Source of the DNA: Hydrolagus affinis
Lineage: Eukaryota
Reading direction: 5' to 3'
NCBI GenBank assembly: GCA_012026655.1
Contig: JAAILG010000504.1
Coordinates: 1 to 64,000 of the forward strand
DNA: 64,000 bases
Part shown: in pieces, positions 1 through 64,000 of the stretch
Numbering within the stretch: the stretch's first letter is position 1
How the letters are laid out: each line of letters opens with the position of its first letter
The notes under the pieces: generated by a model
Seen by the model: only the letters and a program-made list of their open reading frames with translations
What the model was told of the DNA's origin: nothing
Database searches by the model: none
Position numbers and translations under genes: made by a program

Positions 1-737
1 TTGTTGTTGTTGTTGTTGTCATAACATGTTCATGACCTTTTTAATATAAAAAAAAGTCCTTGCTGGTATTGTAGAATGTAATGTATTAAAGAGCCATTTG
101 AAAATTAAATTGACCTCTTTTCTGTATCCTCTTATGCTACTGTAGTGGATTTACCGTCAATTCTGTTTGAATTTTTTCTTCCAAAAAATTACATTCAACT
201 TGAAACTTTTTTTTTGCTGTGCTGCTTATATTGAAATGATATTGGGCCATAGCCACACACTTATTATTTATTAAGATTGTCACATAAATATTGGTCATGA
301 GCTGGTCATGTTGTTGTAATAGTAATGGTTATTTTTAATTTCATTTTGGGGAGTGCAAGCTTCTGCCAGTGCTCCAACTTTATGAAAAGCTTTGTCTACT
401 AACTCCAGTTTACTGATAATGTAGCATTGCTTTTTATTCTTTTGATCCAAATGTCAGTTATAGCCCAAAGTCTGCTGAAAAATATTTAGTATTATACAGG
501 GAAATTGCAGTACAGTATTTGGCAGTAACCTCAACCAGAGGTTTAGAGAAGAGGTGCAGAGAAGATTATTGCCATTCTAATATTGTCTCATTGAGACACC
601 TTGTTTATTGTGCTGCTGAGATAATTTTGTAGTTTGTAATATTTTGTTTTCTAATTAGAGTTTGACTCGAACATTTTTTTTACTGTTACTATTATTTGCA
701 TCAAAAAAGATCTGTTTTAAGTTTTTTTTGTTACTAG

Positions 738-3700
738 ATGATACATCTTTGTTTGGATTGTGACAAAACATCAGTTTTGCTGAGTTGTTTGGACTTTGCC
801 TCTGAGATATCCCTGAAGACGATAATCTTTGTTAGTTGTGCTGAGGAAGTGGACCATGTGTTCAAAGTAGGTATTAGTGCAGATAAAATCCTTCCATCTC
901 TGCTTGTTTTTTCTTATATGAGTATATTTAGAATAATTTAATGTGAATTAATTGAGTTACATAATTATGGTGGGTTCCTTTTCTTGTACAGTAGTTAGTG
1001 CCTCTACAAAAAATGCTTAGTGCACCATTCTGTTTTTGTTCACTCAATGCAATTGTGTAAATTGTGTTGAAATAATTGGAGCTCCTGCGGCTCAGTGGTT
1101 AGAGCACTTGTCTTGCAAGATGGGGAGACCTATGTTCGAATCCAGGCAGATCTGGGCGAAACCTTGGGCCAGTTTCCTTACTACACACGTCTAATAATAA
1201 TCCCTTCAAAAAAAAACACAATAATAAAATTGGTCATTTCAATCCATGACTGTTTGTGGGACACTGCTGTGTGCAATTGGCTGCTGCGATTTGCCCACAA
1301 ATAATTCAAGTAAAGTCAATTCACCATACAGTATATTCTGTGAAGCACTTTGGGACATTGATAAAATGTGAAAAGCGCTATATCAAATGCAAGGATTATT
1401 ATTATTGTGCTTCTTTGCAAATTATCGGGACAGAAAAATTAAGGTTTATCTCACTCCATTTATTTATGATGTTGACAAAGTACTTTATTAAGGACAATTA
1501 ACCTTAATTGTTAAGGTTAAGAATTAAAAATAATTGTTTTAAGATTAATTATTGCATTTAACATAGTGCCAGTTATGTTAAAATTAATTGCTGCCAAGAG
1601 TAATCGCTATGTGTTTGTAGTCAGACACAGCAGCCAATTTGCATACAGCAAGGTCCCACAAAGTGATTGGAGTCATGAAGTGATTATTAACTTGTTAAAT
1701 AAACTAAATTTTTTGGAATAGTGTAATTAAATGCATGATGGCAGTAATATATTAAATTTTTGCAAGAATTATTTTAGTAAGAGAAAAATATGTTCATGAA
1801 TGCAATCAACCACAGTGCCTCCTGTCCTGCCTTTCAACATATGTTTCCTTGTTTGCTTTAGCTAATAAATAAAAAATAATGGAATATATATGTTAACCCT
1901 AGAGAGAACTAATCTAAAAATAAGAATCAAATTAACTTCTTGAACAACTTTCTCATAACTTTTATTTTAGGCTTTGGACAGTAACTCAAATTTCTGTATG
2001 AAGATCCATGGGGCACAGAAATTTCAGTTTAGCAATACTGCAGATCAGTGGAATAAGGAATTCAGTCCTGGCACACATGTAATATTGGGTGAGCATTTTA
2101 ACACTTGAATTTTAGATGTGCACAGGAAAATGTTCTTTTAATATATATGCTAAATCCAATTCTTACTGCAACAACAACTTGCATTTGCATAGCATATAAT
2201 GGCATTTTCATTAGTTGCTCATTTCTACAAAGAAGGATTGGTATTTGACCATTTGATATAGTCAAACATTGCTAGTGATCCAAGTAGCTCCGGATACCAT
2301 CACATGATACTTTTGTATTAATTGGTGCACTATAAATAACACAAAGTTAAGAGAATTCAGAAAACCTAATTTAAATATGAATTTGCTTGACAGTTATGAC
2401 TGATGAATGCATTCAGGCCTTAGGAATCACAGATGCCACCTGTGTAGTCCATTATGGTTTCCCCTCTTCTTGGAAGGCATTTGGAGCTCGTCTGTGTTGC
2501 ATGGTTGACAATTTTGAGAATTGTATTGTGGAGGTAAGTAATGAGTTGTGTCATTTGTGGGCAAGGGTTCTTTGTTGATGAAAAAGATCCAGGGGATCAT
2601 TATCTGATTTTTTTTAACCACAGCTGAATTATTTATGGCCATGTGTATATAGTTTGGTTTACATATTTACATATCCTATAAACTCTAAATTAAATGTTTT
2701 TTTTGTGTGTATTACATTTGTTTCTACTGACTAGAGGACAATAGGACAATTTTCCTTACTCCACATTCCCTTTGTTTACCTCGCAAAAAGTAGGAACCTG
2801 GTTGTTAGGCAATTGGCAAATCACTTTTCCGCAGGTAATGAATGATTCCTTTTAAAAAAAAGATTGGTCACTCAATCCACGACTGTTGGTGGGATACTGC
2901 TTTCTCCCATAAAATATACAGTCAATTTACTTTACAGTATAATCTGTGAAGCGTTTTGAAATGTCTTGAAGACGTGATAAGCCACTATATCAAAATGCAA
3001 GAATGATTGTTATTCAGCACAAATGAAGCTCTGTTGTAACACTAACACAAATAAAACAAAACTCTTACCACCAGGGATTAACTCCTCAAAGCCAATCAAT
3101 TGCACTGATGACTGATAAAAATGCACATCAGGCAGCTGCTATTCTGAACTACTTAGAAAGAACAAAGGCTACGATTCCTACAGAATTGTATGAATTTATT
3201 GCTGGTTTGAACAACAAAGACACTTATGAGAAATCTTTATGTAAATACCTGAAGATGCAAGGAATATGCAGGTATGTAGAATTACCGATGTTTGTTCAGT
3301 AGGGTTGAAATTGTGAAACCACAACAAATTGCATTTATTTAGTGCCTGTCATGTCAGGGGGGTGTTCCAAAGTACTGTTTTAATATATTAGTATATTAAT
3401 GTTGCTTTCTGTAAGGATTCATGCAACAATGAACTAACACTAGTTGTGTAGATTGAAATTTATTCTTTTAACATTCCGTGAATAGTCGGTTTATATTTGT
3501 ATTATGTGTTAATAGGAATAGAAAATGTTGTAGTGATCGTCATCAACTTCACCCAGTTATAGATAAACCACGATGTCTTACCTTTGAAAATAGATTACCA
3601 TCAACGGGATATGTTGAGGTAAAATTGCCTTTATGTGTTTCCTGAGAATGAGTTTACTTTTAATGTTTTACTTATATTTTTGTCATTTTTCTGTAGTAGT

Positions 3701-6700
3701 AGGATGTTCTAGAATCTGCTGAATATGGCATGTGTGAGTGGTAAAACTGGAAAATGCTGGCTTTGTTTAATGTTAATCTTTTGCTGTGACTTTTCATCCA
3801 AATTGTTAGCCTTTGTACCTCCTTTTATCCTGATGGATCTGCTCTGCATTTTTATTTCCTATGTCAGTTGTGTTAATCATTTGATCTGGATTTTTATTTA
3901 GAAAATAACAACTATATAAATTTATGAGCGGCACCTCTCTGTACACAGCAAAAGATGATTGAGTGAACAACACAAAGTCAATAACATTTCAGATGATAAG
4001 CAAGTGTAGATTGAAGCAAATTATTTTATTTTCTGATGGTTGGCCAGTGCTTATTTCTGAATGTGTGGAGAATACCTTTCTTCGAAAAATTAAGATTCTC
4101 TCAATTAGGTACTTTTGAAGGGGATGGAATAGGTTATTTTTCTCACATCTGGTAAATTGAAATTTGTCTAGATTATTCCAATGTGTGTCAAAGAGGCTTC
4201 CCGTTATTTTGGACGAATAATAAGTCACAGAAAGAAGTGGCAGAACACCCCAGTTTCAATGGAGGAGGGATATCTGAAGATGTTGAAAGACCTGACTGAC
4301 TTCTTTGCAGATAAGAATCACAGACAACCAGCTAAACAACTGCAACTGTCTGCTCTTTATGGATTTGAGGACAGCACATATAACAGGTAAAAAGAGGCCT
4401 CTTTTGCAGCTATCAGCAAGACTCACTAACAGTAAAGAAACCTAATAAACATGTAGCAGATTAGGTTCTAAGAGGTGTTTTTCATTTTGGTATTTTGTAA
4501 ATATGTACTAGGAAAGCATGTGAAAAATAAGTAAATTGGTGCAATTTCATAAACTGTATAAACATTAATGTTTGTTAATGACATTTATTGAAAGAATTCT
4601 ATCAACATTATGTAAATAATTTGGCATTTTCCTCCCTGCCCTCAATCAATGGATTTCTGCCAATAAACTGAAAAAGTCCATTTGAACTGACCCTATTTGC
4701 CCACAGATTACATAGTCAATCCACTTTACAGTGAATCCTAAGGCAGTTTGTGTTTCTTTCTCTAGCCAGTTAAATGTAACTAGGATACAAACCAAATTTG
4801 AAGTTCAGGTTTTATCCTTTCCACGAATGACATGCATTTATAAATAATCCTTTAAACTTCAGAGATAGATATGAATGAGCTGTAAACCAAATTCACTTGT
4901 CTGATCTGTAGATCGGAATAAATTAGGTGATCTAAACCCACTTTTGATCACAGTATGGTCATTCTCTGCTGAGTGGTGTCCATGTGGATATCAGGTAAGG
5001 ATAGGATCAGACTGGCATAGAATCATAGAATCCTATGGCACAAAAGGAGGCCATTCAGCCCATCGAGTCTGTGCCAGCTCTTTAAAAAAAAGAGCAATTT
5101 AATCCCACTCCCCAGCTCTCTCCCCATAACCTTGCAAACCCGTCCTCCCCAAATAAATGTCTACCTCTCTATTAAAAGTTGTTACCTTTTCAGGCAATGC
5201 ATTCCAGATTCGAACAACTCGCTGAGTGAAAAAATTTCTCACCTCCCCTCTGCTTCTTTTTGAAACTATTTTAAATCTGTGACTACGAGTCACTGATTCG
5301 CCCACCAGTGGAAACAGGTTTTCCCTATCTACTCTGTCGAATCCCCACATGAACTTAAAAACCTCTATTAGGTCTCCTTGCAAATCTTCTGTGTTCCAAT
5401 GAGAATAAGCCTAGCCTCTCTAGCCTTTCCTCATAGCTGAAGTCCCTGACATCATGTCCATTGTTTGAATTATCCTCTAATGCTTATTGACTCAACTCCT
5501 TAACACCAACAATGCTTACACATATTTAGCACCTTCCATGCAGGATGTTGTCTCAGAGTGGCAGATCTTAATAGTGCGGAGCCTGACTCCTTAGTGAAGA
5601 ATGCCCACCCGAGTGAAGAAAAGAAAATCTAAAGACCTTGTTGAATTCTACTCCAGCAGGAATTATTATTGTCACACTGGGAGAGGTGAAGAAAACTTCA
5701 GTAGCATTTTTCTGTTGTGTTTTAAAGGGTGCAGTTAATATCATTGCCAAAGAAAGTGGACAGTGCAGCTTTCAACAATGTAGAAGTGAAGTATATCGAC
5801 AGTGGTCAAATGGCAATAGTCAGAGAGAACCAGCTGCTCCAGCTTCCTGCACACTTTCAGCTTTTGCCAACACAGGCTGTGGAATTTGTTTTATGTAGAG
5901 TGAAACCTATTGACAATGAAATGGATTGGAATCCACAGGTAAGCAGTGAAAGTTTAAAGAATACAGTAAAAGTCTGTTTATCCGTGACCCGAAAAACCAT
6001 AACTTCCGTATAACCGGCACCTCAAAAAAAAGGTCCCCATTCAATTAACCAGATCTTATCTGGCACAATTGCTGTGGTCCATTTAATGAGTCGATTGTTG
6101 CACTAGAGTACAGTATGATTAGTTCTGAATGCTGCCGGTAGTGCATTTCCGGTTTTGGGTCATAAAGGGGCACTGTTTTTCCTCCTTTTTCTCTCACTCC
6201 CTCTCTTTCCTTCCTCTTTATCTCTCCCTCGCTCTTTCTATCTCTTCCCCTTTCTTTCCCTCTCTCTCTGACGGATATTACATATTGTCTGTGTAGGCTG
6301 ACGATATCGTGGGTTTATACACTATTTTGGTGGGGGTGGGATGGGAGAAGGAGAGAGAGGCAGGGAGAGAAAGAGGGTGGGGGGGTGGGGGGGGAAGAAG
6401 GGGAGGGAAAAAGGATGGGAGGAGAAAAAGAGAGTGGGAGGGGAGAGAGAGAGGGGGTGAGTTGATTAATTTAGATGGAAAATGAGAGGAGTGGAGAGGG
6501 GTTGGGTTTGGAGCCATTGGGATACCAGACTGACTGAGTGTGTGTGTGAAAGAGAGAGAGAGGGAGAGGGAAGGAGGGAGAGAAAGAAAGGAAAAAACGG
6601 CAGTACAGCTTTAAGCCACTGCAGTCTGCCATTGTAGAAGTTTGCTTTGTGATTGTGTGCTGTGTTTATAGACTATAATCGATATTTATTGCTTTATTGT

Positions 6701-7913
6701 TAAGTATCCATACAATATTCTGTTATTATTTAGTCTATTATTAATATGGTATGTTTAAAAAATGTTAATTACTTTTTTTTAAAGTTATTTTTTTGTGTGT
6801 TGGGTTTTCGGCAGTTGGCCACCCGAATATCCTGCAGGCGGTTTAACTGGCATTTTCCAGGTCCCGAGGGTGCCGGATAAACAAGCTTTACTGTACTTGT
6901 TTTCTGATACTTGCAAGATTAATCATTTTTACTTCATTCCCATTAATTTCTGTTTTTGTGACACAGGAAAATCTTTTCTATTTGTTTTGTGTTATTATTG
7001 TTATTATTAACCAAAACTTAATGTCTGATTTTAAAAAGATTTCGAGATCTATCAAACAAAAAATCACTGGTAAACTACATGAAGCTAAAATTGTTCTTGC
7101 TGTTGGTAACACACTATGGCTGGATCCTGTGGTGAGCTGCTTGCTTTATCATTTACAATATTAATCTTCTGACTTGAATAAAGTGCTAAATATGTAAGAT
7201 TTTGTTATTTAATGTGTGTGGACTTTCTCTTTTGTATCTTAAGTTAGAACATTTTAACTGGCGATGTTGAATATATTGCAATATTAGAGAATTTCTATTC
7301 TTGTGGAACTTGTTTTTTTTCTTCAAATATTAAAAATAGGTCGCTTTAAAATGTAGAATTCTATATGCATTAAGAGTATACTGTTGTGTAGTTCTGAGGT
7401 ACCATATTTTTGTATATAATGCAATCCCAAACCAAATATTTATCAGCATGTTGTTATAACAACTTGTCTGTGTTACTAAGGTCCGTGTAATTAAGCTGGC
7501 GGATCTGAAAACTACAATAACTGAATATAACGTTCGCTCAGAGATCATGAACTCTGGATTTGGAACTGATAATCCAGAGCACATTGGAAAGCTAAAGTCA
7601 CTTTACGAGAGAGTGGATCCCAGTTTATCCAATGAGGATTCTCCCCAGAAGGAGTAGGTTGCTATGAAATTAACGCAACATTACAGTGTATTAGTTTCTA
7701 CACCATAAATCTTAATTTTAATTTTTTTTAATGTTAATCAATGGCATTAAAAATACATTTTTAAACCTGTGTAATTAATACATTTGTGAGGTCAACTCTG
7801 CTTTTAACTTTCCCCTCCCACTCAATTTATTCTGCAATATTAGGTCCCATCTGTAACACCTCATCACGAAAATGATCATGAAACCTTGAAACCTGTTTTT
7901 TGTTATTTTCTAC

Positions 7914-7944
<31 letters not shown>

Positions 7945-10900
7945 GCTCTGTGTTTTATGGAATAAAATTTATTTTCATTTCTTCATATTCTTTAACTCTG
8001 GTTGTGTCCAGCAACTTACTGTGAAATGTAGCCAAGATCAGAAACTCACTAGATAGGAGAAATTGTTGGATCAGAAATTCATCTTATTATCAGAGTGATG
8101 TAAACTTGACCTCCCCTACATTCATGTGAATTTTAAAAACACCAGATTCTGCAAATACAATTGTTAACTTGGCTGCCTCAATTTAGTTGGTTTACATTAT
8201 GTTCAAGGAAGTTATGAAATTAAACTTACTGCAGATGTTTTTTTTTTACAGACTCAACAGAAGAGAGCTAAAATTTGCTGTTCTGGAGGATAATGGAAAT
8301 TACCATTCAGTCATTATATCTGAATTTACCAACCCACACGACTTTTATGTACAACTTGTAGCAACTCAGAAAAAGTAAACAAATCTATGTTGTTGCAGAA
8401 ATGTGTTATTTCAAGTATTTAAATGTATTATATAGATTATGTTTTCTAAATTTCAACAACTGTTTTTGTTGCTAAATAGACTGTGTACTTTGGAGGATGA
8501 GATTAACCAAACTGCTATAGAAAAAGAGGAATTTATTTCACCAGCTGTTGGTGATTTGTGTTTGGCACTCAGTGGAACTGAGAAGAGGTAACTAATGTGT
8601 CTTATTGTCAGTATTTCCCCCCAAACTCTCCTTCCCTTTCCTCCCTTTACTGGGTGCATGGATATAAATCTTACACTGGACACTATACTGCCCTGGTCAA
8701 ACTCTCTAAACATCTGTGATCAGGGCTCTCTCTGCCTCCTTGATCCATCTGTTGCTTTCGACACTGTCGACCATTCCAGGGCTCTGTCCTTGGCCCCCTA
8801 TGCTTCAATATCTACATGCTCCCCATTGGTGTCGCAGACATGGGGTTAACTTCCACATGTATGCAGATGACACCCAATTCTATCTTTCTGCCTTGACCGT
8901 CGATTCCAGGACCACTGCTGCTCTGACAGACTTCCTGTCAGACATCAAATCCTGGATGAGAGCTAACTTTCTACCGCAGCTTACTGTGGAGACTCCAGCT
9001 CGGATCTGAAACATTGATTGTCCAGCGCCTTGGGACATCCTCCTCACATGAAAGGCGCTGTACAAATGTAATTTTGTTATTGTTAATCCTTTACTTTTCT
9101 GTATCAGTGCCTCTTTTGGTAACCCTTTTCATCTTTCACATTTTTTTAAAAAAATCGGAGGTGTTATAGAGGAAAGATCTTGTCATCTGCTGATACCAAA
9201 GGAGAATATCAGGTGTTCAATATGGATTCTGGGTCTTGCAATTGGGTTTCCCTGAACAAAATTAAACATTTTCCCAAAGCAGATTTTAACCTTCCTTTTC
9301 AGGTCAGTTCAATTGTTTAACTCAAATGTAAATTGAGTACCTGTACTGTAGATCGATTTTGAAAATGGTAACTTGAATTCTAACATTGGGTAAATATAAA
9401 ATAAACTTTCAATCATGAACATCTTTACCAACAATTCTCAATAGGATAAGAATTCTGGTGCCTTTTGACACAAAGTTTTAAATTGGCTAATTATTGAAAA
9501 TGTATATTTATTAATCAACTACAAATTCGCTTTTTTTTCAACTATTTTCTGCTATTTTGGAAAGTATTATGTTTAGCTATATAGGATAATATGTAGGTTT
9601 GGGAAAATGATTAGTAAAAACTATACCTGTTTTATATTGCAGGCAATCTGGTGTTCTCTGTATGGAATAGAGCATGTGGGAGAAAGCTGGGAGCTGGAGA
9701 CTAACAAAGCCATGCAGATCACCTTTAAGGGCAAGGAACTTCAAGCTAAAGTTATCAAACAAAGTAAAAATGCTGAAAGTGAGTTAATATTAATTGACAA
9801 CACCCACACTTTTGTTTTTTAAATTCTGATTAGACTAAAGTGTTTTTCAACTTAACCGTAAAATTGCTTGCTCAATATTCAAATAGTTGCAAAATGTGCA
9901 GATTTTCTTGACTTCAAGGGGGGGAAAAAATATATATTTTTAAATGGTCTTAATGGCATATGGTAATACTTAAGTTTGTAATAAAAGAATGAATATTGTA
10001 CTAAACAGCTGCACATGTCCTAGTTTTAACTTTTGATTGGATAAGTCCTGAAATTGATAGTGTAGCAAACTGCAATAATTTTTTTTCAATAAAATAATGA
10101 ATGATGTTATTAATGCATGTCTTAAGGCTTTTTAAAAATCCTTTTGTAGCTTGTGCAGTGTGTTACCATGTGGATATACAAGATCTTTCTAATGCAAGTT
10201 TTGTGAAGCTATCAGAATGGATTATTTCTAAAGGACATGGTCGAGGGATTCCTACAACTTTAAATCAGCTATTCCCTGAAGCAGCAAATAGTCAAAGCAA
10301 CTCGGTTGCAGGCCTGTGTTCTTCAGTCTATGCTCTTTTAGGCGATAAAAATTGTAAGTGCATATATGAATGTCAAATTGATAAAATACCTTTGATGCTA
10401 ATTTTAAGAGCTGAATAAATGTGAAAATTTTATTTTAAAGCCTCCTCATTAAGGGGAACAATAGTGGAAGAGATAAAAAACAAAGTGCTGCAATACCCGG
10501 TGGATTATACGTCAGAATTGGGTGATATGCGCTACATGTGTAGGCTGCTGAGATTCTTGCATGCACCAAAAGAACAAGCTGATTTAGTAGCTGCTATAAC
10601 ATATATGGCAAAGCTGAATATAAGGTGAGCCTATGTATGAGCCTATGCAGAACAAGGTTTAATTGATTGCACAATGCGGGTTTTGCATTGCAGTAACACA
10701 AGATGGCAGTAAAGTTGCAGTATAATTCTGCCAAACTCATGCTGAGTGTTAGACGATTGTGTGTTTATGTAGAGCTGAGCTTGTGGTCGAAGAGAAAAAG
10801 AGCATAAAACTTGTAAAAAATATATATTTTTAAATCCATTGGGAAAGTCAATTCAAAAGTTTCTCCTGCTTTAGCCTTTATCAGCTATACAGGCAGATTC

Positions 10901-13900
10901 ACTCTGAACTGGATATCGGTCTGTGGACATTTTCTTTGATAATTTTACATAGGTGCCTAGGAAAATTAAGCCCTACTTTCAGAGGTTAATAGATAATTGA
11001 TCAATACCTATTTACAAATTTTAAATCATTTTGATGCCTAGAAATTCATGGTTTTCTACTAGCCTGAAATGTAATTAATCCAATACAATCTTGCACTTAA
11101 ATGTTTTTGCTACATTGTAATTTCTAAATTTTTTAATATAATATTAAAATTAGGAGACTTTCATTTCAGAAAACTTGATGAAATCATAGAAGAAAAGGGA
11201 ATTTACACCCTTGTGAACCTTCTTCACGGTGAGACAGAGTCAATTTATGTTTAACAACAACAACTTGTATTTATATAGCGCTCTCCTTGCCAGTCGGCGT
11301 CTCACAGCGCTTCACAATGCTGGAGCCCAAGGCCAAGCCAGGAGGAGAGGGAAGGTGACCGTAAGTGCGGTCGAAGAGAAAGTTCTTCAGTTGCGACCTG
11401 AAGATAGGAAAGGAGGGGGTGAGGCAAGGGGGTTGAGGGAGGGAGCTGCAAAGTTTTGGGGGTTAGTGGCTGAAAGCATGGCCACCAATGGTGTAGTAGA
11501 GGATTTGGGAGATAAGGAGGCCAAATCCGTAATGGATACTGCTGTAAAGAGAGTAGAGGTTAGAGAGGTAAGGGGGTGCAGGGGAGTGGATGGATTTAAA
11601 CATGAATGAGGAATTTAATCTTTAAAATTTTATGTAAATATCTATTCACCCTCTTCAGAGCTTTATTCAATGTTATAATTTAAATTTGACAGGAAAGTGC
11701 TGATTGAACACATTTTCATATGATTTTTCCCTTGGCTTTAGGGGCAACTGATGCAATGTTACAAGAATCTATTTGTATTGCACTTGGGATTCTAACAGAA
11801 AACAGTGAATTGCGCTCAGCTATTGCTGACACTGATGTATTGAAACACTTATGTTGGTTATTAAAAACACCAGCTAAAGATAAAATATGGGAAGCTGCTG
11901 TTGGAACATTGGCTGCACTTCTTTTCTCAGACAGGTATAAAGAACGACTGTTGGTACTGTGCTAATAGAATAATAATTAAAAGGCTTTAAAATTATGAAA
12001 CAAAATCATCTTGCCTCAACACAGTTAGGACTATTTTTTTTTAAATTATGCAAACAAAAAACTTACCTTGATATTCTTCCTCCCGATTCCATACTGAGTG
12101 TGGAACTGTATTGTCAAATATTTTCAGACTACAGTATATTTATCTATATAATCTAACACAAGAGGGAGAATTTATTTCAAAAGATAAGCTTCCATTAGAG
12201 CAGGAAGTCGTTATAACAATAATAAGTCATTGAGTTCTCTGAAGTTCTCTTTTTGTGCTCTTTTAACTAGTAATTTTTTTTCTTGTTGCCATCTAAACAT
12301 TTGCTTCTAAGAATTGAGCTGCACAGTACACTATCTTTACAACTAGTACAAGAAAGCAAATTGTTTTCCCATCCCTACATCCACATAGAAAGAAGTATAA
12401 TTATTCTTACCTACAGGTTAATAAGTGGCATAAAAGCTATTTTTTAACCAAAGTTCTAAAGATAGCAGAGCCATATGCAGTATTTGCCTATTATTTGGTG
12501 TTTTTTCAGCAGCTTATCTCAAATGATTTTCTGAGAGTGTCATTCATTATTTATATTTTATATTTGGGAATTAGGGGAATTAATGTTAACATTATACTGT
12601 AATTTGACAATGATTTTCTAACACCATATGCTATTTCATGCACATATTTATACATGTACTAAGCCTAGTACTTTCGCAGGGCTTGTACAGAGGTTGAAGA
12701 CCAACAGATTATTGGGCATCTTTGCACAAAGCTTCATGAATCTGCGACAGGAGAGGTATAATCAGACTGTTCAACTGTACTAAACTTGTGAATTATAAGC
12801 ATTGTTCAAGTTTCTAAAACTTGTGTCTTGTATGAGTTCTGTGCTGTATGACAATTTAGTGTGTTCCATTCATGACCTAAATTGTAGTGGCATTATAGTT
12901 TAATGCATCTCAATGTATTTAATTCAAAAATACAGCATGAAATTTTTAAAAATCCTAGTTCATAACTAGTCACAGAGTGTAATTTAAGTTAAAACTTATT
13001 CTTAGGTTTTGGAAAATCTTCTGAGAACCTTGTGTCATCTGAGTGGTAAACCACAGAATTTGAACTTGATGCTGGCAAGTGAACTTAATTTGACTGTTGA
13101 CTGGTATGTATTGCAACAGTCACAAAAAATGTAAGTGATTTTTACTGTAGACATTCTATAAACCAAGGAAAATATAGTAAAATAAATTAGATGTAACACG
13201 TTGTGCATTAATTGTAACTAAGTAAACTCCATTAAAATGTAACTATTAAACAATGCTTTCTTCAATATTTTTAGGCTTTTATCAAGTAAACCTTGCCAGG
13301 ATGTTTCATCCACACTCATGAGTAATTTGAAATTTTCTCTGGCAAGTTTAAATTCTGCACAGCAGTACCTGGAAAATGATACAGCCCTCAATCAAGAAAA
13401 TTCTGGTATGACTTTACAAGAATGTGATTATGTTATAACTGTAATGTAGTTTAATTTCTGGTAGATTTTTGAAACAGTGTATATCTTACCAATAGATATG
13501 GCATTAGTAGTGCTAATTACATCTACATCTTTACTGTTTTATTTAAACAACTGCGTTATTCACATTTGGCTGTGCTCACCTCTAAGTTGTAAATTTGAAA
13601 GTACTTTTAATAGTCTAAGACTTGGTGGCCAACCTTTTTGGAAACTAAATACAAGTTCTTTGAATGCAAAATAGGAAAGTATTTGTACCTATATCTTTGC
13701 TATTTGGTAGCTGTTTGAAAAGGCCTTCACTGGCATTTTATTTCCTGCATATTTAAGTAAAAGATATTTTATAATGTGAGCCAAAGTTATTTGTAACGAT
13801 GATTGGTGAATTCTAATAATAATGTTTCCATTTGTTAATACGCTTTTCACATCTTCTAGACGTCTCAAAGCACTTTGCAGAATATACTATAAAGTGAACT

Positions 13901-16843
13901 GACTGTATTTGTGGGCGAAATGCGGCAGCCAGTTGCACACAGCCATGTCCCACAAAGAGTCATGGATTAAAATGACCAGTTTTATTATTCTGTATTTTAT
14001 GGAGGGATTATTATTAGGCGTGTGGAGTAAGAAAACTTGCTTAAGGTTTTGCTCTCACCTGCATGGATTCGAACACAGTTCTCACGCTTGTATGGCGAGT
14101 ACTCTAACCACTGAGCTACTGGACTCCACAAGAAGTAGCTGATTAAAAAAATCGGAGCTTTTTAAAATAAAACAGGTGTTGATAGCAGAGCATCAATACT
14201 GAATACATCCATGATAGTTACAGAAAGACATCACTGGAAACTAGTCTTTCATCCTCTTAATTTCATAAATAAATCTGTTAGATTCAAATTTATAATTGAA
14301 TCTGTCAAGTTATTCTCCTCTTTCCCGAAAATGTTACTGGAATAAATGTGATCAGTTTACATATGTACATTTTCTCCTTCATTTTCTGAACAGGTATTAT
14401 GGATGCCACTAGAAAGAGGACTAGCCAATCAAGTATGGATCACAAGAGGTCATCCTTTATACTTAAATGTTAATACGTTATAATCATTGTTGCAATCTAC
14501 AAGTATCAAGCTTGTTCACTAAGCTTATTGGACAGTCTGTTTAAATTTGATGTCTTTGATATATTTTTGCAGTTTTCACCCTAAAATAACCTGGTTTCAA
14601 AAAGAAGATTGTCTTGTTTTAAATATCAAGCTACGAAATTTTGCGCAACATGTTTGTGAATTCAGTAGATACAGACTGGTGTTCAGGTGAGGTTGAAGAG
14701 GTATTGAATTACGTATGCAGAATTGTATTTCTGGTTACATTTTTGACCGATAATATTTTTGACACCAAATATTTAAATTGTAGTGCCTTTGTTGGTGACA
14801 AATTGTACCTAGCAGATTTGGAACTTCAAGGCTGTATTTTAGAAGACAAATGCACATGTGTCATTAGAAGTGAAGAGCCTGTCATAACATTGTGCAAAGA
14901 AGAAAAAGGTGCATGGAAGAGTCTGCTAACATCAAAGGTAATTGTAGTGAAATAATTCAGTTGTCTTCTTTGCTGTCATATACAGAATCATGATCGTTTA
15001 CAAATTTTACACAAGCATTCAATTCTAAATTGATTTCCCATTCCTATTAGTGCAATAGAACCTCACTAATCCAGTCACACAAGGACCTGGGCAAAAGTGA
15101 CTTACTTCATCGAATTATACAGCACAGGAGGAGGCCATTTGGCCCAACGTATCTGCTAGCTCTTTTAAAAGAGCTATGCAAATCAATCTTGTACATTCCT
15201 ATAGCTCAGTGGTTAGAGCACTTGCCTTGCAAGCGAGAGACCTGGGTTCAATTCCAACCTTGGCCAAGTTTCCTTACTCCGCACGCCTGATAATACCTTG
15301 AGAAAAAAATAATAAATTGGTCATTTCAATCCACGACTGTTTGTGAGACACTGCTGTATGCAATTGGCTGCCGCGATTCACCCACAAATATACAGTCAAT
15401 ATAACTTTGTAAAGCGCTTTGAGACATCTAGAAGACGTGAAAAGCGCTATATCAAATACAAGGATTATTATTGATCCCTTTCCCCCGTTCTCTCCCCATA
15501 ACCCAGGAAACATGTCCTTCCCAACTTACTTCCTACTTCGTGAGGTGACCTGATTACTGAAACAAAAGGTGGTTCAGGTCACTGACGTAATGTTAAAGGG
15601 CATTGGTAATTGGCAAGGGTGATCAACATTCAACAACCATAATTTGCAATCTCATTAAAATAACGCTATTGTCACATCTAAAACAAAAGCTGTCATGTAT
15701 TCAGCCTACCTTTTGAGAATGCGTCCCACTTGTGTTCTGTCAATGGCATAGATCACAGCTAACTGTCTATGACTTGCCCTCACTTGTTTTTGATTAAGTC
15801 CACTCTCACGTAAGGACAACTCCTTCTGGGATGCCTGTTTGCAACACTTGTCAACAGTCACTAAATCAAAACAATGCACAGACAAGCCCTGTGCTCTGAA
15901 TACAGTACTTACCAAGAATTGGCCGCAGTAGCTCAAGTTAAGCCGCGGAAGCCGGACAAGGTTGAATTTCAACTCTAGCCGCTTCCACGATCCCACGTGA
16001 CCGGAGCCCACAGTAGCAGCTTTGGGGAAACAGCACAAGAAGCCAGAGGCCTAGCTCTCTGTGTACTGTACAGGTTGGTAGAGGACAAGGGTGTTTGTAC
16101 TGCATTTTTTAAGGGCAGGAGATGAAAATGTATTGAGCAGGGACTGCAAAATAGGGAAAACAATTCTTGTATTTCTGTATAATTGAATTCCAAGTCTCAA
16201 GAACTGAGATAATATAAAAAGCAATAAATGGTTTTAATTTCTGTTTTCATCTGTTACTTTTCTTCAGAATCCAAATGTCACTTTTGATTTTAATTATTTT
16301 GAGGATTTGTCTGATGAATCGTTTCTTCCAATATTTAAAGGTAAGATGTGATTTAATTACCACTTCTGTCCAGAATAAAACTTTCTTCACAATTCATTTT
16401 TCCAACGGCATGTCAATTCTTGATTTGTAATCCACATTAAAAGTACTATTTTTCCTCCTCCCAGAACTTGAAACCTAATATTTACAGAAACTGTACATCT
16501 AATAAAGTAGAGCCATGTTATAGTGCAGATTTGCTTATAGAGCAATTGGTGCAGTTACAACAAATCTAAAATAATCATGCTTCCCTCCCCTACCCCGTTC
16601 TCAGTTCGGGTCTGAAGCAGTAACTGTCCAGCGCCTTGGGACGTCCTCCTGACGTGAAAGGCGCTATACAAATGTGATTTTGTTGTTGTTATTTGAACTT
16701 TAAAACTTACAAAAATAACTGCTTGTTTTTCTAATTAATTATTAACAGACACTTGGAAAGGGTCCCAGACCATGATAGAACCTTCTGTTGATGAATGGGG
16801 CTGCATTACCAGTAGTAGTGACAGTTCTGAAGAAGATTACTAA
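738..16843 (+). CDS. TDRD12: Tudor domain-containing protein 12 (piRNA pathway DEAD-box-like helicase/Tudor/CS protein), 5'-partial, 25 exons in window
   Basis: GT-AG exons with consistent phases: 738-866, 1971-2088, 2394-2533, 3075-3271, 3516-3618, 4172-4386, 5728-5938, 7039-7131, 7481-7653, 8252-8374, 8480-8587, 9161-9302, 9643-9778, 10150-10353, 10441-10624, 11170-11228, 11742-11934, 12680-12755, 13006-13103, 13275-13405, 14394-14448, 14573-14686, 14784-14937, 16268-16340, 16749-16843 (TAA). Recognisable TDRD12 peptides: [32 protein letters not shown] (helicase C-terminus), [33 protein letters not shown], and CS domain [12 protein letters not shown]...[16 protein letters not shown]...NPNVTFDF. 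Adjacent to SLC7A9 and CEP89 as in other vertebrates. Confidence 0.93.
1077..1406 (+). mobile_element. tRNA-derived SINE with Deu-like core and L2-like tail (family A, full length)
   Basis: A-box GGCTCAGTGG, B-box GTTCGAATCC, core TGTTTGTGGGACACTGCTGTGTGCAATTGGCTGC, tail GTGAAAAGCGCTATATCAAATGCAAG(ATT)n. More than 12 related copies in the window. Confidence 0.85.
2745..3013 (+). mobile_element. SINE, long variant of family A, 5'-truncated
   Basis: Shares the core and tail with family A, plus the extra AGTAGGAACC...GTTAG segment also seen at 21269-21640 and 41250-41505. Confidence 0.7.
5020..5450 (-). mobile_element. CR1 LINE 3' end
   Basis: [20 protein letters not shown]...[16 protein letters not shown] is the CR1 ORF2 C-terminus. 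Terminal (CATAGAAT) repeats. A closely similar copy lies at 34540-34965. Confidence 0.9.
5964..6893. mobile_element. non-autonomous Tc1/mariner-superfamily (Tigger/pogo-like) DNA transposon
   Basis: Imperfect TIRs CAGTAAAAGTCTGTTTATCCG ... CGGATAAACAAGCTTTACTG, flanked by TA on both sides (5962-63, 6894-95). Confidence 0.75.
7914..7940 (+). repeat. (CT)n microsatellite
   Basis: about 13 CT units. Confidence 0.9.
8620..9085 (+). mobile_element. L2 LINE fragment (RT remnant plus 3' tail)
   Basis: Peptides [13 protein letters not shown] and [17 protein letters not shown] (RT YADD motif). Tail CAGCGCCTTGGGACATCCTCC..GAAAGGCGCTGTACAAATGTAATTTTG. Confidence 0.85.
11250..11620 (-). mobile_element. 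L2 LINE 3' fragment
   Basis: (AAC)n plus TTGTATTTATATAGCGC tail on the reverse strand. Similar to 26565-26990 and 34060-34300. Confidence 0.7.
13814..14130 (-). mobile_element. SINE family A, full length
   Basis: Reverse complement of the 1077-1406 element, with A/B boxes at 14065-14125. Confidence 0.85.
15110..15520. mobile_element. CR1 3'-end fragment (-) split by a family-A SINE (+, 15196-15472)
   Basis: GGAGGCCATTTGGCCC...AGAGC before the SINE and CCCCCGTTCTCTCCCCATAACC after it continue the CR1 end seen at 5040-5135. Confidence 0.7.
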
Positions 16844-16925
16844 AAGAAATCAGGTGATGGGTCTATTATGAAAACTCTTGCCTGTCAATACTTGAATCCT
16901 GTAATGGTACTCTTAAAGTTTTAAG

Positions 16926-16931
16926 AATAAA
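16926..16931 (+). terminator. candidate polyadenylation signal of TDRD12
   Basis: AATAAA about 83 nt after the TAA stop. Confidence 0.4.
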
Positions 16932-18408
16932 AAATTAGGCTGATTTTATGTCCAGTCACTGTTTAATATTTTGTGAGAAATCCAATAATTGAAATTGCAC
17001 ATTGCTGAAGGTTTTGCCATCTATTTGATTGATCCATCCCATCTTCCATTCTCCTTCTCAATTTGAATGAATCATTGTGATTTATGCTACATTGCATTGA
17101 AGTGCAGCCTTGATAAACGATGACAAAAAATGTAATTGTGTCCTCATTGGTAATTTTACAGCTTGAGTATAATCACAATCCAGTCACTTGATAATGATGT
17201 TAACAGCAAAACAAAACTAAGATTTAGATAAATTCTGCTCTGATACTTTCACAGTAGCAGATGTGTTTCTTTTCTCATTTTGCTATAAATCTCACTTGAG
17301 GGGCTTATCGACAATGTTTTGATTCATGCACTCAAATTGAGACAAGTCTATTTTGAGTGTTAATTCTTGCTGTACTTTGCATATTGATCTCAAACAAAAA
17401 AAAACTTTCCGACCTTTTTTGTTATCAAGTCCAATGAGTCTTGATAATGCCAAGTTTTTTTTAGATAACTTTTATTGGGGGTTGATGGGGAAGGGAAGAG
17501 AGAGGGGGAAATGAAAACACTGATTTTGCATTTCAGGCAACAAGACAGTGACTGGTAGTTATAGAATAAAAGAGCTTGCTCCAAACCAGATATTGTTTGT
17601 TTTCAAGTGTCTAAACCCACAGACCTGCACTTGAAATTAAAAAGCCAGCTGTCTAAGCAAGTAAAATACAGCCCCATTGTTTGGGAATGACTTGCAGTAT
17701 TTTATAATGGCATCTCTTAGTAAGGAATCCACAAAAAAATGATGACTGAACTGAGCACGGTATACATGGTAGCTCGCTAATATTTTTAACCTATTTACAA
17801 GCACAGCAATCAATGTAAATGCCAAAAATAATCAATTGTGAGAAAAACATTTTAATCAAAATTATCCCAAATTAATGGTCATTTAGTTGAATTTCTAGCG
17901 CTGTTATTGTATGTCACAAATCTGTTGCTTAAACCATCGGTTGTACTGTAAATTATATTGACAAAAAACAGTATTAATTAGAATTCTGAACCCATTAAGT
18001 TCAAGAATTTAACTTGAGGTGAAACTAATTAAGGATGATAAGAGCAAAACATCTAAGAGCTCAGCCTCTATTTACAAGAAAGTATTTAGCTATTTACAAT
18101 GATGGTAATTATTGCAGTACATGAGTATCAATACAGGGCACAATACAATGATGTTGGTAATTGTAAGAGATCCAAGTCTTAACCATACTTGGAAAAATAA
18201 TTTGAACAGAAAATTACATAGTGTACTACTGGATGCTGCTTTGTACCTCGGAGGTTTTAGTTGTAGAGCTGTATTATTGCAATTCCAAGATGACGTTGAT
18301 ATCAATCTCTTTATTTTTAAAAATGTTTTGAAAAGCCTCCTCTGATTTCTCTTCCTTTTCCTTCATTGAATAGCAGCAAGTAGTCTAAAAGTAAACCAAT
18401 GTGTACTT

Positions 18409-21400
18409 TTACTGTTTCTCCTCTGCTGGTGCTACTTGCATAAACAGCTGCATATGTTTGGTGATGGGTACTGGAAAGAAGAAAATGTCATTTTTTCAGC
18501 AGAACAATTAGCTAATAATTAAGGGTATAGCATAACAGATGGATTTTACATGTATGTTTCTAACAATATTTTGAACTGGTTTGCCAACAGTTGTCTCAAG
18601 AGCAGGGAAGTATATTCATCCCCTCCAGTATTATTGGTTCCCACTGCTAGAGCCAGGTGGAATCAGGAACAATTAAATCCAAATGTTCCATTTTAAACCA
18701 TCATTTACATCTTGTAAATTGAACCAGATCAGCTCAATTTGGAATTATTGATGAAGTTCAAAACTCCCTGTCACCAGATCATGAGAGGATCTCAGATGAG
18801 GCTGTAGGGCCCATTTGATCTCATCCACCCACCCCCCCTCCCATTGGAGCATCGGGTTGTGTTTTCAATGAGCCCAGTGTTCTGGCCTCAGCTATCTTTT
18901 CTGGTAATTTCTTTCTGTATTTTAGTTACCCTTGGGTATAGAATTGCTTACTTGTGGCTGACCTGAAATTACCATATGCCACCCTAAATCTTGCAATTGA
19001 GTATATTTCTGAAGATCTAAACTCTAGTGTTTTGGCAGTGTCACCCAATATTCTGTTTCACAACTACACAAGGAACATGAATCCCAGTAAAGACCCATGT
19101 GTATACCTCACGTAATGCATTCCTATATCTTGACCTAGCTTCCCTAATGACTACCCACTGTTTCTTTCCCTTTGGCCAATTTCGAATCCATATCCATGCC
19201 TTTCCCTTAATATCCAGTGGCATCAGTTTGCGAAGGTGTCTTTCACATCTTGGTTCAAACAGTAATTCAGACAATAAAAAAAATGTCTTCTTACTCATCA
19301 ATTTGCGAGTCCAGCTGAAGCGCATGTGAATAAATAGGAAGTAGACTACTAGTCCTCCTAAAATAAAGATTGTGCAGTACAGGTATGCCATTTCTGGCTG
19401 TTCAATAATTGGAGCTAAAACCAAGTAGATGCTGAGAATAGTCACAATAATTGGTATAATTACGGGAACCTGAAACAAGAAAAAAAAACATTTTAATAGG
19501 TGAAGAGCACGCACAACTTTGACAAATCAAATCCTAAGAAGCTGTGCTGTATATGTATGTAAGTTTTTACTCAAACTATACAGGAAAATGATTACTGTTT
19601 TCTGGAAGTTACTTTTAATTCTAAAAGCAGAACAAACTCCTATTGGGATAATAATAATAATAGATGAGGTATTACAGTTCCTGCAAAACAGATTTTTATT
19701 GTAATGAATAAGTAGAATTATCAACCATGTATTTATACCGTATGGGAAAGAAATAATTGATGCCAACATATCTAACCTTAACTGGTCTTATCAGATCTTT
19801 TCTTGCAAATTGCATGTAAATTAGTGAAACGGCAGTCAGTCCATAAAAAATCCAGACTGCAAAACTGAAATAGTTTATAAGAGTGTTGATATCTCCTGGA
19901 ATGATGTAGATAATAGCTAGAATTCCCTGAAAAAATAAATCACATTGTTATACAATACATACTTGGTACAAATTTTACAGTTTCAGAACATTGTGATTGT
20001 AAAAATGGTAGTGGATTTGTATCATCAGTTGTGGGTTATACCTACCTACCTCTAACCCTAGAATGACCACATATGTGAATCTTACAAGGCAAAACATGAA
20101 TAACTTACATTGAAAATGAGAGCTGGTGCAGGTGTCAAGCGCTTAACGTTGATGTAGGCCAGAATCTTAATCATATGACCCTCACGGGCAGTGACGTATG
20201 TAAGTCTGTTAACAAGAAATCAAAATAGTTGCCTAAATGCACAATTGTTTTGAGGTCAATTATGAATTGATCATGATGAAATAAAACACTTTTACAAAAG
20301 AATATGCTACATAAGCAGCTAGCAGTGGAAGACATTGATGTATGACTAATAAAAAGGGTTTTGCCTACATTTGCCAATAAGAAATTTCTAATCTTAGCAA
20401 CATAAAAAATTATGAAATAAAAGTCATGCCCTTGATCATGTTATTAGCAGGATTCCAATTAAAAGTAAGGTAAATAATCACCTTGCGCTGTTTTCTTTTT
20501 TCATTTCTTAGAAGTTGGACTGACAACAACAACAAAATTACATTTTTAGAGAAACTTTCACGTTGGGAGGATGCATATCCTTCACACGGGGCTGGTAGAA
20601 GATTGCTTACAAATTACCACTGAACAAGAATAGTTTGTGGCATAGTAAAGATGAAGAAAGAAGCGATACTGGTTTTGTTTAATTTACCTGCCAGCTGTGA
20701 AACAGCTACCATTGGCAGCTCCAAAGGTAGAAAACACAACAAAGAGAGGAACAATCCAAGATGCTGGTCCAAGTACCCGGTCACCAAATGTCTGTGTTTA
20801 GAGAAATACAAACAACTATGTGGTTGAATACATGCTTTATATGTAATAGTTGTAGACTCACATATTTTCTTTTGCCTATATATGTCAATTTAAGTTTGTG
20901 GATAGAACTTTTAGCTTTCTAAACTTTCTCAATAGGAACCTCTGTGGTGCCTTTACCAATCTGACAGTACAATAGTTATATAGTCCACAAAACCAGAAAT
21001 CGCTGGGAACACTCAGCAGGTCAGGCAGCATCTATGAAGAAAGGAAAAGTGAGTCAACGTTTTGGGTCCACTACCCTTTGTCAGAACTGACGAAGGGTCG
21101 TGGACCTGAAATGTTGACTCATTTTCCTTTCACCATAGATGCTGCCTGACCTGCTGAGTGTTCCCAGCGATTTCTGGTTTTGTTTCAGATTTCCAGCATC
21201 TGCATTATTTTTCGTTTTAGTTTTACAGTCAAACCTGTTTTCAATAACCCTTCAGAGAACTGGACTAAATAATAATAATCCTTGCATTTGATATAATGCC
21301 TTATCGCGTCTTCAGGACACCTCAAAGCACTTCACGGAATATACTATAAAGTTAATTTGACTTCTATATTTTGTGGGTGAAACGTGGCAGCCAATTGTGC

Positions 21401-24400
21401 ACAGCCACGTTTTTCTCCACAAATAGTCATGAATTGAGTGACCAAATTATTATTTAGAAGGATTATTACCCCTGGAAATGATCCGCCAATCGACTAACAA
21501 CTGGGTTCCTACTTACTGCTAAGTAAACTGAGGCGTATAGAGTAAGGAAACTTGCCAAAGGTTTTGGCCTGCCCAGAAATCGAACGCAGGTCCTCTTGTA
21601 TATGAGGTGAGTGTTCGAACCAATACACTACCTGTAGCTACCTTAACACCAGGGCTTAAAAAAAAGGGTGACCACTGGTTTGTGAGATAGGTGATTGCTG
21701 AATAGAAAATCGGTCAGTAATGCTCTAGGGCAGTTGGTATAACACGTTTGACTGTATTTAATGTGTGAGCAGTGGAGAGCTACTTACCACTGCAACAGCA
21801 GGAGATTGCAACAGTTCTGATGGAGTCATGACTGTGAAATATGCAATATTAACCAAGATATAGCAAACGGTCACCAAAGGAATGCCGATGATGATGGCGA
21901 GTGGAAGATTTCTGTCAAACACAGAAAATTAGGTCCTATTAGGAATAGTTTAAAGTGTAAAGCTTTGACAAATATTTGCTGTTACTGTATTATCTACATA
22001 AGCTACAATTTCTTATTAAAAGTCTTAAAAAAACATAACGCTGGTAAGTTTTTTCCATAACATCAACTTAATTAAGGCAATTTACCAATCAGTAGTTATC
22101 CTAAACATAAGCATTCATCTTTCTGCAGATACCACAAAAACAGGGTCAAATAGAAGACAGACAACTCCAAATTCCAGCTTCTTATCTGCAACTAAAAATC
22201 AGCCAAATATCAGACCTGTTTCAGGTGTGCATCCAGACACCTTAAGTTCCTGGTCTGCGTGTGATAAATGAGTTGATCTCAACTACAGCACTATCAGATG
22301 CTGTTGATTTTTTACAAATGTTTTGTAACCATTTGTTCCACAAAATTTTTTTTAACTTAAACATTAAAAACTAGGACTTTACCTGTAGGGATTTTTCAGT
22401 TCTTCTGTAATGAAATTGAGCTGATTCCTGAAAAGGAAGGAATATTGATTCAGTAAGATTTGCATTGTCAAATCAGTTTGTACAGCAGATTATCTGATCA
22501 TTTTAAATACTTAACAATAATAATAATAATAATCATTGCATTTGATATTGCACCTTTCCTGTCTTTGAGGTGTCTCAAAGCATATGTGGGCAAAACTTAT
22601 TGAAATATACAATGCTGATATTCTTAATTGTCTCAAATTGAAAGGTAACACCAAATTTACTCATAACTTGAATCAACTATGTGAACTGTATGTTCAGTGG
22701 AATCACACAAAATCACGCAAACAGCCATCAACAAGATAAACTGCTCACCATCCATCATAAGCCCAAAGTCCACTGTAAAATCCCAAACCAATAGCACTAA
22801 AAGAGGTTTGAGCTCCGTCAAAGGAATTTTTAAAATTCTGTGTATTTCCTGTAAAAAGAAGAGTATTATAGTGAATAGATTAACCATATATAAACTGCTC
22901 CATGGAGGAACAGCCCTATTACTCCAAATAATACATATCTTTTGGGATAGACTTAACTAAATTAACATTAACTATTAAGATGGGGGGAGGGGGCATTATG
23001 ACTCATGTGAAGTAGTTAATGAGTTAACTTTAGTTAATGAGATTCAGGAACTATCCTGTCTTGACTGTTCAGCGCCTTGGGACGTCCTCCCGACATGAAA
23101 GGTGCTCTATAAATGTAATTTTGTTGTTGTTGTATCCTGTGCCCAGGTTCATTTCAATGAAAGTGCACTCAAGCCTTCACAGGACAATTACTAACATAAC
23201 TCCACATCTTCAAAAAAAACACACCAGTTAGTTGAAATGCTAAGCAGAATGCTGCTCAGCGGGGAAATTTAGGTGATTATTGTGGTTGACAAATCAATAA
23301 AACCCAATTATCAAAAATGTAAAGCCTAGTGGAATTTTGTCCAAAGATTTAAGGGATTCTTACTGTAAAAAAACTAAGCAAAATGAAATTTGTTTTTTTG
23401 GTTAGTGATAGATTCTGAGAAAGTTTCCCACTACTCTTAATAACACTAATAAGTAATTGACTGAGCTGCATGTGTACAGTGTGCTGCAACAAAGACACAA
23501 CCAGGTTTTGTTCTAAAATGTGATTAACTAGAAGAATATGGTTTAAAAACAAATATGTATTATTTATTTAATGTGATAGCTTGCAAAACCTACCTTGTGC
23601 TATTAAAACCAGGCCAGCTACAATGATGACAGCAACTATCGCCAGTTTGGCAACAGTGAAAATATTCTGGACAAAGCTAGCAAGCTTGACACTGAATGAG
23701 TTCACCAGTGTAATTAAAACTGCAATGAGGAAAAATAAAGTTATAAAGAGAATTGCCCTTTTAAAATGCAAACAACCAGAACAAACTAGTTAAGTTGAAT
23801 GGACTGTTTCTACCCTCTTAAAAATTGTGTATAATTTTAAGTAAATAATAGAAACGAGGATAAGCACAGCAAATATGACCTGTACTTTCACTGATATGGA
23901 TTTTTCAAAGTAGGATATCAATTTACAGTATTTTTAAATGTGAAATCTGAAGTGAGTATTAAATACAATAGTTTTCTTGCCTCAGTTGCGCTTGCGTGCA
24001 TGTCATAATGCAAGTTTAGAATACAATGTCAGCATTGATTGCTTAGAATTCATATAAATTGGTGCTCATCTTGTATCTTGATTATTATATTCCTTGAAAT
24101 ATGTGACATAATGATAATAATAATCCTTGCATTTGATATAGCGCTTTTCACATCTTCCAGACGTCTCAAAGAGCTTCACAGAATATACTGTAAAGTGAAT
24201 TGACTGTATATTTGTGGGCGAAACGCGGCAGCCAATTGCGAACAGCAGTGTCCCACAAACATTCGTGGATTGAAATGACCAATTTTTTGGGGGGGGATTA
24301 TTATTGGGCGTTTGGAGTAAGGAAACTTGCCCATGGTTTCGCCCTAACCACGAAACTACAGGACTTTTACAAGAGACTGGATATGTACAGTAACGTTGTT

Positions 24401-27400
24401 GATTGAATTTTCATTTTGTGCAGAAGTTTTTTTAATTAATTTATTGTGATGTTTTAAGAGATAACTTATATAAGCCTTTTTAACCAGCAACACACGATAC
24501 TCTACTGCTAAGATTTCTTGCCATTACTTTATTTAGTAACCATCTTTGCTGTTATTCAACCAGTTGCTTAAGGAACATGTCACCAAACTTGTGTTGGCAA
24601 ATTTAAACATGCTCAGAGTGCTTGCACTCAAATCTTCACCATGCAACGAGAGGCATTCCAGGTCTGACGAACCAGACTGAAACTAGCTTAAAAAATCCTG
24701 AATCTATGAAGGATACTTACTAATAGCCACTGCGGCAAGACACTTTATAACAATCTGCGGGGGCACACAGCCAGGATAGAAAGGAGTTGCTGCATATTCA
24801 GCAAAACTCAGGCAGATTATAGCAAACGATGATGGTTTTGAAACAATTATACACATCCATGAGTATAAGAAAGCAGGAACTGGGCCAAATGCTTCCAAGA
24901 GATAAGCATATTCCGCCCCAGATTTCGTGATCATGGTACCCAAGTCAGCGTAACACAATGCACCTGCCAAAATAAAGAAAGTTCAATCACCTACTGCATT
25001 TCACAGTATAATGTTTATGAAGAAGGATATGGTTCAGGAAGTTCATGCTTAATTCATACTGTGTAAACCATTACCAGTCTTAATATATATTAACACTGAT
25101 AAATTATTTTAATCCTAACTATGTAGCCTCACAGCAAAGATTAATTAAAGGAAAATAATATACATTTAGAACAAACTGCTGTGTTAAAATAAATTAGCAT
25201 TATACATAATTGTGTATATGAAATAAATTATACAGAAATAAAACCAGTTCATATAATCCAAATATATTTTACTAAACATATTGTGAGCATCCGTCTACAA
25301 AATACAGTATGTCCAGACATGAAAGGCACTATAAGAATAATAATCCTTGCATTTGATATAGCACTTTTCACATCTTCTAGACGTCTTCACAGAATTTACT
25401 GTGAAGTGAATTGACTACATTTGTGGGCAAAACACAGAGGCCAATTGCACACAGTGGTGTCTCACAAACAGTCGTGGATTAGAGTGACCAATTTTTTTTT
25501 AATTTTTTTTTCTTGAAGGATTAATATCAGGCATGTGGAATGAGGAAACTTTGCCGCGCTTGGAATCGAACCCAGGTCTCTCACTTGCTCTAACCATTGA
25601 GCTACAGGTCTCCCCTATATCGAATTACAAGGGCTTTATTTATATTTTATGATTTTAGTGATCACCACCATACTGCTAAATTATCGCTTATTGGCATTAA
25701 GATGTGGCATTCAGCAAATTCCAAAATCGAACTAATAAGGAATTACTTTATTTAGTAACTAACTAGTTGTTCAGTTACACAGCAGTGTTGCAGAATAAAT
25801 TGGGTTTTATCCATTTTATTAAAAATAAAATACCTTGCACCAAATTAGTAGGGAACAAGATGAACTGTGTCCAGCATCACAGCATTTGAATACATACCAC
25901 TAAATTCTTCAAAGTTGTTCAGTGTTAACCTGTTACAATGTGGAATTATTTGATGATGTTTCCAATTATAATGATGTTTTCCTTGTGGTGAATCACAGTT
26001 ATTTTTGTACCTGACATTGCACAAATATATTCTAAAATAAATGTACTTGTACTGTATTTGTTTAGACAGGCAGCTTCAGAAACAAATCGATCATTGTGTC
26101 ACTTGTTGCTTACCCATTGTTGATAGGACTCCAGAAGCTGTCCAGAGAATCAGACAAGGACCCACTGCTCCTGTATTAGCTAAAACTGATTTGGGCGAGA
26201 TAAAGATTCCAGATCCAATCATTGTCCCTACAATAAGACTGATGCCACTCAGCAAACCAACCTTTACGCAGGAAAAGAAAAATAAACACAGTAAAAATAA
26301 GACTATACAACAAGAATAGGTGCATCACATTACCGGAAGTTCAAACAAATTGGTTTACTCATAACTAACTGACCTTCACCTATGATTATACATGTGGAAT
26401 TGTTTTCACAGAATACACCATTTGTTTTGCAAATATCGTCTTAATTAAAGCTTTTTATTTATGTCTAATCATAAATCAAGAAAATAGATGGACTCTATGT
26501 TACACTAATCGTCCAACACCATATTATCATCTTAGTTATTCTGAACACTAAAACCAATAAAATAATAACAACAACTTCGATTTGTATAGCGCCCTCCATG
26601 CTAGACGGTGTCTCAGAGCGCTTCACAATAATGGATCCCGGGGCCGAGCCGGGGGGAAGGGGACAAAGGTGACAAAAACCACGGTCGAAAAGAAAAAGTC
26701 TTTAGGCCCAACCTGAAAATACGAAAAGGAGGCGTCAAAGTGAAGAGAGTGAGGAAGGGAGTTCCAGAGCTCAACAAATGGTGGCTGAAGACGGTGCAAT
26801 GGCCGCAGACGGTGGAACGGAGGATTCAGGGAACAAAGAGGCCCGACCCAGTAGAGCAAAGGCAACAGGTACTGTTGTGAGGCGAGAGGAGGGCAGAGAG
26901 GTAGGGGGGTGCAGGGAGTGGACGGATTTGAATATACAAGAGTGAGGATCTTGAAATCGATCAGCTCCAAGACAGGGAGCCAGTGAAGTCTGGCAATGAC
27001 TGGGGTAATCGGTAATTAAATACATTTTAATAGGATTTCTCAATAAGGAATCTGAGGTGTACGACAAGGGATTTCTTCCCATCACTAGATATGCGTCATT
27101 GCAACCCAGGTTGATGGGAATTGTAAACAGTCCCATTGAGAAAAACAGCATATTACATCCCATCAGCCAACTGAGTACACAAGAGTAACTTATTACATTA
27201 CATTAAATATGTGTTTAATGATGTATGACAGGATTACAAAAGAAATCGCCTCTTAAGTAATCAAATCACTTTTTATAGCTAAGAAACTTGCATAAGTTAA
27301 AATTAATTATAGATTGCCTTTTGCCTGATACAATCAGCAAATTATTTAGTAATAATAATCCTTCCACTTTGATATAACGCCTATCCCATTGTCAAGACGT

Positions 27401-30400
27401 TTCAAAGCTCTTCACAGGATATACTGTAGACTGTATTAACTGTATTTTGTGCATAGTTCAACATTAGTTTGCTTTTGGCCTGTAAATAGCCTCTAGATTC
27501 TTTGCCACCTGAGTTCTCATTAACTCGGCAAGCCACTAACTGAGCATGCAGTGGGAAGCCTGCCAAGGCATTTTTCTCCATGGCAGTTTTAGTTGGTTGC
27601 ACTCTAGCAAAGATTAAATGCAGGGTTAACTTTCTCCCAAATACACAGTGCTCCCAACACTGAAAAATCAGCCATTCTTCAGCTGAAATGCAAATCCAAG
27701 GTGTTTTCCTATTAAACAAGTTTCACTATTAAGCCCAAAACAAACACAGAAACAGAAGTAGCTGGGAACACTCGGCAGGTTAGGCAGCATCTATGGAGAA
27801 AGGAAAAGTGAGACAACGTTTTGGGTCCACATTCCTTTGTCAAAACTGGGGCATGTTGGGAGGGCGAGGCTTTTAAGGATTAACAGAGGGGAGAGGCAAG
27901 GCAAGGAAGACAATGGAGAAAATGGGGTAGAAGGCAGGAGATGATGGGTTAAAGAGGTGTTAATGTTGTGATACAAAAAGGGGGTTGCAATAAAACTGCA
28001 AAGAGGTGTTAATAATGTTAAAACAAAGTGGGGGGAAATTGCTAAAGGCAGATTGACTATTAACTATTAATAGAGCTATTAAGGCCAGGTATTTTATAAC
28101 ATATAATAATAATCCTTGCATTTGACATAATGCTTTTCACGTCTTCTAGACTTCTCAAAGCGCTTCTCAAGTTATACTGTAAAAAATTGAATTGATTGTA
28201 TATTTGTGGGTGAAACACAGCAGCCAATTGCACACAGCAGGGTCCCCCAAAACAGTCATGGATTGAAATGACCAATTTTATTTATTATTGATTTTTTTTT
28301 GAGGGATTATTATTAGGCACGTGAAGTAAGGAAACGTGCCCAGGGTTTCGCCCTGACCTGCCTTGATTCAAACACAGATCTCAGCGAAGGAGCCTTATTG
28401 CCCTAGTTTGAAATTCCATCATCTATCCCTGTGATCTATATCGGAGGCCATCAATTAGTGATAATTAGTTTACTTTTAGATTCTCCCTGGGTCGCACAGC
28501 AGCTGCTGAAAGTACAGGAAGCAGTGTACTGCTGGGTCTTGGCAAATTCTGCCCTGCGATCGTTCTCACTTTATCTTTTCTGCTGTCCCTGTGGGGGGAC
28601 AGCTCTGCAACAGCAGTGGGGATGGGAAGCAACTCTGTTGAACTGTTTTGAGAAGTAGATCAATACAAATGGAGATCGAGATCTGTTCAAAATACCTTTG
28701 TGTATGACATCAAGGAGAATAGACACCAAACATTACCTTTTTGGGCTTTAGTTATACATCCATGACTTCCTATCCCCTTGCCAACCTGCCTGCCCACTCC
28801 ATTCAGCAGGCTCTGGCCTCCTCCATGTCCCCTGACCCACCCGCCCCACCATTGGCGGCCAAGCCTTTAGCCACACTGTTCCCAACCTCTTGAACGCCAT
28901 CCTGCAGTCCCTCTGCCTCGCCCCTTCCTTGGCCTCCTTGAAGTCTCGCCTCAAGATTCTCCTCTTCGATTCTCCTCATCAGCAACTCCTGATCCCCCCC
29001 TTCCTACCCTCCCCCTCGTCCTCAGCTCAGGTCTGAAGCAGTAACTTGACCAGCGCCTTGGGACATCCTCCTGATGGGAAAGGAGTTATACAAGTGTAAT
29101 TTTGTTGTTGTTGTTTATTTTTAAATTTTCTAAGGATTCATTTAATCATTTTTCTTTTTTCCATAAGAAGATTCTGAGAAAGTTTTGACAGCAGGGAGCA
29201 ATTACATTATAATACTTCAGCTTGTTTTGCTTCTAGCAAAACTGAGATTAACTTCAGTCCACATAATAACATCCACTGGAGTGTTCGGGGGGAGTTTGGG
29301 AAATCTTCAGTTTGCAATTGGCAGTGTAAATAGTTCAGCAGTGAAGATATTAAAACCTCTTGCCTGATGATATTTAATGCCACTTCATTTGGGTCTTAAT
29401 TAAACCTGCACCATGCACAGCAAGTGTGAAACTGGAATTAGATTTATCACACCCATTATTTATTGCTTTAATTACTATTCGTTTGTTTGAGTAGTCATTC
29501 TTGACACCTGCAATTAATACACTATCAAATACAAACAAGTGCAATTTTAAGCACGGAAAAAAAATATTTTCGAGAAAGTAGTAATAATTCACATAAGATT
29601 TACTTAGTTTAATATTAACACAAAACAAAACTATAGAATATAACCTGACCAGAGACCAGTTAGTGGTTTCCATACTCCATGCTGTATGAAGATGCAAAAC
29701 CCCTTAAGCAGTGTTGAGTGCAATCACTCTAGCTACACGTTCATCTATTAATAAAGTATTGAACTCCAACAAGGTACATGCTTAATAGCCTTACAATCAG
29801 AGACTTGCAGCTATAGAATTACTTGAACCCAAATCAAAAATTATTCTTCTCTCTTCCACTGGGAACACTGAGCAATTAAACAGAAAATAATGAATCTGCT
29901 ATTTTGCAATTCACTCTCTTCCACTGTTCCACTCCTTAAAAGGTGTGAATACAAATCACAGCAAGGGCTGAGAAAGATGATGTGGACGCTGCATGGATGT
30001 AAACATCTTAAAAGGAACCATGGCATGACTTTGGTCATTTGGAATTGCAAAATGTTTCTTTTCGCTTGGAGATTGAAATGCGCTGTACAAATGTAATTTT
30101 GTTCCTGTTATAGGCAGACCGTCCATTCAGAAATGGTGAAGGCTGATGAACTAAAATTTTGCTTCATGGTAAGCTTGTAATTACAGTAAAACAGATTCGG
30201 TTTAATAATCGTTAATATTAATAATCGATAATCAGGACAAAAGGCGACTTGGTTAAAACTCAGTTAAATCCATAAATTATTACAATCTTTATCATTTGGA
30301 AAATAAGTAAAGAACATATAGTCCTTGACATGTAGTACAGTACAAAACTCACCTCTTTTTGCAGAGCCATGTTTTTCACTTCTACCTCTTCAACAATCTG

Positions 30401-30478
30401 AGAATCAGTTTGGTCAACGACTGGATATCCATTTTTCTGGTCTGAGTTTGCCTTCCGCTTTCTCAACTTATCATCCAT
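18409..30478 (-). CDS. SLC7A9: b(0,+)-type amino acid transporter 1 (cystine/dibasic amino acid light chain), complete CDS, 499 aa
   Basis: Coding exons (minus strand): 30478-30353, 26261-26114, 24963-24721, 23719-23594, 22848-22749, 22427-22383, 21911-21788, 20791-20688, 20205-20109, 19926-19777, 19469-19295, 18470-18409. Total is 1500 nt, all GT-AG. Internal exon sizes 148/243/126/100/45/124/104/97/150/175 match the SLC7A9 pattern as I recall it. Motifs: [50 protein letters not shown] (heavy-chain disulfide Cys), C-terminus [19 protein letters not shown]. Confidence 0.96.
20987..21215. mobile_element. Penelope-like pseudo-LTR palindrome (~197-bp hairpin) with hammerhead-like cores
   Basis: Near-perfect inverted repeat 20987-21183 centred on TCAG-AA-CTGA (21085-86). 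Related copies at 27750-27850 and 63430-63600. Confidence 0.75.
21226..21754. mobile_element. TA-flanked MITE containing an inserted long-variant SINE (-, 21269-21640)
   Basis: TIRs TA|CAGTCAAACCTGT ... ACACGTTTGACTG|TA. Internal SINE with B-box and Deu-like core. Confidence 0.7.
24115..24352 (-). mobile_element. SINE family A (head truncated)
   Basis: Core and tail match family A. Confidence 0.8.
25335..25612 (-). mobile_element. SINE family A
   Basis: Tail, core and tRNA-like head on the reverse strand. Confidence 0.8.
26565..26990 (-). mobile_element. L2 LINE 3' fragment
   Basis: Peptides [10 protein letters not shown] and LWNSLPHSL typical of the L2 ORF2 C-terminus; (AAC)n tail. Confidence 0.8.
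27745..28030 (-). mobile_element. Penelope-like terminal fragment (single arm plus purine-rich flank)
   Basis: GCTGGGAACACTCGGCAGGTTAGGCAGCATCTATGGAGAAAGGAAAAGTGAGACAACGTTTTGGGTCCAC matches the left arm of the 20987 palindrome. Confidence 0.65.
28104..28383 (-). mobile_element. SINE family A
   Basis: Core, tail and partial head. Confidence 0.8.
28750..29115 (+). mobile_element. L2 LINE 3' end
   Basis: ATTGGCGGCCAAGCCTTTAGCCAC (IGGQAFS-like), plus tail CAGCGCCTTGGGACATCCTCC...(TTG)n shared with 16580-16692, 23060-23132, 35010-35110 and 42605-42670. Confidence 0.75.
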
Positions 30479-30799
30479 TTTTATTTTCCTCTTGTTTCTT
30501 AGCACAAGAAATGTGCTGATGTTTCAACCACCTATAGAATTTAAGTAATTTAGGAACAACCTTAAGCAGAGATTAAAGGGAGCATTGATATCTCTCAAAA
30601 ATATTTCATAAACCATTTTTGTGCACTGATTAGAATAATGTATTGCATCATAAAAATGTGTTAGAATATAGAAATTATGGCCTAAATATAATGCAATAAT
30701 TAATAGTCAGGTGTTCCCCCTTGTTGCACACACTCAGATTGTTAACTGATGAGAGAATTTCAGTAAGTACTTCAGTTTAAATTGGCCTTGAAAGATTGT

Positions 30800-31235
30800 G
30801 GATTTATGTATGAAAAGAAGGCAGGAGAGCCATCTCAAGGTCTGGGAATAGAAGGGAGGTGACTATAGGCCTTGGTGGATAAGATAAAGGGAGGAAATAA
30901 CAACTCCCTGCAAACCTGGCCTTTATATTGTCTGGTTTTGATATCGCTTCTGGACAATCTCCAAGTGATCAACTGGCTGAGTTAATTATGATGAGGCTGG
31001 TGGAGAAGTATAAAGATAGGAGAGAAAGAGTGGCTCATTACAATGGTTGGGGAGTGTCTCAGGGTAAACCGAGATCTCCAGTCTGCCACTGTTGTCCAGA
31101 ACTACTGGAACGGGTAGCATGGTTCTGTTTTACAGGCAGGGAAGGGTCAGTTACAGAAGCAAAGTTAGAAGAATATTGAGAGATAGAGAAGTTTTCCAGT
31201 GAGAAGGAGATTTGCCGAGACCAGAGAACTAGCAT
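30800..31235 (+). mobile_element. partial LTR related to the solo LTR at 39679
   Basis: TATAAA followed by about 130 bp (31015-31140) highly similar to 40151-40280. Confidence 0.6.
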
Positions 31236-31360
31236 TGCTCTTTTTTTAAATTCCTGTATTTCTAAAATAATTATAAAGTTTAAACTTACTATAATAATCC
31301 TCGCATTCGATGTAGCACTTTTCACGTCTTCTAGACGTCTCAAAGTGCTTCACAGAATAT

Positions 31361-33170
31361 AGGAACAGGATTAGGCAATTCAGCCCTTCGAGCCTGTTCC
31401 GCCACTTAATTAGATCATGGCTGAACCTCTACTAATGCTTTCAATTCCAATTTCCTGCTTTTTCCCTGTATCCCTTAATACCCTGACCTACTAAAAATTT
31501 ATCAACCTCACTCTTGAAGATGTAGATGGATCCAGCATCCATGACCTTTTGGGGGAGAGAATTGAAGATTTATACCACACTTTGCATGAAAAAATGTTTC
31601 ACCTTAAACTGGTCTGGTTCTAATTTTAAGACTTTGTCCCATTGTTTTGGATTCCCCCAAAGGATGAAATAGCTTCTCTGTATCTACCCTATCAAAACCC
31701 TTTATCATCTAAAATACCTCAATCAAGTCATCCCTCAACCTGCTAAACTCAAGGGAATACAATCCAAGTTTATGTAGTCTTTCCTCGTAACTTAACCCTT
31801 TTAGGTCTGGTAACATTCTGATGAACCTGTGCTGTACTCCCTCCAGTGCTAAGATATCTTTCCTGAGGTGTGATGCCCAAAACTGCACGCAGTACTCCAG
31901 GTGGGATCTGGCTAACACTCTATACAGCTGAAGTATCATTTCTTCCCCCTTTATATTCCAGGTCCCTCAAGATAAAGTCCAACATTCCATTCACATTTTT
32001 TGATTACGTTTTGCATCTGGGAACTAGTTTTTAGTGATATGGACACCCAAATCTCCAAATCTCTTTACTCCTCCACAGTTCTTAATTTCTCCCCATCAGC
32101 CTTTTATGTGGCACCTTGCTGAAAATCTAAATACACTACATCTACTGGTTCCCCCCTAACTAACCTGCGTTCTCAAAAACTCTAAAAGATTTTTAAGCAT
32201 GATTTCCCCTCTGTAAAGCCATGTTGACTCTGCCTAATCATGTTATGGTCTTCTAAGTACCCCACTGTGACGTCCTTAATTAAGGATTCTAGAATTTTCC
32301 CTACCACTGATGTCAGACTAACTGGTCTATAGTTCCCCATTTTCTCTCTCCCATCCTTCTTAAATACTGGTGTCACGTTTGCGATCTTCCAATCAATGGG
32401 AACCGTTTCAGAATCCAGAGAATTTTGGAAGATCAAGCGCAAGGCACCCAACATCTCATCAACCACCTATTTTAAAACTCTAGGATGCAGACCATCAGGT
32501 TCAGGTGATTTGTCATTTTTCAATCCCAACAGTTTCCCTAGTACAGTACTAATTCTTTGCTGATGTTAATATCCCTAAATTGCTCACTTACTCATTGCTC
32601 ATTTGCTTCTTTACTTCTATTTTTTGTAAGCTTTCGGTGTCTTCTAACTTGAAGACAGAAGCAAAGTATTTATTTAATGACTCTGCCATGTTTTTATCCC
32701 TCATTATAATTCCTCCTGCTTCTGCCTGTAATGGACCCACATTTACTTTTGCTAGCCTCTTCCTCTTAATATATTTGTAAATCTTGCCATCTGTCTTTAT
32801 TTTGCTAGCTAGTTTGCCCTCATAATCTATTTCTCCCTCTAAATCAGTTTCTTAGTTTTTCTTTGTTGGTCCCTTAAGCGCTCCCAATCTTCAGGTTTAG
32901 TTTTTGGCAGTATTATAGGCCTCTTCCTTTAATTTTATTCTTTCCCTCACTGCTCTAGTTAGCCATGGTTGAATTTCTTTCCCCGTGATACTTTTATTCC
33001 TCAAGGGAATATGTGACCGCTGGGAATTATGTACAGTACTATATCTTTAAATGTTTGCCATTATTGGTCTACCTTTAATTCCCCAGTCTATTCCAGCTTG
33101 ATCCTCCCTCATAACTGCAATGTTACCTTCATTTAAATTTAAGATCCGTGCTTCGGACATAACTACATCT
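31361..33170 (-). mobile_element. CR1 LINE, ~1.8-kb internally deleted ORF2 remnant
   Basis: Peptides VPIDWKIANVTPVFKK..GNYRPVSLTSVVGKILES..QSQHGF and LYRVLARSHLEYCVQFW..LGLYSLE..RLRDDLIEVF. CR1 3' UTR at 31361-31500. Confidence 0.92.
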
Positions 33171-33324
33171 ACTTAACTAGTGGAGTCCTGGATTTGAACA
33201 CAGGTCTCACGCTTGTAAGGTGAGTGCTCTAACCACTGAGCTACAGGAGCTCCACAATATCCCCTCATCCAGAGGCAAGAGAGAGCCAACTGTTAATAAA
33301 CATTCAAACTATCATAAATCCTAC

Positions 33325-33555
33325 CTTAATTAGTATTGAGAAGTGTTTCCTTTTCCTCCGAGAACAAACGTAGAACTGTGGTGCGATAGCAAGCTTGTAG
33401 GACTGTAAAACCTGTGGTTATTTTGTTACCTGCTAGTCTCCAGAAGCTATCCAATCAATGACTTCCATCTGAGTGACTGCTGCTGATTCATTTGTGAGGA
33501 GGTACTTTGCAGGTGCAACATTATTTGTGAAGTAATTATTAATTAAATTTTAACC
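33325..33555 (-). promoter_or_regulatory. SLC7A9: candidate non-coding exon 1 and proximal promoter of SLC7A9
   Basis: The ATG exon has an AG acceptor at 30532-30533, so an upstream exon is expected. A minus-strand donor AAG|GTAGGA lies at 33325/33324. HNF1-like AT-rich sites at 33532-33555 and an HNF4-like TGCAAAGTACC at 33501-33511. Location is inferred only. Confidence 0.35.
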
Positions 33556-34059
33556 ACTTCCGTAGACATGAACAGATTTTTGGTAAGGGCTCTACAGGTG
33601 TTTCGTTTTACCTGAATTACTTTGTGTGTATGTGGGAAATTGTTCCAATCTCCAGTACCATTAGAGGCTATGTAATTTTAAATCTATCGTCGAGTTCCTC
33701 TAGTTCTGATCTGCCTTAAAACACTGCAAACATTTAAATTATTTAATCCAATTCCTTCCAAAACTCCACAGACAAAGCTATAATCTCTAAACAAAATATA
33801 CCCTTTTTTAAGAAAAAAAATTGTACAAAAACAGCATAGTAAGAAATTTTGTTGCATTGATTTACGTGGTTATACTTAAATATAGTAGCACTGAAGTGTT
33901 TAAAAATGACATTCCACAAATGTATTTCTGTTTGAAGGCGATGTTGAAAATACGATTTTTAATCAGTCCAATTACATTTGTTTTGTTTATTGGTTTTCCC
34001 TGTAATCTTTGGAATTAAATGTTTATGCCCATTTCTGCTCAAACATGCTACAACTACTT

Positions 34060-34300
34060 CAACTACTTTGATTTATTTAGCGCCCTCCATGCCGAATGGC
34101 GTATCAGAGCGCTTCACAACAACAGATCCTGGGACCGAGTCAGGGCCAAGGGTAGAAAGGTGACCAAAGGCACGGTCGAAGAGGAATGTCTTTAGCTGGG
34201 ACCTGAAACTGGGAAGAAAGGGGGCAAGGTGAAGGGAGTGAGGAAGGGAGTTCCAGAGTCTCGGGGCATAGTGGCTTTTGAAAGCACGGCCGCCTGTGCA
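34060..34300 (-). mobile_element. L2 LINE 3' end
   Basis: Peptide [32 protein letters not shown]. Confidence 0.85.
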
Positions 34301-34539
34301 GTACCCTGTCACATATCACCAGTAGCTGAAACGCAAATATCACTCTGGCCGCCATTTGTGTTTGAGATTACTGTAACTGTTCCCAATTTACAAATCGTCA
34401 CGTGCACCTAGCTAAATAAATCTATCATTCTCAGAGAGATACATTAATTCTGTTAGTTGTTTCAGAATTGCATGTTAGCCATTAGAATGCTTTCAGATAT
34501 GTACAGTAGCTGGATGTTTGTTCTCAAAGTTGAGTTCTG

Positions 34540-34965
34540 AGGAAAGGCTAGAGAGGCTAGGTTTATTCTCATTGGAGCAGAGAAGGTTACGAGGAGTCCA
34601 AGTAGAGATTTTCAAGATCATGAGGGGATTTGACAGAGTAAACAGGTAAAAACTGTTTCCACTCATAGGTGTATCAGTGACTTGTGGTCACAGATTTAAA
34701 ATAGTTTAAAAAAATAAGCAGAGGGGAGGTGAGGAGAAATTGTTTCACCCAGCGAGTTGTTCGAATCTGGAATGGATTGCCTGAAAAGGTGGAGGATGCT
34801 GATTCGATAACAACTTTTAAAAGAAAGGTAGACATTTATTTGGAGAGGACGGGTTTGCGCAGTTATGGGGAGAGAGCTGGGGAGTGGCATTGAATTACTC
34901 TTTTCAAGGAGCTGGCACTCGATGGGCCGAATGGCCTCCTTTTGTGCCGTAAGATTCTATGATTC
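34540..34965 (+). mobile_element. CR1 LINE 3' end
   Basis: Inverted copy of 5020-5450; ends GATGGGCCGAATGGCCTCCTTTTGTGCCGTAAGATTCTATGATTCTA. Confidence 0.88.
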
Positions 34966-36399
34966 TAAGTGTTTTCAAAATTCATGGATGCACTTTTAAA
35001 ACGGTGCATCCAACAACAACAAAATTACATTTGTATAGCGCCTTTCACTTCGGGAGGATGTCCCAAGGCACTGGACAGTCAGTGTTTCAGACCCGAGCTC
35101 GGGTCAGGATCAGGGAGGATAATACCACTACAAGAACTACCCAAACAAACCAGATGGCAATTGCGTGTAGACATTCAATTATTTTTCTTTGCGAACAAAC
35201 CTATACTGGAGCTGTAAATTAGCATTGAAACAAATGCATGAGCAAATTAGATTATGCCTGAAAATATAGTTAAATGGAGCACAAAGCTAATTCTATTCTA
35301 ACTAGGAAAGCACAATTAGCTGCTGATCCTTCAATCATGTCTATATTTTGTAGTAAGAAGCATCACAGTCATATATTTGCATAACCAGTTTAATTGATGG
35401 TCTGTGGCTTTTAATTAGATTTTTCAGAGATCAAACACCAAATAAACGAAAAGGAAAATTACAGAATAATTTCTTGCAGTTTAGTGGATAATGAGTCCCA
35501 GAAAGCCATTGAACTCCTTCTTTGATTTTGTACTTCAGAAATATTATTAGCAGCAACAGGACAGAAACATCCATAGTCATTTCCTCAAATGGAGTTCTGC
35601 TAATTCAAAATAAATACTGCTGCTTATTAGATAATCAGACCAGAATTTCCAAACCCTGTCCAGCTTTGTGTGAAAGTTCTCCATTATTTAAAATGGCGTA
35701 AGTATTTTTAAGACAACTATTGAAGTTAAACTCCAAATCATTACCACTTTTCCTGCTATTCCACGTCACTTAGATCCCACACCACGATCCAAGTAAAATG
35801 CTCTAACCTACAATAAGAAGGATAGGTAGTACACTTCCTAGTCTGGTCAAGATTAATACCTAGACAAATTCTGAGAAGCACAAATTGTATTTTTTTACAA
35901 ATCCATCTTATTTATGTAATGTTTAGTTACATAAAGAATACATACGTAACTTTATGCGATAACAACATCAACTTGCATTTATATCACGCCCTTCATACAG
36001 GGTAGCATCCTGGAGTGATAAGTGTTTTAGTGCCCAAAGCATTTAATTACAAAAAACTCAATAGTGAATATTCACAGAAGACCACCACCTAAAATGTTCT
36101 AGGGTTTATATATTGATGGCATAATTCAAGGGGCTGCAAAAAGACAGACTCATTGTTTTTCCCACTGCTAGATTAGAGGCAAGATTTTATTGAATACAAT
36201 GAAGCTAGGCAAAGCACCACTTCCTGTCCAAACATGAACAGTGAATAAGTCTTTAAGAACCAGCCTATTAACATAGTGATGTCCCAACCATAATAAATCC
36301 AAACAATTTTAACTCTCCATGAAAGGCTCTCTCTCATTTTAACCCTTGATCAAAATAAATTTAATTTATTGTGCTCCTAAATCAATTTTTTTTAAAAAG

Positions 36400-39392
36400 A
36401 GTGTTGGATCTGACTTATGTTTTCATGATGCGTTCTTACAACTCCGGATGAAAACATTGCAAAATTGATCTGGTAAACAGTTAAAGTTAAACACGGATGT
36501 GTCACAGATTTATATAATGGAGCAGCCTATAAAAGTTGTTGTGATGCTGGGGTAATGTAACATTGATAAAGAGCTGGAAATCCTAAGATACTGCAAAGTA
36601 AAAGTCCCAAGTACAGAATGTGAACCCATCCCTTATTTTATTATCCAAATTATCATGTTCTAAATAAACCTATTCTGGTGGTTCATAAAAGTCGTTTGAT
36701 CAGTTAACATGAGGGAAACTGCTGATGAATTAAAATAACTAGATTAATTATGTCTACGATATAAAAAAAATGCTAGTGTAGTGCAAAGCTGGAACAAAAT
36801 TGGGAACAATGTGTAAGCTCCATGGAGGACGAGTTCTTTTCCCAAGTACTTAAAAGCTCCACTGCCTTATCACTGTGTTAATTGTAGGCAATGCATCACA
36901 TGGTGTAATGTGCTTTCTTGTAATATTGTATATGTGGAGGAGGGGGATGGTAATGGCTTTTGGTTAGGTAATGGAACTGAAGGTAATCAGGGAGTATGTA
37001 AGAGAGAAGGAAAGTGAGTGTCGCTATGGTCTAAGAAGTAGGTTGTGGAGTCCTGTAGCTCAAGGGTTAGAGCAAGCGCCTTAGAAGCATGAGACCTGTG
37101 TTCGAATCCATGCAGTTGAGGGCAAAGCCTTGGGCAAGTTTCCTTACTCCACATACCTAAAGATAATCCCCCCACCCCCCAAAAAAACACATTAATAAAA
37201 AAAATTGGTCATTTCAATCCACAACTGTTTGTGGGACACTGCTGTGTGCAATTGGCTGCCGCGTTTCGCCCACAAATATACAGTCAATTCACCTATTAAT
37301 ATACAGTATTCTGTAAAGATGTGAAAAGCGCTGTATCATATGCAAGGATTAGGTTTTAAGGAGGATTTAAAGGCAGATAGAGAGAGGGTGAAACAGAAGG
37401 ATACAGGCAGCAAGTTCAAAAGGGTGGGGGCTGGAATTGAAGTGTCGGCCACAGCTAGTGAGGTAATGGGCAGGGGAAGTGCAACATGCCCGCGCAGTCA
37501 ATGTGAGCAGAAGAATGACCTAGGAGATCAGAGATCAGATAGGTTCTGAGTCATAAAGGGATTTATAGGTACAAATGGGGGCCTTATTATCAATCCACTG
37601 GGAGCCAGTGGTGCCTGGCGAGAATTAGAGGAACAGGAAGCTGATTTTGATGTGGGTTTAATGAGTCAGAGTTTGTGACAGTGGAACTAGGAGACTAGCA
37701 TGGAGTATGTCAGAGAAGTTAAGTCTTGAATGAGGATTTCAGCAGTGTTTTGTGATATACATTGTCACTGAATACCAATATCATGGATTCACTTGAGGGC
37801 TTCAGGGCCTCCTGACAGGTCCCCCACATTCTCTCTTGCCAGGTTCCATCCCACCCAAATGTGTCTCTCTACTTTCATTGTTTGGGCTGCTTAAAAAACA
37901 TTAAATTATTTCAGGTGTGCTGCAAATGGCTGCTAGGTTTTCATTATACAAACGTGATTCCATTAACATTTTGTTACAATTTTAGAAAAGATGGTTTCCT
38001 TTATTTTAAAAATAAAATCAAGAAAGAAAATTGGTAAGATATTATGATCATCAATAGTCCCATTGCAAATTGACAGTGCCCGAGTAACCATCCAAGATTA
38101 CAAATGTTTCCAGATTAAATCCAAGTGTTTAAGAGTGTCCATTCAAAATCCAAGCACCTTTGAAAGCTCTAGTGGGTAATGTCTTCATTTGGTTGAGGTT
38201 GAAAGCAATTCGAGTTTCTCAGCAACAATAGATGGTAGAATGGAAAGGATAAGCAGGAACTTTCACAAAGAGAATAAAGCTTAAAGGGTATCTAATGCAA
38301 TTCAGAGAGTCCTCTGTGGAGCATCTGAAGGCTTCGAGGATTAGTATGAGGCATTAAGCATTCTCCTACATTTTGTAGTCCAGGCAGTCAGGTGGTTCGT
38401 GTACTCAAATTAAAAATCTAAAATTACCTTCATTATACGTCAGTTCAAATATCAAGGAGTAATTTAGATGGATTATTTATCATTTCATTGCCAATGTTTT
38501 AAAGATGACAGACTAAACCAAATCCGACCAAGTCGTACAGTATTATCCACGTGGCTGAAATGTATTCACAGTCCAGTTCCTTGGGAGCTGGTGCTGAAAG
38601 ATACAGCTGGAATGTCAGGCTACTAATGAATTATGTTAATGTGAGTATCTTGAAAACTCATGAATCTTAACCTTTCAAATAAAGCTGGTAGCAGGAGTTT
38701 GCGAATCAAAATGAATGACTTGAAGCTAATCTACAGGGGTGTCTTCACATATAATTCTTGAGAGATTCCTCTTAAACCTCTCAGTGGTGAAGATTGATGA
38801 TGTCAGACAATACCTATTATCATTTTGAGTGTTAAGGGTTCCACTATCGAATCCAAGCACAAATATTGATGGAAACAAAGAGCGTAACATTGATGAGGTT
38901 TTGGGCAGAAGATAGCATTAGAGACTGAAAGCTAGTCAGAGGTTAAAACCATATAGTACGGTACAAAGATTAAAAATTAGTTTGGGCAAAGGTCATAAAA
39001 CTGTACAAGAAGAAAATGATGCTGAATAATTCTATTGATGTCACACAAAGTGCCCCGGATATTTTTAAACTCAGTTTATTATCTTGCAAAGTTTAAAGTC
39101 CAACACACTCATACATCAGCTCTAGCCATAAAAGATAATTCATACATTCACTGGCTGTTTTGTAGCACAGCCTCTGTATTGAGAATGTACACTGTAATAA
39201 TATACGGCACTTTTCTTTGGACAAGAAGACAGGTCTCAAATGTCTGGTAACACTATGTTTGCCTATCTTGAGATAAATTTTGGAGATATGCTGTGGTACT
39301 CTTTGTGTTAGAAAGTTAGAAAATAGAACTACAATATTTGTCTGAAAAAGATACTGCAGAACTTGGGCTGTCAAAACTAAAGAAAAATTCAT
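36400..39392 (-). pseudogene. highly degraded leucine-rich-repeat receptor (TLR-like LRR-TM-TIR) pseudogene, interrupted by L2 and SINE insertions
   Basis: Manual minus-strand translation gives ordered, frameshifted fragments: LTQRVPQHISK, TLQDNKLSLKISGAL, LTSFQSLMLSS, PLRGLRGISQELYV, FSLSSLKH, IAFNLNQMKTLPTRAFKG, LKHLDL/SGNICNLGWL. A hydrophobic segment CQFAMGLLMIIISYQFSFLILFLK follows, then weak TIR-like pieces near 36900-36430. Confidence 0.5.
37044..37350 (+). mobile_element. SINE family A, full length, inserted in an older L2-like fragment (about 36935-37760)
   Basis: A/B boxes, core and tail present; flanks are purine-rich L2-like sequence. Confidence 0.8.
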
Positions 39393-39678
39393 TTTCAGTA
39401 ATTTCAAAATTTGACTGTATATTTTTAGATGAACGATAGAACAAATAAGTTCACCAGAAAGAAAAAAGTGGTAAGAAAATAACATTCAACAATATTATTA
39501 CGTGTTCATTTTACCTTGGCTCATAGCAGAAGTAATGCTTCAGTGCGGATTTGATTTCATCTACAAACAAATTACGCAATAAGAAAGTCACAAACCTGGA
39601 AGGAAAACATTGCATCCATCATAAAAACAAATGTTAAGCAAAGACTATAAAATAGCAAAACCTAGTTATCTGAACTTG

Positions 39679-40537
39679 TGTTGGAAACTGATGGGTATGG
39701 TTAAAACGTATGGGCACCATAGACTGGATGGTACCAGTTTATGACCCTTGATTTGGGGAGTATGAGGTAAGGGCCATCTGGACACGAGGTAAAGCTTTGA
39801 AGCTAGGATTGGGAGAATGGAATGCGTATCTAACGTCTTCGAGTGTAAACAAACAACTCTTGTAGGGACAGCAGAGTAATGCAAACAAGACTCCCTCCTG
39901 TCCCAGGTTGGACAGAGAAAGGGATGAATGATGGGACCACAAATCTTGGTACCAGCCAGGAAGAATGTCAGCTAAGGAGGTTAGCATAAACAAAGTGTTC
40001 TTCTCTTGATTGGTACTAAGATAAGGAAGGTTCTATGTTTACATTTCTCTGTGGCTCCATTAATATTATTAGACAAAGAAGATGTTAGAACATCAGAGAT
40101 GAGGGTAAGGTTTGGACTGGTCATGGGTCAGGAGGATTTCTGGGTATAAAGATAGGAGAGAAAGAGTGGCTCATTACAACAGTTGTGGAGTGTCTAAGGG
40201 TGAACCGAGATCTCCAGCCTGCCACTGTTGTCCAGAACTACTGGAGCTGGTCATGGTTACAGTTGTTTTGTTTTACAGGCAGAGTTAGATCTGTTAGATC
40301 TGTAGACCTGCAGGACTGGTCCAGATAAGGCGTGAGTACAGCAGCAGACAGAAAGAACACCATCTTGAGATCAACCAACATTCGATTCAGCTGAATCCTG
40401 TTTTAACCGGTAGTATACCTCTGTATTTTAACCAGTCTGTATTTCACACTGTGTATTTATATATATATTAAAAACCATACCTTTTATTACGGATTGTTGA
40501 GTCATCATTTGAACTCTCGGGATCGGAAATCCCAATG
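39679..40537 (+). mobile_element. solo LTR (~860 bp) with 4-bp target-site duplication
   Basis: CTTG|TGTTGG ... CCAATG|CTTG. TATAAA at 40145-40150 and ATTAAA at 40467-40472. Second partial copy near 31015. Confidence 0.7.
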
Positions 40538-41249
40538 CTTGCTGAAAAAAAAGTTTTTTTTTGTCCATTGGAATAGAATGAACAGTAAAAAAAAAAAATC
40601 CTTTTGCAGAGGACCACAGAAAGCCCAGCGGGAATGATTACTTCAACATGTGAAATCTGATGTTATTAAAAACACCCGACAATGTTGCCTATGTGATCTG
40701 GATTTCTCTGTGTAAAAGTGATCTCTGAATCTGACTGAATATGAATCTGCCAAGGCTATTACAAAATGTAGAGTGACAATGTGCAGCATTTTGCTGCAAG
40801 CTACTTTTTAGATTAGAGAGGTAGAAGAAAAAAAATCCTTACAATGTTTTAAAACTGTTGAAGCAGACCAGATCAAAACCTCACGTCCAGCACCTCAAGG
40901 CTGAATAGAAGATTGAAAACTTTCGGCAAAATTTACAAATTATTACAGTTTTGCAATCCACCTGCCCTGGTAGAATTTATCAGATTTTAAGGCGTTTTGT
41001 CCATTGCTATCGGGGTTCTAGCATGTCTGCTGTCTTAATGAATTAGCTGTCTAATAATTTCAACAAAGTCATGTAGTGAACTGACACCAGTTAATGTATG
41101 GTGTAAAGTCTCCTGCCATCGCATCCCCCTAATTATAAATTAAATGTGGCACCATTGAAAAGAAGAATAAAACGCAAACACAAGGAACAGCAGGAATCAG
41201 AAAAGGCCATTCGATCCATTGATCCAAAGTGGTGAAGACCTGAAATGTA

Positions 41250-41505
41250 TTGGTTGGAGCACTCGCCTCAGAAGCAACAGGAACCGGGTTCATTTTCCGG
41301 GCAGAACAAAACTTTAGGCAAGTTTCCTTACTCCAAACGCCAGTTTACCCAGCAGTAAGGAGGAACCTGGATGCTAGTTGATTGGCAGATTGCTCTCCAG
41401 AGGTAATAATCCTTTGAAAAATAACAATAATAATTTGGTCACTCAATCCATGACTGTTTGTAGGACACTGCTATTTGCAATTAGCTGCTATGTTTCACTC
41501 ACAAA
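41250..41505 (+). mobile_element. SINE, long variant
   Basis: tRNA-like head, GGCAAGTTTCCTTACTCC, extra GTTTACCCAGCAGTAAG segment, Deu-like core. Confidence 0.75.
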
Positions 41506-44500
41506 AACATCAACATGGAGGGCCCTATACAAATACAAATTGTTTGTGTTGCTCTTGTTAAATTCCCTATTAAGTTATTAACTATCACCTACAGTATAAC
41601 CCATTATTTTGCATGACTTGTACTGCACTACAATGATAAGCACAGGGGAATTAAAAGGACATTTAATCCATTCCTTCCACAGAGGCCAAATGAATTAGAA
41701 TTAAATTCCTCTCAATGGGGTAATGAAGGGACTGTGTGGGTTGCGAAAGTAAGGAAACTTGAACAATGGTGATGTGGAGAAGAATTAACGTTATCAGTTG
41801 CCCAGCTGAATTGCTTATTTTTCATTCACGCTTTCTTGTATTTTCCAACATTTTGGTACTTTATTATGCTTTCCCGGAAGAGGGAGGCCAGTCATGGGAT
41901 GGGAACATTGCGTTCATCCCTGGTTTGCTCTTGCATGCCCCCTAGCCGCCAGCTCAAATCACTGTTGGATGGAGGCTGGGGGTAGACTGCCATCTTGTGT
42001 AGTTTGCAAAGAATCGGATGGACACATTTTTACATCCCTCTTCCCCACAATAAAATCAACCCAACGTTCTGCACCAATTTACTGCAGTATTAACCTCAAG
42101 TTAACAAACTTAAGTCCTATTTTTAAATTACTTAAACAGTCTGTTTTGGGACCAGAAAACAAATGAAACAAATTTCAGAACAAATGATCAGTTATAGGAT
42201 TGAAGCAGTTAAATTAAATCCACTATTTGGAGAGACTGCTTTCTGATGAATCCATAGAATGCATGACACACACAGAAACTTTCTTTTGAATATTATAGAA
42301 TGAACTGTTTCTAGTACTTAATTCAGCAATCTTATACTGGCATGTAAATTGCCAGTTAAGTGCTACATTTCAGGATTTCTGCTTTTAAATCACAAGCCTG
42401 CCTTCTTCAGCTCCTTTGGGATAATTTCTGATTCTGCCTTTGTTGTTTTAATGTCAGAAAAATAACATGAATGAACATGAATGCATTAGTGCCAGTACTT
42501 GCCTCTGTTGGTTGCTTTAGGTTTTTAAAGTTGCTTGACCTGACATCTTGGTAGGAGATTCACCAGCTTTACAGGGTTCACATTCTCATTGTAAAATATT
42601 CAGAAAACAAGAACAACAAATTACATTTGTACAGTGCCTTTCACATCAGGAGGACATCCCAAGACACTGGGACCACAACCCAAATATTGGCAGAAATATA
42701 GCATTTCACTTATTAAAGGCTCAGCTGAAATTTAAATTACAGCTGTAACAAGTCTTTAATCACAACTATCTCTTGATATTTCTGTCTGTACAAGGCTTTT
42801 CTTAAAATGAATCCATAGCCTCAATCGAACTTCCCAATAAGTCACTGTTTGACAATCTTCAGTGTTTAATAAAAACCTTCTAGTTCTTTTCCTAAATTTA
42901 CCCATCGCATCTCTGAACCTGATCTTTCCTGTTGAATCCGAAAGTATTATTTCAGATTTACTTTATCACATCCGAACACCTTATATGATTAGTTTACTTA
43001 CCTTGAACAATTGTTCTCCATTGCCTCTAAAGTATTGCTAAAGTAAGTATTATATGCAACATTAAAACAATTATAAAAATAACAGTAACTCTCCTGGAGA
43101 ACTGCGAACCTCGAAACAGAAACTCTGATTCACTTTGTATGTTACCTTGAGAAATTATTCATTTCAAATATAGAATGCTTTCACAATGTAATGCTTGCTT
43201 AATACTTCAACAGTGCTGTCTTACTCTCCTGGCATTGCCTGAATCTCTACATACTTTCTGAGGCCTTGGATGCACTAAAGCCAGCATTAGGGGAGGTGTT
43301 ATAGTATTATGTTAAAGTGGTTGTGGCTGCTAATTTTACTTCTCGGTTTGTAACTCTTGGTTGCTGTGCATTGGTTATGGCCGAACACTGCAAGTAGTAA
43401 TATTTTTTCATTCTAACAGATAGCGATGGTGGTGCAAAGGTCTGAGGGAAAACAAAATCACGCAAAATATTATAAGTATAATTTACAAAATGAATGAGAA
43501 AAAATAAAACCTGTAAAAATGATACAAAGTGTAATGTAGAACTCGAAAACCTCATGCGAAATAGAACTTGAGGCAGTCTACAATAAATATCTATCAGTTA
43601 TTTCTTAAATCATTCAGATTAAAACAAAGAGCGACTGTTTTTGACACATTCAGAGATATCACCTTGTAATTAAATTTTTAGTTGCCACAGCAAAATCCAT
43701 GAATATTGCCATACTCATTATCGATTTTATGCTTTTCATGAAATGGAAAAAGTTTCTAAACGTGAAGTTTGAACATAGGACTTCTAGAAATCAAAATGAT
43801 TAGGATTTTAGTTCACTTAATGACAGTAAAATGTCAGCACACAAAATCCATAAACATCAACAGTAAAGGACAAAATATAATTTGCAGAAAGCAGGTAACA
43901 TTTAAATTGGAAGAGCAGAGTTATGTCCAATTCCAACTGCACAGAACACACAGAAACCATTGCGGTTCAACTGGCCAGTCCCAAAGTTTTAAAGAAACGT
44001 AATAGACACAAGCAATTAAATCCCACAGGTTATACAGTCTTGTGCTGCACTAACAAATATCATTGTAATTAAATTTTCTATAAGAAGAAAATAAATGTGA
44101 CTCGGGATTGCTGTTTCATGTCAGACATCATGCTGACCACAAAAGAATTCAGACACCCTCCACAGAGCAATAGGCCAAAGGGTCTTCCTGTGCTGTAAAG
44201 TTGTACGATTCTATATAATATTACCTTTTCAGCTGTAATGTATTCTGTATCAATTATCAGAATTAACCTCTGGAACAAATGCTTTTTTCTTTGTCTCAGT
44301 TTTCATACGTTGCCCTGTGCCTTAAACTCTATATTCTAAAACTCAATGAAATTCTGCTGTTCGATAACAATTACACAATATTTGGAACCCAGAAAATATG
44401 AACCAATGGATGTTGCTAAACTAATCATTAAAATAATGTAATGTAAGTAAATCTAAATTAATGATCAACTCTCAGTAACACGGATTGAAATCAAAACAAT

Positions 44501-44735
44501 TTTAATAGTTCTTGGAGCGATTACAAAGATGAACAAAATCTAAACTCAATGCTTCCAGCTGAGTGATGAATTAAAACTAATTTAAGTGTTGAATGGCAAA
44601 GGAAAAACACATTTGTAAAATGGAGAGACTGCAAAATCACTTTGCGATATGCACTAAGCATTTGTAGCACAAGGAATAGAAAATAAAACTGAATTTGTGG
44701 AAACATTTAATGTAGAAACATTGCCAGCAATCGTA

Positions 44736-47700
44736 CTAGGAGTAGAAATCATGATCATTTTTTTCACTTTCATCAGAAGAGGCACTTTGTTGTTGATCAG
44801 AGTCAGACTCGAACATGGGACTCAGGACAATAGCTTCCCTCGACTTCTGCTTTCTTTGAGCAGTTGTACAATCTCCACTTTCAGCCACATGGTGAGGTAA
44901 AGGCTTGTCATTGTTTGACTGAACATAATCCCCATGTGGCCTAACATCCTCCAATCTTCTGGGGGAAGAGACAGTCACATCACAGTAGCTGAACGCTCTG
45001 AAGTCTGAACGGCGGCTGGCATACCTGTAAGGGTTTTCATCTATACCTGAGGCATAAAAGCCAGTGGGACCCAAGAGACTACTTTTAGTTAAAGTACCTC
45101 GCAAAAGATCCTTTATTTGCCGATTTTCTCGTGCGGTTGATTCCCAGACTGTCTCCAGTTCAGTCTCCACTTGCCTAGAAAACAGCAAATTAATTGCATT
45201 AGTTTCCTTGGACACTTAGATTGCTGGCAAGAGTTACATAATGATGTCACTTCTATCATTGGCATTTCCAATCTCCTGTGAAATGCTGCATGCTCACTAA
45301 AATTCTCCAATTACATTACAATTAACCATAATGAACTTTGAGGGTTGATGAAGAAGATCAAGATTTTCTTAAACACTCAACTGTGTGCTTCTTTAGCTAA
45401 TTTTAAAACTCTTTGTAGTATACCTGGCCAGGAGCATCACAATGGCTGTTCGGAGTCATGTGAATATATATATTCTCACTTTCTGATCACCAACTGAACA
45501 GGTCAATTGATGTCCTCAGTACTTTTGACAATCTGATGTATATGTTTGTGGTGAGAAATCTTTTATTAAAAAAAAGTACGAATCTAACATCTACAAATTC
45601 ATCCCAATAGATCATTAGGATAATAATTCCAACAATGTCAGCTGTGTGTATTCCATGGATATTGGGCATTTCCAGTTTAAAACTAGTTTCAACACAAAAT
45701 ATTTAAAAAATTCAACATAAACTGGCAATCTCATTTTCAATCAGAGTTTCTGTTTCACGGTCTGCAATTCTCCAGGACTGGATATAGTAACAGGAGGTTC
45801 AACGGTCACAAATAACTTCAATGGTGAGTTTTAAATCTGAAAATATTTTGCAACAGGATCCCTCAATAACCAGAAGTACATTTCATTGACTTATAAGGGT
45901 TCTGCTCCGAACTAGATACTGTCTAATCAGTTATTAACTCATTGGGCATGTCAATTAAAAAGACGTTACACTTTCATTGGGTATAGATAATGAAAATGTG
46001 ATTAGGCTTTTCATTAGTCTATAACTTCTGTTGTTCTTAAGCAATACACCACACTATTTTATTTTTCCTTTGAATTATTAAAGTACTGTAATTACACAAA
46101 CACATTATTTTGACAACCTTCAGTTTTGTTTTTAATAATTCTTCCGAAACTAAGATTTCGGTTCGCTGCAAGGTTATGTCTGAGAAATGTAATCTGAAAT
46201 GTGAACGTAGCTGGAGGTTTTTTTTGCTTTGTAAATGCCATCACAACCTATTAATGTCTCAGTATAGCGTTTTTGCCTTTTTCATTACAATTCTAGGTCA
46301 CAGAACTGGAAAGTCACGTGCCATGCATGGAAAAATGTTGTGAATAGTCACTTTGTTTTACACACATGAATTCAAACCGTGGTCGTTAATAAGCACATTT
46401 TCTTCAAGTATAAATGGAAATAATCCATTCAAACCCATGTTTCCCCACAATATAAAGTATTGCTAGTTCTGCGTTTCATTGGAACTGCATTATTCCTTTT
46501 TCCCCTGATTGGTTACAATGGCCTATCACCTCAGATGAGATGCAATCAAAGTTTCTGAGTGGAAATAATTGGGAGAAATGATGGTCTGTTTCGGCTGCAG
46601 GTCTACTGTGTAGAATGAGAGGGAGGTTTTCCTGGTACTACTGAGCGACTCTCTTGCAGTCTGTGGAGAATGCTAAACACAAGAAAATTGGATTACTTGC
46701 CTTGTTCCAAAAATCCAGATCATAATTACATCAGTAATTACTATTCTGCCTCCTCTAGAACAACAGCAACAATTAGATTTGTATAGCGCCTGACCAATCA
46801 AACCATCTGAGGCACTTCTATATGTTGCAGTAAGTGTTATTTACATTGTAATTTCAATGCATCACAATCACTTTTATTCTTTATTTTCAATTTAGGTATC
46901 AGTCTGTATTATGTGGAGGTGCTGACATGTGAAGAATGACAATTCTTAAGTAATTGTATTTTTAAGTGGTGGTACTTTTGAATTTGTTCCATCTGCTGCT
47001 GCTTGTTCTATCCGCTAAGTGCTCTTGAGTTGAAACTCATATTTACGTGATACTCAGCATATAATCAATAAAATGAACTTTCAGACTAAAAATCAATGGA
47101 AACTCAATCTTAACTGTAAACAGATCAGTGAAATAGGTGCACATTGCATACTAATTCTGTACAGCTTGTTTTTCAAAATGAAAATAATTTAAATTCTATA
47201 TAATTAAACCTAAATGTTTGATATTCTGTGACTGTTTCTTAATTTCCCTTCTCCACCACCAAACAACAACAACTTGCATTTATATAGTGAGTAGTGGTGT
47301 CCTGGAGCACTTTACAGTGGTGGAATCTGACCCTGAGGAGAGGTGACTGTAAGCTTGATGAGAAAGGAACATCTTTAGTTGGGATTTGAAAGTGGCACGT
47401 GAGAGGGAGCTGGTCCCATTGTTTGCCACTTCCAGAAATAAGAACACATTTCCTCACAACGCCCATCAAGTCCTCTGAACACCTAACCTTCTAGCCCTCT
47501 GCCTGCTATCCTCACTCACCATCCTCACTCTATCGCATCTCCCCCCCACCCCCCACCAAAATCATATATATAAAAAAATTTACAATAATTTGATCAATCA
47601 ATCCATGACTGTTTGTGGGACACTGCTGTGTGCAATTGGCTGCCACGTTTCACCCCAAAATATACAGTCAATTCACTTTACAGAATATTCTGTGAAGTGC

Positions 47701-50700
47701 TTTGATATGCCTCGAAGACATGAAAAGTGCTATATCAAATCCAAAGATGATTTATTATTATTCCAAACCACTTCTGACTGCTGCAAATCCTCCAATATAC
47801 AAAAATTGCCCCCACTCCCTAACTGAAATTGCTACATCAAATGCACGGATAAATATCTTCTAATACTAATAAAGATGAAATGTCTGTCTGCCATGAACGC
47901 AAAAACGATTAACATAGAGACATGATTTACATCTCATCAGATAGGTCTCGCATAGGGCAGTGTCATGTTCATTTATTCTACCAAGCTCATCATACATGTA
48001 TGAACTCCAACAAGAAGTCCTTGCACTAGAGTCCTTCCAAAAGGATGGATGTGCAAATATGTGAACAAGGAATGCTAACGGGTTCAATACACATTTTAAT
48101 TTCAAGGGATAAAGATGCCTAAGAAGCGAAGATCAAACCTTTCAGGACAAATAAAAATCCCAGACGAAAGAGAGAAGGCAGATTAAATGAAACTGGTTGC
48201 AAGGGTAGCTGTTTATTATAAAATTAGTGAGAGAGAAAAACAAAATCAAAGTAAATCAGGCAAAGCTGTGCAGATAATAAGTAAACTTCTTTGTATGTCT
48301 GGGTTCCAAAATGGGGAATCCATCAACAATTATTTTTGAGGCACTAGCAATTTCCATTCAAAAATGATGCAAAACAACTAATACTTAAATAAGTGTACAA
48401 TTGGCCTCCTTACGGATACACATTGTACTGTATTACTTTTCTAAAAAAAATTATGTGGTCACCACATGTTAGCATTAATGAGGAGAACCGTAGCTTTACA
48501 AAGCCACTGTAAACTTTGCACTGCATCTTCTTACTATGGAACAATTTGGCAAAGACATCCTCAAGATATAATTCTATGATTCAAAAATCTATTCTTCCGG
48601 AAGAGGTTTACTGGCATTAATGCATTACAGTAAACAGAAACAGTAGGAAGGATTAATTGATGTCAAAATTGTGCATTATTTTTATGACGTGCACTTAGGT
48701 TAAGCACTAGGCTGATGCATATCTTCCTCTATGTAAAAAGCGTCTCAATTATAATTCTTGCAACAGTTACAATTCTGCAGAACATACATTTCAAAAGGTG
48801 AAGTTCAGCCTGGTCCACACTGCTTTTCAAGCTCAGCCTGACAAACAAACAAGTATATCTTCATTGAACCATCTATCTCTGGTAGAAGCTATTTTTGTTA
48901 TTTCTGTAACTTTAACTCAAGATGCTCAAACCCTTATATACACCTTCCCTACATGAAAAGGAAATACCAAATGGAAGATAACACACTTTGCTCAGTAGAA
49001 CAGACAATTAGTAGGACAGTCACCGTTATCATCTGTTATAATAGTATAATTCTTGCATTTGATAGTGTTTTTCACGTCATCTAAACGTCTCAAAGAGCTT
49101 CACAGAATACACTGTAAAGTGAATTGACCGTACATTTTTGGCCAAAACGCGGCAACCAATTGGGCACAGCAGTATCCCACAAACAGTCAAGGATTGAAGT
49201 GACCAATTTTATTATATTTTTTTCTTGAGGGATTATTATCAGCACCTGAATCAAGACTGAAACTAATACTGATATCAGACTACTTATATGGTTGGCAAAA
49301 AAATAACATATGGCATGGGTAGATCTACATTGAAAGGAGGAAAATAGGAGTATTCAAGAGACAAATGAAGTTAGTATATAAATGATTAAAAACTTTTATC
49401 ATCTTGATCTGTTGGCTGTACTCTCCATTAATTGTTACAACTTGGGAGAAAGAAATGAATCAGGGAGCACCTGGAACTTGTCCATCTGCCCCAACCTCTG
49501 GGGTAGGGAATGGAGGGAGGAGTAGAAGAGAGAAGAAAATAATTAACCTCAAATGAAAATTGGACACGATACAGACGTAAGAAATTTTGCTTTTACAGAA
49601 AAGTTCAATCGTTTTGCTTCACGTCAGTTAACTGCTGGTAACACCCATAAGGAATTCAAGGACAATGAAGGATGTGTAACAGCGAGGTGCTGGGTGAAAC
49701 GTGCTGCAAGCCAGTCTGGTCTCGGCAAATTAATCAGACACCACAGCAAGTCAGCAAAGCAAGCTGTTTATATACTTCAATTGCTTTAACGCAGTATGTA
49801 ACAGGCCTTCCAAATGGTCAATATTTAAATTAAACCTGCGCTTAAAAAAGGAAATATAATTTTTAAATCATTTGATTATTAAAATATTAATCTATTATAG
49901 CACCTTTTCAGGTCAACCAGATACCTCAAAGTGCTTCACAATATTTCACTGTGCACAAGTGCCTTTACTGTGTTTTATAAGCCAGCACAGCAGCCAATTT
50001 GCACACTGCAATGTCTCGCAAACAGACATGGTGAATGAGCAATTTTATTTGGGGCTGGTGGGGGAGGGTAATTGTTGGGAAGGACATCAGGAGAACTACC
50101 TCTTTGAGAAGTAACATGGGATCTTTAACCTGTACAGATTTAGGTCTCAGTTTAATGTCTAATCCAAAGAATGACAACTCCTGTCATGCAGGGCATCCCC
50201 ATGACTTCACTGGATCTTCAGCCTGGACTATGATCTTAAATTCCTGACATCAGGCTTGAATCCACAACTTTCTGACTTCAGAGGCGAGAGTGTGACCACC
50301 TGAGCTAGACTAACGCTTATTCATCAAATATTTCAGAAGAATTTACTTGTCGCTAGTGATTAGTTTTCTTCACTGAATGAATTCAGTATTAGAATTCCAA
50401 TAGGAGTCTGTAGAGTTGCAATAGATGGTATATAACACACAAGTACTACATCACACTATTAATTATGAACCAGTGTCTATTACTAATATCTTTACCTGGA
50501 TATGACATAAATTTAAATGACATGTTTACCTCTTGGGCAATACATCAATTCATCACCAGGAAACAAAACCTGAAAATATTTTCTCTATTTATATAAATCA
50601 CAGATTAATGACATAGAGATTTTTTTAATATATAAACTTTTCTCCAAAGTCCTACAGACATTCCTTCAGTAACTCACGACAAAATTCAGAAATTAATTCT

Positions 50701-53700
50701 AATGGAGATTTCTTTAATTCATTGTCAATTTTCTGGTATGTTATTTCATTTAATCCGTGTAAAATGGTTCTACGGGCAGTACTTGCTACTTGAACAGCTG
50801 AACAGTTCTGTAGTAGTTCTGGATTTAGCTTTTCAATGATTCAATCTATTGTCTAAAAAAAAAGCACAAAGATTGGCCAAAAGAACTGATTAGGTTTTTA
50901 CTGATTTTCCTCCCTCTGTGCTGATGATGAGATGGGATTTCAGACAGCTGCTTCCACCAAGATGTAAATCTTTGCTAGCATTATCACTGGAGAGAAAGGC
51001 TTCCATTCTTTACACAATCAAAACCTCAGTTACATAAGGACGATTTCAGCTGAAAGTGTCTGCTTTCCCTTCAACATCAAAGAGTACTCAAGGATGCATA
51101 ATATTATATGCAAAAGCATTTGTCTTCATTTCCTCCCTACCCCCTCCCAAAATGGAAGGATTAACTGACGGCCTTCATTTCACATCAAATCAATATCCCA
51201 CAGCTGGCAAGTTGAACATACTGATATCCTCACTGAAGGAAGGATATTATTAGAGCGAGGATAATTCAAACAGCAGTAAAGAGCTTGGATCTGCAATGCT
51301 GCATCATAGACGTTCTAGCTTTCAGTTCGCTAGCAGATTTTTCCCCCTGAACAATTAATCTATTTGTTTACAGAAACAAGTAAAACTATTAGCCAGCAAT
51401 CTGGCAACTGGATCTGCAGCAGTGACTGACTCCAAAAGAGAAAAAAAAATACATTATCAAGGCTAGGATAACTGAATTCTCACTTCTGCCTTTTGTCTGC
51501 GAGTGTGTGGGTTTGTGACAAATTTAATCTGAACAAGGTAGAACATTCATCGAGACACCAGATGGGAATAATAGAACACAGGAGCTTGCAGCTGTGCATC
51601 CGCCCATGCTACCAGTCTGCTCTAATTGGTTTGTATTGGCTGTGACGGGTTTACCTTTTCTGTTCAAGCACTCCATCAAGGGTTTCCTGCTTGTCTTTCA
51701 GCAGTCGCTGGAGGTGGCGTATTTCTTGCTGGTATTGAACAGCCTTTCTGGAAAAGTCCTCTTCTTGTTCCTTCATACGATTGTTGATGTCTCCAAGCTT
51801 CACAGTGGCTTTTGTTTTGTACACCTGCGTGATTTAACAGAGAGACACTGTTAAATCATTTTAATCTGCGTTGAGTGCTTACAACTAACTCATCAATCAA
51901 CTGCTGGCCCGTGGATCAACTGTGGAAAAGCACCTCCCTGGTTAGAAATTTCAGTTGTCTCAATTATGACAAATACCAGGTAGGTTGTTTATACTTTCTA
52001 TATAAACTATTTTAAATAATCTTTAGGTTTTTATTCATATTTAGGTCTGTAAACATTTTGTCCCCCAAACGGTTTTGCAGTACAATAAGTGCCAATGTCT
52101 CATCAATTAATTTAAATTCTGTTAGTTTTAATTTTGCAATTTAAAAAATGTTGTTCTATAGAGTCTTGCTTACAGTGTTCAGTAGTTTTCTGTTTTCCTT
52201 CAAAGCTCAAGGCTGTTTTCTCACAATATTTAGAAATGAACAGAAGCAGGAACGATTATTCAGAAATAAGAGACTTCAGGAGTATTACATTAAACTGCTA
52301 CTTTTAAGCAAATATGAAATTTCTGTGAAGGAACAAGCAAGAAAACTATTGGGTATGCAGACTAAAATATATAATTTGTTTACTTATATTAAAATATATA
52401 TAATCCTTTAAAAAGANNNNNNNNNNNNNNNNNNNNNNNNNNNNNNNNNNNNNNNNNNNNNNNNNNNNNNNNNNNNNNNNNNNNNNNNNNNNNNNNNNNN
52501 NNNNNNNNNNNNNNNNTTGCTTGTAAAGCAAAACTATTCCTTTAGAGTGAAGGAAGGAAAATAATTCAACAAATGCCCTATTAGAATAGCACCTCCTGGA
52601 GTCAAATCCTTTATACAACAGTCGTCCAGAACTTGACAGTGTCCTGCCATCCTGGCTAAAAGAGAAGTGGTGGGGGGTGGGGGAGGGGTGGAGGAAGATT
52701 GGGTCAGCTTCAAGGATAGAAAATGAGTGGGGAGGGAAACTTGCCATATTATCACATATGAAAAATAACAAGATCAGGAAGAAAAATATGGATGAAATGC
52801 TACATTAAATACTGAAATATATACTCAAATGGGCAAGAACAACAAACGCTAATCTTTTTTAAAAAGATATCTCCAGATACTGTCAATATTTTCAACTCCA
52901 TCAGTCATGGTACTCTGTATGATTTTAAAAAAGAGGTGCGGCCGGGAACAAATTTCTATCCGGATGGGGTATGATGTTCACATTTCCTAATGGATGAAAA
53001 AAATAATCCATCTGAATAAGCATCAATCCAGGAAGCAAATGATAAACCCTGGAAATAGAACCAACAGGCAGCGTTTGATGCAAAAAAAACACTGAAGGAT
53101 CGATGACTGAATTTAAAATGGTTCATGAACTCTGTTATCACAGTATTTTTCTCCCCTTGCAGTTTGACTACACTTGCCCTCATGTTATATTTTCAGCTTC
53201 ATCTATTATTCTAACGGATCATCATAAAACAACACCTTTCTTTTAAATTGGATTAAACGAAGAATATGCAAATGTAACTAATTTCCATTTCAGTTGAGAA
53301 AATATATTCATGATTGGCAGTTGGTAGCTGAATTCTGCCCAGACTGATAGAGAAAGATCTCATCTCACTCTCTCGCATTTGGTGCTTGCTGTACCTGACC
53401 TAGGAGTGTTTCAGGTAAATATCTGGAAGTCAAAATATGTCTCTCTATTGCCATCCTCGCTTTGATCAGTATCGAATCAATCATAAATTTCAAATACCCA
53501 AGGTTCAAAGGTGCAAAGTAATAATTCAATAGTTGCAGATTCAATAATTGCTTATCGAAAGGCAATATCATAGAAAAAGCAATTACTGTATAGCTAAAAA
53601 TTCTAATGGCAAAATATAAGCAGAGAGAATGTAAAAACATTTCATAGCACCTTGTCACATTGAAACAGCTAAAAGTGCTTTCAATGAATTATTGCACAAT

Positions 53701-56700
53701 ATACGTCACTGCTTAACTATCTATGCTAAGGACAGCACTTTAAAAATGCAGTACTTCCCCCATATTTCATATTAGTTGTAAATATCATGGCATTTACACA
53801 CACAAATCATCTAGATCATCTATTGCACCACATACAGAAACAACTCAATGAACTTCCAATTTGGTGAGGTCATTTTCTTACCCTGCGTATTCCTATGAGT
53901 AGGTTCTATATTTGGAATTTGTCATTGAGCAGTATTTGCAGTCATGTGCACATTTCAGCAACTGGAAGCAAAATGCACTTCCTAATGCAAATCAGCTATT
54001 TTTAAGCAATAACATTTTGACCCTGGAGATTATAGACATTTAATGAACTTTTAAGCTCTCAAAGGTTGGAGATGCCGGAATTAGATTCCCACATTTGCTT
54101 CAAATTAAAATGTGTAAAGTGAGAGTTCTATAGTGGAGAATTAAATTTGAAGCAGTTGACAAGAATGAATCCAGCAATTCTAGCTATAGTATAGGATATG
54201 TTCCCGTTTCATTCAATGATCCAAAATAGCTTGTGAGTTTTCAGACTAGAATTTGATTGGATTTTGGTTTCATAACACACTTTCCTTTCTTTCCCCAGTA
54301 TGAATTAAAGATGAGCTGCCCTCGCATTGAAGGGGAGGAAAAGATTTCCAGTGACGAACTGGAATGCAAAATTTGCTACCAAAGATACAATGGCCACAGT
54401 CGGAAGCCCAAGATCTTGGTTTGTTTGCACAGAGTTTGTGTAAGATGTCTGAACAAAATTCTCGACATAAGTGACAGCACCCACAGCATTAGCTGTCCGT
54501 TTTGCCGCCATGAAACCGAAGTCCATGAAGATCAAATTGCTGGTCTCCCTGACGACGCAAACATCATGTCCAAACTTCTGGTCAGGGAAAGACCAACGTG
54601 GAATTCAGACTCCAAAGAGGTAGTTTTGACACCCAAAAATTTGACTTCTTCCAGTCCAACCCATGGGTCTTCTAATTGTTTAGTTATTACCATAATGGAG
54701 GTGCAAAGGGATTCCCCAAGGACTCCAAACAGGAATAACAACTCTGATTATTACTCACATCGCAGTCTTGACTCACCATCCATTACATCTCAAAGCCGAA
54801 TTGATCAAGACTTGTTCTCTAAAGTTTGTAATCATGTACCAAAAATACTATTGTGGTTGCTGGGCTTTTTCTACTTTGGCTCATTACCTCTTGGAATTTA
54901 TCTTCTAGTGATCCAGAAAGTGACCCTGGGGATTGTGAGCCTCAGTCTCGTTCCTTCCAGTCTGACTGTGTGCTTGGTCTATGGATTTTGTCAATGCCTC
55001 TGTCAGGGTATATGTGATTGTTCACCCAGAAGCTAATTGGTACTGCCGAACAGTTCAGCAAAGTCACAGATTCAGCAAGAACCTGAAGTTGATGTTTGTG
55101 ACTGCAGGTATCTGGAGAATAAAATAACTGCTGACTTCAGATCCGGTTTTACATTTTGTTCTGTCGATACATCCAATCGATAATTCAATATCAATGCTCC
55201 TCAAAGAGAAAAATATATTTTTTAATCACTATCTTTCTAATTGATTTTTTTGGATCATCAATAAAAACATTTTGGATTATTAAATGGTAATTAAGTTAAA
55301 TAAGAACGCATTTCCTTTTTTTTATGAATTCAGTAGATTAGTCATTTAGTCACCTGGAAAGCCCTGTTTATCTTAAGTGTGCTCACAGTTGGAATACAAA
55401 TATCACTACAGCTGTCCATATGGTATTCCATTGATACCACATGCTAAGTAACCTCAACATGTGGATCAAATGGCATGTACATTATCCTTTCACGATTGAT
55501 TAGTTATAGAATTTAAGTTTTTGTTCTAATCATATTCCTTATTTCAGTTTATGAAGAGCATCCTCAAAAATCAACAAATAACAACACTGGATGTGGCATA
55601 AAATTCCATTTTCATAATCAAATCAAGAACCAAATGCATCAAGAAAACTGAATTTATGTGTGTATGCGCCCTTCCCTTGTTGTTATGAACGTTATCTGTC
55701 AGTGTATAAATGTAAAGTCATATACATCAATTCCAATTTTTTCAATATTAACTTGTTGACTGTAACGCTGCTCAAGCAATCACCTGCTAACATAGTGAAT
55801 GGAACAGTTTCTCTAATAAAAGAGAAATCTGGAAGATCAGAGTTTACCAGTTATGATGACAGCTTATTTTCTGCTTCTCTGTATAGTTGCAATGGTACCA
55901 ATATTCATCTGTGTAATTGTTTGAGAGGCATTTCAAAGCATTTTTAGATCAGTAGTTTCCACATGCCTTGATGCATTTGCAATTACCTGAGCAATGTATT
56001 GAAAATTAGTTGGTTAATTGTGCAGTAAACTCTGGATAACTCGATGCTGGCTTAACTCATTACTATTACTTAAGTCGTTATGCCAGCAATCTCTCGGCGG
56101 CTTCCCATATAACCTATCACTAAGAGACATGGCTTTCCTCGTCACTCCACTTAACATGCTACTCGCCACATTGTGGAAATTATTGTAAGCAATTACAATA
56201 TAAAATAGGTCAGATAACTCACATATTTATATATATATATACACACACACACACAATATATGTGACTGGTGCGGGTGTTTGCTGGAGGTTGCATCAGGTC
56301 TAATGGAGGGTTGCGCTATGGCTACCCGCCCTCTCCTTTCACAGACCTCTGTGATGCACTGGAGAATACACATCCAACCTCCGCCGTGCACTAATACCCC
56401 GGTGTCACAGGTGCTCGGCTGAGATTCAGTACACACGCTCAGATCACAGAGGTTTCTGGTCTATTGCAGGGCTGTGCCAGGGCTTCCTGCCCTTCCCTGT
56501 GACTTGTACACTGTGCACTGTGGATATTTCTCACTATTAGTCATTGCTTTAGTATGTAAATGCTTTGTTGTTTGTGTGCTACTTTTAAAGGGGTTTAGGA
56601 CAGTGACATATTCAAATAAAACTAGAAAAAATATTTTCCATTAGAAATGTAGACTGCAAATTCCCATCAATAATAGAATGTTTGTGAAGTTAAAAATAAC

Positions 56701-59700
56701 TGTAAGAACGGATGTTCAAATCTGTAAACAGTAACTTTCTAACCCTTCTCTTGAATCCTGACTGAGACTTTACATTTATGCTGAGTCCAGCCAAATTGTC
56801 CCAAGACCTTTACCACATTACAGTATATATCTATCTCCATGAAAGAATACTTGGTGTCAAAATCTCAAAAGTTTCATGTGATTATGCAATGCATAATGCT
56901 TCGACAAAGATGGATTTCTGCATTCCAGAAACGGTGAACAGGCATTCCATTTCTGTGATTTATTTTGCAAACTAAACTTCCAACATCAACATCAAACTGT
57001 AATTTTTTTTAAAAAAAACACACACAATTGTTTTACCTCATCGATGTATCAAGTTAGAAATAATAATAATCCTTGCATTTGATATAGCGCATTTCATGTC
57101 TTTGAGACATCTCAAAGCGCTTGGACTCCTAACAGCCCGACAGAAGGCAGACAGACCAAATTCCCCATTTGCGTGCGAGTGTGTGTTAGAGAGACGGTCA
57201 GGAAAAACAGTGAATGTATCAGGGTTGATGCCCATGCAGTCAAATGACCTTACGGTAGCAGCACATCTCAAGCTTGTAATTGGACAGTGATAAAGAGCAG
57301 CAATGTTGTCCAATTTTCCCTTTCCTAAACCAAGAGAATGTATGAAAGATTCCTAACCCATAGCTCAGCAAAGATTGGTTTCTCAACCCTGGATACCTCG
57401 GCTATTATGGCTCAGTTTCTCATTGACTGAACAGTAACCATAATCAGTTTGTTTCATAACTAATCAGCATTTATATCAACTAGAGGTGCTGAGAAAAACA
57501 TCTCTCTCAGAAAAAAATGTACCATTTCCAAAGTTAGGCTGTCACTCTCTGTAACAATGTCATGTAAACATTACAATCTTTGATTTATCTTGTAGATTTT
57601 GCAAGATTTTACAAGAAAAGGAAAATGTATTCAAACAGATGCAAGCAAACAAAGTATCCACATTTTAAGGAAAACCAGAATTAGAGCATTTTAAACATTA
57701 ATGTAAGTTACTCTCCAGTTCTACTTACAGCAATCTTCAATTCCATGACTTACATATCGTATTTCTTATTACAATCAGAGCACCACCAATTTCCAAGCCC
57801 TGTAACCTTCAAAGGTGAGCCAATTATAATCGTCTATGTACTTCCATCCTGATGGCCATCTCAATCAGCAATACTTATTTCTGTACAAGCAGGCCTGATT
57901 GTGATTGATTGATTCATTCATTTGCTAAATTACAGCATTTCTCTTGCTGATGTTATAGACTCTTCCCCTCACAATGTTGCTCCTCTTCTTCAGCTGATGG
58001 CTTGCCTCTGTACTGTTGTTACCGTGAAAATGCTTCAAATAAATGAATATGAGCTGTCTGTGGCTACAAAAAAAAATGAACCGAATGATAGTTTAAGTTA
58101 TTGTAATTCAGGTGTGGATTCACATTTTAAATTTCACTACGGTTGTAGAAAATTTTCTGGTGAATTTGATGCTTGTAAAAGATGAAATGCTACCCTACAT
58201 GATGGGTGCTATATAAATGTAAGCTGCTGTCACTGTTGAGACATCAAATTTTCAGGGAAACTATTATTTTTACCTTTCCATCCAGTGTCAGCACCACCAA
58301 TCAGCCCCAAATCAGATGCAGACCAAAGCTTCCTGCGTACTTCACCAACGATGCACTTCAACCCCAAGTGTGTGCCATACTGTTCCAGGGACGCATTTCA
58401 TTTCCAGAATGGTCATCAAACTTCCTATTAGTTATGAACAGTGTGCCCACAGGAATTGTACTTAGAATGCTCAAAGTGGTTTGATATAGGGCTTCTGGTG
58501 CCACCAGAGAGGGGTTCTATCATCCTATCAGTTTGGCTTCAAGCCAATGCTCTAGAGATGAAAGGAAAACATTCCAACTCACAATGACATATAGTCCTTA
58601 GTTAGTGAAGGGTTGTTAATGTTGTAATGCAATTATTACTATTAAAATTTTGAAATAACAGAAGCAAATATTTAGATGTCTCAACACAGTGCAGCCTTTG
58701 TTATTACACAGTACAGTACTTGGAATAAAAAAAACACACTCCACATCAAAATGAGGTGCAATATTGGATTTGATTGCGCACATGCTGTAACAATGACCAT
58801 TTTTGTGGGGAAAGCAGGCTAGTTTGTGGAAAGCTGGCTTTCCTTCACATACATAGTTAATGGAGTTCATAGTGTAATAGTGCTTTAAGTGAAATTGTAC
58901 TATAGTGAAGCATGCTATAATGGGACTGCGCTGATTTCTAAACACGGTTCAAAACACATCATTACTTCCAGAATATTAACATCCTGCGTTGCTCAGTCAG
59001 TTGAGCTTGGAGTCAGCATCACCTTCCAGTATTTAAATCAGTTGCCTCAAGCACTTGCACTAAATTTGGATTCAACTTCACAATTTGGAAAATCATGCAG
59101 TGATGGAAGACAGATGTCATGAAAATCTGTCACCAGGAAAGCTATGTGACACTCAATTCAAAATGAGTCTGGCATCAATTCACCAGCTATGTTGAATTGG
59201 GGAGACTGCTACTTGAGATGTAATATTGTTGAAACCCGTGCAAAAGTATAGAGATGAAAACCATACATCAAAGTTAAGAGATTCAATAAAATGCAAAAGG
59301 AAAAACAGTGAAATGCAACGTATTAAAGTCCATCACTTCTTTAAAAAAAAGAAAAATTAATGAAACCACCAAACTTGCATTGATCGAGAAATTTTTTTTA
59401 CTTCCAAGCGCTGTTATCACTATATTTAAGGGGAAAATTGGCTATCCTCCGGGGGAAAGTCACATAACCATGTAGATACAGCATTTAGGGCTTCCTTCGC
59501 ACTCCAGTGAATATGAAAGCTAATTAAATCCTAACCTGAAGGGGTAGTGAAAGCGTTCATACAAAAATAGATTGAATTCAGTTTCATTTTCATGGTATGA
59601 GAGTCAGAAAGCAAATATGTATGCAAATCACATTACTGTGAGGATAAACGACCAATTTGCCTACATCAATCGCAACTTAGAAGTAAATTTTTCCAGCGTA

Positions 59701-62700
59701 AAATTACAATCTTTACATTTGAATTTTCTTTACTTTTATAGAAATAGAGAATTGTTTTACAGAAACTGAAAATGCAGCAGCCCCTAAGAGAATTAATCAA
59801 AGTTACCCAGTAAAATAGGATATTAATACAATTAAAATCTACAAATTGTCAGCTTCTATACTAATTTCACAGTCTTTATGAGAATCAGACTTATTTTGGG
59901 AGCATAATGAAGCTTTTTTTTAAATGCAGGCAAGCGTACCATGCCATAGATAATCTCTCCTGTCGCGAATTCTACTCCAGACATTCAATCTCCGGAGCAA
60001 ACATTTGGCAAAATTTCTCCATCAAACTTTAAATACAATAGAGAAAATTCCAGAATACTCATCCACACTTATATCTCAAGACGGCTGCTTTCTACTTGAG
60101 ATTTTTATATTTGATAGCAATGTAAGGACTATTGTATTTCATGATTTTTTTTTATCACAATCTACATTCATCTTGCTTATACACAGCTAGCTGGACCCGT
60201 TGCAGCTTTGCATGCAACCAAAGGATCCATTATGGAATGTAGATCGACACACACACACATTTCGTCTTTATTAGTTATAGATAATCATATCAAATTATAT
60301 ATCCCTGAATGAAATTATGTCCCTGACACTCCCCCATGAAAGACCTTTCGGATGAGGTATAACAACAACAAAAATACAACAAAATTATATTTATAGTTGG
60401 GAGGATATAAATTATGTCTCTACGTCAATCGGTTATTAAGTTCTTAGAGGACACACAGATATAGACATTACCTACAGACATTAATATACAGTCAATTCAC
60501 TTTACAGTATATTCTGTGATGCGCTTTGAGATGTCTAGAAGCGCTATATCAAAATGCAACGATTATTATTATTATTATTACTACCTCTTTATTAGTATAG
60601 TTGTCATGACTTGCCCCCGTTTCAGATTATTAATTATCACAATTTTGGAAGGAACTGCTAAATTCTCAACATGTACCTTGGATATGCATGTCTTAAATAT
60701 AACAATGAACTCTTGTAGTCATCAAATGTTATACCACAATGGAACCTCCTGTGCAACAATGGGAATCCGTACAGGTTGATGTAATACACTGTATATCTCG
60801 CCAAAGTATGTGGATAATATGGTTCATTACTTTCTCTCTAATTTACATTCCATGGTCTCACATCTCTGTTGTTATCGGTGATGTTTGAACCAACTATTCC
60901 TGACAATCATTGTAGACTTCTGACCAACCGGGCCTACGGATTGCGAATGCAACATCTAGATATGTCTCTGACAGAGGAAAGGAGAAGAGTCTGAAGATAA
61001 GGAAAAGTATTTCCATAACAACAACCATAAATTCCGCGGCAATGTTGTCACCCACAGATGCCGTCTCAACAGGGGTTCATTGAAATGATTGATTTGGCTT
61101 CTTTCTTCTTTGCTCAATTTAACTTAAAATGCAGCTGGGAGAAGACTGCACATTTCAGGATTGCACATCTTGTAAATATTTATAATATTTTCCTACTTGC
61201 TTTTGTGACCTGGTAAATCGTTCCAAGACACAAGTATTGGGACTATGTAAACTTCAGGTTCCCAAAGTAAATGATGAAATACTTTCACTAAGAATAATAA
61301 AAATGTAAATGTACAGTACTGTGTGCTCTGAATACTGAATAAGTATAAATGGCCACCTTGCTATGTTACTTTGGTGCAGCCTTTTCTCAACAAATGATCA
61401 GGAACTGTGCAAATTAACCTTCACAGTTGCTTTCTTTCCATTAGCATTTTAATAATTTAGAAGATCCAAGAAATAAACCCAGAAGGCAATTAGAACAACA
61501 TTTGCTAATCAGTAACATGCAGTTCAATATATGAATCAAAATTTAAATATCCCAATTTTGCTCCAAAGATGATTTTACAATTTTAACTAAGAAACAGTCG
61601 AGACATAAAATCAAGGAACAGTCAATCTATATTAATCATGTTGACTTTGCTGAGTAAGCAAATCTCAACTCGGACAGCTCATATAGCACTCATTACCTAG
61701 GATCATGCTTGAAAAATGGACACTTGACAAGTACCAAATAATGTCCAGAAACCAGTAGAAGAATTAAAGAACTCTAAATTGTCTTTCATTGAGGATGAGG
61801 AGAAAATTTGTGAGCAAGAGAGAAAAAAAATCCCTAAGAATATTCTAATTACAACTTGATCTCCAAATTCTTTGGAATTATTATAATGTTCAATTGATAT
61901 ACTTGCAATCAATTTGTCTAATTATACGAGTTATACATCCTAATGGAAGCCAGTATAATCGTGTTATCATCAACAGGAAACAATGAACAGTTCATAGCAA
62001 TCATAGAAACACTTCATTGGAAGTCAATTAATATCCAATATCTTTAATAAACATATTAAATGAACTAAAATCACCTTTAGTTCCAGTTCTGGTATGGATA
62101 CCATCAGAACCGAAAGACGTTAAACCTCGTCTGCTCAAGGTGTGACTTAAATCCATTCTTCACTGGCCTTACCAATGTTAAACATACTTTTGAAAAGTGA
62201 AGTCCATACCTTTACTTTCTCTTCCAATTTGCCTAGCCGGACATTGCCTGCCATTATTTTGTTTAATACTCCATGCTTTTCATTCTCCAGGCTTCTGGTC
62301 TAGAGTACAAAGGAAAAAGGAAGGGTTAAGGGCTTGGGCTGTTGAAAGCTTCAGAGGAAAAATAGGTGCAATGGACAAAAAAATGGGCAAGGCAGGCTTA
62401 AAAATATACATTCCTTCAGCAAATATGAATTAAAAATAGTTTCCAATAACATTATGGTATTAGAATCGTATTCAAAATTATTTAGGACTTTGGCAAATTG
62501 TTTTTCAAATTTAACACCATACAGATTACTAACATAGCATCACACCGATACAAAACAACGTGTATGAATCGATTCGCTTTGCAGTACATTCTGTGAAGCA
62601 CTTTCAGATGTCTGGAAGCCGTGAAAAGCGCTATATCAAATGCAAGTATTATTACTATTTCAAATCCATGACTGTTTGTGGGATACTGCTGTGTGCAATT

Positions 62701-63882
62701 GGCTTCCGCTTTTCACCCACAAATATACAGTCAATTCACTTTACAGTGCATTCTGCATGAACAGGAAAAGTTTTGAATTGAATCTAGTCTGAGGGAAAAT
62801 TTAAATACGTCATTTACCACATAGACAAGTTGGTCCCTCTCATAAGTGGTCTTTTCAGCCAGACTAATAATGTTCGCCAGGTACTGGTGAGCTGCTATTT
62901 CCTTCTCCATGGCTTCTTCAGTTTGTTGTTTCAGAAGACCAATCTTCTTCTGTGAGATCCTGTGAGACACATTTATGTTGAGACAGTTTAGTGAAAAATA
63001 ATATTTTCCAATACAAGACCCTTTTCAGGAAGGGCCAAGTCAGGAAGGTACATGCAACACAGCTTCCAGGTGGTTCAGTCGAGCAGGGACATGTTTTAAT
63101 TCTTGTACATGTCTTCATGATAAATGTTGAATGCACCCTGATCATCATTCATTTTAGTAGCTAATGGAGGATGTGTTAAAATTAATCAAATAACTGCACA
63201 ACAGCGGAGATTGACTGCCTTTCAAGTGAAGGTAACCTCCACAAAAGCAAACCAAGCATTTAAATCAAGAGTTAAGGTGTATCTCAGTCATTCATTTAGA
63301 AAATAATTGGTATAAAAAAATTTCCTTTCCCAGTAAATTCAAACTGTGGATCACGATTTAGATCTCAGTTTCAAACTGTCCCAGTAGAAAGCATTTGTGG
63401 CCAAACATATCATTAGTTATACAAACTCAAAATACTACAGATGCTGGAAATGTGAAACAAAAACAGAAATCGCTGGGAACACTCAGCAGGTCAGGCAGCA
63501 TCTGTGGAAAAAGTAAAGTTCTGATGAAGGGTCATGGACCCGAAACATTGACTTACTTTCCTTTCTCCATAGATGCTACCTGACCTGCTGAGTGTTCATA
63601 GCTATTTTATTATATTTTGTTAATATATAATATATTATCACAGTGCCTTGGGACATCCTCCCGACGTGAATGTAAAAATGTATAAATATAATTTGGTTGA
63701 TGTTGTTGTTATACCTGTTGGACTTCTTTGCTTCCTCCATATCTGCTTCTAAAGTTTTATTGTCAGCTGTCAATTCTGTCTTTTCTAAGAGCAGACTCTT
63801 TTTCTCAGCTTGAAGAGATGCAATTCTTCCCATCAGATCCTCAACCTCCACATGCCATTTTTCTTGCTCCACATGTAATTGT
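44736..63882 (-). CDS. CEP89: centrosomal protein of 89 kDa, last five coding exons (5'-partial)
   Basis: Exons (minus strand) 63882-63715 (168 nt), 62959-62818 (142), 62299-62210 (90), 51824-51655 (170), 45174-44736 (stop). All GT-AG and phase-consistent. Coiled-coil peptides EEAMEKEIAAHQYLANIISLAEKTTYERDQL, GNVRLGKLEEKVK and QVETELETVWESTARENRQIKDLL match the CEP89 C-terminus. Syntenic with SLC7A9. Confidence 0.92.
47590..47762 (+). mobile_element. SINE family A, 3' half
   Basis: Core and tail. Confidence 0.75.
49045..49240 (-). mobile_element. SINE family A, 3' half
   Basis: Core and tail on the reverse strand. Confidence 0.75.
49893..50315 (-). mobile_element. older, diverged full-length DeuSINE (SacSINE1/AmnSINE1-like)
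   Basis: tRNA-like head at 50255-50312. Extended Deu-type body (TCAGTTTAATGTCTAATCCAAAGA, CATGGGATCTTTAAC, CAGCCAATTTGCACAC) and an L2-like tail. Confidence 0.65.
52417..52516. other. assembly gap (100 N)
   Basis: Run of 100 N. Confidence 1.
54311..55036 (+). CDS. RNF182-like RING-HC E3 ubiquitin ligase with two C-terminal TM helices (241 aa), single coding exon nested antisense in a CEP89 intron
   Basis: ATG at 54311 follows a pyrimidine-rich acceptor (ttccccag| at 54298). C3HC4 RING: CKICY...CLHRVCVRC...CPFC. RNF182 signature motifs SSNCLVITIMEVQR, LPLGIYLL and SLVPSSL...YGFCQC. AATAAA at 55118-55123. Orthology versus paralogy to RNF182 cannot be settled here. Confidence 0.92.
   Translation: MSCPRIEGEEKISSDELECKICYQRYNGHSRKPKILVCLHRVCVRCLNKILDISDSTHSISCPFCRHETEVHEDQIAGLPDDANIMSKLLVRERPTWNSDSKEVVLTPKNLTSSSPTHGSSNCLVITIMEVQRDSPRTPNRNNNSDYYSHRSLDSPSITSQSRIDQDLFSKVCNHVPKILLWLLGFFYFGSLPLGIYLLVIQKVTLGIVSLSLVPSSLTVCLVYGFCQCLCQGICDCSPRS
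56225..56255 (+). repeat. (AT)n(AC)n compound microsatellite
   Basis: Seen directly. Confidence 0.85.
62570..62757 (+). mobile_element. two tandem family-A SINE fragments (tail followed by core)
   Basis: GTGAAAAGCGCTATATCAAATGCAAG followed by a second TCCATGACTGTTTGTGGGATACTGCTGTGTGCAATTGGC. Confidence 0.7.
63430..63600. mobile_element. Penelope-like palindrome (centrally deleted) with hammerhead-like core
   Basis: Arms GAACACTCAGCAGGTCAGGCAGCATCT / AGATGCTACCTGACCTGCTGAGTGTTC. Core CTGATGAAGGGTCATGGACCCGAAAC at 63521-63546. Confidence 0.75.
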
Positions 63883-64000
63883 CTACAGTGAAAAGAATTA
63901 TTCACATCACACGTAAAAAAAAGTGGCTCGACAGTCAAAATATACAGAGCAAAACCACTTTATAGTTTATCTGGTAAAGAGCTTATTATTACAGTAATAT

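Follow-up and report, generated by a model that had tools for sequence, protein, structure and literature searches.

TDRD12 is a helicase that silences transposons in the germline and is essential to secondary piRNA biogenesis and fertility. The window, i.e., the whole 64,000-nucleotide stretch analyzed here, comprises positions 1–64,000 of the forward strand of contig JAAILG010000504.1 from Hydrolagus affinis (GCA_012026655.1), and all coordinates refer to it. The C-terminal half of the helicase, together with exons of TDRD12 that resemble a Cys/His zinc finger, lies at 738–3618 on the plus strand (tblastn with Callorhinchus milii TDRD12, boundaries approximate), followed by the extended Tudor (eTudor) 2, here T2, at 4172–7653 (+; exons 4172–4386, 5728–5938, 7039–7131, and 7481–7653, the final one ending in phase 2), whose own cage is degenerate. 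Then come a further eTudor, T3 (8252–10353, +), an armadillo-type (ARM) helical solenoid (10441–13405, +; exons 10441–10624, 11170–11228, 11742–11934, 12680–12755, 13006–13103, and 13275–13405), a short linker exon (14394–14448, +), and, at 14573–16843 (+), the CS domain exons (14573–14686 and 14784–14937; the Pfam CS match is weak on C. milii) with an acidic tail (16268–16340 and 16749–16843) that ends in the stop codon TAA. Tudor 1 (T1) and the N-terminal half of the DEAD domain are outside the window; T1 is present in C. milii TDRD12. The TDRD12/SoYb family is recognized by a DEAD-like helicase, then an eTudor, then a C-terminal CS domain, and this order was found here, the helicase, T2, and CS being orthologous to those of mouse, human, and zebrafish TDRD12 and of Drosophila SoYb. 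Our splice model of 4172–16843 joins 20 GT-AG exons into 878 amino acids, its sole stop being the terminal one, and is 87% identical to residues 862–1735 of C. milii TDRD12; the match of the window's TDRD12 protein is 85% to C. milii and 65–69% to sharks and rays.

Downstream of TDRD12 and tail-to-tail with it are minus-strand exons of SLC7A9 (b0,+AT; 19041–21930), one of which matches human b0,+AT with an E value of 1.5e-18; we take the same TDRD12–SLC7A9 adjacency to exist in human. A 159-amino acid open frame at 44736–45215 (−) has no Pfam match and is, if human synteny is assumed, possibly a CEP89 exon. After an assembly gap of 100 N (52417–52516), a single-frame RING-finger gene lies at 54257–55036 (+), with a hydrophobic C-terminal stretch and a zf-RING_5 match of 28.2 bits, presumably resembling the RNF182 type.

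Between T2 and the CS domain sit the 12 exons of 8252–14448, which add up to 1509 nt, i.e., exactly the 503 codons that the original prediction had given approximately. Both ends of this block, which the linker exon closes, are in intron phase 2, so that it is phase-symmetric. The first five exons had been predicted to encode a full eTudor/SN layout, and this holds: the quoted motifs are all in place, the exons have GT-AG ends, and they splice in frame. Exon 1 (8252–8374, +; phase 2-2) encodes the N-terminal SN-like strands; exon 2 (8480–8587, +), a helix and the first Tudor strand, with Ser (codon 8571) at cage position 1; exon 3 (9161–9302, +), the Tudor core, with Tyr, Asn, and Ser at cage positions 2–4 and Ser at the Asn site; exon 4 (9643–9778, +), the C-terminal SN-like half; and exon 5 (10150–10353, +), the rest of that half plus a conserved junction to the helical block. 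The acceptor preceding 9161, at 9160, is purine-rich and atypical. The introns of the block also contain high-copy interspersed repeats with very high read depth (~8670–9084, 11253–11510, and 13841–14140), one of which ends ~75 nt upstream of this acceptor.

Transcription of the block was judged from three raw-read runs of one sample from a relative (its organism code differs from that of the DNA) in the same study, aligned at 85% likeness. After six of 30 bins were dropped as repeat-dominated, depth on the strand expected of a plus-strand mRNA tracks the exon share of the remaining 24 with a Spearman coefficient of 0.96, and four of the six intron-only bins have zero depth. Exon-normalized depth is 7.3–12.3 in seven T3 bins, 10.1 on the final T2 exon, and 11.7–12.4 on CS. 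The T3-ARM exons are thus expressed in a relative, judging from exon-restricted depth in one sample. Please note that this evidence consists of depth, which is low, and that junction reads are not part of it.

In a Pfam scan of 14 exon-sized pieces, only 9162–9302 passes the TUDOR (PF00567) cut-off of 23 bits, with 27.3 bits, and TUDOR matches of any strength occur in three, i.e., this piece, 8253–8372 in T3 exon 1 (a weak 14 bits), and a T2 exon. Three TUDOR stretches are found in 5/5 chondrichthyan TDRD12 proteins and two in 2/2 bird proteins, and the best stretch of C. milii TDRD12 covers residues 1101–1218. The T3 match is not due to chance, and a third eTudor following T2, with the N-terminal Tudor outside the window, is borne out by the scan and by the three stretches of C. 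milii. Pfam Arm gives 28.8 bits on C. milii and 18.6 bits, below the cut-off, on one exon of the window. The ARM family of ARMC5 (PF24768) was considered and rejected: it needs >79.9 bits, and the five chondrichthyan proteins reach only 30–36 bits, which we read as generic ARM resemblance.

For the fold, an AlphaFold2 model was built from T3-ARM of C. milii (475 amino acids, 33 sequences), whose T3 is 89% identical to that of the window and has the same pocket residues. The model has a pLDDT of 87.6 and a pTM of 0.83 across both domains. Residues 1–201 superpose on the TDRD1 eTudor 4b9w (Z 23.3, rmsd 2.2, 189 aligned), so that the predicted orthologue contains a Tudor barrel within an SN-like fold of ~190 amino acids, and residues 218–470 form stacked helical repeats superposing on the ARM repeats of β-catenin (Z 23.1, rmsd 3.3, 241 aligned). 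The best Foldseek rows for the modeled T3 are eTudors of TDRD1, TDRD2, Papi, and SND1; the ESM Atlas gave no usable match. T3 and ARM are thus predicted to adopt these folds and to pack as a single unit, and the pTM of 0.83 over two domains suggests, for the model, a fixed T3-ARM orientation. The residues at their junction are conserved from sharks through invertebrates. When T3-ARM was paired with the CS domain of the same protein, the predicted complex, run without using an alignment, scored 0.00 and gave no verdict either way.

The cage register was taken by sequence from the alignment with TDRD1 (5m9n) and from Krimper spacing. As far as the available text of PMC8249470 goes, the canonical sDMA cage, e.g., that of Krimper eTud2, consists of four aromatics plus Asn, and Krimper eTud1 accommodates unmethylated arginine with Asp at position 1, Phe at 4, and Glu at 5. 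The T3 cage of the window reads Ser (8571), Tyr (9165), Asn (9219), and Ser (9228), and its Asn site is occupied by Ser (9234); it has one of four aromatics, lacks the canonical set, and has none of the three Krimper eTud1 residues. The degenerate cage of the original prediction therefore stands, except that the Cys of its C-Y-R motif (TGT, 9162) is no cage residue and corresponds to the Trp position just before cage position 2. It is the sole non-Trp there among 19 chondrichthyan sequences and is one base from Trp, so that a substitution, an allele, and an error are all conceivable. All 19 chondrichthyan T3s have at most two of four aromatics (one in 3 sequences, two in 16), with Ser, Thr, or Ile at position 5 and Asn or an acid in 0/19. 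Among 73 invertebrate T3s, in contrast, 18 have four aromatics and 46 three or more, 64 have D/E at position 5, and 44 have an aromatic at position 4 together with an acid at either position 1 or position 5, the Krimper eTud1 solution, which is seen in 0/19 chondrichthyans. The median net charge of T3 per 100 amino acids is −6.4 in invertebrates versus −1.4 in chondrichthyans. T3 has an invariant Asp and Gly in its core motif, and the canonical Asn at position 5 occurs in 0/92 T3 sequences (73 invertebrate and 19 chondrichthyan).

T3 is not alone in having a degenerate cage. Read by eye, none of the aligned T1 (31) or T2 (35) sequences has a four-aromatic cage with Asn. What stands out instead is that the T3 cage, as aligned, often appears intact in invertebrates. 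Probably no Tudor of this protein reads sDMA, and T3 seems to be the one that lost such ability. The reader role of invertebrate T3 is one that we infer, since the canonical Asn is absent from all 92 T3s. With the Krimper-type pocket for unmethylated arginine missing as well (0/19), any binding by chondrichthyan T3 would likely use a non-cage surface.

The distribution of T3 was examined with phmmer, using a bird TDRD12 query against 1.84 billion representatives, which returned many orthologues of 1,800–2,400 amino acids; 30 names were looked up. Three TUDOR stretches and an ARM-type match (several below the Pfam cut-off) are present in Branchiostoma, Ptychodera, Antedon, Patiria, Mizuhopecten, Haliotis, Tubulanus, and Sinanodonta, and strong Arm matches accompany T2 and T3 in Priapulus and Owenia, so that T3-ARM lies at the equivalent place in an amphioxus, a hemichordate, echinoderms, molluscs, an annelid, a nemertean, and a priapulid. 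In the arthropods Homarus, Ornithodoros, Centruroides, Larinioides, Locusta, and Epargyreus, T3 is present and an ARM match is absent; T3 and ARM are therefore not obligatory partners. Counting non-vertebrate records with helicase, T2, and either ≥250 amino acids past T2 or a T3 match (23 short-tailed records, one of them a partial lamprey, being excluded), we found T3 in 73/79, and the six without it include three tunicates. T3 and ARM matches occur in 18/18 chondrichthyan records scanned with a profile built from these records. Among 139 bony-vertebrate records, an amniote-heavy set with isoforms included and some members assigned by tree, 119 have T2 and CS, and 1/119, a partial T3 of Latimeria, has T3; it is absent from the records of Amia, Lepisosteus, Engraulis, Spea, and Hyperolius. 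No match was identified as coming from a lungfish, bichir, sturgeon, or cnidarian. The Latimeria T3 core (record residues 1033–1190) is 35% identical and breaks off behind the Tudor core, at the phase-0 boundary that corresponds to 9302, with the second SN-like half missing; the ~30 residues that follow were aligned by MAFFT to a late ARM exon and were not recovered by BLAST. It may be either a decaying remnant with exon loss or an incomplete gene model.

Counting Tudors across orthologues, as had been proposed, thus gave three in chondrichthyans and many invertebrates and two in human, mouse, and birds. Human and mouse TDRD12 have two Tudor matches only, so that, as the original prediction required, mammals have no alignable domain at this position. 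Its notion of T3 as an additional domain is reversed by the same count, since T3 is shared with invertebrates and absent from nearly all bony-vertebrate records examined, i.e., ancestral and retained.

Homology, rather than mere likeness of layout, is indicated by profiles. On a profile built from 14 invertebrate T3-to-CS spacers, the window reaches 104 bits (E 1e-31) and C. milii 101, and no bony vertebrate or arthropod exceeds 12 bits. On the invertebrate domain profiles the window's T3 scores 133 bits as T3, 43 as T1, and 18 as T2, and 34 control Tudor domains from four multi-Tudor proteins score ≤111 bits on the T3 profile; chondrichthyan models had been used at first to set the limits of the profile regions, which makes for mild circularity. 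In a FastTree phylogeny of 115 domains, T1 (0.985) and T2 (1.0) each form a clade, and all 25 T3s fall together at 0.89, a moderate support, with two control domains inside (the controls did not contain TDRD1, TDRKH, TDRD6, or RNF17 domains). That T3 arose by duplication of T1 or T2 was rejected, as the T3s group apart from both. Given the collinear T3-ARM-CS order, vertical descent is the simple reading.

Taken together, T3 and ARM were likely part of TDRD12 in the bilaterian ancestor, were lost in bony vertebrates, and likely form a rigid Tudor-ARM scaffold rather than a methylarginine reader, a reading to which we assign a probability of roughly 0.6. The ancestry part is well supported and, by itself, very probable. 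The scaffold role we infer: a T3 stripped of its arginine pocket is likely to serve as a rigid scaffold rather than a methylarginine reader, and the "methylation-independent scaffold" of the original prediction seems plausible. Identity to C. milii, as high for T3 (89%) and ARM (87%) as for T2 (87%; CS, 93%), speaks for a function of the module. In invertebrates, T3 may be the PIWI-tail reader of TDRD12, with an aromatic cage plus Asp as in TDRKH; in jawed vertebrates, its pocket and acidic surface would have decayed with the fold retained, and the T3-ARM module may space T2 from CS, partners being bound via non-cage or ARM surfaces. The phase-symmetric exon block makes a clean deletion possible, i.e., once dispensable it could have been lost without a frameshift, and if the coelacanth remnant is real, it would have been deleted at least twice (in ray-finned fishes and in tetrapods).

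Alternatively, the module may be vestigial, an ancestral T3-ARM decaying under relaxed selection in cartilaginous fish as an intermediate toward the loss in bony vertebrates, which we regard as unlikely and yet the strongest competitor. The pocket does look as if lost stepwise, with two aromatics in sharks, one in chimaeras, and, in the window, Cys in place of Trp. Of the folded parts, T3 and ARM are conserved least when chimaera is compared with elasmobranchs (53–63% and 51–62% identity versus 61–67% for T2 and 67–70% for the helicase), and their identity is below that of the other domains across chondrichthyans. Gene models are partial in Mobula, Hemitrygon, and Cetorhinus, and T3 is truncated in Latimeria. 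Decay, however, sits poorly with 12 exons that remain open and spliceable, with T3 and ARM kept in 18/18 chondrichthyan records (by the profile built from them), with a T3-ARM identity to C. milii that equals that of T2, with a fold that is confidently predicted for the C. milii model, and with RNA that covers the T3-ARM exons like their neighbors. That chimaeras lost two further aromatics and the window the Trp, together with the lower T3/ARM identity, fits slow decay as well as it fits the scaffold.

It is less probable still that T3 docks the N-terminal arginines of PIWI proteins without methylation, in the manner of Krimper eTud1 or TDRKH, which would be the original prediction at its strongest. 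Incomplete cages can favor unmethylated arginine, according to the accessible part of PMC8249470, the core-motif Asp and Gly of T3 are invariant, and the modeled fold is nearest to the eTudors of TDRD1, TDRD2, and Papi; against this, the Krimper eTud1 solution, frequent in invertebrates (44/73), is missing from all 19 chondrichthyan T3s, and the domain is nearly neutral. A lineage-specific gain in cartilaginous fish, by duplication of a Tudor inside TDRD12 or by shuffling in with ARM repeats from another gene, is largely refuted and very improbable. It had been hinted at by a word-seeded search with T3-ARM, whose matches were chondrichthyan TDRD12s and generic multi-Tudor proteins only, and would agree with the phase-symmetric block, the tunicates without a T3 match, and the absence of T3 from human, mouse, and zebrafish TDRD12 and fly SoYb as described; it was overturned by the full HMMER search with the bird query. 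T3 and ARM occur in the same order, with sequence-level homology, in protostomes and invertebrate deuterostomes, T3 groups with neither T1 nor T2, and the coelacanth carries the 35% identical T3 core. That the T3-ARM exons lie outside the mRNA is hardly credible, for all the atypical acceptor at 9160 and RNA support by depth instead of junction reads, as the open splice model agrees with the RefSeq proteins of many sharks and rays and the depth is stranded and exon-restricted.

The scaffold reading can be set against known systems. Mouse and zebrafish TDRD12 are described with two Tudors, and SoYb as eTudor-helicase-eTudor-CS, with no ARM, in the available portions of PMC4932588, PMC5485951, and PMC12526068, respectively; the window gene differs by its 503 additional codons of T3 and ARM. 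The invertebrate TDRD12s (Branchiostoma, Patiria, Haliotis, Owenia, and Priapulus) have the same T2-T3-ARM-CS order, homologous at the sequence level, and their T3 often has three to four cage aromatics, Asp, and an acidic surface where the window T3 has one aromatic. The eTudors of TDRD1 (4b9w and 5m9n), TDRKH/TDRD2 (5j39), and Papi (5ygb) share the predicted T3 fold (Z 22–23) and have arginine-binding cages, with Asp at the Asn site of TDRKH in our alignment, in contrast to the window's S/Y/N/S+S, which is fused to an ARM block. A further comparison is with the cage-less eTudors of Krimper (eTud1), Vreteno, and Tejas: Krimper eTud1 has one aromatic left, as in the window T3, though its acidic pocket residues are absent here, and non-cage surfaces can bind partners, PMC12526068 noting, in the part available, that cage-less eTudors do so by diverse surfaces.

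For Bombyx, the accessible text of PMC4712191 describes Tdrd12 as having Tudors on both sides of the helicase, the "second tudor domain" being needed for Siwi association (citing Pandey 2013), and a TDRD12 complex with PIWI and EXD1 in mouse and Bombyx. In a butterfly, Epargyreus, the record scores 230 bits for T2 and 228 bits for T3 on invertebrate profiles that included it; Pfam reports T3 only, and related records outside the profile training show the same pair. The cage of Epargyreus is incomplete (Y/E/F/Q+E). We tentatively suggest, as a possibility that we consider rather doubtful, that ancestral TDRD12 was a three-Tudor plus ARM protein with T3 as its only PIWI-arginine reader, disabled and then deleted in vertebrates; that the Bombyx "second Tudor" may be or include T3, hence not the equivalent of mouse Tudor 2; and that mammalian TDRD12 reaches PIWI by another route. 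"Tudor 2" should not be equated between insects and mammals.

Our literature search, with subscription papers mostly outside its scope, came across no description of a third Tudor or an ARM block in TDRD12, although the supplements of PMC12526068 (Fig. S1C) and PMC4712191 (Fig. S6A) may show a third Tudor; PMC10711660 and PMC12925329, as far as available, served as context only. In one paper found for Tdrd12, the phrase "three Tudor domains" refers to TDRD7. T3 and ARM are already visible as automatic Pfam matches on RefSeq models, so that the novelty is the evolutionary reading and not a new kind of system. T3-ARM is more widespread than had been supposed, which changes the picture of how a core piRNA factor was built ancestrally: the mouse, zebrafish, and fly models (two Tudors, helicase, and CS) appear to be reduced forms, and the fuller form includes an ARM block for which we found no description, as well as the only Tudor whose pocket is often intact. 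The natural series of T3, i.e., intact, decayed, truncated, and lost, offers a way to test PIWI recruitment.

Two further groups of records differ in their tails. The three tunicate records (P0201, P0202, and P0198) have neither a T3 nor a CS match; the tail of Phallusia ends in a leucine-rich, helical-looking stretch, maybe a diverged ARM, with no score on the invertebrate ARM profile. Ten TDRD12-like proteins (P0220, P0224, P0227, P0235, P0236, P0244, P0256, P0263, P0270, and P0277) form a well-supported clade; they are mostly ~1,000 amino acids long and end directly past Tudor 2, a Yb-like layout.

What the first reader, a model, noticed from the sequence alone, without database searches (positions are those of the whole stretch)
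10441..13405. Armadillo-like repeat array spliced into TDRD12, a domain not expected in this piRNA factor
Seen in sequence: six phase-compatible GT-AG exons (10441-10624, 11170-11228, 11742-11934, 12680-12755, 13006-13103, 13275-13405) splice in frame between the Tudor region and the CS domain with no stop. The joined peptide has helical units [14 protein letters not shown] / [14 protein letters not shown] / [14 protein letters not shown] / [14 protein letters not shown] / [14 protein letters not shown] spaced 43, 42, 42 and 42 aa apart. Each unit is followed by an H3-like helix ([36 protein letters not shown]). Established knowledge: a 42-aa period with this pattern is the ARM-repeat signature, and mammalian TDRD12 is described as Tudor-helicase-Tudor-CS with no ARM domain. 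Inference: this lineage retains or gained a protein-interaction solenoid in TDRD12, which could recruit a piRNA-pathway partner absent from the mammalian TDRD12-EXD1-PIWI complex.
Basis: partly seen in the sequence, partly recalled or inferred. Interest (0 to 1): 0.85.

Follow-up and report, generated by a model that had tools for sequence, protein, structure and literature searches.

The report
Armadillo repeats inside chimaera TDRD12
The germline transposon-defence gene TDRD12 of this cartilaginous fish really carries six expressed exons that encode a five-repeat armadillo domain, which bony vertebrates appear to have lost.

Summary
All six exons have AG/GT borders and are phase-compatible. 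Translated one by one, they align end to end with residues 1327-1572 of Callorhinchus milii TDRD12 (P0001), 212 of 242 residues identical, with exactly one residue left at each split codon. The motif spacing is 43, 42, 42, 42 aa.

The domain is a true ARM array. The Pfam Arm match on the orthologue is above threshold. A profile of ten cartilaginous-fish sequences finds only ARM proteins in the PDB. An AlphaFold model matches beta-catenin at Z 21.3.

Stranded RNA reads cover the exon-bearing bins at about the depth of the flanking Tudor and CS exons and leave the repeat-free introns empty. Splice joints themselves were not listed.

The domain is found in 20 of 20 cartilaginous-fish TDRD12 proteins and in 0 of 100 bony-vertebrate ones. 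Coelacanth keeps a 34-aa piece colinear with exon 5 (0 of 10,000 shuffles reach its score). This points to an ancestral jawed-vertebrate domain that bony vertebrates lost.

RefSeq models and precomputed Pfam hits already show the domain. I found no paper describing it. Its function as a docking scaffold is inferred, not shown.

The parts
10441..10624 (+). ARM exon 1 (184 nt, enters in phase 1 and leaves 2 nt over). It encodes the short link from the third Tudor region and the first repeat (H2/H3; model helices 20-30 and 34-50).
   Evidence: AG/GT borders and a single open frame. 54 of 60 residues identical to P0001 1327-1386. RNA depth on the sense strand.
11170..11228 (+). ARM exon 2 (59 nt): H1 and H2 of repeat 2.
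   Evidence: AG/GT borders and a single open frame. 16 of 19 residues identical to P0001 1388-1406. RNA depth cannot be judged because its bin is swamped by a neighbouring SINE. At 19 aa the peptide was too short for a Pfam search.
11742..11934 (+). ARM exon 3 (193 nt): H3 of repeat 2, all of repeat 3, and the start of repeat 4.
   Evidence: Pfam Arm E 0.0019, 18.6 bits. Designed ARM proteins in the PDB, E 1e-5. 54 of 63 residues identical to P0001 1408-1470. RNA depth.
12680..12755 (+). ARM exon 4 (76 nt): H1/H2 of repeat 4.
   Evidence: AG/GT borders. 23 of 25 residues identical to P0001 1472-1496. RNA depth.
13006..13103 (+). ARM exon 5 (98 nt): H3 of repeat 4 and the first helix of repeat 5. 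It is the counterpart of the 34-aa remnant in coelacanth TDRD12.
   Evidence: 30 of 32 residues identical to P0001 1497-1528. Coelacanth P0025 1153-1186 matches profile positions 164-196 at 16.7 bits, and 0 of 10,000 shuffles reach that score. RNA depth.
13275..13405 (+). ARM exon 6 (131 nt): the last long helix of the array, then a poorly conserved tail predicted with low confidence.
   Evidence: 35 of 43 residues identical to P0001 1530-1572. Model pLDDT falls below 50 from model residue 229. The tail is 36% identical among cartilaginous fishes, against 57% for the array. RNA depth.
10149..10353 (+). Upstream flanking TDRD12 exon (end of the third Tudor region). Its GT donor lies at 10354, and its last base plus the first two of exon 1 form a Ser codon, as in the orthologue.
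   Evidence: tblastn with P0001, sequence read, RNA depth.
14390..14937 (+). Downstream TDRD12 exons: linker exon 14390-14446 and CS-domain exons 14571-14684 and 14782-14937.
   Evidence: tblastn with P0001 residues 1572-1680. CS domain at P0001 1594-1666. RNA depth.

Best explanation
The six exons are constitutive coding exons of TDRD12 in a chimaera-like cartilaginous fish. They encode a solenoid of about 210 aa made of five armadillo repeats, followed by a roughly 35-aa flexible tail. The solenoid sits between a third extended Tudor domain and the C-terminal CS domain.

This module is shared by all cartilaginous-fish TDRD12 proteins examined and evolves as slowly as the Tudor and CS domains. 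It was most likely already present in the last common ancestor of jawed vertebrates. Ray-finned fishes and tetrapods then deleted it together with the third Tudor domain. Coelacanth still keeps the third Tudor domain and one exon-5-like remnant.

Inferred mechanism, not shown: the solenoid is a protein-docking surface that adds a binding site to the TDRD12 scaffold of the piRNA-biogenesis granule, next to the CS domain that targets the protein to nuage. It does not carry the Trp/Asn ladder of importin-alpha, so it probably does not bind NLS-type basic peptides.
For: Exon structure and reading frame.

ARM identity:
- Pfam Arm 28.8 bits (cut-off 20.6) and ARM_ARMC5 E 1.4e-8 on orthologue P0001.
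- Exon 3 alone gives Arm at E 0.0019.
- With the ten-species profile A1, all 52 PDB hits at E<=1 are ARM proteins, best 2.4e-15.
- The AlphaFold model built on A1 has pLDDT 71-91 over residues 21-170 and regular three-helix triplets.
- Foldseek returns 222 hits at E<=1e-3, and all 30 rows shown are ARM-type repeat proteins (27 designed or engineered, 3 of them labelled only 'Engineered Protein', plus one ciliary doublet-microtubule chain), with TM about 0.6.
- VIA-align gives Z 21.3 to beta-catenin over 214 residues at rmsd 3.2.

Expression: in three stranded RNA runs, reads lie only in the orientation expected for + strand RNA. They fall in exon-bearing bins. In X3, depth scaled to exon length is about 5-8x for ARM exons 1, 3, 4, 5 and 6, against about 7-11x for the flanking Tudor and CS exons. 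The four repeat-free intron-only bins are at or near zero (the scaling is my arithmetic).

Distribution: 17 of 17 database hits to the ARM region are cartilaginous-fish TDRD12. 20 of 20 stored cartilaginous-fish proteins match it and 0 of 100 bony-vertebrate proteins do. P0001 residues of about 1080-1560 have no counterpart in bowfin, paddlefish, turtle, duck, gharial, platypus or mouse.

Constraint: 56.9% identity between chimaera and nine elasmobranchs, against 56.5% for Tudor 3, 62% for CS and 36-39% for linkers.

Ancestry: coelacanth P0025 has three Tudor stretches and a colinear 34-aa piece that scores 16.7 bits on profile positions 164-196. None of 10,000 shuffles reach it (maximum 8.0). 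Its best match in 17 of 20 cartilaginous-fish proteins is the same exon-5 stretch, while the best score in 97 other bony-vertebrate proteins is -1.9.
Against: - No splice-junction read was seen. The joints table was filled by SINE-driven joints (1987 rows not shown), so inclusion rests on depth and on orthologous gene models.
- Exon 2 could not be judged in RNA.
- The tissue and species labels of the RNA runs are coded.
- The structure was predicted for the Callorhinchus orthologue, not for this window's own protein, because the exons were not joined.
- The ancestry argument rests on one 34-aa piece in one coelacanth gene model.
- No jawless-vertebrate, lungfish, bichir, gar, teleost or amphibian sequence was examined: only the best 120 of 486 hits were listed, and only 8000 candidates were scored.
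- The single invertebrate TDRD12 seen (P0129, a midge) lacks ARM. This fits a gain at some point in vertebrate history but does not date it.
- Nothing here bears on what the solenoid binds.
- Some shark and ray gene models lack exon pairs 2+3 or 4+5, so the array may be shortened or alternatively spliced in some lineages.
Confidence: 0.75

Rival explanations
1. The ARM array is a gain of the cartilaginous-fish stem lineage (exon shuffling into the intron before the CS exons). On this view the coelacanth piece resembles exon 5 by chance or by convergence of amphipathic helices.
For: 0 of 100 bony-vertebrate TDRD12 proteins carry the array. The insect TDRD12 P0129 lacks it. Published architectures for mouse and Bombyx are Tudor-helicase-Tudor-CS (PMC4712191, passages read). 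The coelacanth match is short (34 aa, 16.7 bits).
Against: The coelacanth piece lies exactly between the third Tudor domain and the CS domain, as exon 5 does, and aligns end to end with profile positions 164-196. It beats all 10,000 composition-matched shuffles by more than 8 bits. It picks the same stretch in 17 of 20 cartilaginous-fish proteins. Coelacanth also shares the third Tudor domain with cartilaginous fishes, so the block next to the array was certainly ancestral.
Confidence: 0.13
2. The exons are real but are cassette exons used in a minor or tissue-specific isoform. On this view the main product is the short Tudor-helicase-Tudor-CS protein, as in mammals.
For: The whole block is 741 nt, so skipping it keeps the frame. 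Exons 2+3 (252 nt) and 4+5 (174 nt) are also in-frame units. Stingray and manta models (P0018-P0020) lack the part matching exons 2+3, and P0017, P0022 and P0023 lack the part matching exons 4+5. Splice joints were not shown.
Against: In the three RNA runs, length-scaled depth over ARM exons is about 5-8x in X3, against about 7-11x over the flanking constitutive exons. That is not a minor share. Purifying selection is as strong as on the Tudor and CS domains. Full-length arrays stand in the models of 11 species (10 in A1 plus Scyliorhinus isoform X3).
Confidence: 0.08
3. The array belongs to a separate nested ARM-repeat gene, or is an annotation fusion, and is not part of the TDRD12 protein.
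For: None specific. Automatic gene models can fuse neighbouring genes.
Against: The exons lie between exons that are TDRD12 by homology to bony vertebrates (Tudor upstream, CS downstream). They have no start or stop of their own and are phase-matched to both flanks, with split codons giving the orthologue's residues. They are on the same strand and at the same RNA depth as the flanks.
Confidence: 0.02

Closest known systems
TDRD12 of mouse and Bombyx (the PIWI-EXD1-TDRD12 complex factor; Drosophila Yb/BoYb/SoYb named as relatives in PMC12147562)
   Same: It is the same gene. The exons for helicase C-terminal part, Tudor and CS are colinear. Cartilaginous-fish and bony-vertebrate proteins are 44-51% identical over residues 380-1000. 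Both have a DEAD-box core flanked by Tudor domains and a C-terminal CS domain (PMC4712191 passages). The neighbours SLC7A9 and CEP89 are named in first-reader notes; I did not test this.
   Different: The cartilaginous-fish protein is about 400-500 aa longer. It carries a third Tudor domain and the five-repeat ARM array between Tudor 2 and CS. P0001 residues of about 1080-1560 have no counterpart in seven bony vertebrates compared.
Canonical armadillo-repeat proteins (beta-catenin, importin-alpha, plakophilin/p120, Vac8, SPAG6/PF16, designed consensus ARM proteins)
   Same: Period of 42 aa. Three helices per repeat in the model. Sequence-profile matches: designed ARM 2.4e-15, PF16 3.4e-5, importin alpha-3 7.5e-5, p120 2.6e-4. 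Structural matches: Z 21.3 to beta-catenin, 20.4 to Vac8, 19.9 to plakophilin 2.
   Different: There are only about five repeats, embedded in a helicase/Tudor protein. In the alignments, the H3 positions that hold Trp and Asn in consensus ARM repeats (as printed in those alignments) are an invariant Cys and a Gly in repeat 2. That these two positions form the peptide-binding ladder of importin-alpha is recalled, not tested. An importin-alpha-like mode of peptide binding is therefore not expected. No single natural ARM family stands out as the donor.
Coelacanth (Latimeria chalumnae) TDRD12, P0025
   Same: It keeps the third Tudor domain (best Tudor stretch 1041-1155) and a 34-aa piece (1153-1186) colinear with exon 5 of the array, directly before the CS domain.
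   Different: It has no counterpart of exons 1-4 and 6 in the annotated model. 34 aa cannot form an ARM solenoid.

Membership tests
Armadillo (ARM) repeat family, Pfam PF00514 / ARM clan | Tandem repeats of about 42 residues | tested here: met
   Unit starts at codon offsets 22, 65, 107, 149 and 191, giving spacings of 43, 42, 42 and 42. The same spacings occur in P0001.
Armadillo (ARM) repeat family, Pfam PF00514 / ARM clan | Match to the family profile above the curated threshold | tested here: met
   Orthologue P0001: Arm 28.8 bits against a cut-off of 20.6, at residues 1390-1425; also ARM_ARMC5 E 1.4e-8, which is below that model's own cut-off. The window's exon 3 alone gives 18.6 bits, just under the cut-off. 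The best-scoring repeat is split between exons 2 and 3, and the exons were not joined.
Armadillo (ARM) repeat family, Pfam PF00514 / ARM clan | Three helices (H1 short, H2, H3) per repeat, stacked into a right-handed alpha-solenoid | tested here: met
   The AlphaFold2 model of the Callorhinchus region with a ten-sequence alignment shows triplets 52-60/63-73/77-90, 94-101/105-114/119-132 and 136-144/148-157/161-175, plus partial repeats before and after. Foldseek probability is 1.00 to ARM proteins. VIA-align gives Z 21.3 to beta-catenin. This is a prediction on the orthologue, not a solved structure.
Importin-alpha-type peptide-binding ARM proteins | Conserved Trp/Asn ladder on H3 helices that binds basic peptides (feature recalled from the literature) | tested here: not met
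   In the alignments to consensus ARM proteins, the Trp and Asn positions of repeat 2 are an invariant Cys and Gly in all ten cartilaginous-fish sequences. Only one invariant Trp (model residue 122) and one invariant Asn (166) exist, and they are in different positions.
TDRD12 orthologue group | DEAD-box helicase core flanked by Tudor domains, with a C-terminal CS domain | tested here: met
   The window's exons are colinear with P0001 residues 633-1704. P0001 has TUDOR x3, DEAD, Helicase_C and CS. The N-terminal third of the gene lies outside the window.
TDRD12 orthologue group | Conserved chromosomal neighbours (SLC7A9, CEP89) | not tested
   Named only in first-reader notes on this window. 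That human TDRD12 has the same neighbours is recalled, not checked.

The most novel reading that the evidence does not exclude
The ARM solenoid, together with the third Tudor domain, is an ancestral built-in docking module of jawed-vertebrate TDRD12 for a nuage or piRNA-biogenesis partner. When bony vertebrates deleted it, that contact was either dropped or handed to a separate protein. If so, pull-downs with the shark or chimaera ARM domain would reveal a TDRD12 partner, or a step of PIWI loading, that is hidden in mouse and fly.
Probability: 0.15. Interest if true: 0.7.

Novelty: new variant of a known kind. Interest (0 to 1): 0.5.

Why it matters
TDRD12 is essential for secondary piRNA biogenesis in mice (stated in PMC4712191 and PMC8535693, passages read). 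Its known parts each have an assigned role: the helicase binds EXD1, the second Tudor domain binds PIWI, and the CS domain localises the protein to nuage (PMC4712191).

A well-conserved extra interaction domain in the oldest living jawed-vertebrate lineage shows that the scaffold was once larger and was trimmed in our own lineage. This gives a concrete handle, an isolated and foldable domain of about 210 aa, for finding additional partners of the complex. It is also a clean example of staged domain loss: full array in cartilaginous fishes, a single-exon remnant in coelacanth, nothing in tetrapods and ray-finned fishes.

It does not overturn anything known about the pathway, and databases already carry the gene models.

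Tried and rejected
1. Searching the exon 3 peptide against 1.84 billion representatives gave one true relative (P0001). The three other hits (P0002-P0004) are unrelated repeat proteins and were set aside.

2. The ESM Atlas search gave only ARM-type clusters at score 0.88, which the tool itself rates as a lead only. I used it as weak agreement and nothing more.

3. A possible second remnant in marsupials (profile positions 104-130 against P0035, P0030 and P0029) was rejected. Its scores are negative (-1.9 to -3.0 bits), and by eye the stretch looks like the end of the second Tudor region.

4. Apparent alignment of tetrapod linkers to the tail of exon 6 was rejected as over-extension from the conserved motif just before the CS domain. 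Identity upstream of that motif is at noise level.

5. The third protein-database search (Tudor 3 plus ARM) scored only 8000 candidates and did not even return coelacanth. It says nothing about other lineages.

6. dN/dS could not be computed because no orthologous nucleotide sequence was available. I used protein identity per domain instead.

7. Literature. 'TDRD12' with 'armadillo' gave 3 papers. I read the passage of one (an unrelated ARMC4 mention). The other two I saw only as listings and abstract starts (butterfly oogenesis; a Drosophila gurken screen). 'TDRD12' with 'ARM repeat' gave 0 papers. 'TDRD12' with shark, coelacanth, cartilaginous or Callorhinchus gave one paper with TDRD12 in the 15 rows shown of 4,080 (the rest not seen), a LINE1 review with nothing on architecture. 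PMC12147562 lists TDRD12 with DEAD/DEADH only and has no 'armadillo'. Supplementary files were not opened and could hold domain tables that I did not see.

8. The Rfam scan of 7000-17000 found only a tRNA-like SINE head.

Full report
**What is in the sequence.** Their lengths (184, 59, 193, 76, 98 and 131 nt) add up to 741 nt. The only frame that stays open through each one is the frame demanded by the running phase; exon 4 alone is also open in a second frame.

I translated each one separately and aligned it to the closest database protein. [quoted passage not shown] I found it with the exon 3 peptude alone and it is named. The six peptides fall on residues 1327-1386, 1388-1406, 1408-1470, 1472-1496, 1497-1528 and 1530-1572. 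One residue is left free at every split codon and none at the single phase-0 junction, and 212 of 242 residues are identical. The proposed splicing therefore reproduces the orthologue without any insertion or deletion.

A tblastn of P0001 on the window shows the rest of the gene in colinear exons. These run from residue 633 (738-869) to residue 1704 (16217-16339). Tudor-region exons end at 10353, and linker and CS exons follow at 14390-14937. The window thus holds the C-terminal two thirds of TDRD12 of a holocephalan related to Callorhinchus but not identical to it.

- Exon 3 alone hits Pfam Arm at E 0.0019 (18.6 bits, cut-off 20.6) and designed armadillo proteins in the PDB at E 1e-5.
- On the intact orthologue, Arm reaches 28.8 bits and ARM_ARMC5 E 1.4e-8. 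It also has three Tudor stretches, DEAD, Helicase_C and CS.
- I built an alignment of this region from ten cartilaginous fishes (A1; 77% mean column identity). As a profile it finds 52 PDB sequences at E<=1, all armadillo proteins. Designed ARM scores 2.4e-15, PF16 3.4e-5, importin alpha-3 7.5e-5, p120 catenin 2.6e-4 and RAP1GDS1 3.6e-3.
- AlphaFold2 on A1 gives an all-helical model (mean pLDDT 69.4, pTM 0.66; pLDDT 71-91 over residues 21-170). It shows three clean short-medium-long helix triplets, a two-helix partial repeat before them, and two more helices after them. A low-confidence tail follows from residue 229.
- Foldseek finds 222 PDB chains at E<=1e-3, led by designed ARM proteins (TM about 0.6, rmsd 3-4 A over about 205 columns).
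- The Foldseek-independent VIA-align search puts beta-catenin first (Z 21.3, 214 residues, rmsd 3.2). It is followed by Vac8, plakophilin, p120, KAP3, APC and PF16.
- The Atlas neighbours are ARM clusters too, but at lead-only scores.

The fold evidence is for the Callorhinchus sequence, which is 88% identical to this window's exon peptides.

**Is it expressed and included?** One run holds the DNA (X1, contigs contiguous across introns, about 1.7% different). Three stranded poly-A RNA runs of a coded organism were offered. I laid them on 10100-16050 at 88% likeness. Outside SINE-bearing bins, the RNA reads lie only with the first mate on the minus strand, the orientation expected for + strand RNA.

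| Bin (X3 depth) | Content | Depth |
|---|---|---|
| 10100-10696 | upstream exon and exon 1 | 4.1-5.6 |
| 11692-11890 | exon 3 | 3.8 |
| 12687-13084 | exons 4 and 5 | 2.5-3.1 |
| 13284-13482 | exon 6 | 4.8 |
| 14279-15074 | linker and CS exons | 3.1-4.6 |
| 12090-12487 | intron only | 0 in all three runs |
| 10896-11094 | intron only | at most 0.26 |
| 13483-13681 | intron only | at most 0.14 |

A further intron-1 bin, 10697-10895, has 0.82 (X2) and 1.04 (X3); X1 depth there is about 477, so it is probably repeat-derived. Scaled to the exon bases in each bin (my arithmetic), ARM exons stand at about 5-8x and flanking exons at about 7-11x. The array is therefore in most transcripts.

Two limits apply. 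Exon 2 lies in a bin swamped by a SINE. The joints table was filled by repeat-driven joints (1987 rows not shown), so I saw no splice junction directly.

**Who has it?**
- A database search restricted to the ARM region returned 17 proteins, all TDRD12 of sharks, skates, rays, sawfish and the chimaera.
- A search with the helicase/Tudor-2 region listed the best 120 of 486 hits. These were 20 cartilaginous-fish proteins (1431-1810 aa) and 100 bony-vertebrate proteins (985-1531 aa). ARM-type Pfam hits are precomputed for 13 of the 20 and for none of the 100.
- Local phmmer and profile searches over the 123 stored proteins confirm this. All 20 cartilaginous-fish proteins match. One (basking shark, P0021) matches only the first 58 residues, three lack the part of exons 2+3, and three lack the part of exons 4+5. 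No bony-vertebrate protein matches the array.
- Pairwise BLAST shows that P0001 residues of about 1080-1560 (third Tudor domain plus array) have no counterpart in bowfin, paddlefish, turtle, duck, gharial, platypus or mouse. In these species only 56-100 residues separate Tudor 2 from CS.
- A midge TDRD12 (P0129) has no ARM either.
- Within cartilaginous fishes the array is as conserved as the neighbouring domains: 56.9% identity chimaera versus elasmobranchs, against Tudor 3 56.5%, Tudor 2 63.1%, CS 62.1% and linkers 36-39%.

**Gain or loss?** Coelacanth decides the direction, as far as it can be decided here. Its current RefSeq protein (P0025, 1319 aa) keeps the third Tudor domain. Between that domain and the CS domain it has 34 residues (1153-1186) that align end to end with profile positions 164-196, which is exactly the product of exon 5 (13006-13103).
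- The score is 16.7 bits. None of 10,000 shuffles of the piece exceeds 8.0.
- Searched back, the piece picks this same stretch as best match in 17 of 20 cartilaginous-fish proteins. The other three lack it in their models.
- It scores at most -1.9 in 97 other bony-vertebrate proteins.

The block 'Tudor 3 + ARM' was therefore most probably present in the common ancestor of jawed vertebrates. It was removed at least twice (ray-finned fishes, tetrapods), with coelacanth caught half-way.

**How it probably works.** Shown: it is a folded, constrained, expressed ARM solenoid located next to the CS domain. Taken from the literature (PMC4712191, passages read): in Bombyx the helicase core binds the Lsm domain of EXD1, the second Tudor domain binds the PIWI protein Siwi, and the CS domain is needed for nuage localisation. 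Inference: ARM solenoids are protein-binding surfaces, so the array most likely adds a further docking site to this scaffold. The H3 positions that carry the Trp/Asn peptide-binding ladder in consensus and importin-type repeats are Cys and Gly here. An NLS-like ligand is therefore unlikely. I rate the docking function at about 0.4 and have no evidence for any particular partner.

**Known or new?** The gene models and automatic Pfam hits are public. In the searchable literature I found no description of an ARM domain in TDRD12 (supplements not seen). Published architectures list Tudor, DEAD-box and CS only. I file this as a new variant of a known kind: a known piRNA factor with an undescribed, ancient, lineage-retained interaction domain. 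Interest is moderate.

**Earlier notes of this scan.** Note s1-908389 proposed an additional extended Tudor domain at 8252-10353. My results agree that a third Tudor domain exists and add that coelacanth shares it. Note s1-908363 names SLC7A9 and CEP89 as neighbours, which I did not test.

Noticed in passing
window 13102 and 13310: At two conserved positions the window differs from all other cartilaginous fishes. The split codon starting at 13102 reads Trp where nine of the ten aligned sequences have Arg (one has Ser); the DNA run X1 has A there, which would give Arg. Codon 13309-13311 reads Ser where Tyr is invariant; X1 and all 6 of 6 RNA reads have A at 13310, which gives Tyr. These may be private alleles or assembly errors.
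   Followed up: partly
P0018-P0020 (stingray, manta) and P0017, P0022, P0023 (sharks): Some gene models lack exactly the part encoded by exons 2+3 (252 nt, two repeats) or by exons 4+5 (174 nt). Both are in-frame units. This could be real shortening, alternative splicing or annotation gaps.
   Followed up: no
window about 11250-11600, 13700-14250, 15080-15480: These are copies of a very abundant tRNA-derived SINE in TDRD12 introns. Read depth there is thousands-fold higher in DNA and RNA runs, many opposite-strand joints link the copies, and Rfam finds a tRNA match at 15202-15257 (34.4 bits).
   Followed up: partly
P0025 (coelacanth TDRD12) residues 1041-1155: Coelacanth keeps the third Tudor domain that other bony vertebrates in the sample lack. 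This bears on the scan's separate note about an extra Tudor domain at 8252-10353.
   Followed up: partly
window 54257-55033 (+): An intronless 259-aa open frame with a RING finger (Pfam zf-RING_5, 28.0 bits against a cut-off of 27.9). It lies between minus-strand coiled-coil exons that may belong to CEP89.
   Followed up: partly
window 6050-6670: A purine/pyrimidine-rich low-complexity tract that gives long open frames on both strands, rich in Gly/Glu/Arg or Ser/Leu/Pro. It lies in the intron after the Tudor exon 5726-5944.
   Followed up: no
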